DNA from: a virus
DNA length: 64,000 bases
Strand: one strand, 5' to 3'
IMG/VR virus record: IMGVR_UViG_3300045303_000182
Coordinates: 1-64,000 of that record
Below the pieces are notes generated by a model. It had not been told where the DNA came from. It did not search any database and saw only the letters and a program-made list of their open reading frames with translations. Made by a program: the position numbers and the translations under genes. This document shows, piece by piece, positions 1 to 64,000 of the stretch (positions are counted from its first letter, which is position 1; every line of letters begins with the position of its first letter).

Positions 1-308
1 TTGCCTTGGAAGCCGCCGCGGACATCAACCTTGAGTACTTCCTTGTGGCCCTCGGGGTTGCCAGTGCCACCACCCCACACTGAGAGGGCACCAGCAAGCT
101 GCTTGGCCGGTCGGCCACCGGGGAGCACCGAGTCAGGCTTGCCGATGCGGCGCGCCGTGACGTTGCCGTATGACTCCTCTAGAGCGAAGCGATCCTTGCT
201 GCCCTTGGGCTGGTACACCTCGTTGCGCGTGTACTTCTGACCGGCACCGCGTCGCTCGTCGCGGAAGTCACCGAACTGACCGAACTGGACGTGCTCATGC
301 GCTGCCAT
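1..308 (-). CDS. Putative GNAT-like protein (3' end runs off the window)
   Basis: My translation: MAAHEHVQFGQFGDFRDERRG...HKEVLKVDVRGGFQG. It is not in the ORF track. The end resembles GNAT motif A (V-x-V-x3-Q/R-G-x-G) but is cut off. Confidence 0.5.
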   Translation of the reverse strand, partial: MAAHEHVQFGQFGDFRDERRGAGQKYTRNEVYQPKGSKDRFALEESYGNVTARRIGKPDSVLPGGRPAKQLAGALSVWGGGTGNPEGHKEVLKVDVRGGFQG

Positions 309-444
309 CAGGAGCCTCGGCAGTGGTGGGCGGTTCCGGCGTCCCGCCCACCGTCTCCGCGTTCGCCTTCTTGTAGATCGTGATGACTGTTCCAACGACG
401 ACGGCGATCAGGAAGAACAGCAGGAGCCACAGAAGGATCGGCAT
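295..444 (-). CDS. Small single-pass membrane protein (49 aa)
   Basis: MPILLWLLLFFLIAVVVGTVITIYKKANAE...; TGATG overlap with the upstream gene at 444. Confidence 0.65.
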   Translation of the reverse strand: MPILLWLLLFFLIAVVVGTVITIYKKANAETVGGTPEPPTTAEAPDGSA

Positions 445-707
445 CAGCGGTGCTGCTTGAACTGGGTGCTGTGGCGGCTCTTGCCACCGATCTTCCCGGC
501 CTGCCGCCAGCGCGGACGCTGGTCGTTGCCAGGGGTCGGCATGCAGATCGCAGCCTGGCCGCTGCCCTTCATCAGGTGCCCACCCTTCTGCTGCGGGTCA
601 CACACCGAGCCACCACGAACCATGTTGAGCGGCATCGGTGCGTCGTGCGACTCCGGTCCGACCTGACGGCCTGGGTGGTTGCCACGGTCTGGCGGCGTGT
701 TCGCCAT
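444..707 (-). CDS. Hypothetical protein
   Basis: 87-aa ORF; TACGAT -10-like box 8 nt upstream of the ATG; coupled to the downstream gene. Confidence 0.65.
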   Translation of the reverse strand: MANTPPDRGNHPGRQVGPESHDAPMPLNMVRGGSVCDPQQKGGHLMKGSGQAAICMPTPGNDQRPRWRQAGKIGGKSRHSTQFKQHR

Positions 708-943
708 AGGTCGAGATCGTAGTCCCCGTATCGGGCTACGGCGAGAACCTGCTCGTCGTGCGCCTCGAGCTTGCCGGCGAGCTCAATCCCGTTGCCCCGG
801 CCAGATCAGGAGGAGCACGAAGAACGAGATGAGGGTGACAGCGGCGAGGGTGCGCTCGGGGTGGGTGAAGCACAGGATGCGTCATCGTGGCACCTGGCTG
901 TGTCAGCCTGGGCATACACGCGGGCTAGTACCGAGGAGCGTTC

Positions 944-1108
944 ATGGACCTTCATCCGCTGGTGCGGCATGAGTGGGCAGACGACCACCGGCTCTCAGAG
1001 CGGTCGTTGATCTGGATTCACGACAACGCCGACGAGGGAGACCCACAGCCTGTGATGACTGCGATCGAGCAGCTACGAGCGGAGAGTGCCCGTTGGGAGA
1101 TGCCGTAG
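944..1108 (+). CDS. Small hypothetical protein (54 aa)
   Basis: GAGGAG RBS then MDLHPLVRHEWADDHRLSERSLIWIHDNADEGDPQ...; below the ORF-track length cutoff; 3' end overlaps the convergent gene. Confidence 0.4.
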   Translation: MDLHPLVRHEWADDHRLSERSLIWIHDNADEGDPQPVMTAIEQLRAESARWEMP

Positions 1109-1288
1109 GTACTCGGCAGCGCACTCGACGCAGTAGAAGCGTGGGCCGGGGAACTCGTCCCACATTGTCGTGACCTCGACCTCGGCCCCGCGCTGACACA
1201 CTCCCCGCGGCGTGTAGCCGAACTCCAAGTAGCCCTCGGTCCGCAGGAACTCCTGCTGTTCCAAGCTCAGGCCGTTCCAGCACGCCAT
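1073..1288 (-). CDS. Small Cys-containing hypothetical protein
   Basis: MACWNGLSLEQQEFL...RFYCVECAAEYL; alternative start at 1306. Confidence 0.6.
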   Translation of the reverse strand: MACWNGLSLEQQEFLRTEGYLEFGYTPRGVCQRGAEVEVTTMWDEFPGPRFYCVECAAEYLRHLPTGTLRS

Positions 1289-1335
1289 GTTCCACCAGCC
1301 ACGCATAAGTGTGTCACTCTATCTGTTCCAAACAA

Positions 1336-1353
1336 GTTTCTGCTAGCAGAAAC
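1336..1353. promoter_or_regulatory. Perfect 18-bp palindrome (candidate operator) between divergent genes
   Basis: GTTTCTGCTAGCAGAAAC is its own reverse complement; it lies just upstream of the TATCAT -10 box of the gene starting at 1369. Confidence 0.5.
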
Positions 1354-1368
1354 CGGTATCATGAAGAC

Positions 1369-1938
1369 GTGACCTACCACCCGAATCTCCAGCCCTTCCA
1401 AGGCGCTGTGCCCGAGCCGCAACTGGCTCCGCAGGCGTCCACCTACTACCCCGGCGAGGGCACCTACGCCCTGATGGAACTCAAGCGCCGCTGCGAGACG
1501 ATGTGGCTCGGCTGGGTCGCCTACCGCGCTGGCAAGAACTACTACGCCCTGCACCCGAACGTCGAGGACGCGTTCATCCACGGAGCGCACGCCGCGCGTC
1601 GCTGGTTCATCTGGCTGCTGTTCACCAAGGTCTGGCTGTTCAGCCTCGGCTTCCTCGGCTGGATGCTCTGGCTCCGGTTCCATGACATCCGCGGCGAGTC
1701 GTTCCAAGAGGCCGTGGGCAACACAGGCGACATGGGCATCGTGATCCGCAACCTGCTGATCTTCCTGCCCCCGGCGTTCCTCGTCCTGCTGGTGACCTAC
1801 GCACGCAACGTGGACTTCTCACTGTTCCAGCGGCGGGCGCTGTACACGCTCGTCAAGCCGCTCGTCGTCGTGCTCGACCGAGTGCCAGTCGGGTTCCTGT
1901 ATCTCATCGTTCTCTTCCCGCTGTTCTTCCCCTTCTGA
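1369..1938 (+). CDS. Multi-pass membrane protein
   Basis: Three hydrophobic stretches in the C-terminal half; likely GTG start at 1369, 6 nt after TATCAT. Confidence 0.75.
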   Translation: MTYHPNLQPFQGAVPEPQLAPQASTYYPGEGTYALMELKRRCETMWLGWVAYRAGKNYYALHPNVEDAFIHGAHAARRWFIWLLFTKVWLFSLGFLGWMLWLRFHDIRGESFQEAVGNTGDMGIVIRNLLIFLPPAFLVLLVTYARNVDFSLFQRRALYTLVKPLVVVLDRVPVGFLYLIVLFPLFFPF

Positions 1939-2007
1939 GGTTGCCCTTCCCCTACCGGGGTATGACACTGCTACGTTGAAGAGTCATAACCCGGCAGGAG
2001 AGGATTC

Positions 2008-2484
2008 ATGGCTGAGCGACTTCGACAGTTCGACTTCACGGCGCAGAGCGCGATCACATCGGCAGAGAGCAAGGGCCGAAACCGCTACCCGTGGACCGAC
2101 TGGTTCGACGGTGACATCTGGAAGATCACCCAGGGCGAGGACTTCGACACGTCCCCCTTGATGATGGAGCGGATCATCCGCACCCGCGCGTCGAACAAGA
2201 ACCACAAGGCGAAGGTGACACTTCGCCACCTTGCCGCGCTCAACGGCGACGCCCCGGCGATCGTGCTGCAGCGCACCGACATCTCTGGCCCCTCGGTGTT
2301 GAAGAAGGCCGAGCAGGCTGAGAAGCGAGCGGCGAAGAAGGCCGAGGCCCAGGCGGCTGCTCAGGAGACGTTGCAGAAGGCCGGTATCACCCCGAAGGCA
2401 TCACCGACGAAGAGGCCGATCAGCAAGCGACCGGCGAAGAAGGCACCTGCCGTGCCGAAGCGTCGCGCTGCTGCCGTCGCGTAG
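2008..2484 (+). CDS. Hypothetical protein with Lys/Ala/Pro-rich histone-like C-terminal tail (possible DNA binding)
   Basis: RYPWTDWFDGDIWKITQGEDF core followed by KKAPAVPKRR-type tail; AGGAGAGG RBS. Confidence 0.75.
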   Translation: MAERLRQFDFTAQSAITSAESKGRNRYPWTDWFDGDIWKITQGEDFDTSPLMMERIIRTRASNKNHKAKVTLRHLAALNGDAPAIVLQRTDISGPSVLKKAEQAEKRAAKKAEAQAAAQETLQKAGITPKASPTKRPISKRPAKKAPAVPKRRAAAVA

Positions 2485-3143
2485 TGGGCCTGACCGGTTC
2501 GGTCGCCAAGCATCCCGCTCAGTACAGCCCCGAGATTCTCGCTGTACTGGCTGATCTGATCCACCCTGGCGAGCACGTCCACGACCCGTTTGCGGGCCTG
2601 GGCGTGCGCCTGGGGGCGCTCTGCGACCGCCTCGGGGTCGGCTTCACCGGCACCGACATCGAAGACTGGGAGGGCAAGGATCCGCGCGTGGTGCTCGGGG
2701 ACTCGACCCACTTCCTGACCTACCCGATGCGCTCGTCGTTCACGGTGGTGACCTCGCCGGTCTACTTCGGCAACCGCATCAGCAGTGACTACGTCGAGGG
2801 GCCGCGGGAGACGACGAAGCTGAACGGCCGGCGCTCCTACGGCATCTCACTCGGTCGTGCGCTCGACGCGAGCAACGCTGCGCGCGTCTGCCGACCGAGC
2901 CAGAGCGACGAGTACTTCAAGCTCCACGCCGAGGCGGCGAAGTACTGGGGCCACCGCGCCATCGTCAACGTGGACTCGCCGGTCGAGGAGGAGTGGATAG
3001 ACCTGCTCGCCGTAGCCGGGTATGGATCGATCAGCACTCAGCCGGTGGTCACACGGCGCTACCGAGTGGCCGGTCACGGAGAGCAGCGGCCTGCGGCCGA
3101 AGTCATCATCGATGCTCGCCGCGTCAAGCGCTCAGTGCGTTGA
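2484..3143 (+). CDS. Amino (N4-C/N6-A) DNA methyltransferase-like protein
   Basis: HPAQY, SAM-binding motif I DPFAGLG, and catalytic motif IV variant TSPVY. Confidence 0.7.
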   Translation: MGLTGSVAKHPAQYSPEILAVLADLIHPGEHVHDPFAGLGVRLGALCDRLGVGFTGTDIEDWEGKDPRVVLGDSTHFLTYPMRSSFTVVTSPVYFGNRISSDYVEGPRETTKLNGRRSYGISLGRALDASNAARVCRPSQSDEYFKLHAEAAKYWGHRAIVNVDSPVEEEWIDLLAVAGYGSISTQPVVTRRYRVAGHGEQRPAAEVIIDARRVKRSVR

Positions 3144-3230
3144 CTTCCACACGGCCCACACGAACACGGCCGTGAAGAAGACGACCATGAACCAACCGAG
3201 CGCCTCGAGGGCCTGTACCGCTGAGATCAC
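3132..3230 (-). CDS. Tiny membrane protein (32 aa)
   Basis: MISAVQALEALGWFMVVFFTAVFVWAVWKSTH, directly downstream of the 3248 gene. Confidence 0.4.
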   Translation of the reverse strand: MISAVQALEALGWFMVVFFTAVFVWAVWKSTH

Positions 3231-3247
3231 TTCGTGCTGGTATCGGG

Positions 3248-4654
3248 CTATGCCTCGGCCGAGTCGTGCTCGACCATGTCAGCGTCCTCGATGATGGTGT
3301 CGGACAGGACCGGCACCTCCAGCATCCGAGCGTTGTTGCCCGCCTCGGAGCCAAACAGGCGGCTGATCATGCCCATCGACCCGTCGGCATCCGGGCCGCT
3401 GGCGCTGATGCCGATGTTGAGCTTGGTGGTCTGCTCTTCGATCCGCTTCCAGCCCTCGACCATCTTGAAGAGGCGGTCCATCTCCACGCCGACCATCGCA
3501 TCGGGCTGGCCGTTGACCTGCTCAGCGAAGCTCCCCATCATGATCCGCTGGGTCTGAATCTCGACCAGCGTGCGGAGGAGGGCCTGGCGCTGGTCCTTGG
3601 TGCGGATCACGACTGGGATGTTGTAGGCGCAGGAGTTGCCAGGCTGGTAACTAGGGCACGCGGGGCCGAGCGCACACGTCGAGCACTGCCGCACGCTGCC
3701 GGCGACGCTCTCGATGGTCATGGGCTGCTCTATCTCGTTGCCCTGGTCGTCCTTGATGACCGGGGTGACGGTGCTCATGATGGGCAGAACGGCAGCCGCT
3801 TTGTGCCGTAGCGGAGAGACCGGGTTGGCAACTGTGACCGAGCCGTTCACCCCGTTCGCCGTGGTCGTGGAGGAGCCACTAGTAACTACGATCGGCTGCA
3901 CCTGAGGCGCTGGGACGTGTTCCAAGGCCCTGCCGGTGCTCAGGAAGCGCTCCATGGCGAGCCAGGAGAGCACGGCGAGCTTGGCCGTCTCCTTGGGGTC
4001 GTCCATCAGCACCGCGCTCACATCGGCACCAAGCTCTTCGATCTGCTCGGTGTACCGCTGGCGCTTGAGGTGCTTGTCGTCGCTGTTGAGCCGCACCATC
4101 CGGTTGCCGACCCACACCTGCGTCTCGCCGTGCTTCTGAGCAGCCCACCACGCCGAGGACACCAGGAGATCGAACTTGTCGATGCCCTTCGACCGGCCGG
4201 TCAGACCGCCGAGGGTGCTCATGCGTCCCATGGCGGCGCGCGCCTGGCGCACGGCCAGCCCGTTGTCCACCACAGCGTCGGGGAGCACGGTCCCGTCGTA
4301 GAGCTCAACGAAGTGCCGCAGGTTGCTCGCGTCGTGCCCGTCCCATATCGGCAGGAACATGATGTCGCTGTCGTTGAGCCACGTCTCGGTGGCCCAATCG
4401 AGCGGACCGACCACGGCTTCTGGCTCCGACGATGACCCGCTCAGTAGCTCCAGGAGGGGCGCTACGGGCGTGGAGGGGGAGTCAGCGTAGATGAGCCAGT
4501 CGAGGCCACTGAGGCGACTCTGTGCAGCCCAAGCTGCGTAGTCGCGGGTGTGTCGAGCGAGGTTGGCGACGGACACAGCAACACGTTCGACGCCGCAGGC
4601 TCGCAGCGTGTCGAGATGCGCTTGTGACTCAGCGCCAGCGAAGTAGATCTGCAT
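3248..4654 (-). CDS. Phage protein with possible degenerate TGT/DpdA-like barrel and C-terminal Cys cluster
   Basis: IYFAGAE start; IYADSP and LVSSAW...KHGETQVW at the positions of the DSG and SVDSxxW-RYG motifs; CxxC-x5-C-x8-C cluster. The ORF is solid, the family call is weak. Confidence 0.6.
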   Translation of the reverse strand: MQIYFAGAESQAHLDTLRACGVERVAVSVANLARHTRDYAAWAAQSRLSGLDWLIYADSPSTPVAPLLELLSGSSSEPEAVVGPLDWATETWLNDSDIMFLPIWDGHDASNLRHFVELYDGTVLPDAVVDNGLAVRQARAAMGRMSTLGGLTGRSKGIDKFDLLVSSAWWAAQKHGETQVWVGNRMVRLNSDDKHLKRQRYTEQIEELGADVSAVLMDDPKETAKLAVLSWLAMERFLSTGRALEHVPAPQVQPIVVTSGSSTTTANGVNGSVTVANPVSPLRHKAAAVLPIMSTVTPVIKDDQGNEIEQPMTIESVAGSVRQCSTCALGPACPSYQPGNSCAYNIPVVIRTKDQRQALLRTLVEIQTQRIMMGSFAEQVNGQPDAMVGVEMDRLFKMVEGWKRIEEQTTKLNIGISASGPDADGSMGMISRLFGSEAGNNARMLEVPVLSDTIIEDADMVEHDSAEA

Positions 4655-4660
4655 CAGGCA

Positions 4661-6880
4661 TCAGGCGGCGCTGATCGCTCGCCTCGAGGTCCGCGAGCCA
4701 GACGAGTACATCGGGTTGGTGTTCGGCTGCGGCCCGACGGCGGCGGTCCCCATCGTGTTGGCGAAGTCCATGTAGCCCTGGCCGCTGTTGTCGAACTTGA
4801 AGTCGTCGGGCGACGAGGAGTCAGCGTCGATGAAGCTGTTGTTGTTGGACGGTCCCGGACCGATGGCACCGATCGGCTGCCGCAGCGGGCTGACGTTGGT
4901 GAGGTTGTGGCGAGCACCGCGCGCCTCGCCCATGCGGACCACCGGGCCAGAGTCAAGCTCGGGCCGCTTCGGCTGGCCGGGGTTGAGCGCACCCTCGGGC
5001 TGCTGACCGGCCGACACGGCGTACATGCCGCTCTTGGGAACCTCGGGCGACCAGGCTTCCGGCGCACCCTGCTCGTTCAGGTTGCCCTCACCCTGCTGCC
5101 GTTGCTGCTCGTCGTACGCAGCCTTGTCGTTGCCCCACTTCGCCTTCGCCTTCTGGTACCCGGCACGCTTCGCGGCCCCCTGGACGGACCCCGAGTCGAT
5201 CTTCCGCAGCGGGTCCACCGGACGCCAGTCGTAGTTGGCCTTGATGCCACCGGCCCACTGGCTGCGCGGCCCCTCCCAGAAGTGCTGGCCCTGGGGCATC
5301 CAGTCACCCTTGCGCTTGGGTGCGTTGCCAGGATCCTTGAGCGTCTGCTGTTGCTGACCGCCAGGTGTTCCAGGCGTCCCTCCGGTGCTCCCCGGAGCGT
5401 TGGGCACGGGCTGGAACTGCTTGCCGACGGTGCCCGTGGGAGGAGGACCACCAGCGGTGCCACCAGCACCCTGCATGCCGTAGGGGCTGGTCGCCTGACC
5501 GGCCGTGGCTTGACCGGCCGTGGCTTGACCGGCCGTAGCGTTCGGGCCAGCGGTCTGGCCGCTCGGCAGCGCCGCCTGCGGGAAGTTGGATGCCGGGGCC
5601 TGGCCGTAGGCCGTGCCACCGGGAGGCGTTCCAGGAGGAGTCGCCGCGTACATGCCGGTGGCCGTCTGGCCTGTTCCAAGCGCCTTCTGCTGGCCCTCCG
5701 CGAACGCACCCTGCCGACCGGGCTGGGTGTACATGCCGGTGGAGGTCTGGTTGGGCTGGACCAGACCGCCACTGGTCTGACCGCCCGAGCCGATGGCCTT
5801 CTGCTCGTCGCCGCCGTAGAGGCCCACACTCGTCTGTCCGATATCGGTGTATCCCGAACCAGAGCCAGCACGCTCGTTGACATAGTCAGCGACCTTCTCG
5901 TCGCCGCCGTGATGCATGGCGTAGCCCACCGGATCGGCAGCAGCCTCGACATCACGCCCGACGTTCTTGATGTCCTGTGGCGTGTCGAGGACGTTCTGCG
6001 CCTGGTTGTAGCGGTGCTGCCACTTGCCCAAGCCGCTGTACAGACCTTGATCGACAGCGTTGTTGCCCTCGCCGGCAACCACCCGGCCAGCCATCTGACG
6101 CGCTGTGGCGGTGAAGCCAGACTCGGCCAAGTCCCCGGCGACACCCTCGGCCATGGCGGCGCGCTTGGTCGCCATCATCCCGTAGCGGCTCATGCCGAGC
6201 GATTCACGCGCTGCGCCCTTGACCTCGCTGACCATGTTGAGGCCCTTGTCGAGCTTGTCCAGGCCCTTCGCTTCCTTGAAGGCATCGACGCTGCCGCGCA
6301 CGTCCTGGGCGAAGCGCCCGGTGCGGCTGAGTTGCGTCGCCTCGCCAGCGGCCTCCAGGCCCTCGGCTGCGCCCGACGCTGCCTCACCGGCCTTGACGGC
6401 GGAACTCGCCGCCTCTGCACCCTTGACGACCTCACCGGCAGCCTCGGCACCCTTGACCGCTGTTCCAACCGTCTCGGCACCCTTGGCGAGCTCACCAGCA
6501 GCCTCGACGCCCTTGACGGCGGATGCTCCAGCAGAGAGGGCCTTGGCACCGGCACCGATGGCCTCGCCTCCAACAAGAGCGCCCTCGGCAACCTCACCGA
6601 CGAGTGCCGGCGCAGCAGCGCCGCCCGTCGCCACGGTGAGCGCCAGCAGACCGGCCGTGATCGCCAGGTTCTGCGGCTTGAGTTGGTCCTTGAGCATGGT
6701 GCGGCCGACTTCGAAGCCGGTGTCCCACACCTGTCCGGGGTGCTCGGCCACGTACGCGCCAGCCTTGCCAACACCCTCTGCGATGTCGTCCCAGTGGTCA
6801 GGTCGCGCGACCCAGGCCGCACCCTTGGCGACGTTGCCGACAGCCTCTCCGACGCCGTGTACGAAGTCACCAAGTCCCAT
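4661..6880 (-). CDS. Large Gly/Ala/Gln-rich low-complexity protein with one hydrophobic helix (possible internal virion or ejection protein)
   Basis: 739 aa; VKGAEAAGE and GQATA repeats; hydrophobic LAITAGLLALTVATGGAAAPALVG. Confidence 0.7.
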   Translation of the reverse strand: MGLGDFVHGVGEAVGNVAKGAAWVARPDHWDDIAEGVGKAGAYVAEHPGQVWDTGFEVGRTMLKDQLKPQNLAITAGLLALTVATGGAAAPALVGEVAEGALVGGEAIGAGAKALSAGASAVKGVEAAGELAKGAETVGTAVKGAEAAGEVVKGAEAASSAVKAGEAASGAAEGLEAAGEATQLSRTGRFAQDVRGSVDAFKEAKGLDKLDKGLNMVSEVKGAARESLGMSRYGMMATKRAAMAEGVAGDLAESGFTATARQMAGRVVAGEGNNAVDQGLYSGLGKWQHRYNQAQNVLDTPQDIKNVGRDVEAAADPVGYAMHHGGDEKVADYVNERAGSGSGYTDIGQTSVGLYGGDEQKAIGSGGQTSGGLVQPNQTSTGMYTQPGRQGAFAEGQQKALGTGQTATGMYAATPPGTPPGGTAYGQAPASNFPQAALPSGQTAGPNATAGQATAGQATAGQATSPYGMQGAGGTAGGPPPTGTVGKQFQPVPNAPGSTGGTPGTPGGQQQQTLKDPGNAPKRKGDWMPQGQHFWEGPRSQWAGGIKANYDWRPVDPLRKIDSGSVQGAAKRAGYQKAKAKWGNDKAAYDEQQRQQGEGNLNEQGAPEAWSPEVPKSGMYAVSAGQQPEGALNPGQPKRPELDSGPVVRMGEARGARHNLTNVSPLRQPIGAIGPGPSNNNSFIDADSSSPDDFKFDNSGQGYMDFANTMGTAAVGPQPNTNPMYSSGSRTSRRAISAA
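5496..5540. repeat. 15-bp tandem repeat x3 (encodes TAGQA)
   Basis: TGACCGGCCGTGGCT twice, followed by TGACCGGCCGTAGCG. Confidence 0.85.
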
Positions 6881-6895
6881 GACAGCCTCCTGGCC

Positions 6896-7324
6896 TTAGA
6901 GAGTACCCGATACCTCTGCCCAGGGCCGAGGACTCGCTTCGTGTTGACGCCATCCCACCTTGATAGTGGGGTATGACACAGCGAGCGTGAGCACGCCAAG
7001 CTCGGTGACTCGCTGGAGCACCTCGAGGTCCACGTCGAGCATCAGCCCAACCTCCCAGCCCTCGGCCAGGAACTCCTCGATCTGTCGGACCTTCCAGTTC
7101 GGCCAATCGAGGTACGGCTCTTGTGTCATCACTGCAGCCCAGCCACCGAGGCCCTCGCGCTTGAGCCACCACGCTGCAACATCGGGGTCAGCCTTGGTGA
7201 ACGCGATCGTGCGGAAGTTGAGTGCCAGCCCCTCGTAGAGCGCGCGTCCCCACTTGGTGGGCTGAGCGTTGCGAAGGTCATCGCTGGTGGCGAGGACACC
7301 TTCGATGGCGATGGCAGCGATCAT
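6896..7324 (-). CDS. HAD-fold-like protein lacking the DxD motif
   Basis: IAIEGVL (compare DxDGVL), FT motif II, WK motif III, LDVD motif IV. Confidence 0.6.
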   Translation of the reverse strand: MIAAIAIEGVLATSDDLRNAQPTKWGRALYEGLALNFRTIAFTKADPDVAAWWLKREGLGGWAAVMTQEPYLDWPNWKVRQIEEFLAEGWEVGLMLDVDLEVLQRVTELGVLTLAVSYPTIKVGWRQHEASPRPWAEVSGTL

Positions 7325-9060
7325 GGATCCCCTCCGTCAGGTGGCAGCGAGGCATCGTAGTAACCATCCCAGGACTTGACCCCGACCTGCGCCCAGGAGG
7401 CGGGGTCGTAGTTTGTGATCCACATCTGATTCTCGTCGTCCCACTTGAGCGGGATGTTGCCGCTCTTGTTGTCCTCGTACCAGACGCCGTCGCGCATGTT
7501 GAGGCGGAACACGCAGTCGTAGAGCGGGATCACCAGGCCCTCCAGCGAGGGGTCCGGTGGCACCGGGGGGTCCATCAGCAGCCCGGTCTTCGGGTCGATC
7601 GGGTCCGGGTTGTTGGTGTCGGCTGGTGCCCACGGCCCAGGGAGGCCGACAGGATCCGCCTCGGGCGGAACCCACGTATCGCCATATGGCAAACTTGGAA
7701 TCGGCCGCACCTTGCTCAACAACTTCCGCATACGGAAGCCGTCGTCGTTGTCGGCGTCGAGCGGTGGCACAGTGGTAGCGGGCGGTTCGATGTCCTGCAG
7801 GTTCCAGTGGGCGTAGCCGTAGCTCAGGATCTGTGCCTTGGCGTTGGGACTCGCTGGCTCGACGCGGTCGAGGATCGACCAGTCGAAGTTGGCCTTCCGC
7901 AACTCCTTGGCGTTCCAAAGCCGACGCAGGCCATGGTACGGCAGGTAGTACGGGACCGACAGCGCCTGCATCACTGGAGGCACGTCGCCCTCCAGACCCT
8001 GGGCGAGCATCGTCGGGTATGTCACATTGGTGATGTGGTCCGAGCGCAGGAAGACGTAGTACGGCAGCACGGCCGATGACTCACCGTTGTCCTGAGCTCG
8101 CTGGATCTCGCGCCACAGGAAGCTCTTGAACGGTTCGAACGCGTAGTCGTTGGGCAGCGAACGATTGTCGAGGCCGAGGCCCTCATGGGCGTCGAGGAAC
8201 AGGAACCAGTCGCTGTCGTCGGGGTCACCGAACTCAAGGACATACTGCCGCCACTGCTCCTTGCGGAACTCGGTCGGGAGCACGAAGTAGTTGATGCCAG
8301 TGACCTTGTGGTGAGCGTCGGGGAACGTCTGCGCCCAGTTGACGATCCAGTACCGCGGTGTTCCAAGGTTCACGTCGAGCACGAAGAGGTTGTCGGTGTA
8401 CCAGTGGAGCCAGCGCACGCTCTTGCCCACGTCGAACTCGAGGTCACCGAACTGCGCCCCGATGATGGCGTGGACCAACGGCTCGGCTGTCGAGTGGACG
8501 GTGGGCTGCGGCGGTGCGCCGCGCGTCGAGCGGCGAGCCGACACGACTGGCTCGACCCACACCTCTTCCGTGACGTTGCTCCAGATCCCATCGAGGAGCC
8601 GCACCTGCCCAGCCGTCCCACTCGCAGGACGGTTCGGAGTGTCATATCGGAGTACGGCTCCAACCTCCATCACGGCGTCGGCCGGCGCAAAGCTCCCGAG
8701 GTCGGTCCAGTCGATCGAGTCCTCTGAGGAGGAGTAGCTGAGGACTCCGTCTTCGTGCTCGATACGCAGCGTCAGCGCTCGGCCGAAGAACGGAACGTAG
8801 ACGGTGTCGGTCTTCGCCGCTGGAGGCATGGGGTGGGCGAGAAGCTCGAGGAGCTCACCTGAGGCGAGTTTGACCGATAGCCCGATACCACCGCCCTGAT
8901 CTATCGATACGGGTGATACGAACGCCGTCCACGGACCTGAGGGCACTGGCTGGTACAGCGACGGCTCGTCAGACTCCATCCCGAAGATGTTGTCCTCGGG
9001 CCGATAGGCGAGCAGCCACGCATCGACGCTGACCGAGTAGGAGGCGATGTACGAGGGCAT
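7321..9060 (-). CDS. Lectin-like beta-sandwich fused to GT2-like glycosyltransferase domain
   Basis: Likely start MPSYIASY at 9060 (TGATG overlap); LRIEHEDGVLSYSSSEDSIDWTDLG is ConA-like; TDNLFVLD...DWFLFLDAHE resembles GT2 DWxxxLDADE. Confidence 0.55.
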   Translation of the reverse strand: MPSYIASYSVSVDAWLLAYRPEDNIFGMESDEPSLYQPVPSGPWTAFVSPVSIDQGGGIGLSVKLASGELLELLAHPMPPAAKTDTVYVPFFGRALTLRIEHEDGVLSYSSSEDSIDWTDLGSFAPADAVMEVGAVLRYDTPNRPASGTAGQVRLLDGIWSNVTEEVWVEPVVSARRSTRGAPPQPTVHSTAEPLVHAIIGAQFGDLEFDVGKSVRWLHWYTDNLFVLDVNLGTPRYWIVNWAQTFPDAHHKVTGINYFVLPTEFRKEQWRQYVLEFGDPDDSDWFLFLDAHEGLGLDNRSLPNDYAFEPFKSFLWREIQRAQDNGESSAVLPYYVFLRSDHITNVTYPTMLAQGLEGDVPPVMQALSVPYYLPYHGLRRLWNAKELRKANFDWSILDRVEPASPNAKAQILSYGYAHWNLQDIEPPATTVPPLDADNDDGFRMRKLLSKVRPIPSLPYGDTWVPPEADPVGLPGPWAPADTNNPDPIDPKTGLLMDPPVPPDPSLEGLVIPLYDCVFRLNMRDGVWYEDNKSGNIPLKWDDENQMWITNYDPASWAQVGVKSWDGYYDASLPPDGGDP

Positions 9061-9635
9061 CAGCGATACGCCCCCTTGCGCCGCCGAAGCTCGACCTGGA
9101 TCGCCGTCTGCTGGAAGGGGCAGACGTAGCAGAGGTAGGTGCGGTACTGCGGTGGCACGGTGATGGTGTGGCCGTCGCCATCGTTGTACGTCGCCGGTCC
9201 GATGCGCCGGTCGTCGTTCATGTAGTCCGAGCAGCCGCTCTGGATGTCCGGGTTGCCGTGCTTGTTGTAGCACTGCAGCGCCGCGTCGCGGTAGTCGTCC
9301 TTCTCCTCGTACCAAGCGTCGGTCTGCTTGTGAAGCTCGTCGCGGATCTTGGTGACCACGTCCATCGTGTCCCAGGTCTTCTGGTCCACGGCGTAGACCT
9401 GGATCAGCCCCGATATCACATCACGATCGTCGCGGCCGTGGGAGTGCCGCTCCACGAAGTCTTCCAACACCGGGTCGTAGGCGGCGACCATCTGCGGCAA
9501 GCCGGTGTCGTCCCGGTAGATGAAGTCGAAGCCCTCCTTGAACTCGATGCGCGCCGGCACCTTCGGTGTCTTCGGCGGCACGTCGGGGATCCGCTGCAGG
9601 ATGTGGCACCAGTTGCATTGGGCTAGACGGGGCAT
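9060..9635 (-). CDS. Cys-rich phage protein (possible Zn binding)
   Basis: PRLAQCNWC at the N-terminus and YLCYVCP near the C-terminus. Confidence 0.75.
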   Translation of the reverse strand: MPRLAQCNWCHILQRIPDVPPKTPKVPARIEFKEGFDFIYRDDTGLPQMVAAYDPVLEDFVERHSHGRDDRDVISGLIQVYAVDQKTWDTMDVVTKIRDELHKQTDAWYEEKDDYRDAALQCYNKHGNPDIQSGCSDYMNDDRRIGPATYNDGDGHTITVPPQYRTYLCYVCPFQQTAIQVELRRRKGAYR

Positions 9636-9973
9636 CAGATGTGCTTCTCCCAGTTTGGATGACCCTTCTTGACCAGCCGGATGCGGTCGGGAGGGATGTG
9701 TTCGGGAGAGAACTTAGTGGCTGATGGCTGTGACTCATCCGTCTTGAGGTCCATGCCGGTCACGTTCACACGCCAGCGGTCGTAGCCGAAGTGCGAAGCG
9801 TCGTTCATGCTCGACCCGTACTCCGAGTGTGATAGAGGAGCCATGTACACACCCTTGGGCAGGTCGCTCGCCATGTACGGCACCGAGGGGCGCAGGCCGG
9901 TCGAGCGGATCGACTCACGATCGTTGAGATGCGATTCGTGGTAGAGGAACTGCTGCGGGTGCAGGACGCTCAT
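9635..9973 (-). CDS. ADP-ribosyltransferase-fold (Tpt1/KptA/PARP-like) small protein
   Basis: LYHES...SIRSTGLRP...GVYM...HIPPDRI matches the LYHxT..SI..GL.P..GVY..IPP..I pattern; ATGA overlap at 9970-9973. Confidence 0.65.
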   Translation of the reverse strand: MSVLHPQQFLYHESHLNDRESIRSTGLRPSVPYMASDLPKGVYMAPLSHSEYGSSMNDASHFGYDRWRVNVTGMDLKTDESQPSATKFSPEHIPPDRIRLVKKGHPNWEKHI

Positions 9974-10872
9974 GAGTACCCCGGCGACGACTTGGCTTCC
10001 CAAATGTCAGCCCAGTGCTGCACCGGGATCGGCTGGTCCGGGTTGATGTCCTCCTGCGCCGCGATGCGGTGGTGCCCACCCACGACCGACGGCTTGCCGT
10101 ACTGACCCATCTGGTTGTACGAGAGGTGGACCGGCGACTGCACGCCCTCGGCGCTGATCTTGTCGTAGAGAGTCGCCCCGCCGTAGTTGTTCTGCTCGTC
10201 CCACTCGTTGTAGGCCCGGTCGTAGTGCGACTGGACGTGATCGCCGTAGCTGTCCTCGCGTTCGTGGTACTCATCCCACGTCGATGTTCCTGGTACCCGT
10301 CCCCCAGTGCCGCGCTCAGGATGCGCTGGCGGCTTGATGTCGCTGGGCATGAACCCTTCCGGGTTGTCATAGTCAGGCGGTCCGCTCTGGCTGCCGAACG
10401 CCCCGCCGCGGTGGTGCTCGCGGTAGTCGCTGGGGTCCATCTGCGTCTCTTGGAGCTTGCGGGCGTATAGCTGGTCGTCCGTCTCTTCGGCCCAGTCCTC
10501 GTTGCGCGCGTACGGGTAGTCCTTGACCTGTGACGCCCCACCGTGCCAGCGCCCCCAGCGCTCCTTCAACGCCGTGTTCGCCACGATGTTCGGCTCGCCG
10601 GCAGTCGTCTCCGGGCGACGTGTCATCTCGCCAGCGCGATCCGGCTCGACATCTTCACGGTCGGCGTCGAGCGCTTGGTACTTGCTGCGGATCTCACGCG
10701 GCGTCATGAACATCTGGAACTGACCGGGGTGCGTGTTCGGCACGATCCTCGACGGCTGCGGCTGGTCGTTGGAGCCAGGGGCGGCGTCGGGCGGCATCTC
10801 GAACAACTGGGGCTGACGCCGCCCCACGTTCTCGCCCTCATCGAATGGGAGTCGCTGCTGGCCCTTCATCAC
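9970..10872 (-). CDS. ParB/sulfiredoxin-like domain protein with long acidic N-terminal region
   Basis: LYDKISAEGVQSPVHL...VVGGHHRIAA at the C-terminus (GHHR motif). Confidence 0.7.
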   Translation of the reverse strand: MMKGQQRLPFDEGENVGRRQPQLFEMPPDAAPGSNDQPQPSRIVPNTHPGQFQMFMTPREIRSKYQALDADREDVEPDRAGEMTRRPETTAGEPNIVANTALKERWGRWHGGASQVKDYPYARNEDWAEETDDQLYARKLQETQMDPSDYREHHRGGAFGSQSGPPDYDNPEGFMPSDIKPPAHPERGTGGRVPGTSTWDEYHEREDSYGDHVQSHYDRAYNEWDEQNNYGGATLYDKISAEGVQSPVHLSYNQMGQYGKPSVVGGHHRIAAQEDINPDQPIPVQHWADIWEAKSSPGYS

Positions 10873-11081
10873 TACCTCGTCGCGTAGGGGTTACGAGCGC
10901 GCTTGGGCTGGCCCTGCTTGTCCTCGTAGTGGCCGGTCGAGCACGTCAGCCCGCCATCGGACTGCTTGAAGAGCTTCTTCTTGGTGTGGGTGTAGCCACA
11001 CTCGGCGCAGCAGTACGACTCAGCCTCGGGCTGAGTGCCAGCACCGATCTGGAAGTGCTCGTTGCTGCGCCCCGCAGGCAT
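10872..11081 (-). CDS. Small Zn-finger-like protein
   Basis: CAECG...LTCSTGH; TGATG overlap. Confidence 0.65.
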   Translation of the reverse strand: MPAGRSNEHFQIGAGTQPEAESYCCAECGYTHTKKKLFKQSDGGLTCSTGHYEDKQGQPKRARNPYATR

Positions 11082-11087
11082 GACGAC

Positions 11088-11333
11088 TCAGAACCGGATG
11101 TCGCCAGAGTCGTTGGTCTTGCGCTCGCGGGGCAGAGGGAGACGCTGTGCCATCACCTCACCGAAGGGGTGATCGCGGTGCATCTCGGCCTGACCGTACG
11201 TCGGCCACGTCAGGCGCTCGGTCGGCACTACGGATGGCACCCCACCGCGGTCCGGGGCAAGTTGGATGTATGTCTCATCCACAGTGCCCTGGGCGAACTC
11301 GAGGTTCATGGATCGTGACTCATTGACAGCCAT
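11088..11333 (-). CDS. Hypothetical protein
   Basis: Start MAVNESRSMN at 11333 after an AGGAG RBS and TGATG overlap. Confidence 0.65.
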   Translation of the reverse strand: MAVNESRSMNLEFAQGTVDETYIQLAPDRGGVPSVVPTERLTWPTYGQAEMHRDHPFGEVMAQRLPLPRERKTNDSGDIRF

Positions 11334-11410
11334 CAGACTCTCCTGACGAGATAGATGATGAGCAGGATGACCAGGATCAGGATCAGGATCCCTCCAACGC
11401 CGTAACCCAT
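11333..11410 (-). CDS. 25-aa membrane micropeptide
   Basis: MGYGVGGILILILVILLIIYLVRRV; AAGGAGG RBS; its stop overlaps the next start. Confidence 0.65.
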   Translation of the reverse strand: MGYGVGGILILILVILLIIYLVRRV

Positions 11411-11413
11411 GAC

Positions 11414-11824
11414 TCATCCTCCTTGATTCGGTGAAGCGCTGAACCCGCGCAGGGTGCCCGACCACTGGTCTTCGATCTGGTCAACGTGACGCGGCTGACG
11501 GGGCGTGCCCGAGAACCAACTCCTCTGCTGGGGTGTCCAGCGATCGGTCTGGAGCACCTGATCGATCGTGAGTTGCACGTTCGGGCCGTAGCCAAGCTGT
11601 GCCGGGAAGGGGTTGGAGATGAAGGGCGGGCGCACCGTGCGGATCGCTTCCGCGGGCACCTGCATCAACCTCATCGCCTCGGAGACGATGTACTCAGTCT
11701 TCGTCGTGAACGGCCGCGGTTGCCAAGGGTTGACCTGCGGAGCGTTCTCTTGGATCACGCTGCCACCCGCGGTGGACCCAGCACCCACTGGGTCGTAGAT
11801 CTCGCGGGAGACGATGACAGCCAC
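11414..11824 (-). CDS. Hypothetical protein
   Basis: 136-aa ORF; TAACGT 6 nt upstream of the GTG. Confidence 0.65.
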   Translation of the reverse strand: MAVIVSREIYDPVGAGSTAGGSVIQENAPQVNPWQPRPFTTKTEYIVSEAMRLMQVPAEAIRTVRPPFISNPFPAQLGYGPNVQLTIDQVLQTDRWTPQQRSWFSGTPRQPRHVDQIEDQWSGTLRGFSASPNQGG

Positions 11825-11893
11825 GCTGCGACGTTAGCGCAGTATGGCCTTCCTAAGGGAGGTATGGCGGGGCTGTGACACCCCGCCACGCCA

Positions 11894-12133
11894 TCACGGT
11901 GTACGCGGCGGGTTGTCCGGGTCCGGGTAGGTGTTGGGATCCTCCCGGTGGTGCTCGACGTGATCACCCTCTTCGTCAGCAGGACTCTCATCGACAGCCT
12001 CGTCGTCGTCGTCCTTGTTGTGACCTGGAGCGTCCTCGGACTTGCCCCGGTTGTTGCCAGGGCCTCGAGGCGGCTGCTTCTCGTCAGGAAGATCCTGGTT
12101 CGGCTCGGGGTCGGTTGGCTTGCGCGTCGCCAT
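11894..12133 (-). CDS. Small acidic, disordered hypothetical protein
   Basis: D/E/P-rich; TGATG coupling with the upstream gene. Confidence 0.6.
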   Translation of the reverse strand: MATRKPTDPEPNQDLPDEKQPPRGPGNNRGKSEDAPGHNKDDDDEAVDESPADEEGDHVEHHREDPNTYPDPDNPPRTP

Positions 12134-12351
12134 CAGTCGTCGGACTTCTTGGTCTTCTTGTCGCTCTTGCCGCTGGCGAGCGACGCGCGCACGTCGTCGG
12201 GAAGGTCGGCGTCTGCGCCGGCAACGAGAGCTTCCTGAGCGCTCATCCCCGAGGGGTAGTACGGACCCACGTCGGGCTGATCGTCGGGCATGCGGCTGAT
12301 GGTCTGCCGCGGGCCGTCCTTGGCGTCCTTGGTGTCCTTGGTGTCTGCCAT
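12133..12351 (-). CDS. Small hydrophilic hypothetical protein
   Basis: Strong AGGAGGAG RBS. Confidence 0.65.
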   Translation of the reverse strand: MADTKDTKDAKDGPRQTISRMPDDQPDVGPYYPSGMSAQEALVAGADADLPDDVRASLASGKSDKKTKKSDD

Positions 12352-12398
12352 TAGTAACTCCTCCTGTTGGGGCTAGCTAGCGTCGCGATCGTACCCCT

Positions 12399-12587
12399 CT
12401 AGAGCACCAGCCAACCGAGGGCGACCAGGCACAGGCCCGCACTGATCAGCGTGGCGTAGAAGGTCTTCACCTGATAGGCGAACACTGCGGCGATGCCGAA
12501 CAGGATCGCTGCGATCAGGAAGAAGATGTCGGCAAGGTTGAGGTTGCCCTGGAAGATGCCGTCATCAACGGCAAGCAGTGTGTGCAT
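12399..12587 (-). CDS. Two-TM membrane protein (holin-like)
   Basis: Two hydrophobic helices; lies in the lysis cassette; AAGGAG RBS. Confidence 0.65.
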   Translation of the reverse strand: MHTLLAVDDGIFQGNLNLADIFFLIAAILFGIAAVFAYQVKTFYATLISAGLCLVALGWLVL

Positions 12588-12598
12588 TCGTATCTCCT

Positions 12599-13282
12599 TT
12601 AGTCGGCGGCACAGATCGTGACCAGAAGGTCTTGATCGACCGGTTGTCGTTGGTGTACTGAGATGGTTTCCAGATGGAAGCCCGTTTCACACACCGGGCC
12701 TGGCGGTCCTTCAGGGCCTACGGGACCGGTGGCTCCGGGTGTTCCTTGCAGACCAGCTTCCCCTTGTGGTCCCGTGGCCCCAGGTGCGCCGACCTCACCG
12801 GGTGGACCGGGTTGTCCTTGCTCACCGGCTGGCCCCACCGGTCCAGCGGGGCCTGTCTCTCCCGTTGCTCCTGGCGCTCCTGTAGCGCCCGCAGGCCCTG
12901 GCGCTCCGCTTCTTCCCGGCTCGCCTTGAGCACCTTGCCGACCAGGATTCCCACTGGGACCGACAGGGCCAGCCACACCAGCAGCCCCAGCACTACCCAC
13001 CGCACCCGTTTCACCCGTCAGCCCCTCCGGGCCTTGAGGCCCTGGTGGTCCTGGAGGCCCAGGTGGACCCTGCGGTCCGGGATCACCCTGCTGAGGGACA
13101 CTACTAGCTGGTATCGAGCTATCAGGGGGGATACCAGACGAAGGTGCTGTCGTTGAGCTCGAGCTCGAGGCCGGCGTAGTTGCCGGCGTGGCTGAGTCGG
13201 CCAGCGCTCCAGTGCTGACGAGGGTCAGCGCGCCAACCGCGGCGCAACAGGAGAGTGCGTAGAGCGGGGTGAACTGCTTCAC
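12599..13282 (-). CDS. Secreted or anchored collagen-like protein
   Basis: Signal-peptide-like N-terminus, Ser/Pro linker, about 40 G-X-Y triplets, C-terminal two-Cys cap. Confidence 0.85.
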
Positions 13283-13557
13283 GACGGCGGCTCTTCGTCT
13301 CTCTCACCGGGCCGCGTGGTCAGATCCTCGGGGCCACCCGTGGTGTTGGACGTTGCCTTGCCAGCGATCAGGCCGAGGAGGGCACCCAAGATGCCCGACA
13401 CCAGCGACGCCAGCGTGTTGGCGATGATGCCGGTGTCGGCGTCGGGGTTCTTGACCTCCACGATCAGGATCAGCACGCTCAGCCCGACGATGAAGAACGC
13501 CACGATGAACGTGAACGTGATGACCATGATCTCGATGACAGAGCGCCTCTTGAACAT
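13279..13557 (-). CDS. Putative holin (two TM helices)
   Basis: Immediately downstream of the endolysin; two TM helices and a charged C-terminal tail. Confidence 0.65.
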
Positions 13558-13587
13558 GGTGGGTGGTGCTCATGGTGTGAGCAGGGG

Positions 13588-14391
13588 TCATCCGCCCGAG
13601 ACGTTGAGGATGTACTTCCACGTCTGTGGACCGACCCACGCGTCCTGGGTGAGGCCACCGTCACGCTGCATCCTCTTCACAGCGTCCTGCGAGCGCGGCC
13701 CGTAGTCGCCGTCGGGCTTGCCGCAGTCGTAGGCGGGGTCGCCAATCTGCTTGAAGTGACCCTGCGCGATCTGCTGGATCAAGTACACGTCACCGTTGCC
13801 GCGGAGTTGCTCCCGCTTGGCCGGTGTCACATCGTTCTTCTGAAGTTCCAAGGTGTAAGTCCCTCCTGCTGGTGGCGTGACGGGTGGCGGCGTGACGGGC
13901 GGTGGTGTGATGTTCGGCAGATCCCAGGTGTAGAGCGGCGGCGGCGACGTGGCGTAGCGCCGGCTGGCCGTGATCTCGGTCGGCTGGATGTGCCACGGCT
14001 CGTTGCCCACGTACTTGAACGTGCGGAAGCCGTAGGCCCCGCAGTGTGTCTCCATCCACGGCCACGACACGTTGGGCACGGTGTCGATGGCGAACGCCGT
14101 CGGGCTGTGCGGGTTGACAGGGCATGACTCATGCCAGGAGTTGCCAGGCTTGGCGAAGCCAGGCGGGGGAGGGTCAGGCTGCGTGCGCCAACCGGTACCG
14201 ACGCCAAGGTTGACGCCGACGGCGTATGCGTCGTGGATGAGCGCCCCGAACCGTCGCTGCACCTCCGGGTGGAGATGGTTGAAGGTCTTCTTGGCGCACA
14301 ACTGACCCCACGTCAGCATCGTGCCCATGCCCTGGGGACCGCCATCAGGAGGCCGCGCGTAGCCATACGGGAACAGCGGCTCGTCACTCAT
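13588..14391 (-). CDS. Endolysin: M15-type Zn peptidase plus peptidoglycan-binding domain
   Basis: AKPGNSWHE...AID...EPWH; PPPVT linker; DGDYGPRS...DAWVGPQTW PG-binding motif. Confidence 0.9.
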   Translation of the reverse strand: MSDEPLFPYGYARPPDGGPQGMGTMLTWGQLCAKKTFNHLHPEVQRRFGALIHDAYAVGVNLGVGTGWRTQPDPPPPGFAKPGNSWHESCPVNPHSPTAFAIDTVPNVSWPWMETHCGAYGFRTFKYVGNEPWHIQPTEITASRRYATSPPPLYTWDLPNITPPPVTPPPVTPPAGGTYTLELQKNDVTPAKREQLRGNGDVYLIQQIAQGHFKQIGDPAYDCGKPDGDYGPRSQDAVKRMQRDGGLTQDAWVGPQTWKYILNVSGG

Positions 14392-14525
14392 GCTGGCTCC
14401 TCGTCGGGGAACAGGTCCGGGTTGTTGACGTGCTCGGGGGAGTCGATGAACTCCCGCCGATCGCCGTCAGGATCACCCTCGTCGTAGACCGGCACTTCCT
14501 CGTCGTCGTTTGGTGTGTCGCTCAT
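14388..14525 (-). CDS. Small acidic protein (45 aa)
   Basis: MSDTPNDDEEVPVYDEGDPDGDRREF...; AAGGAGAGG RBS; ATGA overlap with the endolysin. Confidence 0.6.
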   Translation of the reverse strand: MSDTPNDDEEVPVYDEGDPDGDRREFIDSPEHVNNPDLFPDEEPA

Positions 14526-14543
14526 ACCTCTCCTTGTCCGTTG

Positions 14544-14759
14544 TTACATCGTCCTCAACGAAGGGTCGAGGCCGAGTTGCTCGACCTCGTCAGCATTGAA
14601 GGCCGCACCGCTGGTGCGGTCCACCCAATCCTGACCCGACCACACCGCTCGGTTGGCGGGAGGTCCGGTCGGCGCACGCGTCACCTGATGGTGCGAGGTG
14701 GGGTCTTGAGTCCTGGTGGCGGTGATCCGGTGGGCCGCACCTTGTCGTTCCTGAGGCAT
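14544..14759 (-). CDS. Hypothetical protein
   Basis: AAGGAGG RBS; 71 aa. Confidence 0.6.
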   Translation of the reverse strand: MPQERQGAAHRITATRTQDPTSHHQVTRAPTGPPANRAVWSGQDWVDRTSGAAFNADEVEQLGLDPSLRTM

Positions 14760-14814
14760 GGCAACCTCCTTCCCTTAGGAAGTCTGCCATATCGGGCTAT
14801 CAGACCCTGGTACC

Positions 14815-15144
14815 TCAGGCGCGGAGACCCTTCCACTGATCACGCGTCGTGCTCTTCAGCTTGGACTTCAGGCTGCTCATCGACCCCGAGTGACTGAAGT
14901 CCCCGACGCTCTTGTAGTAGCTACCCGAGAGGTCGCGCTCGTCGTGCGGACCGTGGACGACCTTGACCATCCACTGGTTCGGACTCGTCTCGGTGGCCTG
15001 CGCGCGGATGGCGTGAGGCTCACCGCTCTGGCGACCGGGCACGTTGATTTCGTGATACACGGTGCGGTAGCCGGTGTTGTAGTTCTTGCTCTCGCTGAAC
15101 TCGCCCTCGGGGTTGGGCTGCTTGCGCTGCGGTGCCGACGGCAT
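14815..15144 (-). CDS. Hypothetical protein
   Basis: GGGAGG RBS; 109 aa; typical codon usage. Confidence 0.65.
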   Translation of the reverse strand: MPSAPQRKQPNPEGEFSESKNYNTGYRTVYHEINVPGRQSGEPHAIRAQATETSPNQWMVKVVHGPHDERDLSGSYYKSVGDFSHSGSMSSLKSKLKSTTRDQWKGLRA

Positions 15145-15147
15145 GCA

Positions 15148-15732
15148 CTACCTCCCTGGGTACGGGACAGCCATGCCGGGATTCGCCCTTCCAGTGCTCC
15201 AACCCGGAGCCTGAGATCGCAGCGTGGCGACACGGTCTGGATCGGGGACGGCAGGAGCCAGGCCGCTGCCAGGCTTGGCGTAACGAGCGCCGACCGGGAC
15301 ACTACGCGGACCCACCTTGCGATCGGTGGGGTAGCGCTCGTCCTCCAGCATCCCGCCTTCAGCGAGGCCAGGCGGTGAGAACCTCTTGCCCTGTGACTCC
15401 AGCGCGATGCCGGTCCACAGATTGAACTCCTCGGGCCAGAAGTAGTCACGCGTGTCGATGCGCTCGCCCTTGTGGACGCCGCGCGTGTACGGACGGTTCT
15501 GCGTGCGCGCCTTGAGGCCATCCATCAGCCGGTCGCCACGCCGGCTCGGGACCGTGCCGAGGTAGCCGTCGGGGTACGTCGCCTCTGGCGTGCGCCGCCA
15601 GTTCATCCGCACGGCGTCGAGCATGCTGTGGGCGTACGGCACCGGGCCGAATGTCTCAGCGACGCGGAACGGAGCGTCGGAGCCGGGGTACTGCGACCCT
15701 GCTCGCTGCACCTGGCTGAAGGACTGAGCCAT
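15148..15732 (-). CDS. Phage hypothetical protein
   Basis: Likely start MAQSFSQ at 15732 (TAACAT 7 nt upstream); YPDGYLGT..SRRGDRL..RGVHKGERID block. Confidence 0.7.
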   Translation of the reverse strand: MAQSFSQVQRAGSQYPGSDAPFRVAETFGPVPYAHSMLDAVRMNWRRTPEATYPDGYLGTVPSRRGDRLMDGLKARTQNRPYTRGVHKGERIDTRDYFWPEEFNLWTGIALESQGKRFSPPGLAEGGMLEDERYPTDRKVGPRSVPVGARYAKPGSGLAPAVPDPDRVATLRSQAPGWSTGRANPGMAVPYPGR

Positions 15733-15745
15733 GGCCCGGATGTTA

Positions 15746-16570
15746 CTAGACGAGCACCCACTCCTCGAGGTTGCGGGGCTGGCCGTTCTGCAGGGTCCGA
15801 GGGGTGCCGTTCTCCAGGAGGAAGGGCCGCAGGCTGGCGTTGCCGTAGGCGTAGGCGTTCCACCTGCCCCACGACGATGTGACAGTGGCAGCGATGGTCT
15901 TAACAGCGGTAGCCGAAGCTGTCCAAGTACCCCACGACGATGCGCTGAAGGCTGGGTGGACGACTGCTGCCGTAGAAGCAGCGTTCCACCTGCCCCAGGA
16001 CGTGGTGATGGAGACGTACTGCTGTGGTCGGTGGATGCCGGTCGCCTGAGCATCCCAGGTGCCCCACGACGATGTGACAGTGGCGACCTTGGTCGGGACT
16101 GCGCTCGCGGTAGCGATCCAGGTTTCCCACAACGTGTTGATGCTCACCGGGCGGTTGACGCTCGCAGATGCGGTCCACGCCCCTCCCCACGTTGTGACAA
16201 TCGTTGCCGGGTGTACCACTGCTGCGGAAGCGGTACCGGTCCACGCCCCCCAGTTGGTAGAGACGCTGGCGTACAGCCAGTGAGACGCCGAGCCTGTGGC
16301 GTTCCAAGTGCCCCAGTTGCTGCTGATCGTGGCAGCACGGACCGAGACACCGACGGCCGTGGCTGTCCACCTGCCCCAGTTGGTGTTGATGTAGCCCTCG
16401 ATCTTGTTGGCGAGAGCTATCGCCGTCCACGATCCCCAGTTGGTAGTGATCGTTGCGTTGGTCGCTCGGGTGGCAGTGGCTTGAGCGCCCCAACTCCACA
16501 GCGCCAGGCCCTGTGCGGACCACTCAGGCACCACCAACGCTGATGCGATGTTGCCAACTCCAGTGCTCAT
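15746..16570 (-). CDS. Trp-repeat (xTxWGxWxAxAxA) fibre-like protein, short paralog
   Basis: About 11 repeats of roughly 20 aa; start MSTGVG at 16570 (TGATG overlap). Confidence 0.75.
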   Translation of the reverse strand: MSTGVGNIASALVVPEWSAQGLALWSWGAQATATRATNATITTNWGSWTAIALANKIEGYINTNWGRWTATAVGVSVRAATISSNWGTWNATGSASHWLYASVSTNWGAWTGTASAAVVHPATIVTTWGGAWTASASVNRPVSINTLWETWIATASAVPTKVATVTSSWGTWDAQATGIHRPQQYVSITTSWGRWNAASTAAVVHPAFSASSWGTWTASATAVKTIAATVTSSWGRWNAYAYGNASLRPFLLENGTPRTLQNGQPRNLEEWVLV

Positions 16571-16998
16571 CAGCCGCTCAGATCGCCAATGACCACCCAA
16601 GTGTTCGCAGCGATCTTCTTCGCAGTGGCTGCGCTGTACTGAGCGCGCAGTCTCAACCCCGGCGTGCCATTGACGATGGCTCCTCCACCAGGAGCAAACA
16701 TCGGTCGTCCAACACCGAGCCACAGGAAGTCCACCTCCGACCCGAGCACGAACGCTTGCGTGGCATCATCCGGCAGCATCACCGTGATCACAGCGGCGTT
16801 GGAGAGCGTGATCATCTGGTTCTCGTCGCTGAGGACCGGAGCGTACGTAGTGGCAGTGCTGGCCTTGACCGTGCGCCGCGGTCCTGCTGGTCCCTGCGCC
16901 CCCGTCGCCCCAGGGTCACCCTTCGGTCCGGGAGGACCAGGGGAGCCGACGGTGAGGTCCACCCACTGGCCGTTGACCTTGGCTCTCAGCACTCCCAT
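16570..16998 (-). CDS. Tail-fibre-like protein (short collagen stretch plus C-terminal beta domain)
   Basis: GPPGPKGDPG then ...LRAQYSAATAKKIAANTWVVIGDL, homologous to the C-terminus of the 63154 gene. Confidence 0.75.
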   Translation of the reverse strand: MGVLRAKVNGQWVDLTVGSPGPPGPKGDPGATGAQGPAGPRRTVKASTATTYAPVLSDENQMITLSNAAVITVMLPDDATQAFVLGSEVDFLWLGVGRPMFAPGGGAIVNGTPGLRLRAQYSAATAKKIAANTWVVIGDLSG

Positions 16999-17007
16999 GT
17001 CATCTCC

Positions 17008-17796
17008 CTACGGACTCGGGGCGATCGCAGCGCCCTTGTCGGTGATCCAGATCCCGCCGCCACCATCAGTCCACACCGCTCCCGCTCCTGACCCAGTCCT
17101 GGCGCGGATCGTGATGGCGTAGGTCTGCGTCACCGTCGGCCTGATGATCGCGTCCCAGTTGAGGAAGGCATAGGTGGTCGGCGTGTAGGCGTACACATCC
17201 ATGACGAAGCCAGCGATGACCGGCGCGCACGACAGGGTGAAGTTGACGTACTGCGTGGAGTTCAGCGCTCGGCAGGTGACCTTCATCTCGTACTGCCGAC
17301 CCGCCGTCAGCGGCGCGCTGATCGTGTAGATGGTGGTGTCCGTCGTAGTCAGGGGGATGCCCGCCTGGGTGCCCTGCTTCCAAGCGATGATGGATCCGGT
17401 CCGATCGATCGGCACCGCGTCGGTGTCGTACCAGATCTCAAACCCGGTGGCGATGGCGTCGGGATCGTCCGGGCCGATCCATATCTCATCACTGCCTGGT
17501 GCCGGGGCGTCGGGGTCGTACCACAGTTCCTTGAAGGCATCAGTCGGAGCGTCGTTGCCGATCCAGACCTCGTCAGCCCCGCCACCGCCTCCACCGCTGC
17601 CTTCGCCAGCCCACACCGGGAACTCGCAGTTGCCTGCCTGGAAGAAGACCCAGCCCATCATCGGGCCGAGCGGGAGAGAACCCATCGACTCGGTGATCGT
17701 GATCGATGTCTCACCAAACACCTGAGGAACGAACGCCTCGATGGACCCTGGCCCTACGGAGATGGCCTTGGCCCGGTAGAGAGACGGGTGGTCCAC
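17008..17796 (-). CDS. Baseplate spike (gp5/VgrG OB-fold-like N-terminus) fused to fibre-like C-terminal domains
   Basis: LYRA...IEAFVPQVFG...GWVFFQAGNCEFPVW resembles the gp5-OB pattern YRG..VP.V.G..VWV.F..GD...PVW; duplicated DEVWIG..P....ELWYD.D repeat. Confidence 0.6.
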   Translation of the reverse strand: MDHPSLYRAKAISVGPGSIEAFVPQVFGETSITITESMGSLPLGPMMGWVFFQAGNCEFPVWAGEGSGGGGGGADEVWIGNDAPTDAFKELWYDPDAPAPGSDEIWIGPDDPDAIATGFEIWYDTDAVPIDRTGSIIAWKQGTQAGIPLTTTDTTIYTISAPLTAGRQYEMKVTCRALNSTQYVNFTLSCAPVIAGFVMDVYAYTPTTYAFLNWDAIIRPTVTQTYAITIRARTGSGAGAVWTDGGGGIWITDKGAAIAPSP

Positions 17797-17799
17797 CGT

Positions 17800-18099
17800 C
17801 TACCTCACGAACAGGTGGAAGGTCTGCGCCGTGATCTCCTCGTTCTGCTCGTTCATCACGTTGGTGAAGCCGATGTTGCAGCCGAGGTCGAGGCCCTGCG
17901 TGGCGACGAGGCCGCGCGCCACGGCGATGCCCTTGCACGCCTGGTTCACGGCACCTGCACCGACGGCGCGGACGATGGGCATCTTGTGCTCATCGAAGAT
18001 CGCGATGCGGATCGAGTTCGCCACCTGCTGCACGGGGGAGTTGGTACGCACCCGAATCGTGACCTCGTCCTGGTCAATCAGTACGTCCATTCGTGACAC
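17800..18099 (-). CDS. spoVS: SpoVS-family (Alba-like) protein
   Basis: VRAVGAGAVNQACKGIAVARG signature. Confidence 0.9.
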   Translation of the reverse strand: MSRMDVLIDQDEVTIRVRTNSPVQQVANSIRIAIFDEHKMPIVRAVGAGAVNQACKGIAVARGLVATQGLDLGCNIGFTNVMNEQNEEITAQTFHLFVR

Positions 18100-18137
18100 C
18101 GGGTCGTCTCCAGTCGCTTAGGGCTGGTAGGACGGTA

Positions 18138-18533
18138 TCACTCGGCCTCGTATCGAGGTATGACCCGCTTCCGCCTCATCGGGAGCCTCGAGCCTTCGGC
18201 TTCCAGGGCCACGTCGAGGATCTCCATCATCAGGTGGACGGGGAGCACCGCGTAGTAGTCCCCGACGTTGGTGGTGCCCCGCTTCTTGTGGATGGCGAAG
18301 CCCCACTTGTTGCCGGCGTTCTTCATCTCCGCTGCTAGCTCGCGCTGGGTCTGCGGAAGCTGGAAGCCCTTGCGGTCCTTGCACTCGATCGTCACCGGGA
18401 TGCCGTCGCCCAGGGTCACGTCGCCCTTGTCGCGCTGGCCCTCCTTGACGATGCGCCGGGACCACGGCCAGCCGTGAGCGCGCAGCCAGTTGACCGAGGC
18501 CGTCTCCAGCTTCGTGCCCTTGGGGTTGGTCAC
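18138..18533 (-). CDS. Holliday junction resolvase-like PD-(D/E)xK nuclease
   Basis: KGTKLE...DKGD...IECK pattern of actinophage resolvases; GTG start overlaps the upstream TGA; C-terminal RKRVIPR. Confidence 0.8.
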   Translation of the reverse strand: MTNPKGTKLETASVNWLRAHGWPWSRRIVKEGQRDKGDVTLGDGIPVTIECKDRKGFQLPQTQRELAAEMKNAGNKWGFAIHKKRGTTNVGDYYAVLPVHLMMEILDVALEAEGSRLPMRRKRVIPRYEAE

Positions 18534-18637
18534 GCCAGGAGGGTCCGGTCCTCTTCGTGGCCGCACTCCGGGCAGGTCCAGAAACCGATGTCGTCGTCGT
18601 GCTCTTCCATCTCAGCGTCACAGTTCGGACAGATCAT
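18530..18637 (-). CDS. 35-aa zinc-ribbon protein
   Basis: MICPNCDAEMEEHDDDIGFWTCPECGHEE; start and stop overlap both neighbours. Confidence 0.65.
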   Translation of the reverse strand: MICPNCDAEMEEHDDDIGFWTCPECGHEEDRTLLA

Positions 18638-18924
18638 GTCGTCGCTCCTCTCTTCGCCACCTCATCGATGCCCAGGATCTCGACCAGGGCCACCACCATC
18701 CTGGCACTCTGACGATATGTCAGTCCCGCGTCAGTGTCGTGCATCTGGACGCACCAGTAGTCGTGCGCGATCTGGTGGCCGATGCCACCGAGGAAGGAGC
18801 GCAGGCTGCACTCATGGTGGGCGTACTGCACCGGGTTCAACGGCACCCACGCGTCGTGCAGGTGGTCGATCGGCTCGTCGCACATCACGCACTGCGAGCC
18901 GCTGCCGTTGATCGGCATGCTCAT
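18634..18924 (-). CDS. Cys/His-containing hypothetical protein
   Basis: CVMCDEPI...HHEC. Confidence 0.65.
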   Translation of the reverse strand: MSMPINGSGSQCVMCDEPIDHLHDAWVPLNPVQYAHHECSLRSFLGGIGHQIAHDYWCVQMHDTDAGLTYRQSARMVVALVEILGIDEVAKRGATT

Positions 18925-19178
18925 CGGCCAGCGTCCTCCACGTACTCCCCGAGATCGAAGATGACCTCACGCAACGCTGCGTTGCTGTGATAGTTCTGGA
19001 ACGACCACAGGTGCTCGGCCAGGCGGAACGTGATGGGGCTGAACCGCACCGCCGAGCAGTGGAAGGCGGCGTTGGACTTGTCGAGGTGGTAGAAGTGAGC
19101 GAACGACTGCCAGAGGGTGTTCTCCAGCGAGAGCTTCGGCTCCACCTCGGTGTGTGGGATCATCGTCGGCAGCCTCAC
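18921..19178 (-). CDS. Hypothetical protein
   Basis: Coupled overlaps on both sides. Confidence 0.65.
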   Translation of the reverse strand: MRLPTMIPHTEVEPKLSLENTLWQSFAHFYHLDKSNAAFHCSAVRFSPITFRLAEHLWSFQNYHSNAALREVIFDLGEYVEDAGR

Positions 19179-19564
19179 AGGGTCGGGAGCTTGAAGCCCT
19201 CGGCGGCAGCGAGGTTGGCCTGGTCTTCGAAGTAGTCAGCGATGGTGAGCAGTTCCTTGCTGACCTCAGGGTCGCCGTGGTTCTTGGCGACGAGCGCGAT
19301 CATCTGTGCGTACGTGGCGAGGCATGGGCTGGCGAACAGATCCTGCCGACGGATGACGACGGCGTCGTTGAGCCGCGTCTTCTGGACCTCGGCCTCGATC
19401 AGCGCAGCGAGCGGAGCGGAGTCCATGCTGGTGCCGATCAGTTCTCCCGACGCCTCGTCCCGCCACGGTGGGAGGGCGAGGTAGCCCATCATCGTGTAGA
19501 ACTCGCTCGTCTTGAACGTGATGTACTTCTCTTGCTCGGTGCTCTCGTTGCTCACGGTGCCCAT
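19175..19564 (-). CDS. Hypothetical protein
   Basis: 129 aa; VVIRRQDLFASPCLATYA. Confidence 0.7.
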   Translation of the reverse strand: MGTVSNESTEQEKYITFKTSEFYTMMGYLALPPWRDEASGELIGTSMDSAPLAALIEAEVQKTRLNDAVVIRRQDLFASPCLATYAQMIALVAKNHGDPEVSKELLTIADYFEDQANLAAAEGFKLPTL

Positions 19565-20049
19565 CGGCTTGCCCTTCTCTCGGATCCCGCCGCACCGATG
19601 CGACGAGATAGTTCTCTGCTGACCACGAACACGGAGCGCTCGCAGTTGTCGTACATGACCTTGGTGACCTTGCGCCTGGCGTAGGCGTTGAGCGCATCAG
19701 TCTTGGCCTTCACCACCGTCGGGTCCAGAGCGATCTCCGCACGGACCTCGGTGACCTTGGTCTTCGGACCATACGCTCGCACCATCCCGCTCGCCTCGAG
19801 GAACCGGACCTGTGCGTTCGCGCGCTCCTCAGCGACCTCGGCCTCAGCGAACTGCACCGCCGAGTAGTTCTGCCAGCCGGTGAACTGCACGAACAGTTCC
19901 ATGAGTGACTCATCACCGATGTCGCTGATGTTGGTGGGGATGTCGGGCAGGTCGTAGTCAGGCAGGTCGAAGAGACCGCCGCCGCTTGTCGGACTTGGCT
20001 CGGATGACTCGGGTGGCTGGCGCGGGATCGTCCGCTTGCGTTGTGACAT
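19552..20049 (-). CDS. Helical/coiled-coil protein (possible recombination mediator)
   Basis: Helical composition, VSRELSRR C-terminus, next to Cas4-like and RecA genes; N-terminal RKRTIPR. Confidence 0.7.
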   Translation of the reverse strand: MSQRKRTIPRQPPESSEPSPTSGGGLFDLPDYDLPDIPTNISDIGDESLMELFVQFTGWQNYSAVQFAEAEVAEERANAQVRFLEASGMVRAYGPKTKVTEVRAEIALDPTVVKAKTDALNAYARRKVTKVMYDNCERSVFVVSRELSRRIGAAGSERRASRWAP

Positions 20050-20947
20050 CTAGTGCTCCCAGGTTCCAACAGGCCCTGCGGTAGGGACAGGACTTACATA
20101 TCTTGCTATCGGAGTCTTCGGCCCAGTCGGGCCGTGCCGGCGGGCTGCCAGCAGCCACGGCCTTGGTGACCTCACGCGCGACCTCAAGGACGGGAGCGAT
20201 CATCGCAGGGTTGTAGGCGACGACGAACTCCTTCACCTGCTGGTGGAACTTGGACTCGTAGATGAAGCAGATCTCCTCGTACCGCGGCCACGCCATCCAC
20301 AGGTACAACTGGGCCTGCTTGAGGTGGGTGCCGAAGGGGCGCTGGATCTTCCACCAGATGTTCTCCAACGTCTCGCCGTCGAGGTAGCGCTGGTGCAGGC
20401 GGGGTGCCTCCATGCGGAGCGTGCCCATGCCGATCGACTTGACCTCGATCAGCCCGGTCCAATCGTCCAGGTCGTGGACCGCGCCGTCGGCGTGCCCACC
20501 GACGAGCTCACGGTTGAGCGGCACCTCGCGGTACATCAGCCGGGGTGACATGCACTCGGGGCACTCCCGAGGCGAGAGGCCGTCCCAGTTGAAGTCGCAG
20601 GAGAGGCACAGCCAGTGCCCGTAGAGCACGCCCATCTCCCACAGCCAGTCCTGGTACTTGCCGTGGATCGTGTGGCCCTCCGCGAAGATGTTGTTCATCG
20701 TGAAGCTGGGGTTCGCCAGCGCTGCGTCCTTCTCCGAGGCCGTGCCGATGATGCGGTAGTAGTCGTGCCGACCACACCAGTCCTTCTTCGCCATCTCGCT
20801 CGGGTGCATCACGTCGTGCCGACGGGTGCTCACCTCGGTCGCCAGCGCTCGCATGACGTGGCGCTGCATCGATGGCAGCACGCGGTCGTCGCCCTTGTAC
20901 GTGTCCTTGAGCCGCTTGAGGGCAGACGGTCGCAGCGGAGGGGTCAC
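19958..20947 (-). CDS. Cas4-like PD-(D/E)xK exonuclease (phage recombination nuclease)
   Basis: HPSE...WCGR, GHTIH, GHADG, IEVKS, QxxLY, C-terminal CKSCPYRRAC; extra CxxC...CxxC insert; GTG start at 20947. Confidence 0.85.
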   Translation of the reverse strand: MTPPLRPSALKRLKDTYKGDDRVLPSMQRHVMRALATEVSTRRHDVMHPSEMAKKDWCGRHDYYRIIGTASEKDAALANPSFTMNNIFAEGHTIHGKYQDWLWEMGVLYGHWLCLSCDFNWDGLSPRECPECMSPRLMYREVPLNRELVGGHADGAVHDLDDWTGLIEVKSIGMGTLRMEAPRLHQRYLDGETLENIWWKIQRPFGTHLKQAQLYLWMAWPRYEEICFIYESKFHQQVKEFVVAYNPAMIAPVLEVAREVTKAVAAGSPPARPDWAEDSDSKICKSCPYRRACWNLGALDVTTQADDPAPATRVIRAKSDKRRRSLRPA

Positions 20948-21258
20948 CAGCGCACCGACTCCCACGTCGCCAACGTCGCGCGATCCTCGGGGAGGATGAG
21001 CTTGTCGCCCAGGTCGAGAAACAGTGAGTACTCGATCAGGTCGTCGGGGTCGTCCTCGTAGACGCGAGCGATGATGCCGTCGTACATGTAGGAGGACATG
21101 TAGGTGCCACGCTTCCACGGCAGGCCGTTCTTCTTGAAGAAGCAGGCATCACCCTTCTTGAGCGTGGCCGCGGCCCACTCGAAGACGTTGCAGACGTAGT
21201 ACTCAGTGATGCCCTCGGGCGGTTCGGTCGTGCCAGGAGGGAGCGCTGTGATGCTCAC
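20944..21258 (-). CDS. Hypothetical protein
   Basis: Coupled ORF, 104 aa. Confidence 0.65.
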   Translation of the reverse strand: MSITALPPGTTEPPEGITEYYVCNVFEWAAATLKKGDACFFKKNGLPWKRGTYMSSYMYDGIIARVYEDDPDDLIEYSLFLDLGDKLILPEDRATLATWESVRW

Positions 21259-21686
21259 TGGTCTTCGGGGCGACCCTCAAGGAAGCCGATGACGAACTGA
21301 TCCTGGTTCCGCTCCTGCTCCTCGCGTTCGTCACGGTCCAGTGCCTCGGCCAGGCGAGCGACATCCTCGTCCTCCTCGACCTCTTCGATGGTGCCCTCGT
21401 TGTCCTTCCAAGGCTCCCGCGCGAGGAACTCCTCGACCTCTGTCCTCCCGCCGGCAGCGTGGACGCGGCGCACCTCGTACAGGTTGACGGCGACCTGCAT
21501 GGCGTTGGCGAACCAACCCACCATCAGGCCGGGATCGACCGGGCTGTTCTGGCCGGGGTTGAACTCGTCGGCCATGACCATCTTGCCGTTGAAGATGCGG
21601 CAGAACTCCTCGGCCCACACCATCGCGTCATCGGTGCCCATGAGGGTGTGGTCGGTCGTCTGAGGTTGTTGTGGCTCGATCGTCAT
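21255..21686 (-). CDS. Hypothetical protein with acidic C-terminus
   Basis: DAMVWAEEF...MVGWFANAM block. Confidence 0.7.
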   Translation of the reverse strand: MTIEPQQPQTTDHTLMGTDDAMVWAEEFCRIFNGKMVMADEFNPGQNSPVDPGLMVGWFANAMQVAVNLYEVRRVHAAGGRTEVEEFLAREPWKDNEGTIEEVEEDEDVARLAEALDRDEREEQERNQDQFVIGFLEGRPEDQ

Positions 21687-21700
21687 AGCTACCTAGTATG

Positions 21701-22003
21701 TCACTTATTCGGTGGCATCAAAGCATCGAAGTCATCGCGGCTGATCACGACCAGGCCAAGGTCACCGATCTGTATGTCCAGCGCCGGCATCGCCCCACCG
21801 AGGATCGCGTTCGTCCTCAAGTCGTTCCACACGGCCTTGGAGACGGAGATCGACTTGCCATCGGTGAACTTGGCTTCCCACAAGATCTCCCGGCCCTCGC
21901 GGATGTCGTTGCGCTGCCGCCATCCGCTGCCGCTGCCGCGCGTTCGGGCACCGCCACGGCGCTTGGCGATTGCCTTCTCCTGCTCCTGCCACGAACGACT
22001 CAC
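21701..22003 (-). CDS. Small PD-(D/E)xK nuclease (second resolvase-like protein)
   Basis: QEKAIAK..GG...GSGS....ND.....LWEAKFT; GTG start overlaps the RecA stop. Confidence 0.75.
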   Translation of the reverse strand: MSRSWQEQEKAIAKRRGGARTRGSGSGWRQRNDIREGREILWEAKFTDGKSISVSKAVWNDLRTNAILGGAMPALDIQIGDLGLVVISRDDFDALMPPNK

Positions 22004-23049
22004 GTCCGAGGGATGGAGCGCTTGCGAGGGGAACTGGTGTTCGGTGGAGCCTGGCCGAGAACTTCTGTCCGTACCCGGATATCGAGCGCGTCCACGATGG
22101 ACTGGTCCTGACCCATCGCCTTCCACACAGCGTCCTTGCCGTTCCACTTGCCGCCTTCGAAGTGGAACCACGCACCCTTGCGCTCGATGATGTCGTGCAG
22201 CAGCGCCAGGTCGTAGACCTCACGGATGGTGTCATAGTCCCCGGCGAAGTGACCGTTGGCGTCTTCGAAGTAGAAGTCCACCTGGCCGGTGCGCCGCGGC
22301 GGTGCCGTCTTGTTCTTGATCGTGCGGCACTTGATCACCTGGCCGACCTGAACGTCCTTGTCCTTGAGCCACTCGTCGCGCGTCGCCTCGACACGGGTGA
22401 GGTAGGTGTAGTTCTTGCCACGCCCGCCAGGGGTGGTGCGTGGGTCACCGAACTGGACGATGGCATCGCGCCACTGGTTGACGCAGATGACGAGGATCGG
22501 CCGCTCGTACTCGGTGAAGCTGCGCGACGCCGCCGTGTAGGTCTTCCGCATGAACTTGTTGGTGAGCAGTGCGCCCTTGCCCACCGTCATCTCGCTCATC
22601 GTCTTCTCGTCCTCCCAGGAGGGGACGAGGGCGGGCAGGGAGTCGATGATCACGGCGTCGGCGGCACGCTTCTTCATGACCTCGAGGCACGCCTCGTAGA
22701 CCTCCTCCATGATGTTGGACATGATGAAGGTCATCCGGCTGGCGTCCACGCCGAGGGTGGCAGCCCAGCCGAAGTCGAAGTCCTCGGAGGCAGCCCACAC
22801 GGTGTGGTAGTCGGGGTTGAGCGCCTGCTGGGTGGCGATGGTCTTGAGGACCGAGGATGTCTTGCCGCTGCTCTCGTTGCCGATGATCTCGTTGACGCCG
22901 TTGAGCGGCCAGCCACCGCCGAGCATGAGATCGAAGCTCAGGGAGCCTGTGGAGGCCCGCAGGAAGCGCCTGTCGAGCAGGTCCGCACCTCGGTAGAGCA
23001 ACTGCTCCTTCTTGTTGAGCCTTGCCATCACGTCATCGATCTCAGTCAT
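22000..23049 (-). CDS. recA: RecA/UvsX-like recombinase
   Basis: STGSLSFDLMLGGG, Walker A GNESSGKT, IIDS Walker B, NQWR, TTPGGR; C-terminal RKRSIPRT. Confidence 0.93.
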   Translation of the reverse strand: MTEIDDVMARLNKKEQLLYRGADLLDRRFLRASTGSLSFDLMLGGGWPLNGVNEIIGNESSGKTSSVLKTIATQQALNPDYHTVWAASEDFDFGWAATLGVDASRMTFIMSNIMEEVYEACLEVMKKRAADAVIIDSLPALVPSWEDEKTMSEMTVGKGALLTNKFMRKTYTAASRSFTEYERPILVICVNQWRDAIVQFGDPRTTPGGRGKNYTYLTRVEATRDEWLKDKDVQVGQVIKCRTIKNKTAPPRRTGQVDFYFEDANGHFAGDYDTIREVYDLALLHDIIERKGAWFHFEGGKWNGKDAVWKAMGQDQSIVDALDIRVRTEVLGQAPPNTSSPRKRSIPRT

Positions 23050-23468
23050 GCTCCACCTTGCCAGTTGGACTCCAGGCCCTGTTCGAAGAGGTCGTTGTAA
23101 CCGCAGGTGAAGCAGTGAGGCGCTGGCTGAGGGCCACGGCTCTTCTTCCCGAGGTCGTGGTAGTAGAGGGAGCCACCGCAGTTGGGACAGGGATCCGGGT
23201 TGAGCCGCGCTCCCTTGCCAGGAGCGAGGCCCTTCCCGTGCTGCTGCATGTCGAGCATCTCGGTCAGTGTTTCGGGTGGGGCCATTGGGACCGAGGGGAC
23301 CGCTTGGTCCGCTTGGACCCTCGAGGCCGGCGCTTGAGGCACCTGCTGTTGATAGCCCGGTACGGGCTGCTGATACTGGGGTACGGGCTGGCGCTGCGGG
23401 AACGGCTGCTGCCCTCCCCGAGCTTGGGCGAGCTTGCGCTGGTACCAGGAGGCGGTGTCCTCAGCCAT
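23046..23468 (-). CDS. Gln/Pro-rich protein with C-terminal zinc ribbon
   Basis: CPNCGG...CFTCGY. Confidence 0.75.
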   Translation of the reverse strand: MAEDTASWYQRKLAQARGGQQPFPQRQPVPQYQQPVPGYQQQVPQAPASRVQADQAVPSVPMAPPETLTEMLDMQQHGKGLAPGKGARLNPDPCPNCGGSLYYHDLGKKSRGPQPAPHCFTCGYNDLFEQGLESNWQGGA

Positions 23469-23640
23469 TGCGTATCACCCGAGCGGCTTCTGCCAGGAAG
23501 GCGATGAAGCTACCCGAGAGCGCGGCGTGCAGTTCAGAAGCGTCTCGCGCCTGGTCCATGCAGTCGATGAACGACGCAGCGTGGTCGTCCGCGAGCGCGA
23601 CGATGCTCTCGACCTCGGTGCAGACGGTTGCCGTTCCCAT
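23461..23640 (-). CDS. Small hypothetical protein
   Basis: ATG at 23640 with TACCGT 8 nt upstream; alternative start at 23658. Confidence 0.5.
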   Translation of the reverse strand: MGTATVCTEVESIVALADDHAASFIDCMDQARDASELHAALSGSFIAFLAEAARVIRNG

Positions 23641-23731
23641 AGCTGCGAACGGTAACACAATCCGTTTGCGGACTGACTGCGTGTTCCTGCTGCGTATGGC
23701 TCATTCATACCCTCGTCACCATCGATTCACG

Positions 23732-25861
23732 CTAGCCCTTCGCCTCTGCCCAAGTATCTCCCGTCGCCGCCGAGGCGACGAGCGGGACGGTCCCGAGGAT
23801 CGGCTTGCCGCTGACCGGATCCATGACTCCTTCCATCACCTTCTTGGTGATGAGCTCGGCCTCGGCAGCCACCTCGTCGTCAGCGATGACGATGATCTCG
23901 TCGTGGACCTGGGCGATCATCGTCGCCCCCTTCGGGAGGGTGTCATGTAGCTCGACCATCGCCAGCTTGGTGACGTAGGCAGCGAAGCCCTGACACAGGG
24001 CGTTGATCGCCTGACGCTCAGCGTGGAAGCGGATGTAGTCCTTGTCGAGTTCGAACAGGTTGGGCAGCCGACGGAGCCGTCCGAAGGGCGGGATGACGAC
24101 GCGCGGTGGGTCCATCCACGGGTTCTGTCGATCGCCTCGCTTGCGGGCCAGTTGCAGTTCGCGATATTTCCACCGCTCTAGCAGGGCGAACGTAGCGAAG
24201 TATGACCTAATCAGTTCCTGCGCCCTGTCGATGCTGCAGCGGGCCACGTAGGCGATCTTGTCGGGGCCAGCGCCGTAGAGCACGGCGAAGTTCTGCGTCT
24301 TGCCCACCTGCCTGAGCTCGGAGGACACGTCGGCCGGGTCCATGCGGAACATGGCTGCCGCAGCCGAGCGATGGATGTCCTCGCCACGCTTGAAGACCCG
24401 GACCATCTCGGGGTCACCTGATAGGAACCCGGCGCAGCGCAGTTCGATCTGGTCGTAGTCGGCCACGATCAGGCGTCGGCCAGGGCCAGCCACGAACAGT
24501 TCCCGGATCGAGTGGCGACCCTTCTGCTCGCGTGGCAACTGGTGGATGTTCGGCTCGCTGGCCGAGAACCGTCCGGTCACCGTGCCGTGGAACTTGAACG
24601 AGGAGTGGACCGTCGGCAGCCCACCGGGGTGCGAGACGAGGAACTTGTCCATGCCGTCGATGAAGGTGCCGCGCAGCTTCTCCAGGCCCGCCCAGTCGGA
24701 GAGCAACTCGGCCATGCGGTTGCCCTTCTCGGCGTAGTACTCCAGCACCGCGGCGGTGACCTGAGGTACCTCCTCCTTCTGCGTGCGCGTACGGACACGG
24801 AGGTTCTGGCTCTTGAGCTTGAGCTTGTTCTGGCCGTAGACCGGGATCGGCACGCCGGCAGGGTTGGTGTGACCGCTCTCTCCGAACAGCACCCAGCGCT
24901 TGGCGTCGAGGTTGGAGAGGGGGAACTGGTCCCCGGCGATCTTCCACGCCTCCTGCTCGGCCTCAGCGATCTGTGACTGCAGGGACGCGCGCACCTCCTC
25001 CATACGGGACAGGTCGATCGGGAAGCCGTGGACCTCCATCCGCATCACCGAGGCGTAGACCTGCATCTCAAAGTCGTAGACCTGACGCAGGCCCTTGCGC
25101 TCGAGGCGCGGGATGAGATCCTGGAACCTCATCCAGGCATATCGAACGTCCTTAGCCAGGTATCGGGCGATCTCATCCATGCCGAAGTTGTCGGTGCCCT
25201 GCTTGCCGAGGTTGGGGTACCAGGCGGCGCGCTTGTCGTAAGGCACCTTGAACCAGTCGGCGGTCAACGTCTTGAGGTCGTAGCTCATCCGGTCCTCGTC
25301 CAGGACGTGGGTGAGCACGATGGTGTCGTGGTAGGGGCCAGGTGGGATCTCGCCGCCGTAGTACTTCGCCACCGTCTCCAGGTCGAACTTGACGTTGTGG
25401 CCGACCTTGCCCTTGTCGCTGAACATGATCGGCCGCAGCAGGTCCATCACCTCATGCGGGTACAACTGCGTCGGCGGGGGCCAGTAGGTGGCCTCGACGT
25501 TGTGCTCGACCGCGCGCCACGACGGCTTGCGCTGCTCGACGGGGAGCTTGCGCGTGCCTGGCGTGTACGAGCGCACGTCGTCAGGCCCGTAGAAGAGGAA
25601 CGCTGCCGTCTTGTCCTTGTGCCGGGGCTTCTTCACCGGGCCGAGCGGGTGGCCGCAGGGGATCAGATGGACCAGGCCCTCAGCACCGATGCCGATCCAG
25701 CGAAGCTCGTTGCGTGCAGCGCCACCGAAGGTGGTCTCCACATCGAACACGAAGTTCGGGCGGTCCTTATAGAGAGCGACCGCTTGCTCTACTTCGTCTA
25801 CCGTGGTGAGGACGTGCGGAGCACGACGAAGAGTCCCCCCAGCTTCATCATCGTGCTCCAC
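23732..25861 (-). CDS. polA: Family A DNA polymerase with 3'-5' exonuclease
   Basis: Exo I FDVET, Exo II HNVKFD, Exo III YLAKD; TGRFS, motif A DYDQIELR, motif B KTQNFAVLYG, motif C VHDE. Confidence 0.95.
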   Translation of the reverse strand: MEHDDEAGGTLRRAPHVLTTVDEVEQAVALYKDRPNFVFDVETTFGGAARNELRWIGIGAEGLVHLIPCGHPLGPVKKPRHKDKTAAFLFYGPDDVRSYTPGTRKLPVEQRKPSWRAVEHNVEATYWPPPTQLYPHEVMDLLRPIMFSDKGKVGHNVKFDLETVAKYYGGEIPPGPYHDTIVLTHVLDEDRMSYDLKTLTADWFKVPYDKRAAWYPNLGKQGTDNFGMDEIARYLAKDVRYAWMRFQDLIPRLERKGLRQVYDFEMQVYASVMRMEVHGFPIDLSRMEEVRASLQSQIAEAEQEAWKIAGDQFPLSNLDAKRWVLFGESGHTNPAGVPIPVYGQNKLKLKSQNLRVRTRTQKEEVPQVTAAVLEYYAEKGNRMAELLSDWAGLEKLRGTFIDGMDKFLVSHPGGLPTVHSSFKFHGTVTGRFSASEPNIHQLPREQKGRHSIRELFVAGPGRRLIVADYDQIELRCAGFLSGDPEMVRVFKRGEDIHRSAAAAMFRMDPADVSSELRQVGKTQNFAVLYGAGPDKIAYVARCSIDRAQELIRSYFATFALLERWKYRELQLARKRGDRQNPWMDPPRVVIPPFGRLRRLPNLFELDKDYIRFHAERQAINALCQGFAAYVTKLAMVELHDTLPKGATMIAQVHDEIIVIADDEVAAEAELITKKVMEGVMDPVSGKPILGTVPLVASAATGDTWAEAKG

Positions 25862-25870
25862 ACGCGTCCT

Positions 25871-26623
25871 CTAGTACTCGTCAGCAATCTCGGCAGCGAT
25901 GCCTTCCAACTCCTTGGTCTTGGGCATCGTGATGATGTCGGCGTCGTACAGCCCGAGCTTCGCCATCTCCTCCGGGGTCGGAGCTTCGATGTCATAGTCG
26001 TCGCTCAGGCTGTGCGCCTTGATCGGGACCAACTGGTAGTTGACGGTGCCCTTCTTGCCCGACCGGCTGGCGAGGAAGTAGCCCTTGCTGATCGGTGCGA
26101 CCTTCGGGTCGCGGGCGTAGTTCTCCACGATGCCGAGCAGCTTGGGGCCGCAGTCGAACGTCTTGAGCAGCGGCACCCCGTCGTCACCGATGAGGGCGAT
26201 GTTGAAGGCGCTGACCGCCTGGGCCTTGTCCCCGGCCTCGCACAGCGGGCAGGTGGGCTTGCCGAAGTTCTTGAGGCAGTTGTAGCTGCGGAGCGAGCGA
26301 CCCGTCGGGGTCATGCGCTCGATCCAGTGACGCGTGTAGCTCGCGTACGGCTCGTCTTCCAGGAACTTGATCACCTGGATCTGCTCGGTCAGCTTGAACG
26401 CCTGAGCGAAGCTCGAGGTGGAGTCGGCCACCTGGCGTGCGGCTGAGAAGCCACGACGGATGTGGGATGACGGCTTGTCTTCGCCGCCCTCGTCTTCGGC
26501 CTCGTCGTCCTCAGGCTCCTCGACTGGAGCGGCGGCTCGACGGCTGGGTGTGGGGGCCTCGTCCTCATCCTCATCACGCTGGCGTGGGATCTGACGCGCG
26601 GCTCGCTTCGTTGGCGTTGCCAT
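25871..26623 (-). CDS. Single-stranded DNA-binding protein (gp32-like, Zn-binding)
   Basis: Start MATPTKR at 26623; IKFL, HW, C...CPLC core; acidic tail; adjacent to the polymerase. Confidence 0.75.
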   Translation of the reverse strand: MATPTKRAARQIPRQRDEDEDEAPTPSRRAAAPVEEPEDDEAEDEGGEDKPSSHIRRGFSAARQVADSTSSFAQAFKLTEQIQVIKFLEDEPYASYTRHWIERMTPTGRSLRSYNCLKNFGKPTCPLCEAGDKAQAVSAFNIALIGDDGVPLLKTFDCGPKLLGIVENYARDPKVAPISKGYFLASRSGKKGTVNYQLVPIKAHSLSDDYDIEAPTPEEMAKLGLYDADIITMPKTKELEGIAAEIADEY

Positions 26624-26661
26624 GGTGTACTCCGTTTCGTGGGTTGTGTTAGTGCAGTGTG

Positions 26662-27108
26662 TTACGTGTTGCTCGACGTGAGTTGTTCGAACAGGACTTT
26701 GACATCCCGAGCGAACGCTGCAGTCGGTGGTCGCTTGTTCAGGATCACCTTGTGCCGACGAGCGAGTCGCAGAATACCCTCGATCTGCTCCCGCGTCCAG
26801 AGGCGCTTCCCCTTGTTCGATCGTCCCCCGGCTACCGGCTTCTTCGTCCGCGGTGAGCGGAACGGGGAGCGAGGGAGCAACCCCTTGTCCTCCCAAGCAC
26901 GGATGGATTGGACCGAGTAGCCGAGGGCCTCAGCGAGGCTAGAGATCGTGAAGAACTCTTCCACCTGGCCGCTGACCATGTATCGGACGGGCTTCTCGGT
27001 CCATAGGGGGGTATCGGGCGCTGGTTCCCCCTTGGTACCCCGGTTCACCGGCTTGCGCCGGCCGGGGTAGTCGAGGTCATCGAACCGCTCTGCGAGTGAG
27101 TCACTCAC
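26662..27108 (-). CDS. MerR-like HTH DNA-binding protein
   Basis: FTISSLAEALGYSVQSIRAWEDKGLLP...RLWT. Confidence 0.85.
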   Translation of the reverse strand: MSDSLAERFDDLDYPGRRKPVNRGTKGEPAPDTPLWTEKPVRYMVSGQVEEFFTISSLAEALGYSVQSIRAWEDKGLLPRSPFRSPRTKKPVAGGRSNKGKRLWTREQIEGILRLARRHKVILNKRPPTAAFARDVKVLFEQLTSSNT

Positions 27109-27376
27109 CGTTGCCTCCAGCCGCCAGGGCTTTCGCCAGGGAGAGACGATGGGCTTCCTCCACGTCCTCGGTGGGGTACTCGATCGCCACTGCTGTGGCG
27201 AGAGCCGGGGGCGGCTCGGGAAGCTCGACGTTCACTGTGCCCACGATACGCGGGGGTGTCGGACAGGTGACGATGATCTCGACGGCGACCTCGTTGACCG
27301 CAAGCTGCGGTCGGCGCTTCGCCAGTCGTAAGTCATCACCGTTGCGGATGACGAGCCAAGTGTGGATGGTCTTCAC
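27101..27376 (-). CDS. Hypothetical protein
   Basis: Coupled ORF, 91 aa. Confidence 0.65.
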   Translation of the reverse strand: MKTIHTWLVIRNGDDLRLAKRRPQLAVNEVAVEIIVTCPTPPRIVGTVNVELPEPPPALATAVAIEYPTEDVEEAHRLSLAKALAAGGNGE

Positions 27377-27753
27377 GACGCCTTCTTCCGTCCACGTATC
27401 GGGGTGGGTTCCCGTTCAGGCCCGAGGAAGTAGGAGGGGTCGAGTGTGTCCCAGTAGGTGGCGCGCCACCAGCTGAGGTCGTGCTTCTCTTCCAACGCCT
27501 GCGTGTACCAAGGGGGCTTGTCGTAGGTGCGAGGAGCTAGGCGCTGCCCGGTGATGCGCGACACCTTGTCGTAGGCCAAGGTGCCGCACTGCACACACCG
27601 CTGCACGAACAGGTGCCCGAACTCGGGCCTCGGTGTGCCTGGCGGTGCCGGGATCGGCTCCAGCGTGTGACGCCGAGAGGCGACACAGCGGGAGGCTTCC
27701 AAGATGGCGTGAGCCAGATCTTCTTGACTGAGGCGTGGGTGTCTACGGGGCAC
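27373..27753 (-). CDS. Cys-containing hypothetical protein
   Basis: C...H...CVQCGT...Y..P..Y; CAGGAG RBS. Confidence 0.7.
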   Translation of the reverse strand: MPRRHPRLSQEDLAHAILEASRCVASRRHTLEPIPAPPGTPRPEFGHLFVQRCVQCGTLAYDKVSRITGQRLAPRTYDKPPWYTQALEEKHDLSWWRATYWDTLDPSYFLGPEREPTPIRGRKKAS

Positions 27754-27799
27754 TGTGTTACTCCTGCGGTAGGTGAGGAGCAGACCGTAGCACTAGCTA

Positions 27800-27946
27800 C
27801 TAGCGAGAAAGAATCCGACGGGCGTGGATGTAGCCCCACAAGGGGTTGTACCTGAACCCGGCGAAGCGGGTCCGCGGTCTGACCACCACGCAGAGGTCAC
27901 CGACCTCTGCGTGGCAGGTCGGGCAGTCAACAGCGAGCGTCCGCAT
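27800..27946 (-). CDS. 48-aa zinc-finger protein
   Basis: MRTLAVDCPTCHAEVGDLC...IHARR (CP.C.A..G..C...H..R); TGATG overlap. Confidence 0.65.
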   Translation of the reverse strand: MRTLAVDCPTCHAEVGDLCVVVRPRTRFAGFRYNPLWGYIHARRILSR

Positions 27947-28161
27947 CAGTGAACGATCAACTCTTCGGCTTCCCAGCGCTCCAGGCTCTCCTGCAGCGCG
28001 CGCTCGACCATGTACGAGACGCTGACGCCACGTCGGTCGGCCTGTCGCTTGAGGCGGTCGCGCGTTCGCTTCTGCGTGCGCGTGTTCAACTGGACCCGCA
28101 CCCCCTTGATCGGGGGTCGGCCTCCCTTGTTCTTCGGTGCGTCGATGACTGCGGTGCTCAT
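27946..28161 (-). CDS. Ribbon-helix-helix DNA-binding protein
   Basis: GRPP...VQLNTR...RDRLKRQADRRGVSVSYMVERAL; start at 28161 (ATGA overlap). Confidence 0.8.
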   Translation of the reverse strand: MSTAVIDAPKNKGGRPPIKGVRVQLNTRTQKRTRDRLKRQADRRGVSVSYMVERALQESLERWEAEELIVH

Positions 28162-28646
28162 GATTCTGAATCCTCTGTGAGATAGAAGGCGAACGTGCTG
28201 GACTCTGAGTAGAGAGCAGCCAGTTCCTTGTCGGTGATCTTCCCGGCGTAGTTCGCAGCGAGGATGGCGTCCTCGTCCACGGCCACGATGGTCTGTGTGC
28301 ATTCCTCGGTCAGGCCCTTGCGAGCGAGCAGCTTGAGCGCCTTGTCCTCGTCCAGACGGTTGGCGACGCGCTCGCGGCGTTCGATGCCGACGATCTTCTT
28401 GGGGGCTGCCTTGCCCGCCTTGTACTGCGTGTAGGGCAACGGAGCGTCGAGCGCGAGCACCTGCTTGTGCTTCTCGACCTGATCACCGACCGCCTCGAGG
28501 ATGCCCATCAAGTCCTTCTTGAGGCGTCCTTCGTGGTACTCGGAGCGCTCACGCATGGAGCGGTTCTGCAGGTACTCCTCGACGGCCGGCGTGAGCTCGG
28601 CAGTGGACTGGTTCCTGGGGATGACTCTCTTACGTGCTGTCGCCAT
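28158..28646 (-). CDS. Phage hypothetical protein
   Basis: 162 aa; N-terminal RKRVIPR; TAGCAT 7 nt upstream of the ATG. Confidence 0.8.
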   Translation of the reverse strand: MATARKRVIPRNQSTAELTPAVEEYLQNRSMRERSEYHEGRLKKDLMGILEAVGDQVEKHKQVLALDAPLPYTQYKAGKAAPKKIVGIERRERVANRLDEDKALKLLARKGLTEECTQTIVAVDEDAILAANYAGKITDKELAALYSESSTFAFYLTEDSES

Positions 28647-28672
28647 GTCTTACATGCTACAGAGTGATAGCA

Positions 28673-30223
28673 CTAACCGTCTACAAACTCACGTAGCGAC
28701 TCCAAGTCAAGGTTGAGCGTACCCGACTTAGGATCGAAGTCACCGTCGATGAAAGCCCTGCTCACGGCACGTTTCTGGATGAGCATGTTGAACATCCGCT
28801 CCTCGATTGTGCCCTCCCCGAACATGTACCCGACCATGATCTGATCGAAGGCTGAGTTGGTCCGATCGATGCGGCTGATGCGCTGAGACAGTGCCCCGGC
28901 GCTCCACGGCAGGTCGTAGCAGATGAGGTGGCTGCCCTGGTTCAGGTCCACGCCGTAGGCCCCGGCGTCCGAGGAGAGGAAGACCCGACAGTCGGGGTCG
29001 GTGTTGAAGCGCACGATGTTGGCGTCCCGCTGCGCCGTGCTCACGTCCCCCGTTATCTTCACCCAGTGGACAGACCTCTTGGCGAACTCAGCACCCATCA
29101 TCGCGAGCATGGGCTTGAAGAACGAGAAGATGACGAGCTTGTGCCTGGGATCCTCGGTGAGGATCTCCTCGGCGTGCTCCATCAGTGCGTCGAGCTTGGC
29201 TGTGTTCGCTGGGAGGTTGTCGAGCAGGCCAGCAGCCTTCAGGTCGCTCGCGTACTGCGACCCGGCTGCTGATATCTCACTATCGAACTGGTCAGCCGAG
29301 AGCCGCAGCAGTTGGGGGTGGCTGGACAGCATCCGCATGGCGAGCATGCGCGACATGACCTGGCCCATCGGCGTGGTGGCACCGTGACCGTCGGCGCGGC
29401 CGTAGTGCGCCGCCAGGTTGAAGCCACCGCCCTGGCCTGCCTCCAGGGCCTGCTCGATCGCCAGGCTCAGATCCTTCTTGACGTACTCATGGAGGGCCAT
29501 GGCTGCCGGGTCGAGGGTCACCGGCATCTCCAGTTCGATCATGTCCGGGAGCCACTCCTTGATGTCCTCGCGGCTCTTGCGGTACATCGCCTCGCCCAGG
29601 CGCTGCTTGATCAGCCCAAGGTTGCGGTACTTCTTCGGCTTGCCCCAGTGGTCGCGCTCGATGAACGTGCGATCGAACTTGGGGAACGGACCCAGCACCT
29701 CGGGGTTGATGAACTCCATGATCGAGAAGAGCTCCTCGGGCCGGTTCTCGACAGGTTGTCCCGATAGCCCGATACGGACGGGACATGACTTGCCCAGCAC
29801 CTTGGCCCGCCGGGAGGTCTTCGCGCTGAAGCCCTTCAGCATCGTGACCTCGTCAGCGATGATGAAGTCGATCGGCAGGTACTGCTTGATCTCCTCCCAG
29901 TCGTGGATCAGACACTGGTAGTGGAGGATGGTGTAGTTGAAGCGGTGGGCCTTGCGGATGGCCGCGACGCGCGCCTTCTTGTCGCCGTCCACCACCTGCA
30001 CGCTGGCCCTGGGATCCCACTTCTTGATCTCGCGGACCCACTGGCCCTTCGTGCTCTTGAGGGCGAACACCACGCCGTGATCGACCTGGCGCTGCCGGCG
30101 CATCTTCCGCACCGCAGCGACGGACGTGGCTGTCTTGCCTGCTCCCATGGTGAGGGCCAGCAGCAGGTCGCCGCGAGCGATGATGCGCTCGACGGCCTCG
30201 GCTTGGTAGGGGCGTAGCTCCAC
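28673..30223 (-). CDS. SNF2/SF2 helicase-ATPase
   Basis: LRPYQ, MGAGKT, IADE, LSGQPVEN, GVDL, QRISRIDR; GTG start at 30223. Confidence 0.92.
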   Translation of the reverse strand: MELRPYQAEAVERIIARGDLLLALTMGAGKTATSVAAVRKMRRQRQVDHGVVFALKSTKGQWVREIKKWDPRASVQVVDGDKKARVAAIRKAHRFNYTILHYQCLIHDWEEIKQYLPIDFIIADEVTMLKGFSAKTSRRAKVLGKSCPVRIGLSGQPVENRPEELFSIMEFINPEVLGPFPKFDRTFIERDHWGKPKKYRNLGLIKQRLGEAMYRKSREDIKEWLPDMIELEMPVTLDPAAMALHEYVKKDLSLAIEQALEAGQGGGFNLAAHYGRADGHGATTPMGQVMSRMLAMRMLSSHPQLLRLSADQFDSEISAAGSQYASDLKAAGLLDNLPANTAKLDALMEHAEEILTEDPRHKLVIFSFFKPMLAMMGAEFAKRSVHWVKITGDVSTAQRDANIVRFNTDPDCRVFLSSDAGAYGVDLNQGSHLICYDLPWSAGALSQRISRIDRTNSAFDQIMVGYMFGEGTIEERMFNMLIQKRAVSRAFIDGDFDPKSGTLNLDLESLREFVDG

Positions 30224-30227
30224 TATG

Positions 30228-30557
30228 TCAACAGTACTGGCGGGGGATGATCCTCTTGCGGGGCGTGGACCGGAGGATGAGCCGGTACTCAAACAGACCC
30301 CTGCGTGGATCGCCCCGACGCCGACGCTCCACCGTGTGCCTACCGAAGCGGGCCTTGCGGAAGTCACGCAGGCGAGCGCTGATGGACTGGAGGGGGTAGT
30401 AGTCCCCGCCGCTGAGGACGATCATCTCCTGGATCTCATCCAGGGTGCGCCACGCACCGTCCCGTGTGATGTCGAACACCACCCGCCACTGACCCGTGAG
30501 ACGCACCCCATCCAGTCGGATGTCGAATGTCTCACCGTCGAAACGATGGACTGTCAT
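30228..30557 (-). CDS. Winged-helix-like phage DNA-binding protein
   Basis: DGAWRTLDEI...SISARLRDFRK..FG...EYRL; start at 30557; C-terminal RKRIIPR. Confidence 0.75.
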   Translation of the reverse strand: MTVHRFDGETFDIRLDGVRLTGQWRVVFDITRDGAWRTLDEIQEMIVLSGGDYYPLQSISARLRDFRKARFGRHTVERRRRGDPRRGLFEYRLILRSTPRKRIIPRQYC

Positions 30558-31465
30558 AGCCCAAAGGTACGCGTTCGCGTGAAGGCCGCGAGCAACGCTG
30601 CGTCGTCGGGCACGTCGCCCACGTCCTTGGCTGGGTCGCCGTCGGCATCGACCAGGCCGGTGTAGTCCCAGTCGATGGCGGCGCAGCCCTGCTTCTTGAG
30701 CATCGGCTTGACGATGGCGGTGGCTTCCTTCCCCGCCTTGTCGTTGTCGAGGGCGAGGATGACATACGAGAAGCAGCGAGCCATGAGCGTGACCTGATCG
30801 CGCGACACCCAGGCTCCGAGGGAGGCCACGGCCGGGATGCCTGCGCCGAACAGGCGCACGGCGTCGAGCGGTGACTCGACCAGCACCGCGTAGTCCCCGT
30901 CCTTCACCGTGTCGTAACCGAACAACGTCTGGCTCTTCGCCATGCCAGATGGGAGGGTGAGCACCGATCCCTGCTGGCGATACTGCGCTCCGAGGAGGTT
31001 GCCTCGAGGATCCCGGATCGGCATCACCCATTGCCTCGTATCCCGGTTCCAGCGCACTTGGTATCGGTCTATGGCGCTTCGGATGAGGTACCTGAGCTCG
31101 AGCAGCCGGCGGGGCACGTCACCGAGGATGTTGGTGATCGCCCACTCGGAGATGACCGGCTCCAGCGTCTCCTCAGGCTGCTCGCGCACCGCCATGCGGC
31201 CGAGGAAGGACTGCCTTCGTAGCTCGTCCACCAGATCAACAGGGGCCGAGCCGGTGAGGTCGTAGAGCAACTGGCTGAGCGTGCCCTTGTAGCCACAGGA
31301 GAAGCAGAAGTGCAGGTAGGTGGTCTTGTTGACCGACCAGGAGGGGTGGGAGTCCTCCTTGCCGGTGCGTTCGAAGTGACCGGGGCAACGGCCCACGATC
31401 TCCTTCGATGTCTCACGTAGCCCTTGGACCCCCGCGGCCTCCAGCATGTCCAGCAACTCAATCAT
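30554..31465 (-). CDS. dnaG: DNA primase (Zn finger plus TOPRIM)
   Basis: CPGH...PSWS...CFSC; VESPLD; LDND. Confidence 0.9.
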   Translation of the reverse strand: MIELLDMLEAAGVQGLRETSKEIVGRCPGHFERTGKEDSHPSWSVNKTTYLHFCFSCGYKGTLSQLLYDLTGSAPVDLVDELRRQSFLGRMAVREQPEETLEPVISEWAITNILGDVPRRLLELRYLIRSAIDRYQVRWNRDTRQWVMPIRDPRGNLLGAQYRQQGSVLTLPSGMAKSQTLFGYDTVKDGDYAVLVESPLDAVRLFGAGIPAVASLGAWVSRDQVTLMARCFSYVILALDNDKAGKEATAIVKPMLKKQGCAAIDWDYTGLVDADGDPAKDVGDVPDDAALLAAFTRTRTFGL

Positions 31466-31481
31466 CGGCCTGGTCCCTCTC

Positions 31482-32822
31482 CTAGTACTCGTCGTCGTCG
31501 TCTGCGAGCTTGTCCGGTCGCTGCCGTAGCCGCTTCGCCTGCAGCATCGGGTCCAGTTCCTCGACCGACCCCTCGCTCCAGTCCCACTCCAGGATCACGT
31601 TCTTGCGTGGCCCGGAGCGGCTCTCGATCACCCTGAACTTGATCTGCACAGGCCCAGCCGTGACGATCTCGTTCTCCTCGTCGTTGTTGCCCCCCGGTGT
31701 CGTCGGGGTGATGCGCTCGACACCGAGGAGGATGTCGGCGTCCTGCGCCCACGACTGGCTGTACATCGCGCTGCCCATGTGCAGCCCGCCCTTCGACCGC
31801 GTCTGCGACGCCTGCGTCGTGACCACGATCGGGATCTTCGATGACTGCGCCAGCCGTTTGAGGCCGCGCGAGATGCTGGTGATCGCCTGAGCCGAGCCGG
31901 GTTCGAACCGGGCCTCCTCGGACTGCATCATGTATGCGCCATCGACTATCACAACATCAGGCTGTAGCTCCTGGATCTTGGCCTGGATGCCTGACACCGT
32001 CATGCCCGACGTGATGTCCGAGGAGAACAGCAGCGAGCGCATGCCGAGCATCGCCTTGTGCGCTGCGTCGATGCGCTTGCGCTCGTTCACCGACATCGTG
32101 CCATTCATGATCTTGGTGAGGTTCACGCCGGCGATCAGCGACAGGGTGCGGTCGGTCTGTTCGATGTTGCTCATCTCGAAACCGACGAACAGCGGACGGA
32201 AGGCGCTCATGTGGATGCGGATCGCCATCGCCAGAGCGGTGGCTGACTTGAAGCTCTTCGGGATACCCATCAGCACCACGAAGTGCTCAGGCTGCAGCCC
32301 ACCAGTGACATAGTCGATGCCCGAGAAGCCAGTGCTGATCCCGCGCAAATACCCTGGGTCGGCCTCGCGCTCGTTGAGGACGCGCTGCACCTCATCGAAG
32401 TACTCCTGCGAGGTGAAGTCGATGTCGTAGGTGCGGTTGCCCTCGACAGCCGCAGCGGTCAGCGTCTCCTTGAGCATCTGCTCCATGAGATCGGTGGCGT
32501 CGGGGTTGTCGGTGTCGTGGTAGTACTTCGCCGCCTCGTCCAGCCCAGCCACCAGGATCGAGAACTTGCGTCGCTGCAGCAGGGCGTTGATGAAGTACTC
32601 CAGCGGCTGCGGGTGGTCGTCCCACACCATCGAGGGGAACGCGCGTTGCACCACGGTGATGTCCGGGCTGGTGCTGTACTCCTTCCAGTGCTTGAGGAGG
32701 TAGCCGTAGACCCGCTTGTACTTGTCGTCGGTGAAGTGGTCCTCGGAGATGCGAGCGTTGACGGCCTGGCGCAGGTCTTGGTGGATGATCACCTTCGCCA
32801 GGAACGCTCCTTGCACATCCAT
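31482..32822 (-). CDS. dnaB: DnaB-like replicative helicase
   Basis: GISTGF..ID..TGGLQ, P-loop GIPKSFKS, FEMS, IVDG, QDAD. Confidence 0.9.
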   Translation of the reverse strand: MDVQGAFLAKVIIHQDLRQAVNARISEDHFTDDKYKRVYGYLLKHWKEYSTSPDITVVQRAFPSMVWDDHPQPLEYFINALLQRRKFSILVAGLDEAAKYYHDTDNPDATDLMEQMLKETLTAAAVEGNRTYDIDFTSQEYFDEVQRVLNEREADPGYLRGISTGFSGIDYVTGGLQPEHFVVLMGIPKSFKSATALAMAIRIHMSAFRPLFVGFEMSNIEQTDRTLSLIAGVNLTKIMNGTMSVNERKRIDAAHKAMLGMRSLLFSSDITSGMTVSGIQAKIQELQPDVVIVDGAYMMQSEEARFEPGSAQAITSISRGLKRLAQSSKIPIVVTTQASQTRSKGGLHMGSAMYSQSWAQDADILLGVERITPTTPGGNNDEENEIVTAGPVQIKFRVIESRSGPRKNVILEWDWSEGSVEELDPMLQAKRLRQRPDKLADDDDEY

Positions 32823-33241
32823 CAGATGTCCTCTCCCGGTACGACGGCGTGCCCGAGTTGGCCGTACTGGTCGAGACGGGTGGGGTCTGAATCGTAGACC
32901 CGCTGCACGTCGCGCTGGTACCTGAGGAGGGTGGCGAACTCCGAGAACGACCGGTATCGAATCTCGTCGTACTGCAGGCCCACCTCGTCCAGGAACTCGG
33001 CAGCCTGGTCAGCGAAGTCCTGGCTCACGAAGGTCACCAGATCCTGTGCCGTGTCGGGCCAGCGATCCTTCATGTACAGCATCCGCTTGAGCGGCACGTC
33101 GTACCAGGAGGCGTTGTAGCCGGTCACCTTGCTGCCGCGGAAGCGGCGCTCTGTCACGACAGGATCGACGCGGCAGAGCACCCCCTCCACGACCACGACG
33201 TAGCGCGGCCGAGTCCAAAGCTCGAGGTCACCGCGCTGCAT
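32822..33241 (-). CDS. HAD-fold-like protein lacking the DxD motif
   Basis: Start MQRGDL at 33241; VVVEGVL, LVT, VYDSD. Confidence 0.55.
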   Translation of the reverse strand: MQRGDLELWTRPRYVVVVEGVLCRVDPVVTERRFRGSKVTGYNASWYDVPLKRMLYMKDRWPDTAQDLVTFVSQDFADQAAEFLDEVGLQYDEIRYRSFSEFATLLRYQRDVQRVYDSDPTRLDQYGQLGHAVVPGEDI

Positions 33242-33791
33242 CGCAGAGGGCGGTGATGAAGTGCGTGTCGATGACCCTGGCCGGGAGGAAGTCATGCACG
33301 GGCGGCAGTGTGGTGCTGACGACGGTGGGCATCCCGTGCTTCACGCGTCGCTCGATGAACGGCTGGACGTGCTTGCGCCAGATGTTCCAGTCGATGGTGT
33401 CGTGGTGCAGGTCATCGACCCACAGCAGGCGACACCGGTAGAACAGGTAGTCGAGGCGATCCTCGATGTCGCGTGACTCCAGGAACAGAGCGAGGTCGTC
33501 AGAGTGATCGCGCTGCTTGCTCGACGCTCCCCACGTCGCGCGCACCAGGGTCACCAGATCGACGGCCTCGGTGTGCTCGGACTCCAGCCAGCCCTCTTCG
33601 TCGTAGACCATGCGAGCGACGATGACCTGCGCTGCGTACGTCGTGCCCGAGCCGCGTGGGCCGAACAGCCACAGGCCCTGCTTGCCCTCGCCAGCGAGCA
33701 CGTTCTGCCGCCACTGCCGCACGGCGTCCTTCACAGGGTCGGACAGCTTCTTGATCGACACGCCGGCATAGTTCAGTTCACTCAGGCTCAT
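33228..33791 (-). CDS. DnaC/IstB-like helicase loader with degenerate Walker A
   Basis: GLWLFGPRGSGTT, LLWVDDL, R....PTVVSTT; lies between the initiator and the helicase. Confidence 0.8.
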   Translation of the reverse strand: MSLSELNYAGVSIKKLSDPVKDAVRQWRQNVLAGEGKQGLWLFGPRGSGTTYAAQVIVARMVYDEEGWLESEHTEAVDLVTLVRATWGASSKQRDHSDDLALFLESRDIEDRLDYLFYRCRLLWVDDLHHDTIDWNIWRKHVQPFIERRVKHGMPTVVSTTLPPVHDFLPARVIDTHFITALCDAAR

Positions 33792-34738
33792 GGCTTCTCC
33801 CGGTAGGCGGCGTAGATGTCTCCCGTATCAACGTGGCGCTGCCGTCCCCACGCTCCGGTGAAGCACATCCACCCGGACTGCCCCTTCTTGAGTGTGATAT
33901 GGCCCTGCCGCACGGCGTGGACGAACTCTTCCATCATCGTGCGGATCTCGAGCTCAGTGCGTTCCTTGAAGTGAGCGTTGATGTACGTCGCCGCCTGGCC
34001 GAGGCTCTCCAGGCCGCGACGGTCCTTGTGCAGACCGGAGTCCACCTGCATCTGCTCCCAGCACACGGCGAAGTACTCAGCCATGCGGCGCTCCTTCGGC
34101 GGCGGCTTCGGAGCGCGCTTCTTGCGGCGGCGCTTCGAATCGATCTGGCTCACGATCTCATCAGGGTTCGCTCGCAACGGGCGCTTCGCTCGCCGCAGGG
34201 ATGGAGCCGCAGGAGCACCAACGTCGCGGCTGTGCTCGTCGGTCCACTCCCTCATCGACACCACGGTAGATCCTCTCGGCCGACCGGAGGGAGGGTTGCC
34301 CTCGGCCGCAGGCCGAGGTGACGACGGAACCCCTGACGAAGTCAGGGGAGACGGAGTCTCACTGAGTACTCCGTAGGAGTACGAAGTACATTCGCGCGCC
34401 AACTTGGCGGCATAGCATGCCGCCAGATCGAGGGTATAGAGGTTGGTCTTCGACCCCATGTAGCGCTTCGGCCCAGCCCCTGCGTCGGGGGTCACGACCA
34501 GCCATCCGGCGTCCACGGCCCTGTGGATGTAGCGCTGCAGCGATCGCATCGGGATGCCCGTCCGGGCGACCAAGGTCTGCTGGCTCGGGTACGCCTTCGG
34601 GTAGCAGCGAGCGATGGCGGTGAGCACACGGTGGACGCCCTCCCACGTAGCGCGCGACATGCCTTCTGGACGTGTCATTCCTGCTACAGCACGCTGTGCG
34701 GCTTGCCTGGATCTTGGTGGTGTGTTACTTTCGCGCAC
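33788..34738 (-). CDS. Replication initiator-like protein with N-terminal HTH
   Basis: AYPSQQTLVARTG.PMRSLQRYI..AVDAGWL...KTNLY; upstream of the DnaC-like gene. Confidence 0.75.
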   Translation of the reverse strand: MRESNTPPRSRQAAQRAVAGMTRPEGMSRATWEGVHRVLTAIARCYPKAYPSQQTLVARTGIPMRSLQRYIHRAVDAGWLVVTPDAGAGPKRYMGSKTNLYTLDLAACYAAKLARECTSYSYGVLSETPSPLTSSGVPSSPRPAAEGNPPSGRPRGSTVVSMREWTDEHSRDVGAPAAPSLRRAKRPLRANPDEIVSQIDSKRRRKKRAPKPPPKERRMAEYFAVCWEQMQVDSGLHKDRRGLESLGQAATYINAHFKERTELEIRTMMEEFVHAVRQGHITLKKGQSGWMCFTGAWGRQRHVDTGDIYAAYREKP

Positions 34739-34878
34739 GTAGTGGACCTCCTGAGGCAGTTCAGTGGCAGGTCTTGAGAAGGCCCGAGTTCACGCTCGGG
34801 CCTTCTCCGCGTCCCCAAGGGCGGATGGCGGGGCCTGGACCTCGGAACGTATCACATACCGGCAGTAGGGTCGCAAGG

Positions 34879-35142
34879 ATGACTTGGCTGCTCGCGGTAC
34901 TGGGTGTGTGGATCCTGTGGACAATCCTGGGGATGGTGTTCACGACCCCCGACTGGTTCGGCTACGTGTTCGCCATCGTCATCGGCCTCGGCTATGCCCT
35001 GCTGATCGACATCGACCAGTGGTACCTCGGCGTGGGTGTGGGTGGCGGCGCTGCATTCCTCACACGGGTGTCAGATGTGCTACTAGTAACTGCCGACGCG
35101 ATTCGTGCTGGAGTACTAGTTCGACTCGGTCGCAGAGGCTAA
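34879..35142 (+). CDS. Small multi-TM membrane protein
   Basis: MTWLLAVLGVWILW...; TAGGGT 7 nt upstream. Confidence 0.7.
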   Translation: MTWLLAVLGVWILWTILGMVFTTPDWFGYVFAIVIGLGYALLIDIDQWYLGVGVGGGAAFLTRVSDVLLVTADAIRAGVLVRLGRRG

Positions 35143-35179
35143 TCTGCCTCTCCCGGACAACCAGAAGGAGCACCGAAAC

Positions 35180-36118
35180 GTGACAATGCACGCAGTACTT
35201 GGCGACGGAGACATGACCCGTCGAGAACTCACAGAGACGCTTGCCGATCTGTGGAAGAGCGATGAAGCCGAGGGCCAGAGCTTCTGGTTCCTCGTTCAGG
35301 GCAAGAGCGAGCCGACCGACACCGACAAGGCGTTGGTGACGTGGCTGGAGAAGAACGAGATCTACTACGAGGTCGTCACCGACGACCCGGAGTCGATGAG
35401 CGAGATCTACACCGCGCCGCAGGAAGTCCACACGGCGAAGAAGCTGTCGCAGAAGGTCGTCGGCCTCATGCAGTCCAAGCCCGAGGAGGGCGAGACGGCT
35501 GAGGTGCTGGCGCTGTTCTTCGACACCAACGACGTGACCGCTGCCGAGGACCGCTGGCTCAACGGCGTGATCCAGGCGGCGTACGACGGCGGCTTCGCGA
35601 CGCGGGCACTCAACGACGGGCTGGTCGAGATCGATCTGTCCGAGGGTGCGGCTGAGCCTGAGCCTGAGGAGAAGCCCACGCCGACCAAGGCCGTGGCGAA
35701 GAAGGCGGTCGCCAAGAAGGCTGCTGCTCGGCCCGCCCCGAAGCCCGATACGGAAGAGGCCGATACCGAGGTACCAGCAGAAGTCGAGGCAGAGCTCGAG
35801 GAGCCGCCGGCAACGCCTGCCGCCTCGGTCCCGACCCGCGAGGAGTTGGAGGAGATGGAGCCGTCGGAGGTCAAGGAGGTCGCCGCTTCACTCGGCATCG
35901 TCCTGCCGCCGCGGACGCGCGCCACCACCTACATCGACCACATCCTGGGCGAGGCCAAGGCCCCGGCTCCGACCGCCGAGGTCAGCGAGGTGCCTGAGGT
36001 GGCCGAGGTGGACATCGTCTCGACCAACGGCCACCTTGATGCCGACGCCCTCGCTGAACGGGTTGCCGACATCCTGTGGGAGCGCTGGAGCGAGCGGCTC
36101 ACCAAGGCGCTCGCCTGA
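35180..36118 (+). CDS. Acidic protein with AKKA linker and Rho-N-like helical domain
   Basis: AGAAGGAG RBS; REELEEM..SEVKEVAASLGI motif. Confidence 0.75.
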   Translation: MTMHAVLGDGDMTRRELTETLADLWKSDEAEGQSFWFLVQGKSEPTDTDKALVTWLEKNEIYYEVVTDDPESMSEIYTAPQEVHTAKKLSQKVVGLMQSKPEEGETAEVLALFFDTNDVTAAEDRWLNGVIQAAYDGGFATRALNDGLVEIDLSEGAAEPEPEEKPTPTKAVAKKAVAKKAAARPAPKPDTEEADTEVPAEVEAELEEPPATPAASVPTREELEEMEPSEVKEVAASLGIVLPPRTRATTYIDHILGEAKAPAPTAEVSEVPEVAEVDIVSTNGHLDADALAERVADILWERWSERLTKALA

Positions 36119-36217
36119 GTGCCCAAGGAGAAGCTCTCACCGAAGGGTGAAGTCATCCTCATGGCATCGATGGTGCTGCTGCTAGCAGTCATCATCTTGG
36201 GGTCACGTTGGATGTGA
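36119..36217 (+). CDS. Tiny membrane protein (32 aa)
   Basis: MPKEKLSPKGEVILMASMVLLLAVIILGSRWM. Confidence 0.45.
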   Translation: MPKEKLSPKGEVILMASMVLLLAVIILGSRWM

Positions 36218-36230
36218 TAGTCTCCCGTCC

Positions 36231-36479
36231 GTGACAGCGGCGGGCGCGGTGGTTGAGGGGCTGGCAGCGGGTGCGCTGGCTTCGTGGGTGGTGGTGGAAG
36301 CCACGATCCTCTGGAAGGGACGGGTACCAGTTACCTTCGACCACCGCACCCGCCGCTGGCGCTCAGTGCGAGCGATCAAGAAGGAAGCCGCCATGCGGAA
36401 CCCGCCTGCCGTCTACCCGATGAGTCACGTCAAGCCCGAGCCGACTCGGCTCCATGTCGTACGTGACATAGCCTCCTGA
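36231..36479 (+). CDS. Small membrane-anchored hypothetical protein
   Basis: Hydrophobic N-terminus; TAGTCT 7 nt upstream of the GTG. Confidence 0.55.
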   Translation: MTAAGAVVEGLAAGALASWVVVEATILWKGRVPVTFDHRTRRWRSVRAIKKEAAMRNPPAVYPMSHVKPEPTRLHVVRDIAS

Positions 36480-38495
36480 TCACCCCCAGGGGCTAACGAC
36501 TCCGTCCGGTGTTCCCGTTGACCAGTACGGCAGGATGCCTGCCGCCTTGGGAGGTAAGGGGTTCTGAGCGTCGAACGGATAGAAGATGTCGAGGTGCGGG
36601 ACCACGGTGATCCCCGCCGGCACCCAGCGGTAGACCAGACCCTGCTCTTCCATGTCCTCGTCGGTGACGTTCTGCGAGGGGTCGTTGGGATCGACGGTGC
36701 GAGCGAACAGACGGCCCGTCACAGCCTTGCGGTGGTTGTACCAGAGGCTGTAGGTCTGGCCCTGACGGTTGCTGCCGCCGTACCAGGAGAAGTCGTCGCG
36801 TGCCCCGTACTTCTCGTCGCCGTCGAAGTACAGCCAATCCTTGAGGTAGCCACGCTCGGCCAGCACACGGTCGATGGTGAGCAGGTCACCCTGTAGCTCG
36901 AGGCGCACCATCGCGATCGCTGCCTCGGGCGCGCGTCGGTGCGTGGCGACGTGGGTCCACGCACCTGCTGCCAGATCCCACGTCTCGTCGTCGCCCCAGT
37001 CCACGGCCGTCATGCGGTAGTCAGCGTCCCAGTAGACGAGTCCCACCTTGAGCTTGCCGCTGCCCTTCGCCATCAACTGCACGGTCCACTGCTCACTGTT
37101 GAGCTCGCCCAGCAGCGTCGGGAAGATGTTCGACTCCATGACGACGTACCCTGGCAAGGGACCGGTCTTCGGTGTGATAGCCGAGGCAGAACTGAGTGTC
37201 CAGGTACGGCCGCGGGGATCGATGTAGCTGGTGCCGGTGCCGGGGTAGTCGCTGGCATCGAACTTCCAGATCACCGTGCCCTTGGCGGGATCGAGGCCAG
37301 TGCGAAGCTCGACGGAGTAGATGCGCCCGTTCCAAGCGTTGACCCCGTCGTAGCCACCGATGCTGACGGGTGATGACGCATCGGCCAGTGCCATCGTTGG
37401 TGCTGACGCTGTCGCTACCTGCGTCCACACCCCTCCCACGGGATGGAAGGCCGTCAACTGCATCTGACCCGCACCGTCGTCCAGGTCGAGAGACATGGCC
37501 CACGTCTCATCGATCGACGTGGTTGCCCCGAGAGTGACACCGGATACTGCCGACGGGTAGGTGCCGACAGCAGTCGTCGCACCCAACTGGAGGGTTCCCG
37601 AGGGGAACCGTCGCTGCAGGAACCAGGATGCGTTCCCCGCAACCGTCTGAGCAGCGACAGTGTGATACCCACTCCGTGTGAACGGACCCTGTGTCTTGAA
37701 GACGAACGTGCATTCGCTGGGCAGTGGCCCTGGGTCGGGCGTCGTGACGGTGCCAACCGTCGGCGTCAGGTAGCCGGGAGAGTTCCCACCGCAGCTACCG
37801 GACCACGCACCCGAGCCAGGTGCGCCTCCCGAGACGCGCGCGAGCGCTGAGCTACTCGACCAGAAGTTGGTGCCCGGTGCTTCGAAGCTCGGGTTGGCGA
37901 TCATGTTGGCGCGCTGCGGGTAGAGCCAGGCGTGCTGCGACCCGCTGACTTCGAAGTCAGGAGAGCCGCGCGACAGGACGAGCGGTCCCTCGGTGGGGTC
38001 TGGTGCTGTCGTGGACCAGCCGAACAGCCAGCGGTTGGTGGCGTCGGGGAACGTGGAGTCCGGGCTAGCCGTGAGCGCGTCATCCGGTGCGAGGTTGGTG
38101 ACACCGTTGACCGGCGTGTTGGTCACGAAGATCAGCGGCTCGTTCACACCGCCAAGCGCTGCGACGCGCACGATGGCGATGGCACGGATCTCGGCCGATT
38201 CCAGAAGCTCGGTGAAGCGGTAGTCGGAGAACATCACGTAGCGCGACCCACCGAGAACGCGCGTTCCCACGTCCAGCAGGAGGTCCATCGGATATCCCGA
38301 TATGGAAGTGACCTCTACCCACCCCGGACTCGAGGCGATGAGTTCGGGCACGGTCTTGGCAGCAGTCCACGCCGAGTTGGGGTAGCCCATCGCCGGGGCG
38401 TAGCGGAAGAGCACGACCTTGATCTTCTGACCATCCATGATCCCCTGGTTGGCTTGCAGCGCCTGACGGAAGTTGTCAGTGAAGAAGTAACTCAT
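36480..38495 (-). CDS. Baseplate/tail protein with CBM-like and LamG-like domains
   Basis: NMIANPSFE (CBM-like start), SPVSIGG...WNGRIYSVEL (LamG-like), YFDGD. Confidence 0.75.
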   Translation of the reverse strand: MSYFFTDNFRQALQANQGIMDGQKIKVVLFRYAPAMGYPNSAWTAAKTVPELIASSPGWVEVTSISGYPMDLLLDVGTRVLGGSRYVMFSDYRFTELLESAEIRAIAIVRVAALGGVNEPLIFVTNTPVNGVTNLAPDDALTASPDSTFPDATNRWLFGWSTTAPDPTEGPLVLSRGSPDFEVSGSQHAWLYPQRANMIANPSFEAPGTNFWSSSSALARVSGGAPGSGAWSGSCGGNSPGYLTPTVGTVTTPDPGPLPSECTFVFKTQGPFTRSGYHTVAAQTVAGNASWFLQRRFPSGTLQLGATTAVGTYPSAVSGVTLGATTSIDETWAMSLDLDDGAGQMQLTAFHPVGGVWTQVATASAPTMALADASSPVSIGGYDGVNAWNGRIYSVELRTGLDPAKGTVIWKFDASDYPGTGTSYIDPRGRTWTLSSASAITPKTGPLPGYVVMESNIFPTLLGELNSEQWTVQLMAKGSGKLKVGLVYWDADYRMTAVDWGDDETWDLAAGAWTHVATHRRAPEAAIAMVRLELQGDLLTIDRVLAERGYLKDWLYFDGDEKYGARDDFSWYGGSNRQGQTYSLWYNHRKAVTGRLFARTVDPNDPSQNVTDEDMEEQGLVYRWVPAGITVVPHLDIFYPFDAQNPLPPKAAGILPYWSTGTPDGVVSPWG

Positions 38496-40456
38496 GTGGA
38501 CCTCATGTCGCGCTGCGACGAGCCGATGACGAAGCCTTCGAAGCCTGCCTTCGGCTCACCCAGCTTCTCAGACGGGTCGCCCAAGGTGAGATAGCGATCA
38601 GGAGGCGTCACCGAGACAACCGAGTTCTCGTCACCGAGGGGGTAGACCATGGCCGCGGCCACGTCGATCGCTGCCGAACGCTGGACGGTGGTGTGCGCGA
38701 CGCGGTCGAAGATGTAGATGGCGGGGATCAGGTACCGGGCCTCAGGGAGGGTGCTGGTCTTCACCGGGGCGAGGCCCTGGCCGATGTACTGCTTCCACGC
38801 TGTGCCGCTGGAACCTTTGGGGATCCCGAGTGACACATCAATCACCTCGTCCACGTCACCGGACGGACCGATCCAGATGAGCACGGCCTGCACCGTGAAG
38901 TTCTTCTCGGGTGCCTGGACCCACACACTGAACCCGTAGGGCACGCCGGCGGTGATGGAGATGCCACCCGTCAACGGGATGGCATCGCGATACTCAGCCG
39001 TAGCTGGCGGCAGGATGTCGTCCCCTGGCCGAAGGATGGTGTCGGGGTCATCGCGGATCCGAGCGTCACCACAGGTGATCAACAGGTTGCTCAAGCCTTG
39101 GGCCTTCGTCGTGTACACACGCATGACGCCGCGGCCGGTTGGAGGAGCCACGTTCACGCGTCCAACGTAGATGCTGCTCCAGTCGAGCGAGGTCAACGAT
39201 GGCTCCTGGGCAAGTACCGGTGGCAGAGCCTGGGGGTGAACGCCGCCCCAGTTGCCGGTCGAGTTGAAGAAGTCGCTGTCGTCCGGGAACAGCACCAGCG
39301 TCTGACTGCCGGTGACCTGAGTCTCGTACTTCGACACGGCCTCGATCACCTGCCGCAGGCCGACGGCGGTACCTCGAGTGTGCTGAGCGTTGGGGGCGTT
39401 GGCTACCAGTCCGCGGTACCGGATGTCTCCGATGCCCGCCTCGTAGGGCAGCCCGTAGTTGGCACCCAGGCCCTTGAGCAACGGCATCGGCGTCTTGTCG
39501 ATCTGGTGCAGGTCGAGCACGCCCTCCACGAACTCGCGCGTGTTGTCCATCACGAAGCCGAAGACGTTGAGGAACTGGCGCAGGTGACCGGCACCGATGC
39601 GGTAGTTGTCATCGACCCACTGGTGATACGGAGGGACGCAGTCCCACATGCGCTCGCGGTGATGGAAGTCCCGCGGCAACAGGCATGAGTCACTCATCCC
39701 GACGATCCAGTCGATGGGCGTCGTGCGGAAGAAGAGCGTGTAGTAGAACGTGCGCCCGTTGGGGACGAAGCCGGTGTCCCAGCCATCCCCGACCGGGATC
39801 CGGGTGGGCAGCGGGTGGTCGTAGACGACAGGCGGTGGACCCAGCACTGGCTCGTCGTCCTCGGACATGAAGTCGGCGCGCAGCGATCGGAAGATCGTCG
39901 TGCCGTCTCGCGGTGTCGAGGGATGGCCGAACGTCGAGCGCACCAGTGCCACCTCGGCCCACTTGTCGGCGTACTGGACCGGCCAGCCCCACAGGATCTC
40001 GATCGTGTTGTAGTCGAAGGGCCGAGCGAAGAGGATCGCTGGCGCGATGTCAGGGTCGTATGGCTCAGCCGCCGTACTCGGATATCGAAGGGCGGTATGG
40101 GGCAGGTCTGTTCCCGGCCCGATGTTGACCCAGGCGGTGCCGTCCCAGCGGACGATGTGACCAGTCTTCGCGGTCACCACCGCTGGCATGATCGGGTTGC
40201 CGTTGCCGTCAAGCTGCGTAGGCGGCGGTTGCCACGACGGAGCGTTGCTGGGGATCGGAGTCCCCAGCAGCCATGACTCATTGGTGCGATTGAACGCATC
40301 CGCGGCGGGGATGACCGGCAGTGTCCCACCGTTGAGCGTGCCTTGGATCTGAGAGGTCGCGCGAACCCAGTCGCCTCCCACAGACGTGCTGTAGGACTGG
40401 CGCTTGACGCGGAACGCCGGGAGGTCGTACCCCTCAGGCCACCAAGTGTCGGTCAT
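38492..40456 (-). CDS. Baseplate wedge protein (P2 gpI / T4 gp7-like)
   Basis: LRQFLNVFG...LLKGLGANYG...RGTAVGL; follows baseplate J. Confidence 0.75.
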   Translation of the reverse strand: MTDTWWPEGYDLPAFRVKRQSYSTSVGGDWVRATSQIQGTLNGGTLPVIPAADAFNRTNESWLLGTPIPSNAPSWQPPPTQLDGNGNPIMPAVVTAKTGHIVRWDGTAWVNIGPGTDLPHTALRYPSTAAEPYDPDIAPAILFARPFDYNTIEILWGWPVQYADKWAEVALVRSTFGHPSTPRDGTTIFRSLRADFMSEDDEPVLGPPPVVYDHPLPTRIPVGDGWDTGFVPNGRTFYYTLFFRTTPIDWIVGMSDSCLLPRDFHHRERMWDCVPPYHQWVDDNYRIGAGHLRQFLNVFGFVMDNTREFVEGVLDLHQIDKTPMPLLKGLGANYGLPYEAGIGDIRYRGLVANAPNAQHTRGTAVGLRQVIEAVSKYETQVTGSQTLVLFPDDSDFFNSTGNWGGVHPQALPPVLAQEPSLTSLDWSSIYVGRVNVAPPTGRGVMRVYTTKAQGLSNLLITCGDARIRDDPDTILRPGDDILPPATAEYRDAIPLTGGISITAGVPYGFSVWVQAPEKNFTVQAVLIWIGPSGDVDEVIDVSLGIPKGSSGTAWKQYIGQGLAPVKTSTLPEARYLIPAIYIFDRVAHTTVQRSAAIDVAAAMVYPLGDENSVVSVTPPDRYLTLGDPSEKLGEPKAGFEGFVIGSSQRDMRST

Positions 40457-42681
40457 GTGCCCAGCAGCCCTCCGTCAGCGATCACCCACAACCCATCGTG
40501 CATGCGCTCATCCTCATCGATGTCGGGGTAGTCCACCTCGCTCTCGGGGAGGTTGACGGTGGCGACCTTGCCGGTCGGATCGAGCGTGACCTCAGTCAGG
40601 TTGCCGGCGGTCTTGGCGTAGGTCAACGTGGTCGCCAGTGGCGTGGCGACGATCACGTACTGTCCGTTGTACGTCGTCGGCGTCACAGCGGTCACCTCGA
40701 TCGTCTCACCAGGGAGCATGTTGTGAGCCGCCGTCGTCGTGAGCGTGACGACGTTGGCGGTCAACGACGCCTTGAGAACGTTGGCCGTCTTGATCGGTGG
40801 GTAGGGCGTGATGCGCGGGATCAGAAGCTCGTCCGTCTCAATGTCCTCCACCCCTCCGAGCGAGTCAGGTGACGGCGTGTAGCGCAGCACCGAGAAGGCC
40901 ACGTCCTTGTTGTTGCCCGGTGGATTGACGACGGCGGCCTGATCGATCTTGGCGACGGCCACCTGGAACCACGTCGTGTTGTTCACCGGAGCGGCGGTGA
41001 CCACGAAGCTCATCCAGGAGTTGGGGTCGCCTACCGGGCTGTAGACGATGTGGTCACCGACCTGGATGCCAGCGATGTTGGGCTGAGCACCCGTCTCGTC
41101 GGTGCGCGAGAAGGCGAAGGCCGTCGGGTTGGTGGTGTTGTTGCGCCGGTAGTCCCCGTTGCCAGGGTCAGCCATCGTGGTGTTGGTGTCGTCGCGATAG
41201 GTGGTGCGGGCAACGGTGATGGTGTCACCATTGGACGGGTCGGTGTCATCGACAGGCTCGGTGGTGCTGAGCCAGGTGAGCTCGCACCACTCCACGCCCT
41301 GCACGGCGAGTGCCGAACGATAGATCTGGCCGATCGATACGCGGGTACCGAAGTCCACGTTGTCGAAAGCGAGCACCTGGCGGATGGTGGCATCAACAGC
41401 CGAGCGCACAGCACCACGGTTGTAACCCTTGGAGACGTGGACCTGCACCTGGATGTACACGTCCTGCCAGAGATCGTCCATCGTCTCTGGCTCGGCGTAG
41501 ACCGTCGAGCCGATGATCACCTTGTCGGACATGTAGTCCTCGACATCGGCGCACAGCCTCACCATGTACTCATCGGTGCCCTGACCCCCGGTCGGTGCGA
41601 TCTTGACCCGCACAGCGGTGTACACGGTGCCGTGAGCGACGCTCTTGGCGACGCCCGGTACCTGCAGGGCCATGTCGGCGTAGTCGTGCAGCGTGATCGC
41701 CCGGTTCTTGATGCGCGCCGCGGCGCGAGGGATCGACTGGCGCATGGCGTCGATCGACTCCGGGTCAGTGCCACCGACAGGGTTGTTGGTGTTGGTCACC
41801 GAGACACCCCACCAGTCGTCACCGCTGTCGTTGACGACGGTGTTGATCGCTCCGGGACCGAGCAGGTTGGCCTCGGCCCCCACGCCGTAGCGATAGGTGA
41901 TGAAGATCTCGGCGTTGACCGGAGGGATGCGGCCCGAGGCGTTGTCACCGAAGACGATGTGCGTCAGATCCTGATCATCGCGGAACGTGGTGAACAACGG
42001 CTGCGTCGGCCGAGCCAGCGAGAGGTTGGCGATGTAGGTCCACTCCACCAACTGCCCACCCTCACGCGAGGTCACCGAGATGGAGCCGTACACGATGCCC
42101 TTGTCGGGGATCACGAACTCAGTGTTCGGTGAGCCAGAACAGATGCCAAGAAGCCGGTCGTGCTGCACGATGCCTTCGGTGGCGTAGCCGGTGACGACGA
42201 GGATCTGCGGGTCCACCGTCGGGTCGAGGGTGACCTCGAGGTCCGTCTCGAAGACGATCAGATCGTCAGCGTTGCTCGCAGCGTTGTGCAACCGCGTGCC
42301 CTTCGGGATCGTCACCTTCTCCGTGGCGTTGGCGTTGATCGAGAACTCCAGCGTGACGGACGCTGACTGCTGGCCGATCGGTGTATAGCCAAGCATGTTG
42401 GCGATGTACAGCACGCTCTGCTGACGCAGGGCCGAGCCGAGGAACGCCTCGCTGGCTGTGCGGTCGATGTAGAAGTGCATCACGTCGCCCATGTAGGCGA
42501 AGATCTCCAGCAGCAGGGTGCCCATGTCGCTGGCCTCACCTGCCGTCTCCCACTCGGGCATCAGACCCTTGGCGAGGCCGACCAACTGGCTGCGGATGGC
42601 GGTGAAGTCACGGCTGGTGTAGTCGAGGACGACGCGGGAATCGATGTCCTGGTCTTCCAGTTGAGCGAATGCGTCGGGCAT
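40453..42681 (-). CDS. Baseplate J / gp6-like wedge protein with C-terminal extension
   Basis: DYTSRDF, PEW, FGDN..GRIP, YRYGVG, GGTDPES, RAITLHDY. Confidence 0.92.
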   Translation of the reverse strand: MPDAFAQLEDQDIDSRVVLDYTSRDFTAIRSQLVGLAKGLMPEWETAGEASDMGTLLLEIFAYMGDVMHFYIDRTASEAFLGSALRQQSVLYIANMLGYTPIGQQSASVTLEFSINANATEKVTIPKGTRLHNAASNADDLIVFETDLEVTLDPTVDPQILVVTGYATEGIVQHDRLLGICSGSPNTEFVIPDKGIVYGSISVTSREGGQLVEWTYIANLSLARPTQPLFTTFRDDQDLTHIVFGDNASGRIPPVNAEIFITYRYGVGAEANLLGPGAINTVVNDSGDDWWGVSVTNTNNPVGGTDPESIDAMRQSIPRAAARIKNRAITLHDYADMALQVPGVAKSVAHGTVYTAVRVKIAPTGGQGTDEYMVRLCADVEDYMSDKVIIGSTVYAEPETMDDLWQDVYIQVQVHVSKGYNRGAVRSAVDATIRQVLAFDNVDFGTRVSIGQIYRSALAVQGVEWCELTWLSTTEPVDDTDPSNGDTITVARTTYRDDTNTTMADPGNGDYRRNNTTNPTAFAFSRTDETGAQPNIAGIQVGDHIVYSPVGDPNSWMSFVVTAAPVNNTTWFQVAVAKIDQAAVVNPPGNNKDVAFSVLRYTPSPDSLGGVEDIETDELLIPRITPYPPIKTANVLKASLTANVVTLTTTAAHNMLPGETIEVTAVTPTTYNGQYVIVATPLATTLTYAKTAGNLTEVTLDPTGKVATVNLPESEVDYPDIDEDERMHDGLWVIADGGLLGT

Positions 42682-43091
42682 CAGATCTCTCCAATCGGAA
42701 TCGCGCGCTGCCGGTTGAAGAACTCAGAGGCGAGGGGCACAGCGATCTCAGCGTCAGTGGCGTACAGCGCCGGCCGATACACCACTTTGATAGTGACATA
42801 CGCCGGTTCGGGGTCGTCGGCGGTGAGCGTCACGCTACGAACGATGGCACGCGTGACCAGTTGCTCCAAGCGACGCTTGATCTGACCGGCAGCATCGCGA
42901 CGTACGAGCTCATCGGTCGGGTCGAACAGCGCAGCCTGGATGTCACATCCGTAGCGCGGACGCATCACCCGCTCACCGAGGTTGGTCATCAGGGCGTCGA
43001 TGACCTGGCCGCGCACGATCTGTGCGTAGTCGGTCGTCTCTGCGAGCTTGCCACCCGGAGCCAGCGAGAAGGGCCAGAGGAAAGCTCTCAT
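42681..43091 (-). CDS. gp25/gpW-like baseplate wedge subunit
   Basis: LMTNLGERVMRPRYGC; start MRAFLWPF at 43091. Confidence 0.9.
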   Translation of the reverse strand: MRAFLWPFSLAPGGKLAETTDYAQIVRGQVIDALMTNLGERVMRPRYGCDIQAALFDPTDELVRRDAAGQIKRRLEQLVTRAIVRSVTLTADDPEPAYVTIKVVYRPALYATDAEIAVPLASEFFNRQRAIPIGEI

Positions 43092-44371
43092 GATGCGATG
43101 GTCCTGACCGTGGCGTTCGACCACGACGACACCCACACGTTGGTGCTGGCCGAGGGAGTGTCGATGATGGTCGGCCACTTCTCGATGGACGACGGCAAGA
43201 TACCGATCGAGTTGACCGGCTGCAGCATGTTCATCGTCTGGCTCAGGGTGAGGACGGGCTTCGACTTCCCCAGCGACTGCCAGAAGGGCACGTAGCCACC
43301 CGTGAAGACCTGGGTGGTGCCATCGGGCCGAGCGAGCGCCAGGTTCGACTGGTAGCTCTGGCGGTCCATCTTGTGCTGCACCGCACGGACCAGCCAGCGC
43401 CCGTTGAACTTGCCGGTGTAGTACTTCGCGTTGGTCGTCATCACCTCGACGGTCATGCCGGGGTAGAGCGCAGCGTTGCCCATGATCCGAGCCTTGGCCG
43501 TCTGCGCCCACCGAGACGAGTCACTGTCCTTGCTGTTGACGTAGAGGCTTGCCTCGCTGGCGTCACGGATCACGAAGTCGGTGAGGAAGCTGTAGTTGGA
43601 GTGGTCGCCCTTCTGCAGGGCCACCTGCATCTGGTCGTTGTTGAAGTAGGCGACCTTGTAGCCCTGCTGCTCGACGCTGCTCTCGGCCACCTCGGTCGGG
43701 TCGAACTCGAGGAGCACGCGCTCTTCGTCCATCGATGCCTTGGCGAGCGTGTACGTCTCGGAGATGAGCGTGGCGGCGCTGCCCTGGTCGCGGAACAACT
43801 GCAGCGGGTCGTAGAGCAGCACGATCCCGTAGCGGTTGAACACCGACCACCCGAGCCGCGTCGCCAGCTTCACCGCCATCTGCCAGTCGCTGCTGTCGGT
43901 CTGAGCCAGCGCAGGCCATAGGTGGGTATGGGCGTGCCCCGCGTAACCGAGGTACGAGACGTACGTCAACGTCTCGACGGCGCTGGGGATCGTGCGCTGG
44001 GTCCAGAAACGAGGGTTGCCCGTCTGCATCGACTTGGTCGGACCGGTCATGCTCATGGTCCACGTCAGCGTGCCCGACTCGTTCTGCTTCTCAGCGACCG
44101 CGATGACGTAACCGCAGAAGACCTCGGTCTTCGGGGCGAGGCCGAAGAGGAACGAGATCGGCTGCTCCAGCAGGCCCGCTGTGGTGGTGCGCTCGGTCGA
44201 GGACACCGTCATCTCCACGGTGTCGTGCATGTTCTCGCCCATCATGATGGAACAGTCCTGGACTGTGACATCCAGCGGCTCCCCGGCGAGCATGATGCGG
44301 TAGATCGGCGTGCGCCCTCGGGTGTTGCGCCCGCTCGTCTGCGGCGAGCCGAGCATGTCCATCATGCTCAT
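43088..44371 (-). CDS. Baseplate hub protein (gp27/gpD-like)
   Basis: FCGYV, QTDSSDWQMAVKLA, GNAALYPG...FNGRWLVRAVQH. Confidence 0.8.
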   Translation of the reverse strand: MSMMDMLGSPQTSGRNTRGRTPIYRIMLAGEPLDVTVQDCSIMMGENMHDTVEMTVSSTERTTTAGLLEQPISFLFGLAPKTEVFCGYVIAVAEKQNESGTLTWTMSMTGPTKSMQTGNPRFWTQRTIPSAVETLTYVSYLGYAGHAHTHLWPALAQTDSSDWQMAVKLATRLGWSVFNRYGIVLLYDPLQLFRDQGSAATLISETYTLAKASMDEERVLLEFDPTEVAESSVEQQGYKVAYFNNDQMQVALQKGDHSNYSFLTDFVIRDASEASLYVNSKDSDSSRWAQTAKARIMGNAALYPGMTVEVMTTNAKYYTGKFNGRWLVRAVQHKMDRQSYQSNLALARPDGTTQVFTGGYVPFWQSLGKSKPVLTLSQTMNMLQPVNSIGILPSSIEKWPTIIDTPSASTNVWVSSWSNATVRTIAS

Positions 44372-44703
44372 GACGGGATCCTGATGTAGCTGCCCGGAGG
44401 CAGGTCGAGCGGATACCAGACGGGGACGTTGACCTCAGCGATGCGCCACCACTGGGTCGAGTCCTCCATGAACTTGAACGCCAAGAACGGCATGTGCTCG
44501 CGGTCCTTGACGTAGTACTCCGCTGGCGGCGGTGGCGGCAGCGGCAGTGTGGTGACGCGGTACGTGGCCTCGCGGTTCCGCACTTCGAAGCGCAGCGTCG
44601 GAGGAGTCGCCTCCTCCAGACGGATGGTCTCGTACACGTCGTAGACGTGACACGACACCCAGCCACGGTCGGCTTCCTCGTATCGGGATCCAGGACTAAT
44701 CAC
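44368..44703 (-). CDS. gpX/LysM-like baseplate protein
   Basis: SRY...LAFKFM.D..QWWRIAEVN....PLDLPPGSYIRIP. Confidence 0.8.
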   Translation of the reverse strand: MISPGSRYEEADRGWVSCHVYDVYETIRLEEATPPTLRFEVRNREATYRVTTLPLPPPPPAEYYVKDREHMPFLAFKFMEDSTQWWRIAEVNVPVWYPLDLPPGSYIRIPS

Positions 44704-46280
44704 CAGGCGCTACTTCCCCCGCCCCCGCCACCGTTGTAGCCCGACGCCTGGGCCGCAGAGCCGGTGGCACCGAGTGGTGTGGGTCGGATGAGATGAGTGA
44801 ACTTGCTGGTGCCAGTGACACCGCGCTCACCTACCTCGGGCTGCGAGGTGGTCGAGGCGGCATCGAACACGATGCACCCGCCCTCCTTGTAGCGCACGAA
44901 GAAGGCGGTGTGCCCAGGGCTACCGGGGCGGATGAAGATGTCGCCGGGGAGCAGGTCGGTCTGCCAGTTGATCGAGGACAGTGGGACGTAGATGCCGTTG
45001 TTCTTGTTGATGCTGCTGGGCATCGAGGCCGTGCCGGGGTTGCTGTTCCAGCCCATCGTGGTGCCGTGACCGATCGCCTTGTACGCCTGGGTGACGAGGC
45101 CCGAGCAGTCAGCCGACTTCGGCAGGTCGAAGCGCGCCGACCAGTAGTTGGGTGTGCTCGACGGGGCGTAGTTCGTCCACCCTGGGTCCATCACGTTCTT
45201 CGCACCGGGGCCACCCTGATGCGTGTTGTCGTAGGCCCACTGCAACGCCTGCAGCCTGATCTTGTGGTTGGCGTCGTTGGCCTGCCCAAGCTGGCCGGTG
45301 TACTGCACGTTGCCCGAGTCCACCCCGCCAGGGATGCCGGCGGCGTCGTCGGCCGCGCGCTCGACCTCTTCGAAGGTGATGTCATACACCGTCGCCTTGA
45401 AGTCATCGATCGGGATGGCCTCCTCAGCTATCAACTCCTCCTTCTTGTACTCGACCATGTCGCGCACGGGGCCGAAGTAGGAGGCGAGGATCTGCAACTG
45501 GATCCGCATGCGGATCGGCGTCATGCGGTGGGTGAACTTCTCGAAGACCACCTGAGCGTTGGTCGGCCGACCCTGCACCGTGATCATCGGTGAGAACACG
45601 ACGGTGATGTCGCGTGGGTTGACCATCATCACGCCGTTGTCGGGGAGTGTGTTATTCGACTGGGCCGGGTCGTTGGGGATGACGTTGCGGACCACCATGT
45701 CGAAGAACTGGTAGTCCACGAAGACGCCGGGGTGGTCGGGGTCGGCTGCTGCCTCCTCCTGCCGGTCGAAGAAGAGCTCGAAGGAGAAGTTGAGGATGGA
45801 GGGCGGGGCGATGGCGTTGCCGCTCTGGTACACGGTGTTGAACGGGTCGAGCGCCGACTGCTCCAGGTAGCTCACGTACTCCCGCGTGATGATCTCGGGG
45901 TTGTACATGAAGTAGAGACGGCACTTCGACAGGTCGTCCTTCACGTCGTACTCGGCACGACGGATGTAGCCGCGCAGGATCCGCGCTGGCCCCCCGTCAG
46001 GGCCGAGCAGCAGAGGGTGCAGCCGACCTGCTGCTCCACTCACGAAGGGAGGGTTGACCAGACCCTGTGCGCCTGTGAAGCCAGCGGAGCGATCGCCCGA
46101 CTGGAACCACTCGTAGGCGAACTGCTGACGCAGCGCGTCGGTCGAGATGTTGGTCTGGTGGTCCACCCACTGGCTCGGCACGTCGGCCGAGGAGTACGTC
46201 TGGCCGCGCGCCCACCCGTAGGCGTGCGGGGTCAGTTGCGCTGGCTTGTAGCTGTTCTTGATCCCGTATTGGTATGCCAT
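44700..46280 (-). CDS. Tail tube initiator-like protein fused to an NlpC/P60 peptidase
   Basis: FMYNPE..I, SFELFFDR N-terminal domain; DCSGLV...LPGDIF...GHT C-terminal domain. Confidence 0.8.
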   Translation of the reverse strand: MAYQYGIKNSYKPAQLTPHAYGWARGQTYSSADVPSQWVDHQTNISTDALRQQFAYEWFQSGDRSAGFTGAQGLVNPPFVSGAAGRLHPLLLGPDGGPARILRGYIRRAEYDVKDDLSKCRLYFMYNPEIITREYVSYLEQSALDPFNTVYQSGNAIAPPSILNFSFELFFDRQEEAAADPDHPGVFVDYQFFDMVVRNVIPNDPAQSNNTLPDNGVMMVNPRDITVVFSPMITVQGRPTNAQVVFEKFTHRMTPIRMRIQLQILASYFGPVRDMVEYKKEELIAEEAIPIDDFKATVYDITFEEVERAADDAAGIPGGVDSGNVQYTGQLGQANDANHKIRLQALQWAYDNTHQGGPGAKNVMDPGWTNYAPSSTPNYWSARFDLPKSADCSGLVTQAYKAIGHGTTMGWNSNPGTASMPSSINKNNGIYVPLSSINWQTDLLPGDIFIRPGSPGHTAFFVRYKEGGCIVFDAASTTSQPEVGERGVTGTSKFTHLIRPTPLGATGSAAQASGYNGGGGGGSSAW

Positions 46281-49123
46281 CAGGCTGACCTCACCAGTCG
46301 TCGCTTCATCTCGTCCTCGAGGTGGTCCGCGATGAGGTTCACGGTGCGCCTTACGTCGATACCGCCATTCGCACCGCCCCCGTATCCCCCTACGGAGAGC
46401 TTGAAGTCGTTCTGGAAGACGATGTTGCCACCACCCTGGCGCGACGGGTAGTTGTACGCCATCGCCATCGCCTCGACATCACCGAGGCCCGCCTTCTTGA
46501 GCGCCTGGTCTGCGAGGCCCGCCGCCTCCGCTGGGATGCCACCGAAGGGGTTGCCGTTGATGTTCCACGGACGCATCGTGTTGGGACCGCCAGGCCCGTT
46601 CATCGGTGACACATTGCGGTACTGGTCCCAGGCGATGAACGCTGCCGCCTGCGGGTCCATGGCGTCGGCCTGGGTGAACGGCGACGGATTGCCCTTGTCC
46701 GTCCACGGCTTCTGGTTCGCCTGCAGGATGCCGCCGCTCTCATCGACGGGGCCAGAGTTCCAGGCGTTGGCTGTCCAGTGCGACTCACGGTAGGAGATCT
46801 TCAGGAAGTTCTTCAGCACGTCACCGCTGAAGCCAGCGTTGTGCAGAGCCTTGGCGACAGCAACACCACGCTCGATCGGGTCGCTCGACTGGATCCCCGC
46901 CACGATGTCGGGCGACGCCGTCTGGTTGTACTTGTCACCGCGGCCAGAGGCGCTGGTGCCCTTCCAGATCTTGCCGTTCGTGCCGCCCCAGCCAGTACCA
47001 GTGCCAGCGACCGACTCACCCTTGGCGGTCTGCGAGAAGGAGGACTGCACCTCGCCACCATTGAACACGCCACCCAGCACGCCACCGAACCCACCCACCT
47101 TGGGCGTCATGCCGAGCACGGTCTTGGATGACGAACCAGCGAGGCGCTTGTACATGTCGTCGGCGTCGGTGGCGAAGGCCGTCGTCTGCTCCGTACCGCC
47201 GATGAGCTTGCCCAGCGCGCCTGTCATCGTGGAGAGGATCTTGGTGATGAAGCCCGCCATGCCCTCCGGGCTGGAGGCCACGTCCTTGATGCTGTCCACG
47301 AACTTGTCGAAGTCGTTGTCCCCGATGTCCGCGTCACCGACGCCAGAGATGTCACCCGGCATCCCGACGTGCCACGGCTCACCGTGGTTCTTGCCCGAGG
47401 CCAGCCCGAACTTCTTGGCGTTCTTCATGATCCAGCCGTACTGGCTGCGCGGTCCGAGGTCGGCAGCCATGCCGCGCGTGTGGGCGCTGGGCTTGCCCGA
47501 GACGTTGGAGTAGCCCTTGGCCCGGAGCCGCTCCTGAATCCCGGTGTCGCGCAGACCGGAGGTCATGCGGAGCTTCGGGTTGGCCTTCATCATCGCGCCG
47601 ACCTTGGACTTCATGTCCGGGTGCAGACCGCTGAGGCCGTTGCCGCCAGTCGCTCCGTAGGCGTCCCCGATGTCGCCCATGCCGCCGAAGGCGTTGGGCA
47701 CGTCGCCGCCGCCGACGAGTTCGTTCATGCCCCGTTCGGCCCCGGTCATCATGAGGTCTTCCAGCGAGTCAGGCAGGTACTGGATCCAACGGAAGATCGA
47801 GTTGGAGAGGGCCGGGATGACCTTCTCCTGGATCGACCCCATCAACTCGTTGAACCAGCGGTTGCTGCCCTCACGCTGTGCGTACTGGCCTGACATCTTC
47901 CCGGCGAGGCTGAACTCGGTGCGGGTGAGCTCGGACCCGGCGCGCAGGCGCTGCCACGCGACGTTGTCCTTGTCCGCACCGATCTCAAAGCCCTTCTCCG
48001 TCGAGGAGGCTCCCTTGCTCGTCTTGCTGAGGGCGTACGTCCACCAGTAGTCGCGCATGTTCTGCGGCACGCCGGTCGTGTTGAACCAGGCGTCGATGTT
48101 GCTGCCAGGGAAGTACTGCGCCATCAACTCGCCGTAGCTGAACCCCTTGCCGCGGTTGGCTCCGGGCCGCAGACCTTCGAACCAACGCAGGATCGACTCG
48201 GCCCACTCGCTGAGGCTCTTCTGGCGACCGCCGGCAGCGATCATGCCCATCGTTCCGCCCGTGAACATCTGCGCCCGCTGCTGCGAGCCGGTGTCAGCGG
48301 CGTAGCCACCGATCTGGCTGACGAGGCCACCCTGCCCACCAACCTGAGCCAGGGGGTTGAGCATCTGCGCCTCGCGCACGCCCTTGAACAGACCAGCGGC
48401 GCGCACACCTTGGCCCTCAGGGTTGCCACCGAAGTTGTAGCTCGCACCAAGGCGGGCCGAGTCACCGAACATGCTGATCATGTCCTGCGGCGTGCCGTAG
48501 ATCGAGCCAGGGAACTTGGCGATCGTGGACATCATCGACGCCGTGTTGACGCCCTGCTGGTTGGCGGTCATGTTCAGCCCACCGGAGGCCATGATCGCTG
48601 TGTCACGGTTCGTGTTGATCCGCGACCGCAGGTAGCGCAACGGGGCGAGCGCCAAGTCCTTGGTCAGGTCGTCGCCGCTGGAGCCGACGAAGGCTCCGAG
48701 GCTGAGGCCACCCGGCAGCTTCTTGTCCACAACGTTCTGGATGGCTGCCGAGGCCGACGACGTTGCGCTGTACATCCAGCCGCTGTTGCCACCACCGCCA
48801 CTGCTCGATGACTGCGCTGCGGCAGCGGGGACGTTGCCGCCTCCGCTACCGCCGCCGCCGCCCGCACCTGCTGCGCTGAGCGCGCTACCCATCCCAGCGA
48901 GTTGCTGGGTGACCTTGGTCGCTGTGTCACCGATGGACTTGAGGTGACGGTTGATCTTGTCTGCGATGGCGTAGGCGTTGTTGCCGAAGTCGGAGAGAGC
49001 CTTCTCCAGGCCCTTCATGGCGGCAGCCATCTGCGAGATCGATGCTTGCGCGGCCTCAGTGTCGATCTTGAGGTTCGCGGCAGGCCCCATGTTGTAGGCC
49101 CGTGCAGCATCAGGCTCAGCCAC
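46280..49123 (-). CDS. Tape measure protein with M15 peptidase and lytic transglycosylase domains
   Basis: Follows the chaperone genes; SAHTRGMAAD...EPWHV; RES...GILQAN...AA..IA...PW. Confidence 0.85.
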   Translation of the reverse strand: MAEPDAARAYNMGPAANLKIDTEAAQASISQMAAAMKGLEKALSDFGNNAYAIADKINRHLKSIGDTATKVTQQLAGMGSALSAAGAGGGGGSGGGNVPAAAAQSSSSGGGGNSGWMYSATSSASAAIQNVVDKKLPGGLSLGAFVGSSGDDLTKDLALAPLRYLRSRINTNRDTAIMASGGLNMTANQQGVNTASMMSTIAKFPGSIYGTPQDMISMFGDSARLGASYNFGGNPEGQGVRAAGLFKGVREAQMLNPLAQVGGQGGLVSQIGGYAADTGSQQRAQMFTGGTMGMIAAGGRQKSLSEWAESILRWFEGLRPGANRGKGFSYGELMAQYFPGSNIDAWFNTTGVPQNMRDYWWTYALSKTSKGASSTEKGFEIGADKDNVAWQRLRAGSELTRTEFSLAGKMSGQYAQREGSNRWFNELMGSIQEKVIPALSNSIFRWIQYLPDSLEDLMMTGAERGMNELVGGGDVPNAFGGMGDIGDAYGATGGNGLSGLHPDMKSKVGAMMKANPKLRMTSGLRDTGIQERLRAKGYSNVSGKPSAHTRGMAADLGPRSQYGWIMKNAKKFGLASGKNHGEPWHVGMPGDISGVGDADIGDNDFDKFVDSIKDVASSPEGMAGFITKILSTMTGALGKLIGGTEQTTAFATDADDMYKRLAGSSSKTVLGMTPKVGGFGGVLGGVFNGGEVQSSFSQTAKGESVAGTGTGWGGTNGKIWKGTSASGRGDKYNQTASPDIVAGIQSSDPIERGVAVAKALHNAGFSGDVLKNFLKISYRESHWTANAWNSGPVDESGGILQANQKPWTDKGNPSPFTQADAMDPQAAAFIAWDQYRNVSPMNGPGGPNTMRPWNINGNPFGGIPAEAAGLADQALKKAGLGDVEAMAMAYNYPSRQGGGNIVFQNDFKLSVGGYGGGANGGIDVRRTVNLIADHLEDEMKRRLVRSA

Positions 49124-49280
49124 GCGCCTTCTCCCTCTTCCAGGTAATCATCTTGAGCCAGTAGCTCCGCTGTCGTCCGGTCATCGCACGTATCTCACTC
49201 AGGGTCCATCCGCTGTAGTTGGAGGCGATCACGTCGTAGTTGACGTACAGCGCCTGATCGTTAGCTACGAAAGAAGTCAC
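49116..49280 (-). CDS. Tail assembly chaperone, downstream (frameshift-extension) part
   Basis: YDVIASNYSGWTLSEIRAMTGRQRSYWL; overlaps the end of the upstream chaperone in the +1 frame. Confidence 0.7.
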   Translation of the reverse strand: MTSFVANDQALYVNYDVIASNYSGWTLSEIRAMTGRQRSYWLKMITWKREKARG

Positions 49281-50091
49281 CCCATCCCATGCCCAACGTC
49301 TGCGAGGCTCCACAGGAGGCGCAGGTCGTAGTGACGTTGAGGTCGATCTGCGGCTGGCGCTCGACCAGAAGCTCGAGGAACTTCTGGCGGTCGCGCATCG
49401 ACAGCGACCGTGCGAACCCCATCGGGTCGGTGACCAGATCGCCGTTGCGCTTGGTGACACAGCGGCTGATCATCAACGTGTTCTGCTCGGCCACGCTGAG
49501 GCCCTTCTTGTCCATCACCTCTTCCTGGTCCGAGCCGAGGGCAGCCCGGTAGGTGAGCACCTCGCCCTTGGAGGTGGTCCACTCCAAGGTCGTGGCGTCC
49601 ACGTTCTCCACCTTCGTCGGCGGGAAGTCCGTGTCGAGGAGGAGATGCACTTCCTGCGCTACCCCACACGACTGACAGGTGAAGCCGATGTCGCGCGAGT
49701 TGCCGAACGACACCTGCACCACCTTGAGGAAGATCTGCTCACGCTCCCCGATCAGCAGGTCGTTGAGGAAGTACTGACGCTCGGGGACCGAGTGCTTCGA
49801 CAGGTCGAAGGAACCGATCGATGTGACACCGAGAGCCAGCACCGTGTTGAAGTACTGGTATGGGGTGGTCGCCTTGGCGAGCGCCTCCTCGTCCACCCCG
49901 GTGAGCTCGCGGCAGACAGCTTCACGCTCCCATATGCCGCTATGGAACAGCCCTCTCGGCAGCTTAATCACGGGGTCCGGTGCGTCATCGATGAGAGGCA
50001 CCGGTCCCGCGATCGCTTCCTTCGCTTCGCGCAGCGTCTGCTGCTTGTCTTGCACCGCCTGTTCAGAGGCGAACACGTCAGTCGTTGTCAC
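49261..50091 (-). CDS. Tail assembly chaperone / gp26-like hub assembly protein
   Basis: RELTGVDEE, LLIGERE, two CxxC motifs; lies between tube and tape measure. Confidence 0.8.
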   Translation of the reverse strand: MTTTDVFASEQAVQDKQQTLREAKEAIAGPVPLIDDAPDPVIKLPRGLFHSGIWEREAVCRELTGVDEEALAKATTPYQYFNTVLALGVTSIGSFDLSKHSVPERQYFLNDLLIGEREQIFLKVVQVSFGNSRDIGFTCQSCGVAQEVHLLLDTDFPPTKVENVDATTLEWTTSKGEVLTYRAALGSDQEEVMDKKGLSVAEQNTLMISRCVTKRNGDLVTDPMGFARSLSMRDRQKFLELLVERQPQIDLNVTTTCASCGASQTLGMGWGDFFRS

Positions 50092-50117
50092 GTCTAGTTC
50101 TCCGGTCGTTGGTTGAG

Positions 50118-50723
50118 TCAGCGCAGCGCTTGTGCAGAGTGCCGCAGGTTGGCCGCGTCCTGTGCTCCGTGGAACACGTCGAAGCCTTCGTGGTGGACCT
50201 GCATCTGATGCACCAGCACGGCGTTCTCCATCGCGCTCAGGTTGTTGAAGCCGATGCTGGCGGTCCAGCAGTTGTAGAAGGCGAACGCGAGGATCGCCCC
50301 CGAGGTGTCACCGGTCGAACCGGAGGCCGGTCCGTCGGTGACAGGGTGGTCGAGAACGCGGACCGCCATGTCATAGCGGAACTCCTCCCCGAGGCCGATG
50401 GTGCCAGCGCCCCACTGGACGCTGAACATCTGCTTGGCGAGGTTCCACATACCGGGCTTGGTGTAGAACACGCCGGCCGAGCAGGTGAGCGGAGCAAAGT
50501 CCGTCTGCCCCGGCAGCTTGTGCGGGTTGGTGTTCCAGCCGCCTTCGCGGTACTGGACCATGTCGGTGTTCATGGCGATGCCCTCGACCACCATGAACCC
50601 CATCTCAGCGATCTGCCGAGAGAGGGTGGCGTCCGAGTGGAACATCTGAACTTGGAACTTGAAGTTCCTGACGGGGTCGGCCCGAAGCCGGGTCCGATCC
50701 GCCAGGGATGGTGCGCTTGGCAT
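50118..50723 (-). CDS. Tail tube protein (T4 gp19-like)
   Basis: DPVRNFKFQV, YREGG.N...HKLPG, YNCW. Confidence 0.92.
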   Translation of the reverse strand: MPSAPSLADRTRLRADPVRNFKFQVQMFHSDATLSRQIAEMGFMVVEGIAMNTDMVQYREGGWNTNPHKLPGQTDFAPLTCSAGVFYTKPGMWNLAKQMFSVQWGAGTIGLGEEFRYDMAVRVLDHPVTDGPASGSTGDTSGAILAFAFYNCWTASIGFNNLSAMENAVLVHQMQVHHEGFDVFHGAQDAANLRHSAQALR

Positions 50724-50739
50724 GTGTTACTCCTCTGGC

Positions 50740-52620
50740 CTATGCGACCGGCTGGACTTCGGTCGTGAAGGAGCCACGATCGAACTGGGTGATCTTGATG
50801 ACGACGAACTCAGCGGGGTACTCCAACGCCACGCCGATCTCCATGCGGACTTCGCCCGACTGGATGACGGCTGGGGTGTTGATCGTGTCGTCGCAGGTGA
50901 TGTAGTACGCCTGAGCGGTGTTGGCACCGCGCAGCCCCCCTGCTTCCCACAGAGGCCGCAGGATGCGTTCTGCGGACATCCGCAGGGCACTCCACAGCCG
51001 CTGATCGTTGTTCTCGAAGACGGCGAACTGGGTCGAGCGCTTCACCACCTCCTTGATGTAGATGAGCGTCCGACGAGCGGAGACGTAGCGGTCAGCGCCG
51101 TACGTCTTGCGGGTGCGGCCACCCATCACGCAGATCCCCGAGCCGACCACGGAGCGGACGACGTTGATGTTCTGCGAGTTGAGATCACCGAGCTCAGTGT
51201 CGGTGAACTTCGTCTGCACGCCCACGGCGTTGCTGAGTCCTGCGATCACACCAGCGGGCGCGCGGAACACGCCGACGGTGGCATCGACGCGCGCCATCAT
51301 CCCGGCGACCGCCCCGCCCGGAGGCACGTTGATCGTGGTCCCGACCCGAGCCGGGTTGGGGATGATCAGCCAGGGGCCGTAGGAAGCCGAGTAGCTGTCG
51401 CCCGTGTTGGCCCCGAGCGACGTGACGATCTGCGTCTTGTAGACCGACGACGACGTGCCGGGGTTCCGCGGAGGAGCCGAGTCGTTGATGATGAAGATGT
51501 CCTGCCGGTCCGAGAAGAAGGTCGAGGGGATGGTCGCACCCACCCACGACGAGGCGAACTCGGAGGTGTCGGCCTTCGATGCGTCAGCGAGGTAGCCGCA
51601 GATGTTGAGGGCGATCGGACCCTCCACCTTGGTGATCATCTCGGCGGCGTCCTGGAGGTCACCAGCGTCAGGGATCGACGGATCGATACCACCGGCCAGG
51701 ACCACAGGGTCGTCGGTCGCCATCGGCCGCGGCTGCTGCTCGTTGATGCCCGACACCGAGAGGTACAGCGAGCCTGAGGCCGAGTCGTTGATCACCGTGT
51801 CGATGCGCCGCGTGCCTGGGATCTCGCCCTTGATCGACAGCGACGGGAACGTCTCCACGACCTCGTCGTTGCCTTCGCTGTTGCGGATCAGCACTTGCAG
51901 GGCGAACACGTCCTCGGCCGTCGCGCCGGCACCGACAGTGCTCTGCGTGGTGAGGCCGTACTTGAGGCCGTTGCCCCACACGCCGGGAGAGCGAGCCTTC
52001 AGCGTGAAGCTGGTGAGGTTGCCCGACCCAGTGTTCTGGCCGTTGACAGCGATGGTCGAGGCGGTGCCCTTCTCAGGGGCCGCGGTCGGCGTGGCTCGGA
52101 TCACCCAGCACAGCCGCCCACCGTTCTGGAAGTACGAGTAGACGCTGAACGGAAGGTACGAGAGCACCTTGGGCGTGACCGGGATGGCTGCCGGCGTGCC
52201 GGGGAAGGCACCGGCCACCCACACACCCGCAGGGGAGTGCGGCGTGAAGTGGGCCTTGGATCCATCAGCGAGCTTGACGTACTGACCCGCCGTGAAAGCA
52301 GCACCGCCGAATGGCGTCTGGTACTTGCCGTCACCGTAGGTGGCATGGGCCTTGATGGCGGTGAGGTCAGCGGGGACCGGCGTCGTGACACGGCCGGTCA
52401 CATCGTTGGGATCAGCCAGCGCAGGCTGCGAGATCGGGTTGAGGCCACCGAAGACGGTGACATAGTCACTCCAGGACTCAACGAGGATCGGCTCGTTCAC
52501 CGGCCCCTTCTCGGCAGCCCCGACGAAGGCACCCACGGTGTAGGTGCCCGCCACGTCGGACGGGTTGACGAGTAGTGACTCCTCGAGGTAGACGCCTGGA
52601 CGGCGGTAGTACATGGGCAT
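50740..52620 (-). CDS. Contractile tail sheath protein
   Basis: PGVYLEE, FVG.A.KGP, YFQNGG, GVFRAPAG, FENND, PAEFV. Confidence 0.95.
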   Translation of the reverse strand: MPMYYRRPGVYLEESLLVNPSDVAGTYTVGAFVGAAEKGPVNEPILVESWSDYVTVFGGLNPISQPALADPNDVTGRVTTPVPADLTAIKAHATYGDGKYQTPFGGAAFTAGQYVKLADGSKAHFTPHSPAGVWVAGAFPGTPAAIPVTPKVLSYLPFSVYSYFQNGGRLCWVIRATPTAAPEKGTASTIAVNGQNTGSGNLTSFTLKARSPGVWGNGLKYGLTTQSTVGAGATAEDVFALQVLIRNSEGNDEVVETFPSLSIKGEIPGTRRIDTVINDSASGSLYLSVSGINEQQPRPMATDDPVVLAGGIDPSIPDAGDLQDAAEMITKVEGPIALNICGYLADASKADTSEFASSWVGATIPSTFFSDRQDIFIINDSAPPRNPGTSSSVYKTQIVTSLGANTGDSYSASYGPWLIIPNPARVGTTINVPPGGAVAGMMARVDATVGVFRAPAGVIAGLSNAVGVQTKFTDTELGDLNSQNINVVRSVVGSGICVMGGRTRKTYGADRYVSARRTLIYIKEVVKRSTQFAVFENNDQRLWSALRMSAERILRPLWEAGGLRGANTAQAYYITCDDTINTPAVIQSGEVRMEIGVALEYPAEFVVIKITQFDRGSFTTEVQPVA

Positions 52621-52695
52621 AGTCGCTCCTGACGGAAGGTTGCTAGTTGGTGGATCCGATTAGTGCGACGACTGGTTGTACGAGCCTGATGGCGG

Positions 52696-53424
52696 TCACG
52701 GTTGAGGTGTCAGAACCTCTTGCCCTTCGTGGTCAATCTCGAAGAGCTTCTCCAGGCCATCTCGCGTGTAGGCGTCGAGGTGGACCCGGAAGACCTTGTA
52801 GAAGCTGGCGTCGAGGAACCGCGTCTGCGGCACCTCGGCAAGCAGTGAGACGGTGTACACCTTGCGGAAGATCCGCTTGGTGCCCGATTCCGATGTCTCG
52901 GACTGGTCGGTGTTGGCGTAACCGATGAGCTCAGTGCGCCGCCATGTCTGATCAGCGTCGCAGGCGATCCAGAAGGGTCGCTGGGGGAACACATCAGTGG
53001 CGAAGATCGACCGGAGGTAGCGGTCGTGGAGGTTGTGCCGCGCGAAGACGCTCACCTGATACACCAGCCGGAACGGGAGGTAGTTCAGGATCTGGTAGTC
53101 CTGCAGCGCCCAGCCATGCTCAGGCGGCGGCAACGTGGGCGAGACGCTCGGCCGGTACAGGCCCTGAGTGTTCTCGAGGTGGTTGCTGTGGAACAACTCG
53201 TAGGCAGGCTCGGCCGTGATGGCGTCGATCGTGATGAAGGGGTACTTCAACTGGCGCTCGGACTGCGGCCAGCGGAACCAGACGCCCACCTTCTCCCACG
53301 TCGAGTCGGGATCACGCCCTGGTACCTCGATACCAGTGAGGTAACTCTTGAGCGCCTCGTCCTCGGCCAGCAGGAACCCGACGTGTTCGTGGATGTCAGG
53401 CTGGTCGCGCAGCGGGCGTATCAC
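52696..53424 (-). CDS. Tail terminator / sheath stabiliser-like protein
   Basis: Directly upstream of the sheath; YPFITID, YQVS motifs. Confidence 0.6.
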   Translation of the reverse strand: MIRPLRDQPDIHEHVGFLLAEDEALKSYLTGIEVPGRDPDSTWEKVGVWFRWPQSERQLKYPFITIDAITAEPAYELFHSNHLENTQGLYRPSVSPTLPPPEHGWALQDYQILNYLPFRLVYQVSVFARHNLHDRYLRSIFATDVFPQRPFWIACDADQTWRRTELIGYANTDQSETSESGTKRIFRKVYTVSLLAEVPQTRFLDASFYKVFRVHLDAYTRDGLEKLFEIDHEGQEVLTPQP

Positions 53425-53810
53425 AGCGGCTTCCCGACGATCCCGGACCCGTAGATGTAGCCGTGGGCTTCCATCTCGTCCTTCCAGCGCTTGTTCGCTT
53501 CGCGCACATCCTCTGAGAGGGAGCGGAACAGCGCCGAGGGAGGACGCACCTCGTCGCCGTACTCCAGGGCCATCGCCTCGGAGACGCGGTCCTGGTTGTT
53601 GACACCGAGGAACATGTAGCCGTCCTGCGACCAGACCGTGATGTCGTCAGCGAGGTCGGACCATTCGGGCGTCTCACGCGCACGCTCCACGACCCGGTCG
53701 TGGAGGAAGGAGACAGCAGAGGATGCGGCGGCTTCAGTGTCGGCCTGGAGCTTGTCCATGTAGCGAGACAAGCTCGCGAACCACTCCGCGCTGATGCTGA
53801 TCTGCGCCAT
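53421..53810 (-). CDS. Neck/tail-completion-like protein
   Basis: LEYG....PP...R motif; position in the neck region. Confidence 0.55.
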   Translation of the reverse strand: MAQISISAEWFASLSRYMDKLQADTEAAASSAVSFLHDRVVERARETPEWSDLADDITVWSQDGYMFLGVNNQDRVSEAMALEYGDEVRPPSALFRSLSEDVREANKRWKDEMEAHGYIYGSGIVGKPL

Positions 53811-53868
53811 GGACTCCTCGATGCTGTGCTATGGAGGTCATACCCGCTTGGTATGGCCTGGCCGGAGC

Positions 53869-54123
53869 CTAGCTCAGCACGTCGAGCGCAGCGAGTAATC
53901 GCATCACCGCGTCCACCTGATCCCCTCGCAGCGTGATCACCAGATCAGCGTGGCCCTCAGCGTCCTCACCCATCGCCCGCGTCCAGGAGTCGGGACGGAC
54001 CTCGTTGGCAACTTGACGGACGAACTCGACACCCGACTGCATGAGTGCCAACTGGCCGGTGAGGTTGGCGACATCGACACTGATCCGACGTATGGCCCCA
54101 AGGGCAACTGTGCTCTCCATCAC
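53869..54123 (-). CDS. Hypothetical protein
   Basis: Coupled to the upstream gene. Confidence 0.5.
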   Translation of the reverse strand: MMESTVALGAIRRISVDVANLTGQLALMQSGVEFVRQVANEVRPDSWTRAMGEDAEGHADLVITLRGDQVDAVMRLLAALDVLS

Positions 54124-55013
54124 CAGTAACTATTGCCGGCGTAGTTGCGGTCCACGTAGTACACGCTCACGTCGTAGTACTCCGTGCCGTCACACCACAT
54201 GTCCTCGCACCAGAGCATGTAGGTACCGTTGCCGGTCGTGCTCCAGCCAGAGCCTCGAGCTACGAAGCCGCAGGCTTGGCCGTTGCCCCACTCGTAGAGA
54301 GGGAAGTCCCACCAGGCATAGCTGCTGCCGCTGAGAATGGTATGGCCGATGTGGTCGTTGAGCGGACCCCGATCGACGGTCTGAGTGATCAGGTTGACCG
54401 TGCGCTGGTTGTAGGGGGTGACGACGCTCGACTGCGGCGTGGTCATGTTGCGCCAGTGCAAGCCGGTGAGGATGACGCTGCCTGGCACGCCGACCCAGAA
54501 CGGATCGTCCCTGTTGCGCGCGCTGCTGATGTGCTCCGAGCTCCAAGGACGCGACTGCTGCACGGTGCCGTAGTGCCCAAGCTCGGTATGGCCGATCTGC
54601 ACACGCACCGGACCGCACCAGCCACTCTCCAGACCAGCAGCGCTGACGGACTGCACGAAGAACTGGTAGCGCCCGTCCTGGCCGACGCCGAAGTTGCCCC
54701 ACGGTGAGCCACCGACGTTGACCGAGTTGAGCCAGTTGCCGTTGGCGTCGGTCTGAACGAGCCGGTAGTACGCGACAGGAGCGCCACCGGCCGGTGGGCC
54801 AGTGAAGCCGATCGCCACGTTGTTGAAGTCCCAAGCGTGGACCCAAATGCTCTGCGGTGCGAGGGGGAAGCCGCGGTAGCCCGAGTCCTGCCAAGCGCCG
54901 TTGACCTTCTCGTAGATGTAGCTGGCTGTCTGCCATGCCCCGCCCCACCTGATCTTGATCTGACCGTTGTTGCCGGCGCGCCAAGCTCCACCAGACTTGA
55001 TGTAGACGGTCAT
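54120..55013 (-). CDS. Virion fibre/decoration protein with FN3-like domain
   Basis: YIKSGGAW / YEKVNGAW repeats; P...GG.PV..Y...YQFFVQSVSAAG. Confidence 0.7.
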   Translation of the reverse strand: MTVYIKSGGAWRAGNNGQIKIRWGGAWQTASYIYEKVNGAWQDSGYRGFPLAPQSIWVHAWDFNNVAIGFTGPPAGGAPVAYYRLVQTDANGNWLNSVNVGGSPWGNFGVGQDGRYQFFVQSVSAAGLESGWCGPVRVQIGHTELGHYGTVQQSRPWSSEHISSARNRDDPFWVGVPGSVILTGLHWRNMTTPQSSVVTPYNQRTVNLITQTVDRGPLNDHIGHTILSGSSYAWWDFPLYEWGNGQACGFVARGSGWSTTGNGTYMLWCEDMWCDGTEYYDVSVYYVDRNYAGNSYW

Positions 55014-55942
55014 TGGATCATGATCGATCCCTCAGGACAGTTGCCCACGCCAGGGTCGCCCCAAAAGTGCGGAGCGAAGTAGCCAGTGTGAGCACCGTCG
55101 TAGCGGATGTACTGGATGGGGTTGGTGAAGATCCGAGCCTGGGTGTTCGCCAGGATGTCGAGGACTCCACCGCCACCGATGTTGATGCCACCAGTCGTGG
55201 TCTGCACATAGGGACCAGTGCGGTTGACGTGACGCATGATGGCGCTGCCGCTGTCGCCATAGAACGAACCGCTCTGCGAGTCGAACCCGGCCGAGGCCGT
55301 GGCCTTGTTGCCAGAGTGGGCGACACCGCCGATCGTGCCGCTGGTCCCGTTGATCACACCGCCCGTGAGCGTGCCCGACATCGTGATGTTCGGAGCCGTC
55401 AGGGTGCCGCTCATCGAGATGCTGCCCGCCGAGACTGTGCCGGTGGTGACGAAGCCTGCCGCTGATATCGGGATATCGGAGACGAGGTTGGCGGCGTCGG
55501 TGGTGAGCTTGGCCGCTCTGGCACCGGTCTTGATCGAGACCCCGGTGCCGTCCACGGTGAGCACGCCGCCCATCACCAGGATCGGGTTGTCGAGCACCGT
55601 CTGCGTCGGCTGGAACGTGATGCCCTTGCCGCCAGCGTTCTTGTGCGAGATGGCGACACCGGCAGCGGTGTCCTGCAACGAGACGAGGTTCACCCACTGC
55701 GGGATCTGCACCCAGGTGTTCTGCGTCTTGGAGAACGCCTCCAGCCTGTCGCTCGCCTCGTTGTAGGTCGTCATCCCGAACTTCGGGTTCGGGTACTGCG
55801 TCTGACGCGATGCAGTCGTAGCGAAGCGCAGGACCGCGCGCTCCATGATCCACTCGGCGTCGATCTCACGCCAGTAGTTGGAGTAGTCCACCCAGTCGGC
55901 CTTGCCATACCCACCAGCCGGAAGCGGTTCGATGATCGTCAT
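55010..55942 (-). CDS. Tail fibre-like protein
   Basis: VLRFATTASR...P..GM.TY N-terminus; Gly/Thr-rich beta repeats. Confidence 0.7.
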   Translation of the reverse strand: MTIIEPLPAGGYGKADWVDYSNYWREIDAEWIMERAVLRFATTASRQTQYPNPKFGMTTYNEASDRLEAFSKTQNTWVQIPQWVNLVSLQDTAAGVAISHKNAGGKGITFQPTQTVLDNPILVMGGVLTVDGTGVSIKTGARAAKLTTDAANLVSDIPISAAGFVTTGTVSAGSISMSGTLTAPNITMSGTLTGGVINGTSGTIGGVAHSGNKATASAGFDSQSGSFYGDSGSAIMRHVNRTGPYVQTTTGGINIGGGGVLDILANTQARIFTNPIQYIRYDGAHTGYFAPHFWGDPGVGNCPEGSIMIQ

Positions 55943-56463
55943 GGTGTCACCACCTCAGGTGCGGTCCCCGGAGGGAAGTCGAAGTTCATGTCGTCGTCAG
56001 GGAAGCTCTCGATGGCGGTGATGCCGATGATCACGTCCTCGCCCTTGGCGCGGCCGCGGATCTGGTAGGCGCTGATCTCCCAGTAGCGGCCGTCGTAGTA
56101 ACACATGTCGTGCAGCCGGTCCCGCCGCCAGATCTCGCTGGGGCTGGTGTCGTAGACCCGGTTGCCGTGCGTCTCGGTGACGGAGAAGCCAGCCTCGTAC
56201 ATGTTCTTGGCCGAGACGGCGAGGCGCAGACGCTGCGTGGGCCGACGACCCTCAGGGGCGTAGTCCTCGGTGGCCTCCTGCTGATCGACCCACAGGATGG
56301 GGATGACCTTGCCCTTGTGGTACTGGCGGTAGCCCTCGTCGTAAACCCGGTCGTACCTCGAGGCGTCAGCGTCGAAGCGGAAGTAGATCAGCCCCTCACC
56401 GATGGTGCCGTAGTGGCGATCGAAGTGCTTCCAGATCTGGCGAACCTCACGGCGTGTGTCCAT
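55939..56463 (-). CDS. Head-closure/stopper-like neck protein
   Basis: DRVYDEG motif; follows the adaptor-like gene. Confidence 0.55.
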   Translation of the reverse strand: MDTRREVRQIWKHFDRHYGTIGEGLIYFRFDADASRYDRVYDEGYRQYHKGKVIPILWVDQQEATEDYAPEGRRPTQRLRLAVSAKNMYEAGFSVTETHGNRVYDTSPSEIWRRDRLHDMCYYDGRYWEISAYQIRGRAKGEDVIIGITAIESFPDDDMNFDFPPGTAPEVVTP

Positions 56464-56644
56464 CGGACACCCCTTGCCGATCGAGGAGCTCCGGGGCCAT
56501 CTGCATCTTCATCTCGACCTCGCGCTCCTCGGTGAGCGCCCCGCACTCTCCGCACCGCGTCACGTTGGTGTCCTCGTCCCACATGACGTTGGCGTCCTTG
56601 CCCTTGCACCACCCGGTGTGCTCGGTGTGCTGCTCCTTCATCAC
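56447..56644 (-). CDS. Small Cys-containing protein
   Basis: HTGWC...RCGECGA. Confidence 0.55.
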   Translation of the reverse strand: MMKEQHTEHTGWCKGKDANVMWDEDTNVTRCGECGALTEEREVEMKMQMAPELLDRQGVSDGHTP

Positions 56645-57486
56645 GGCACCCCGAGCCAGCCAGGACCGACGGCCGGGTAGCCAGCGCCTGTGCTGCGGCG
56701 AGCGGATGAGCGGTCGTAGATCTCAACGCCATCGATCACTTCGACCGTGCCGTCATCGACCACGCCCATCGTGTAGTCGGGGATGGGCGGGTACAGCCGC
56801 TTGGGCCAGCGCGGATCATCGATCTCACGGTTCTGGTACATCGGCACGTAGCGACCTGTGGTGAGGGCGACGCGGCGCAGCTTGAAGACCTCCAGAGCGC
56901 CGTAGCCGAGGTTCAACGACTGAGCGCGCGTCTGGTACTCGTTCTCCCAGTACTGCATCATCTGCAGCACCTGGGCGTAGCGCTGGTGGGCCGGGATGAA
57001 CATGCCCTCGGGCGTTGACACATCGATGTCGAGCGCTAGCTCGATGCACAGCGACCACAGCAGACGGACGACCGCACCCATCTGAGCAACCTCGGACACA
57101 GCAGGATCGACCTCGCTGAGGTCTTGCCCCGGCGTGGTGTAGAGCACCTCGTCCGAGATGTTCTGGACCGCTCGAGCAACGTCGGAGTCTGAGAACCAGA
57201 TGTAGTGATATCCGGCTACCAGCACCCTCTGACCGATATATGACTCATCGGTCAGCTTGAGGATCCCGTTCCGTTCATCAAGCTGCCACTTGTCGGTGAG
57301 CGCCGGCGTAGTCGGGTCGGCGTCCGGGGTGACGTAGACCTGCAGCGAGCCAGGCGAGACGAGCGGGTGCGGGAGCCGGATCGTCAAGACCTGGACCGGC
57401 CCCTCCTCCACTTCGAAGTACTGCGGGAAGTCGCGGACCAGGGACCGGACCCCACTCGCCATCTCGACATCGACCGCTGTAGCCAT
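56641..57486 (-). CDS. Head-to-tail adaptor-like protein
   Basis: DIDVSTPEG..IP..QRY motif; position in the neck region. Confidence 0.55.
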   Translation of the reverse strand: MATAVDVEMASGVRSLVRDFPQYFEVEEGPVQVLTIRLPHPLVSPGSLQVYVTPDADPTTPALTDKWQLDERNGILKLTDESYIGQRVLVAGYHYIWFSDSDVARAVQNISDEVLYTTPGQDLSEVDPAVSEVAQMGAVVRLLWSLCIELALDIDVSTPEGMFIPAHQRYAQVLQMMQYWENEYQTRAQSLNLGYGALEVFKLRRVALTTGRYVPMYQNREIDDPRWPKRLYPPIPDYTMGVVDDGTVEVIDGVEIYDRSSARRSTGAGYPAVGPGWLGVP

Positions 57487-57495
57487 GCCTCAACC

Positions 57496-57924
57496 TTACG
57501 CTGGGAGCCGCATCCACACCCCGATGGTGGGCGGCTTGTCGTCGGGCGGGACCGCCGGGAGCACAGGCCGGATGATCAGGGTGCCGGTGCGCGCGATGGT
57601 GATCGGAGAGTCATCGGCGTTGGTGTCGATGAAGGCCAGCACGTTGGGGTTGCCGTTGCCCACGTCCTGGGCCACCACGACCTGATACGGAGTGGCAGCA
57701 GACACCTTCTGGAAGGCGACCGGAAGACCCATCGCCTGCCCGTCTTCGAAGTACCGACCCATGATGGGCTGGACGCCACCGCGCTCGCCACCGAGGTCGG
57801 CCACCGTCTTGGCGACGGGGTCGAATGAGACATTGGTGCAGAGCAGAGCAAGGATCGAGTCGTACTGCCAGGTGAGCTTGCCCTGAGCGAAGAGCGCTGC
57901 GACCTGTTCGTAGTTCTGGTTCAT
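57496..57924 (-). CDS. Putative virion structural protein
   Basis: Start MNQNY at 57924; G.LTW..D.I.A.L...LAFIDT. Confidence 0.65.
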   Translation of the reverse strand: MNQNYEQVAALFAQGKLTWQYDSILALLCTNVSFDPVAKTVADLGGERGGVQPIMGRYFEDGQAMGLPVAFQKVSAATPYQVVVAQDVGNGNPNVLAFIDTNADDSPITIARTGTLIIRPVLPAVPPDDKPPTIGVWMRLPA

Positions 57925-57944
57925 AGCTGGGTATCCCTTCCGAT

Positions 57945-60900
57945 CTACACAAGTTCCCACACCAGTTCGTCACCGCAGTACACCCGATCGACGGCCTCGT
58001 CTCCGAGGAATAGTACGTCAGCCTCGTTGAGCGTGGTCCCACGACCGGCAGCGACAGCGAACGCCCGCGCATCCCAGGTGTCCCAGCCCCCGTAGGCGAG
58101 AGCGAAGTGCTCGACGGTTCCGGTGGCGCTGAAGGTCGCCGCGTAGACCGTGAGGATCGACGCCTGGCGCTCGATGGTCGCCAGCGCCGTGGCGGTCCAG
58201 GTGCCCCAGTCCGCAGTGATGAGGCCGGGAACAGCGACGGAGACTTCCGCTGTAGCGATCCACCGGCCCCAGTTGGTGGTGATGGAAGCAGGGTGGTTGA
58301 TGTAGACGACACCGACGGCAGTAGCGCTCCACGCCCCCCAGTTGGTGCTGATCGACGCCGAGGTGGTGATGCCGTGCGCGTCGCCAACAGCGGTCGCCGT
58401 CCACGTCCCCCAGTCCGACGTGATCGTGGCAGCGGTTGCGCGCGTCGCGCTCGCCGTTGCCGTCCAGGCCCATGTCGTCGTGATCGACGCTGGGTGCTCA
58501 ACGGTGGCGCTCGACCCCAGGAACGTCGTGCCCCAGTTGGTGGTGGCAGACGCTGCTACCAGAGGGATGGCTACCGCAGTGGCGTCCCACAGCCCCCAGT
58601 TCGTCGTGATCGTGGCGTCGATCTCCTCGGCCACGACCTGCGCTGTAGCAACGGCCTGCCAGGTGCCCCACGATGTCTCGACGCTGGCGTAGACGGTGTG
58701 AATGGCCTCGGCGCTGGCCGTCCAGGTGCCCCACGACGTGGTGATGCTGGCGTTGCGCTGGATCGGCTGGGCCGTGGCTGTCGCTGTCCAGGTGCCCCAG
58801 TCGCTGACGCTCGTCGCTGGGTGCTCGACCTCGGCCGTGGCTGCCGCCGCCCACGCCCAAACCGTGTCAACGGTCCCATAGTGGGATATCGGCAAGGCGA
58901 CCGCGATCGCGGTCCAGCCTCCCCAGTTGGTGGTGATGAACCCAACCGCCTGGCCCTCTTGGGTGCCGATCGCTGTGGCGCTCCAAGCACCCCAGTTGGT
59001 GGAGATCGAGGCGATGTGCGCGATCGGGTCAGCGATCGCTGTCGCAGCCCACGTACCCCAAAGCGATGTGATAGTGGACGTGTGGCCGACGAGCGCCGTA
59101 GCGGTCGCTGCCCATCCACCCCACAGCGTGTCGATCGACGCCGAATCCTCGACAACGGCTACCGCTGTCGCCGCCCACGTTCCCCAATCGGCCGTACTCG
59201 AGGCTGCGGTCGTTCGGACCGCCGTCGCTGTTGCTGCCCACGACCAGACCTCTGTGGCAGTGGCTGAACGCTCGACAACAGCAATCGCCGTCGTCGTCCA
59301 CCCTCCCCACGGAGAATCAGAGGTAGCACTGGTCTCGCGGACAGCGACGGCATCGGCAACCCAGCCGCCCCAGTTGCTGATGGCCGTGCCGGAAATGACC
59401 GGGAACGCTTCGGCCGTACCGAGCCACCCACCCCAGTAGCTGACGATGGTGGCGGGATGCTCGACCTCAGCAGTCGCTGGCCCGGTCCACCCACCCCAGT
59501 TGGTGGCGACCGATGCGTTGCGCTGGATCGGATCAGCAGTCGCAGTAGCGGTCCAGGTGCCCCACGACGTGACGCTCGTCGCGATGTGCTCCGATATGGC
59601 AGCGGCAGTAGCGGTCCAGGCGTCCCATACCGATGTGACAGTGGCCGGGTGATCAGGAGCCGCGACAGCCGTTGCTGTCCAGGTGCCCCAAGAAGAAGAA
59701 ATGGCACCATCGGTCGATCGAACACTGGTTGCGGTGGCCGTCCATGTGCCCCAACTCGAGGCAGCGTTGGCCGGGTGACTGACCGTGGCAGTGGCGATCC
59801 AGAAGTCACCCCCGCCTGCCGGAACTCCTGCGCCGAGGTACTTGGCCCGCAGGTGATCCTCGACGCTCTTGCGCTGGGCACCCGACAACCGACGGTCGTA
59901 AAGGCACACCTCGGCCACTTCGGCGTCGCACGTCTCCGCAGTGCTCATGTCGTAGCCACTGATGGCGAACGTGTCCGACCAACCGGCAGAGGTCGCCGCC
60001 GTACCGAGGAGCAACCCGTCACCGAAGAAGCGGGTCAGTCCAGTGATCCCGTCAGCCGAGTACATCTTCCATGCGCCCGTCATGGGTGTCTGTGTGTTCG
60101 GGTTGGTGAACCCGGCGTCGTAACACACATCCTCAAAGCCGTTCCAGTACCCGACGAGAAGGTTGGCTGGTGGGTAGATGCCGCTGATGACGCGGCCGAT
60201 CGCACCGCCAGGGATGATCCGCCCGACGTAGACCAGCGTCCAGTCGATGTTGACGCCCGTCCCGCTGCTCATGCGGATCCGGCCCTCGTTGATCTTGAAG
60301 CGCACGCTCGACAGGCCGTTGAGGGTGTTGCCCTGGACAACAGGCTCCGGGGTGCCGATCACCGGGATATCGACGGCACTGCCCTGGTTGGACCACGATG
60401 TGAGCGGCCCGAGTGGAAGCGCGTTGGCTTCTAGCCAGACAGTCAGGCCCGGTATGTCACTGGGAGAGAACGATGGCGCAACGGCGTTCCACACCGTGGT
60501 AACCGACGCCGGGTGCTCGACCCCGGCTGTTGCCGTCGCGACCCAGGCACCCCAGTTGGTGAGGATGACGCTGGAGAGCTCCGGCGTCGCCATCGCTGTC
60601 GCCGTCCAACCTCCCCATGACGTAGCGATCGATGCTGGTGTCGCGCGAACGGCTGTGACAGTGGATGCCCAGGTTCCCCACGACGAGACAGCAGAGGCTG
60701 GGTGCTCGACGGATGCGCTCGCTGTAGCCGACCAGCCGCCCCAGTTCGATGTGATAGTGGCAGGCCAAATGGAAGAGGCTGTCCCCGTCGCTGTTGCTAC
60801 CCATGTGCCCCAGGAGGTAAGTGCTGTAGCCGGGTGCTCCAACGTCGCCGTCGCTGTTGCCGCCCAGGTGCCCCACGACTGAGCGGAGGTCGCTGCAGTA

Positions 60901-61223
60901 GCTCGGACAGCGGTCGCTGTTGCCGCCCACGTTCCCCAGGACTGAGACGAGGTGGCAGCAGTCGCGCGAACAGCCGTGGCTGTCGCCGTCCACGACCATC
61001 TCTCGGTGATGGTGCCAGCGACCGTCGGGATGGCGGCAGCGGTCCAGGGCAGGTATGTCCAGTTGGAAGCAATCGTCGCTGCTCGACCAACCGTGGCGGT
61101 GGCTGTACCAGACCAACCACCCCAGTTGGTGGTGATCGTGGCGACTACTTCAGGCTTCTCCAGAGTGCGCTGAGCGCCACTCTCAAGTGTCCGTTGAACT
61201 CCAGACTCTAGGAAGCGGCTCAC
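57945..61223 (-). CDS. Long Trp-repeat fibre-like protein with inserted LamG-like domain
   Basis: About 40 repeats of A-x-I-x-T-x-W-G-x-W-x-A-x-A-x-A, interrupted by PSDIPGLTVWLEA...VAEVCLYDRRLS...HLRAKY. Confidence 0.85.
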   Translation of the reverse strand: MSRFLESGVQRTLESGAQRTLEKPEVVATITTNWGGWSGTATATVGRAATIASNWTYLPWTAAAIPTVAGTITERWSWTATATAVRATAATSSQSWGTWAATATAVRATAATSAQSWGTWAATATATLEHPATALTSWGTWVATATGTASSIWPATITSNWGGWSATASASVEHPASAVSSWGTWASTVTAVRATPASIATSWGGWTATAMATPELSSVILTNWGAWVATATAGVEHPASVTTVWNAVAPSFSPSDIPGLTVWLEANALPLGPLTSWSNQGSAVDIPVIGTPEPVVQGNTLNGLSSVRFKINEGRIRMSSGTGVNIDWTLVYVGRIIPGGAIGRVISGIYPPANLLVGYWNGFEDVCYDAGFTNPNTQTPMTGAWKMYSADGITGLTRFFGDGLLLGTAATSAGWSDTFAISGYDMSTAETCDAEVAEVCLYDRRLSGAQRKSVEDHLRAKYLGAGVPAGGGDFWIATATVSHPANAASSWGTWTATATSVRSTDGAISSSWGTWTATAVAAPDHPATVTSVWDAWTATAAAISEHIATSVTSWGTWTATATADPIQRNASVATNWGGWTGPATAEVEHPATIVSYWGGWLGTAEAFPVISGTAISNWGGWVADAVAVRETSATSDSPWGGWTTTAIAVVERSATATEVWSWAATATAVRTTAASSTADWGTWAATAVAVVEDSASIDTLWGGWAATATALVGHTSTITSLWGTWAATAIADPIAHIASISTNWGAWSATAIGTQEGQAVGFITTNWGGWTAIAVALPISHYGTVDTVWAWAAAATAEVEHPATSVSDWGTWTATATAQPIQRNASITTSWGTWTASAEAIHTVYASVETSWGTWQAVATAQVVAEEIDATITTNWGLWDATAVAIPLVAASATTNWGTTFLGSSATVEHPASITTTWAWTATASATRATAATITSDWGTWTATAVGDAHGITTSASISTNWGAWSATAVGVVYINHPASITTNWGRWIATAEVSVAVPGLITADWGTWTATALATIERQASILTVYAATFSATGTVEHFALAYGGWDTWDARAFAVAAGRGTTLNEADVLFLGDEAVDRVYCGDELVWELV

Positions 61224-61240
61224 GACACATCATCTCAGGT

Positions 61241-63154
61241 TCACGGCGCAGCGCCGGGTGCCCAGTAGCCCCTGGCCGCAGTCCAGTGCCAGTGAACGAC
61301 GTTCCCAGCGATCGTGGCCGACTGCCCGGATGTCCAGTGCGCTGAGGTGCTGGAGTAGTAGCCGAACAACGAGCAGGCGGTGACCTGTTCGTTGGCCGGG
61401 AGAGCCGAAATCGCAGCGTTGGTGACGACATCACTCGGGTTCACAAGCGTGCCCCCGTTGGAGGGGGCGGCACCGCTCACCCAGGCTGTGCCGTTCCAGT
61501 AGTACTGGTGGATCACTGCCCCGTTGAGCATGTTGTAGAAGCGGAAGTCGGAGTTGCAGACGGTCGTTGTACGGTTGACCCAGGCGCTTCTGAACAGCGG
61601 CACGTAGCCGTAGCCCAGCAGGGCGGCAGCGATGGTGGAGTTGGAAGCCGTCACTCGGGAGTCGATGAAGGTTTGGCCCGGTGTCACTGCATACGTCGCC
61701 GCCTCATGGATCGTCACGGGAGCCGCAAGGATCACCCAAGATGTGCCGTTCCACTGAATGATGGCGTTCCCCATCCAGACGTGCTGATCGGCGGTCCACG
61801 GCGACGACGGGCTTCCCACGAAGTAGCTGTTCATCACGGCGACCTGATCCGCAGCGGCGATCGCACCGCAGTTCGGGTTGGAGCTATTGGGGTTGTAGAG
61901 CGACAGGGTGGTCGGTGCCAGAGCCGTTGGGGTGCCGTACTGAATGTTGGCGCTCCAATGGGAACCATTCCAGAACTGGCTGGCACCCAGGTACTTCATC
62001 CTCTTGTAGGGGGCGGTGTTCGACCTCCAGGCCAGCTTCTCCGAAGCTGCTGCTCGATACCCAGCAGCGGTCAGCCACGTAGCGAAGGTGCCGTCCTGGT
62101 ACCCAATGCCCAGGGCAGGCAGGTCAGATTGATGAATGACATACTGATCATCAGGAAGCAGCGCCGTCTTGACCGGCGTCGGCGGGGCGGTACCGGGTGA
62201 CACACCGTTCATGAAGGTGCCTGTGGTCATCCCGTACATCTGCTGCCCACCGATCGTCGTGTATGACGTTGGTGACCAGACCTCGTAGTTGCCGCTAGCG
62301 CCGACAGTCGCGTACGCCTCAGCAGCCCAGGCCCGTTGTTCCGCTGGCAGCGCTGCAATGCCTGCGTGGGCGAGCGTCTGCGTCATGTAGGCGTAGTTCG
62401 TTGTCGATGCGTACGTCCACCCTCCTGCGCCGGTCCAGAAGAAGCTGTACGTAGTGTTTGCCGTGGGACTCGGGAATCTGACGGCACCAGTGGTGTTGGT
62501 GAACCCAGGCGCTCCAATAGCGGGGTTCATCGTGTAGCCGAGGCCCGTGAGCTTGGCGGCGTTGGTGGCATCACCAGCCGTGATGTTCGGGTCCATTACC
62601 ACCGCGCACCCTGGTGTGAGCGTCTTGTCCCAGGCGTTCCCCAGGTACTCCGGGCCGGTCGAGGCGAACTCCCAGGCGGTGCCGTTCCACCTGACGACGT
62701 GACCAAGAGTGTTGGAGGCGTGACTCACCACGGCGTACTGGCCTGCCGCCCACGCTGTCAGAGGGCTGGCGACGCACAGCTTGTCTAGGTTGGTGATCCT
62801 CCGAGCAAGCGACAGTCGATTCCAGTCGAGATACCAGACGTAGCTGCTACTCGCCCCGCCCGTCGGCGTGAGCGTGGTCCTGGTGTTGCTTGGGGTGAAC
62901 GGCCTCCACTCCGACCCCGACCAGAAGAACGTGCTCCCGGCGTAGGTCATCGTTGTTGTGCTACCGAACCACGCATCAACGAACTGAGGGTCGGGATAGA
63001 ACCCGCAGTAGGTCAGGTAGGGGGCCTGCTGTGACGAGTTGGTGGCGTGCGTCGGCATCAGCGGATCGGCAGCGAACACGTCCTTCGGCCAGACCGCTGC
63101 CTTGCTGGCGACGCGCGACACGATCGCTGATGCTGTGACACCAGCGATGGGCAT
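61241..63154 (-). CDS. Repeat-containing virion decoration/fibre protein
   Basis: Start MPIAGV at 63154 (TGATG overlap); repeated GY...AW..GQ...WNGxxW modules. Confidence 0.75.
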   Translation of the reverse strand: MPIAGVTASAIVSRVASKAAVWPKDVFAADPLMPTHATNSSQQAPYLTYCGFYPDPQFVDAWFGSTTTMTYAGSTFFWSGSEWRPFTPSNTRTTLTPTGGASSSYVWYLDWNRLSLARRITNLDKLCVASPLTAWAAGQYAVVSHASNTLGHVVRWNGTAWEFASTGPEYLGNAWDKTLTPGCAVVMDPNITAGDATNAAKLTGLGYTMNPAIGAPGFTNTTGAVRFPSPTANTTYSFFWTGAGGWTYASTTNYAYMTQTLAHAGIAALPAEQRAWAAEAYATVGASGNYEVWSPTSYTTIGGQQMYGMTTGTFMNGVSPGTAPPTPVKTALLPDDQYVIHQSDLPALGIGYQDGTFATWLTAAGYRAAASEKLAWRSNTAPYKRMKYLGASQFWNGSHWSANIQYGTPTALAPTTLSLYNPNSSNPNCGAIAAADQVAVMNSYFVGSPSSPWTADQHVWMGNAIIQWNGTSWVILAAPVTIHEAATYAVTPGQTFIDSRVTASNSTIAAALLGYGYVPLFRSAWVNRTTTVCNSDFRFYNMLNGAVIHQYYWNGTAWVSGAAPSNGGTLVNPSDVVTNAAISALPANEQVTACSLFGYYSSTSAHWTSGQSATIAGNVVHWHWTAARGYWAPGAAP

Positions 63155-64000
63155 CAGCCAAGATCCCCGAACACAACCCAACGAGTGCTGCTGATCAGCT
63201 TCGCTGTGACAACACCGTTCTGTGCCCGAATCGCGAGCTTGCCGTCAGCCGAGACGATCGTCGCGCCCGACCCTGCTGCGAACGTCACCGTCTGAGTCGT
63301 ATCACGCATGTAGTGGTACTCAGACCCGACCACGATGCTGGTGTTGGCAGCCGTGCCCAGCGTGATGGTGACCGCTGAAGCAGTGGTCAGGTAGCAGAAG
63401 TCCCCAGCACCCGATGGTAGAGGCGAGATCGAAGCGGAGACCGAGGTGGTGACGGGCGCTCCCCCACCACGCTTTGCCCACACCAAGGCGTAAGAGCCAA
63501 CCGCGGCTGGCGCATTGGATGTGCAGGTCCACTCGGTATCAGCTTGCGCTGTTCCCTCGGACACGAACACCGTGGCGTTGGTAGCAGTCGATGAGGTCGC
63601 CATATCAGTAGCGCGCGTCCATGCCCCGTTGGCGACCACGTAAATGCCGTTCTGAGTCTGAGTGGTCTGATCCTTCACCAGGACACGGTTGCCAGACACC
63701 GCACTGACACCGTCAATGGTCTGCGCTCCGCTCAGCGACGCGATGTTGGCTGTGCTGGCGCACCGCACCGCCGCCTTCCACGACAGAGTGAGAGGAACAG
63801 CATCGACGTACCCCTTGTTGGCAGCGTCGGTGTCGTTGTTCGGGCTGGAGACGTTCCTGACGTAGTACCCGCCGAACGACACGTTGCCTGTCGGTACAGC
63901 CAGGGCGTTGAGCGGGATGGTCGAGTGGGCCGCAGCGTTGTGGGAGGCAGGATCGAGCGCACCTAGTTGCTGCCAGCCCGTCCACCCACTCGGTCCATCG
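63154..64000 (-). CDS. Tail fibre protein (5' end outside the window)
   Basis: Frame is open to the window edge; DAANKGYVD, WKAAVRCASTANI.LSG.QTIDGV...RVLVKDQT..QNGIY, C-terminal WVVFGDLG. Confidence 0.85.
   Translation of the reverse strand, partial: DGPSGWTGWQQLGALDPASHNAAAHSTIPLNALAVPTGNVSFGGYYVRNVSSPNNDTDAANKGYVDAVPLTLSWKAAVRCASTANIASLSGAQTIDGVSAVSGNRVLVKDQTTQTQNGIYVVANGAWTRATDMATSSTATNATVFVSEGTAQADTEWTCTSNAPAAVGSYALVWAKRGGGAPVTTSVSASISPLPSGAGDFCYLTTASAVTITLGTAANTSIVVGSEYHYMRDTTQTVTFAAGSGATIVSADGKLAIRAQNGVVTAKLISSTRWVVFGDLG

Follow-up and report, generated by a model that had tools for sequence, protein, structure and literature searches.

A portable basic terminal peptide, RKRxIPR, on unrelated DNA-metabolism proteins of an uncultivated soil phage: a candidate docking tag

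Replisomes are wired by shared terminal peptides such as clamp-binding motifs and SSB tails. In the case of the clamp-binding peptides (QL[SD]LF, the PIP box and the C-terminal tails of T4 gp43, gp55, and gp33), the same terminal motif, borne on a flexible tail, brings unrelated DNA enzymes together on one hub; these motifs are hydrophobic or aromatic and are read by a ring clamp. The acidic tips of SSB and of T7 gp2.5 and gp4 (DDDIPF-type) are likewise terminal peptides which organize replisomes electrostatically, with one hub tail serving many pockets. In T4, the N-terminal (B) domain of gp32 contains the basic LAST peptide Lys-Arg-Lys-Ser-Thr (residues 3–7), which contacts the core of the neighboring gp32 and leads to cooperative binding (PMC12893549, PMC11551737). 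This helical domain is known on gp32 alone, and T4 partners are recruited via the gp32 C-terminal region rather than through a shared tag.

The uncultivated soil phage analyzed here has a genome of 109,846 bp (~110 kb), of which a stretch of 64,000 nt constitutes the window. An earlier note on this window had proposed a shared peptide, RKRxIPR, near the ends of five non-homologous proteins. A six-frame regex search recovered the motif at exactly these five sites (5/5), and Pfam and PHROGs assign the five carriers to different families or to none. The variant that the note gives for the gp32-type single-stranded DNA-binding protein (SSB) is also present, while a further variant on a Cas4-like nuclease had been missed. 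Across the whole genome, six exact copies lie in the coding frame, each on a different protein. The sixth maps outside the window to a terminase-adjacent zinc-ribbon protein, and the motif is therefore not confined to the replication block as had been assumed. The carriers and their tags, all on the minus strand, are:

18138..18566 (−), Holliday-junction resolvase-like protein, 142 aa (longest ORF), phrog_244 "RusA-like Holliday junction resolvase," E 3e-18; C-terminal tag RKRVIPR at 18153–18173 (−), four residues (YEAE) before the stop
19552..20049 (−), 165-aa protein, probable UvsY-like recombination mediator by AF2 model and ESM Atlas neighbors; N-terminal tag RKRTIPR at 20020–20040 (−), residues 4–10; second conserved motif LFDLPDYDLPDIP at 19936–19974 (−), after the tag and a Ser/Pro-rich linker
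19958..21118 (−), Cas4-like PD-(D/E)XK nuclease, PF12705, E 0.002; variant C-terminal tag KRRRSLRPA at 19961–19987 (−)
22000..23049 (−), RecA/UvsX-like recombinase, 349 aa, PF00154, E 6e-35, and PF21096; C-terminal tag RKRSIPR at 22006–22026 (−), behind a Pro/Ser linker and one residue before the stop
25871..26623 (−), gp32-type SSB, 250 aa, by AF2 model and Foldseek; N-terminal variant tag KRAARQIPR at 26582–26608 (−), residues 6–14
27800..27946 (−), 48-aa zinc-finger protein, PF24623 Phage_zn_bind_8, E 5e-8; weak possible C-end variant ARRILSR at 27803–27823 (−), from a loose-motif scan
28158..28646 (−), 162-aa protein, no family in Pfam or PHROGs; N-terminal tag RKRVIPR at 28614–28634 (−), residues 5–11
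30228..30557 (−), 109-aa small protein, putative winged-helix (the label of the earlier note), phrog_25381 (unknown function), E 1e-5; C-terminal tag RKRIIPR at 30240–30260 (−), three residues before the stop
genome 81838–81858 (−), exact RKRxIPR on a 77-aa zinc-ribbon ORF (gp77) upstream of the large terminase, eight residues before the stop

Taken together, the tagged proteins look like a recombination kit of the T4 type: a gp32-fold SSB with its RecA/UvsX-like recombinase, a resolvase, a nuclease, and a probable UvsY-like mediator, joined by small DNA-binding proteins. Foldseek places the SSB model closest to the gp32 cores of RB69 and T4 (probability 1.0). From the N-terminus, this SSB comprises the tag, an acidic linker of ~40 residues, a core that starts near residue 58 and, at the C-end, an acidic-aromatic tip (ADEY); the core is modeled at pLDDT >90, the tail (residues 1–50) at pLDDT 49–62 and the tag as coil. 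The AF2 model of the 165-aa protein (gp165) is a long helical hairpin with residues 1–20 at a pLDDT of about 55. Its best PDB structure matches are T4 UvsY (4ZWQ/4ZWT, E 0.04–0.2, TM 0.59–0.67), with other helical hairpins scoring similarly, and PF11056 UvsY occurs in 12–19% of the members of its ESM Atlas neighbors. Since this protein returned no Pfam match and no PDB sequence match, its probable assignment as a UvsY-like mediator is a weak one. The 162-aa protein is weakly similar (E 3e-4) to an Alone3 gene annotated "host nuclease inhibitor," and the Atlas offers a Mu-Gam/DUF7173 lead at 12–19% of members.

All six in-frame copies lie within 10 residues of a terminus, although such positions make up only ~10% of the total. 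From composition, 0.0007 copies are expected per proteome, and when each protein was shuffled 1500 times, at least one copy arose in only 2 of the shuffles. Both the enrichment and the terminal placement thus exceed chance by a wide margin. A chance origin, or a DNA-level repeat that happens to be translated, could draw on one further regex match at 35751–35771 (+), which is out of frame, the coding frame there reading TEEADTEV, and is itself taken as chance. The Arg, Ile, and Pro codons differ among the copies and synonymous codons also vary between relatives, which argues, as the earlier note had reasoned, that selection acts on the peptide rather than on a DNA repeat. Among close relatives, the RecA tail exists in eight nucleotide versions in which changes within the tag are synonymous only, whereas linkers of differing length and sequence precede it. 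This pattern indicates that purifying selection is acting on the tag peptide. The differing codons, the shuffles and the synonymous-only changes refute a chance or repeat origin, which, given also the conservation of the tag on orthologues, retains practically no probability.

The tag differs from each of the described motifs. The SSB copy has in common with the T4 peptide its basic character and its place among the first 15 residues of an SSB with the gp32 fold, a position shared by no other copy. However, an invariant Ile-Pro replaces the S/T pair of LAST, Ser or Thr being found only at position x in two of the six copies, and R-K-R-x-I-P-R is hence not a LAST-type sequence. Furthermore, the tag contains Pro and is modeled as coil whereas the T4 domain is helical, the ~40-residue acidic linker between tag and core is unlike T4, and the tag is found on at least seven other unrelated proteins. 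The clamp-binding peptides follow the same logic, but the tag is basic and lacks the Q/L/F consensus; no match to PF00712 or PF02916 (beta-clamp/gp45 family) was found in the phage genome, so that the hub on which such motifs usually converge went undetected. Relative to the acidic tips, both charge and topology are reversed, with many clients carrying the same basic tail. An AT-hook (Arg-Gly-Arg-Pro core) is rejected as well, since the tag has no Gly and all six copies share the core x-Ile-Pro-Arg. The eukaryotic Ku-binding motif A-KBM reads R-K-R-x-L-P-x-W, with a Trp anchor two residues past the Pro, and is recognized by the Ku80 vWA domain. A Trp after the Pro is present in none of the six copies, making this a resemblance only, and to our knowledge bacterial Ku lacks the vWA domain. 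A literature search found no published description of an RKRxIPR-type tag.

The tag is real, terminal, and located on disordered tails, and it is conserved on orthologues. In close soil-metagenome relatives it is unchanged while linkers drift; neither the aliphatic residue nor the Pro ever varies, and K and R seldom replace one another. In high-GC relatives at a greater distance, these orthologues bear a version specific to their lineage, [KR][KR]x[VIL]x[RK], and the same five orthologues end in a basic tag even where SSB identity has fallen to ~40%. Orthologues of gp77 at 41% identity keep RKR[VI]IPR, the C-terminal ends of resolvase orthologues are lineage-specific basic tags, and the Cas4-like nuclease retains a [KR]3-x-L-[RGQ] tail in tag-bearing lineages, several low-GC relatives being without it. 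Across 120 SSB homologues, high-GC members start with [ST]-K-R-x-[AV]-R-x-[IV]-P and low-GC members with an acidic sequence. Gain and loss are modular: the tag of the 165-aa protein is an N-terminal add-on missing from tag-less lineages (alignment A3), and that of the 162-aa protein is an add-on which some lineages lack (alignment A4). A low-GC sister clade also encodes these genes, but its RecA, resolvase, and UvsY-like proteins are untagged and its SSB starts acidic; since the tag is absent there from all orthologues, its presence is all-or-none.

Where the tag changes, it does so in concert within a lineage. Local flavors recur from protein to protein, namely [ST]KRPxPP in L101/L105, xLKR in L120 and RQI[NST] in L089/L090. 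Cross-family tag similarity within a genome is 18.4 compared to 16.1 ± 0.3 after permutation, a value reached in 0 of 5000 permutations, and likewise when the lineage of the window itself is excluded; the test compares related lineages with a heuristic choice of start codons, and the signal may partly reflect clade-level decay of an ancestral xIPR form. Conservation, modular gain and loss and concerted variation together back the idea of a portable terminal peptide tag on unrelated DNA-metabolism proteins.

These patterns also bear on a reading in which the tag is a generic nucleic-acid-binding arm, similar to an AT-hook or homeodomain arm, that makes each carrier on its own bind DNA more tightly, with no protein reader involved. 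Since every carrier is DNA-binding (SSB, recombinase, resolvase, nuclease, zinc-ribbon, winged-helix-like, and terminase-adjacent proteins), a plain DNA-binding arm fits just as well. The tag is strongly basic, it lies directly behind a wing-like beta-strand in the small proteins, some SSB homologues carry two copies, and the T4 LAST sequence recurs in the ssDNA-binding trough of gp32 (PMC12893549). On the other hand, DNA is constant between lineages, yet the tags shift in concert within genomes, and an electrostatic arm needs neither the strict aliphatic residue and Pro nor the rarity of K/R swaps in the close clade. Moreover, the polymerase, DnaB, primase, and SNF2 helicase of this phage bind DNA but are untagged. 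We regard such an arm as unlikely, though with appreciable weight.

The reading we prefer, at about even confidence, is that RKRxIPR is a modular basic-aliphatic short linear docking motif which brings its carriers to one shared, putative reader. Of the three mechanisms that the earlier note offered without preference (recruitment to a hub or compartment, a DNA-binding arm, a degron or Arg-modification site), common docking is favored by the invariant aliphatic-Pro core flanked by basic residues, the flexible linkers and the lineage-wise concerted change. Protein-docking motifs, we infer, typically have a strict core with a conserved aliphatic residue, as the I-P-R here does. The docking partner would be a macromolecular reader. 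An ancient modular terminal peptide of the general form [KR][KR]x[VIL]x[RK], with RKRxIPR as the local form, would be appended by this phage lineage via flexible linkers to free ends of DNA-transaction proteins (the gp32-type SSB, the RecA/UvsX-like recombinase, the probable UvsY-like mediator, the resolvase, the Cas4-like nuclease, and the 162-aa, small DNA-binding, and terminase-adjacent proteins). Through the tag, these carriers would be gathered on the common reader, the basic residues meeting an acidic surface and the Ile-Pro filling a small pocket.

By analogy to T4, where gp32 gathers UvsX, UvsY, and nucleases and its basic N-terminal peptide contacts a neighboring gp32, the most likely reader is possibly the SSB-coated ssDNA nucleoprotein. 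Against this, the terminase-adjacent and winged-helix-like carriers are not obvious SSB partners, and the tag contains Pro, which argues against a helix, and is modeled as coil, whereas the gp32 N-domain is helical. In addition, the SSB segment IRRGFSAARQ (residues about 54–68) looks more like the true equivalent of that domain than the tag does, so the SSB may be one more client instead of the hub.

The earlier note had also linked the tag to an ART-like enzyme or a degron, for which no support was obtained. As a degron, an unfoldase signal (ClpX-type) or a modification site for one of the phage's ART-like enzymes, the tag would coordinate when the recombination proteins act or are turned over. 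ClpX does read basic C-terminal signals such as that of MuA, and the tag lies 1–10 residues from a free terminus, at either end and in disordered tails, as terminal degrons do. However, a stoichiometric SSB is an unlikely target of common degradation, a search of the module yielded neither a protease nor an adaptor nor a kinase, no evidence was seen for ART-like proteins acting on phage proteins, and the appended-module nature explains the terminal placement simply. This role is accordingly improbable. Targeting to a place, be it the membrane, a replication compartment or the capsid (so that proteins are packaged and injected along with the DNA), is more improbable still: terminase-neighboring proteins are tagged in several lineages and acidic lipids or packaged DNA can be bound by basic peptides, but the carriers are recombination enzymes of the classical cytoplasmic kind, which are required in large amounts, and the tag occurs at either terminus, which sets it apart from the capsid-targeting sequences known from T4.

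Extending the docking reading, we tentatively propose, at somewhat less than even confidence, a hub-and-motif system in which the tag is the client half. In a large clade of uncultivated high-GC phages, proteins of recombination, replication restart, and packaging would assemble on a dedicated reader, possibly the acidic region or core of the gp32-type SSB or an unannotated acidic phage protein. The system would take over the organizing role of the sliding clamp and co-evolve with the tag lineage by lineage. If docking holds, a basic, lineage-variable tag spanning the gp32-type SSB, recombinase, mediator, resolvase, nuclease, and terminase-adjacent proteins would amount to a new way of wiring recombination-dependent replication and DNA packaging in phages. 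The tag would then offer a handle on the organizing hub of a large group of uncultivated phages and a simple sequence rule to predict DNA-metabolism membership of uncharacterized phage genes. The idea is directly testable with a seven-residue peptide.

Among the small proteins, the ATG of the 109-aa protein overlaps the primase stop and its GC3 is 0.79, and in relatives at least three different small proteins have an RKRxIPR end behind a beta-strand-like stretch. The ARRILSR variant of the 48-aa zinc-finger protein may be due to chance. Acidic-aromatic tips also occur in this phage, with DnaB ending in ADDDDEY in addition to the ADEY of the SSB.

A six-frame search recovered RKRxIPR at exactly the five places of the window reported in the earlier note, all on the minus strand and each lying 1–4 residues from a stop or 3–4 from a start; the SSB variant KRAARQIPR was likewise located at 26582–26608. 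The full IMG/VR record (109,846 bp, GC 64.8%, completeness ~93% according to CheckV), of which the window represents the first 64 kb, contains two further exact copies. One is a real sixth copy outside the window (genome positions 81838–81858), near the C-terminus of a 77-aa zinc-ribbon protein; 8 residues separate it from the stop, and the large terminase (Terminase_6N/6C) is encoded directly downstream of this ORF. The other, RKRPIPR at 35751–35771 on the plus strand, lies out of frame inside an acidic 312-aa gene of unknown family (35180–36118, true frame TEEADTEV) and is probably a chance product of the +1 frame of a stretch rich in GAG and GAA. Proteome composition predicts 0.0007 copies per proteome, and the excess over shuffled sequences, on which the earlier note let its claim hang, is clear: of 1500 per-protein shuffles, all but 2 contained no copy at all. 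The outermost 10 residues at either end make up approximately 10% of all positions, and 6/6 real copies are found in them. Synonymous codons vary between the copies as described (Arg CGG, CGC, CGT, AGA, AGG, CGA; Pro CCT, CCG, CCC; Ile ATA, ATC), and it is therefore the peptide, rather than the DNA, that is constrained.

The carriers of this tag or of a related terminal basic peptide within the window are the following:

18138–18566, minus strand, resolvase matching phrog_244
19552–20049, minus strand, 165-aa protein
19958–21118, minus strand, Cas4-like nuclease with the C-terminal end KRRRSLRPA, a tail kept in relatives as [KR]3-x-L-[RGQ]
22000–23049, minus strand, RecA (PF00154 and PF21096)
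25871–26623, minus strand, SSB
28158–28646, minus strand, 162-aa protein
30228–30557, minus strand, 109-aa protein

The SSB gave no Pfam match. With its AF2 model (core pLDDT >90) as query, Foldseek matched the gp32 cores of RB69 and T4 at probability 1.0, and the protein has a gp32-like H-C-CxxC zinc site. The 162- and 165-aa proteins gave no match in Pfam, PHROGs or profile searches against PDB sequences. Weak leads connect the former to Mu-Gam-like proteins. The latter is modelled as a long helical hairpin whose best PDB matches are to T4 UvsY (weak, E 0.04–0.2), and its ESM Atlas neighbours partly bear PF11056; the model points, if weakly, to a probable UvsY-like mediator. The sole match of the 109-aa protein is a PHROG of unknown function, and its sequence makes a winged helix plausible. 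In AF2 models, the tags lie on tails predicted as coil with low confidence and are joined on through linkers that are either acidic or rich in Pro and Ser. Their aliphatic-Pro core never varies and has basic residues around it. Polymerase, DnaB, primase, SNF2 helicase and a second resolvase-like ORF are untagged. The latter (21701–22003, minus strand; Holliday-junction-resolvase-like, phrog_2002, E 7e-22) has a GTG start overlapping the RecA stop (GTGA), which places the codons of the RecA tag shortly before that start. Two other genes of the window were also observed: a 48-aa Phage_zn_bind_8 zinc-finger protein (PF24623, 27800–27946, minus strand) ends in ARRILSR, possibly a degenerate tag, and a SpoVS-family protein (PF04232, E 9e-16, 17800–18099, minus strand) adjoins the resolvase and is kept in tag-bearing and tag-less clades.

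A near-identity search of deposited phages gave no match. The nearest cultured relatives are the Streptomyces phages Alone3, LuckySocke, GiJojo and BRock, which share the module order and have RecA proteins 37–40% identical; the RKRxIPR tag is absent from all four. Alone3 carries [VKR]RT[KA][VL]A at three N-termini, a possible analogue. The earlier note had proposed a search for the tag on orthologues in related phages, and it is present in soil-metagenome contigs, where RecA proteins 83–90% identical keep RKRSIPR[TAS] directly before the stop. Across eight nucleotide versions of the RecA tail, substitutions in the tag are all synonymous, and the preceding linker varies in both sequence and length. 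Together, the shuffles, the differing codons and these synonymous-only changes rule out chance or a DNA repeat. The close soil contigs also keep the SSB KRAARQIPR and the N-terminal tags of the 165- and 162-aa proteins. Furthermore, at least three different small proteins are encoded upstream of recA in close relatives, all ending in RKRxIPRQELNGD-stop:

3609–3971 in contig L002
~6047 in contig L038
~1566 in contig L040

The same end on several different small proteins indicates that the tag is portable between protein bodies; the tag-coding end of these genes may be a mosaic recombination junction.

For more distant relatives, an SSB-family profile retrieved ~80 IMG/VR loci. Among the high-GC lineages, as far out as ~40% SSB identity, a terminal basic peptide of the general form [KR][KR]x[VIL]x[RK] recurs on the same set of five orthologues, located at the N-terminus of SSB and of the 165- and 162-aa proteins and at the C-terminus of RecA and resolvase. 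The terminase-adjacent protein keeps RKR[VI]IPR in orthologues only 41% identical. Other lineages encode another protein ahead of the terminase, with the C-terminal end PRKRTIPR followed by further basic residues. In three loci (L089, L090 and L104), KKVRT or KKMKR follows a Pro linker at the C-terminal end of the primase, and RecA lacks a basic tail. The set of tagged proteins is thus not the same in every lineage. Local flavours of the tag are common to several proteins of one genome:

RKRTV.R in L064
RRR[SV]IPR in L084 and L088
[ST]KRPxPP in L101 and L105
xLKR in L120
RQI[NST] in L089 and L090

Cross-family tag similarity within genomes of 16 lineages, which are related to each other and whose start codons were picked by a heuristic, is 18.4 as opposed to 16.1 ± 0.3 after permutation; the observed 18.4 was reached in 0/5000 permutations. 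This result holds without the window's own lineage. In a low-GC sister clade the corresponding genes are present, with RecA and resolvase devoid of the tail, the UvsY-like protein devoid of the N-terminal extension and an SSB that starts acidic; a lineage thus has the tag on the whole set or on none of it.

The coil-like tails, the aliphatic-Pro core, the modular gain and loss and the concerted change suggest that the tag may be a short linear docking motif for one evolving reader common to the carriers, which is the explanation that we favour and to which we give an even chance. Because every carrier binds DNA, a generic DNA-binding arm is a serious rival; it does not readily explain why lineages change in concert or why the I-P-R core is so strict, and we consider it possible but doubtful. 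A degron or modification site is unlikely and targeting to a place very improbable, both being without positive support.

For a docking motif, T4 offers a model of the reader. T4 gp32 is a hub for the gp32/UvsX/UvsY presynaptic set, resolvase and nuclease, and the basic LAST peptide at its N-terminus makes contact with the adjacent gp32 (PMC12893549, PMC11551737). The tagged core resembles this set of gp32, UvsX and UvsY plus resolvase and nuclease. Given the hub role of gp32, and since no sliding-clamp family was detected in the genome, the SSB-ssDNA nucleoprotein would by analogy be a first guess for the reader. Three points argue against it: the tag contains Pro and is predicted to be non-helical, the better candidate for a counterpart of the gp32 N-domain is IRRGFSAARQ, directly ahead of the core, and an interaction with SSB is not obvious for the terminase-adjacent and winged-helix-like carriers. 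Its own tag may make SSB one more client. Complex prediction with the SSB core (55–250) and the RecA C-terminal domain with tail (272–349) scored 0.00, which gives no verdict and counts neither way. A comparison of window genes between tag-bearing and tag-less loci, limited by tblastn sensitivity, singled out only three:

17008–17796, looks structural
32822–33295, 157 aa, unknown
21255–21686, acidic, 143 aa

None of these has a recognisable family. The phage's acidic proteins, the most acidic of which were run against Pfam, yielded no reader candidate, and across lineages the C-termini of SSB do not cleanly separate tag-bearing from tag-less clades. DnaB ends in ADDDDEY (31482–31505, minus strand) and SSB in AAEIADEY (25871–25895, minus strand), acidic-aromatic tips reminiscent of the acidic C-terminal tails in T7 gp4 and gp2.5; relatives' helicases also have such tips, e.g., DNWYY in the low-GC clade.

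Among known elements, the LAST/N-domain of gp32 comes closest: on a gp32-fold SSB, the tag matches it in placement and in charge. The tag differs from LAST in composition, is modelled as coil, with a Pro that argues against a helix, and is common to many other proteins. The tag would share with clamp-binding peptides the logic of many clients, one motif and one hub, but its chemistry is opposite. Compared to the acidic SSB and T7 tails, both charge and topology are reversed. Ku-binding, AT-hook and clamp motifs are ruled out on their defining residues. Literature searches found no published description of such shared tags, which would represent a variant of the docking-motif principle, with one motif common to many proteins.

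The Alone3 orthologue of the 165-aa protein (gene 162, L001:25733–26215) is 35% identical and annotated as "SSB protein". Its annotation seems N-terminally truncated, as an upstream in-frame ATG adds ~46 residues including a conserved PELP motif. In the window, the 165-aa protein has a second N-terminal motif at 19936–19974 on the minus strand, LFDLPDYDLPDIP, with the consensus LFxxPxFxxPxLP. This motif is kept in all lineages, including those without the basic tag, and may be a separate docking motif.
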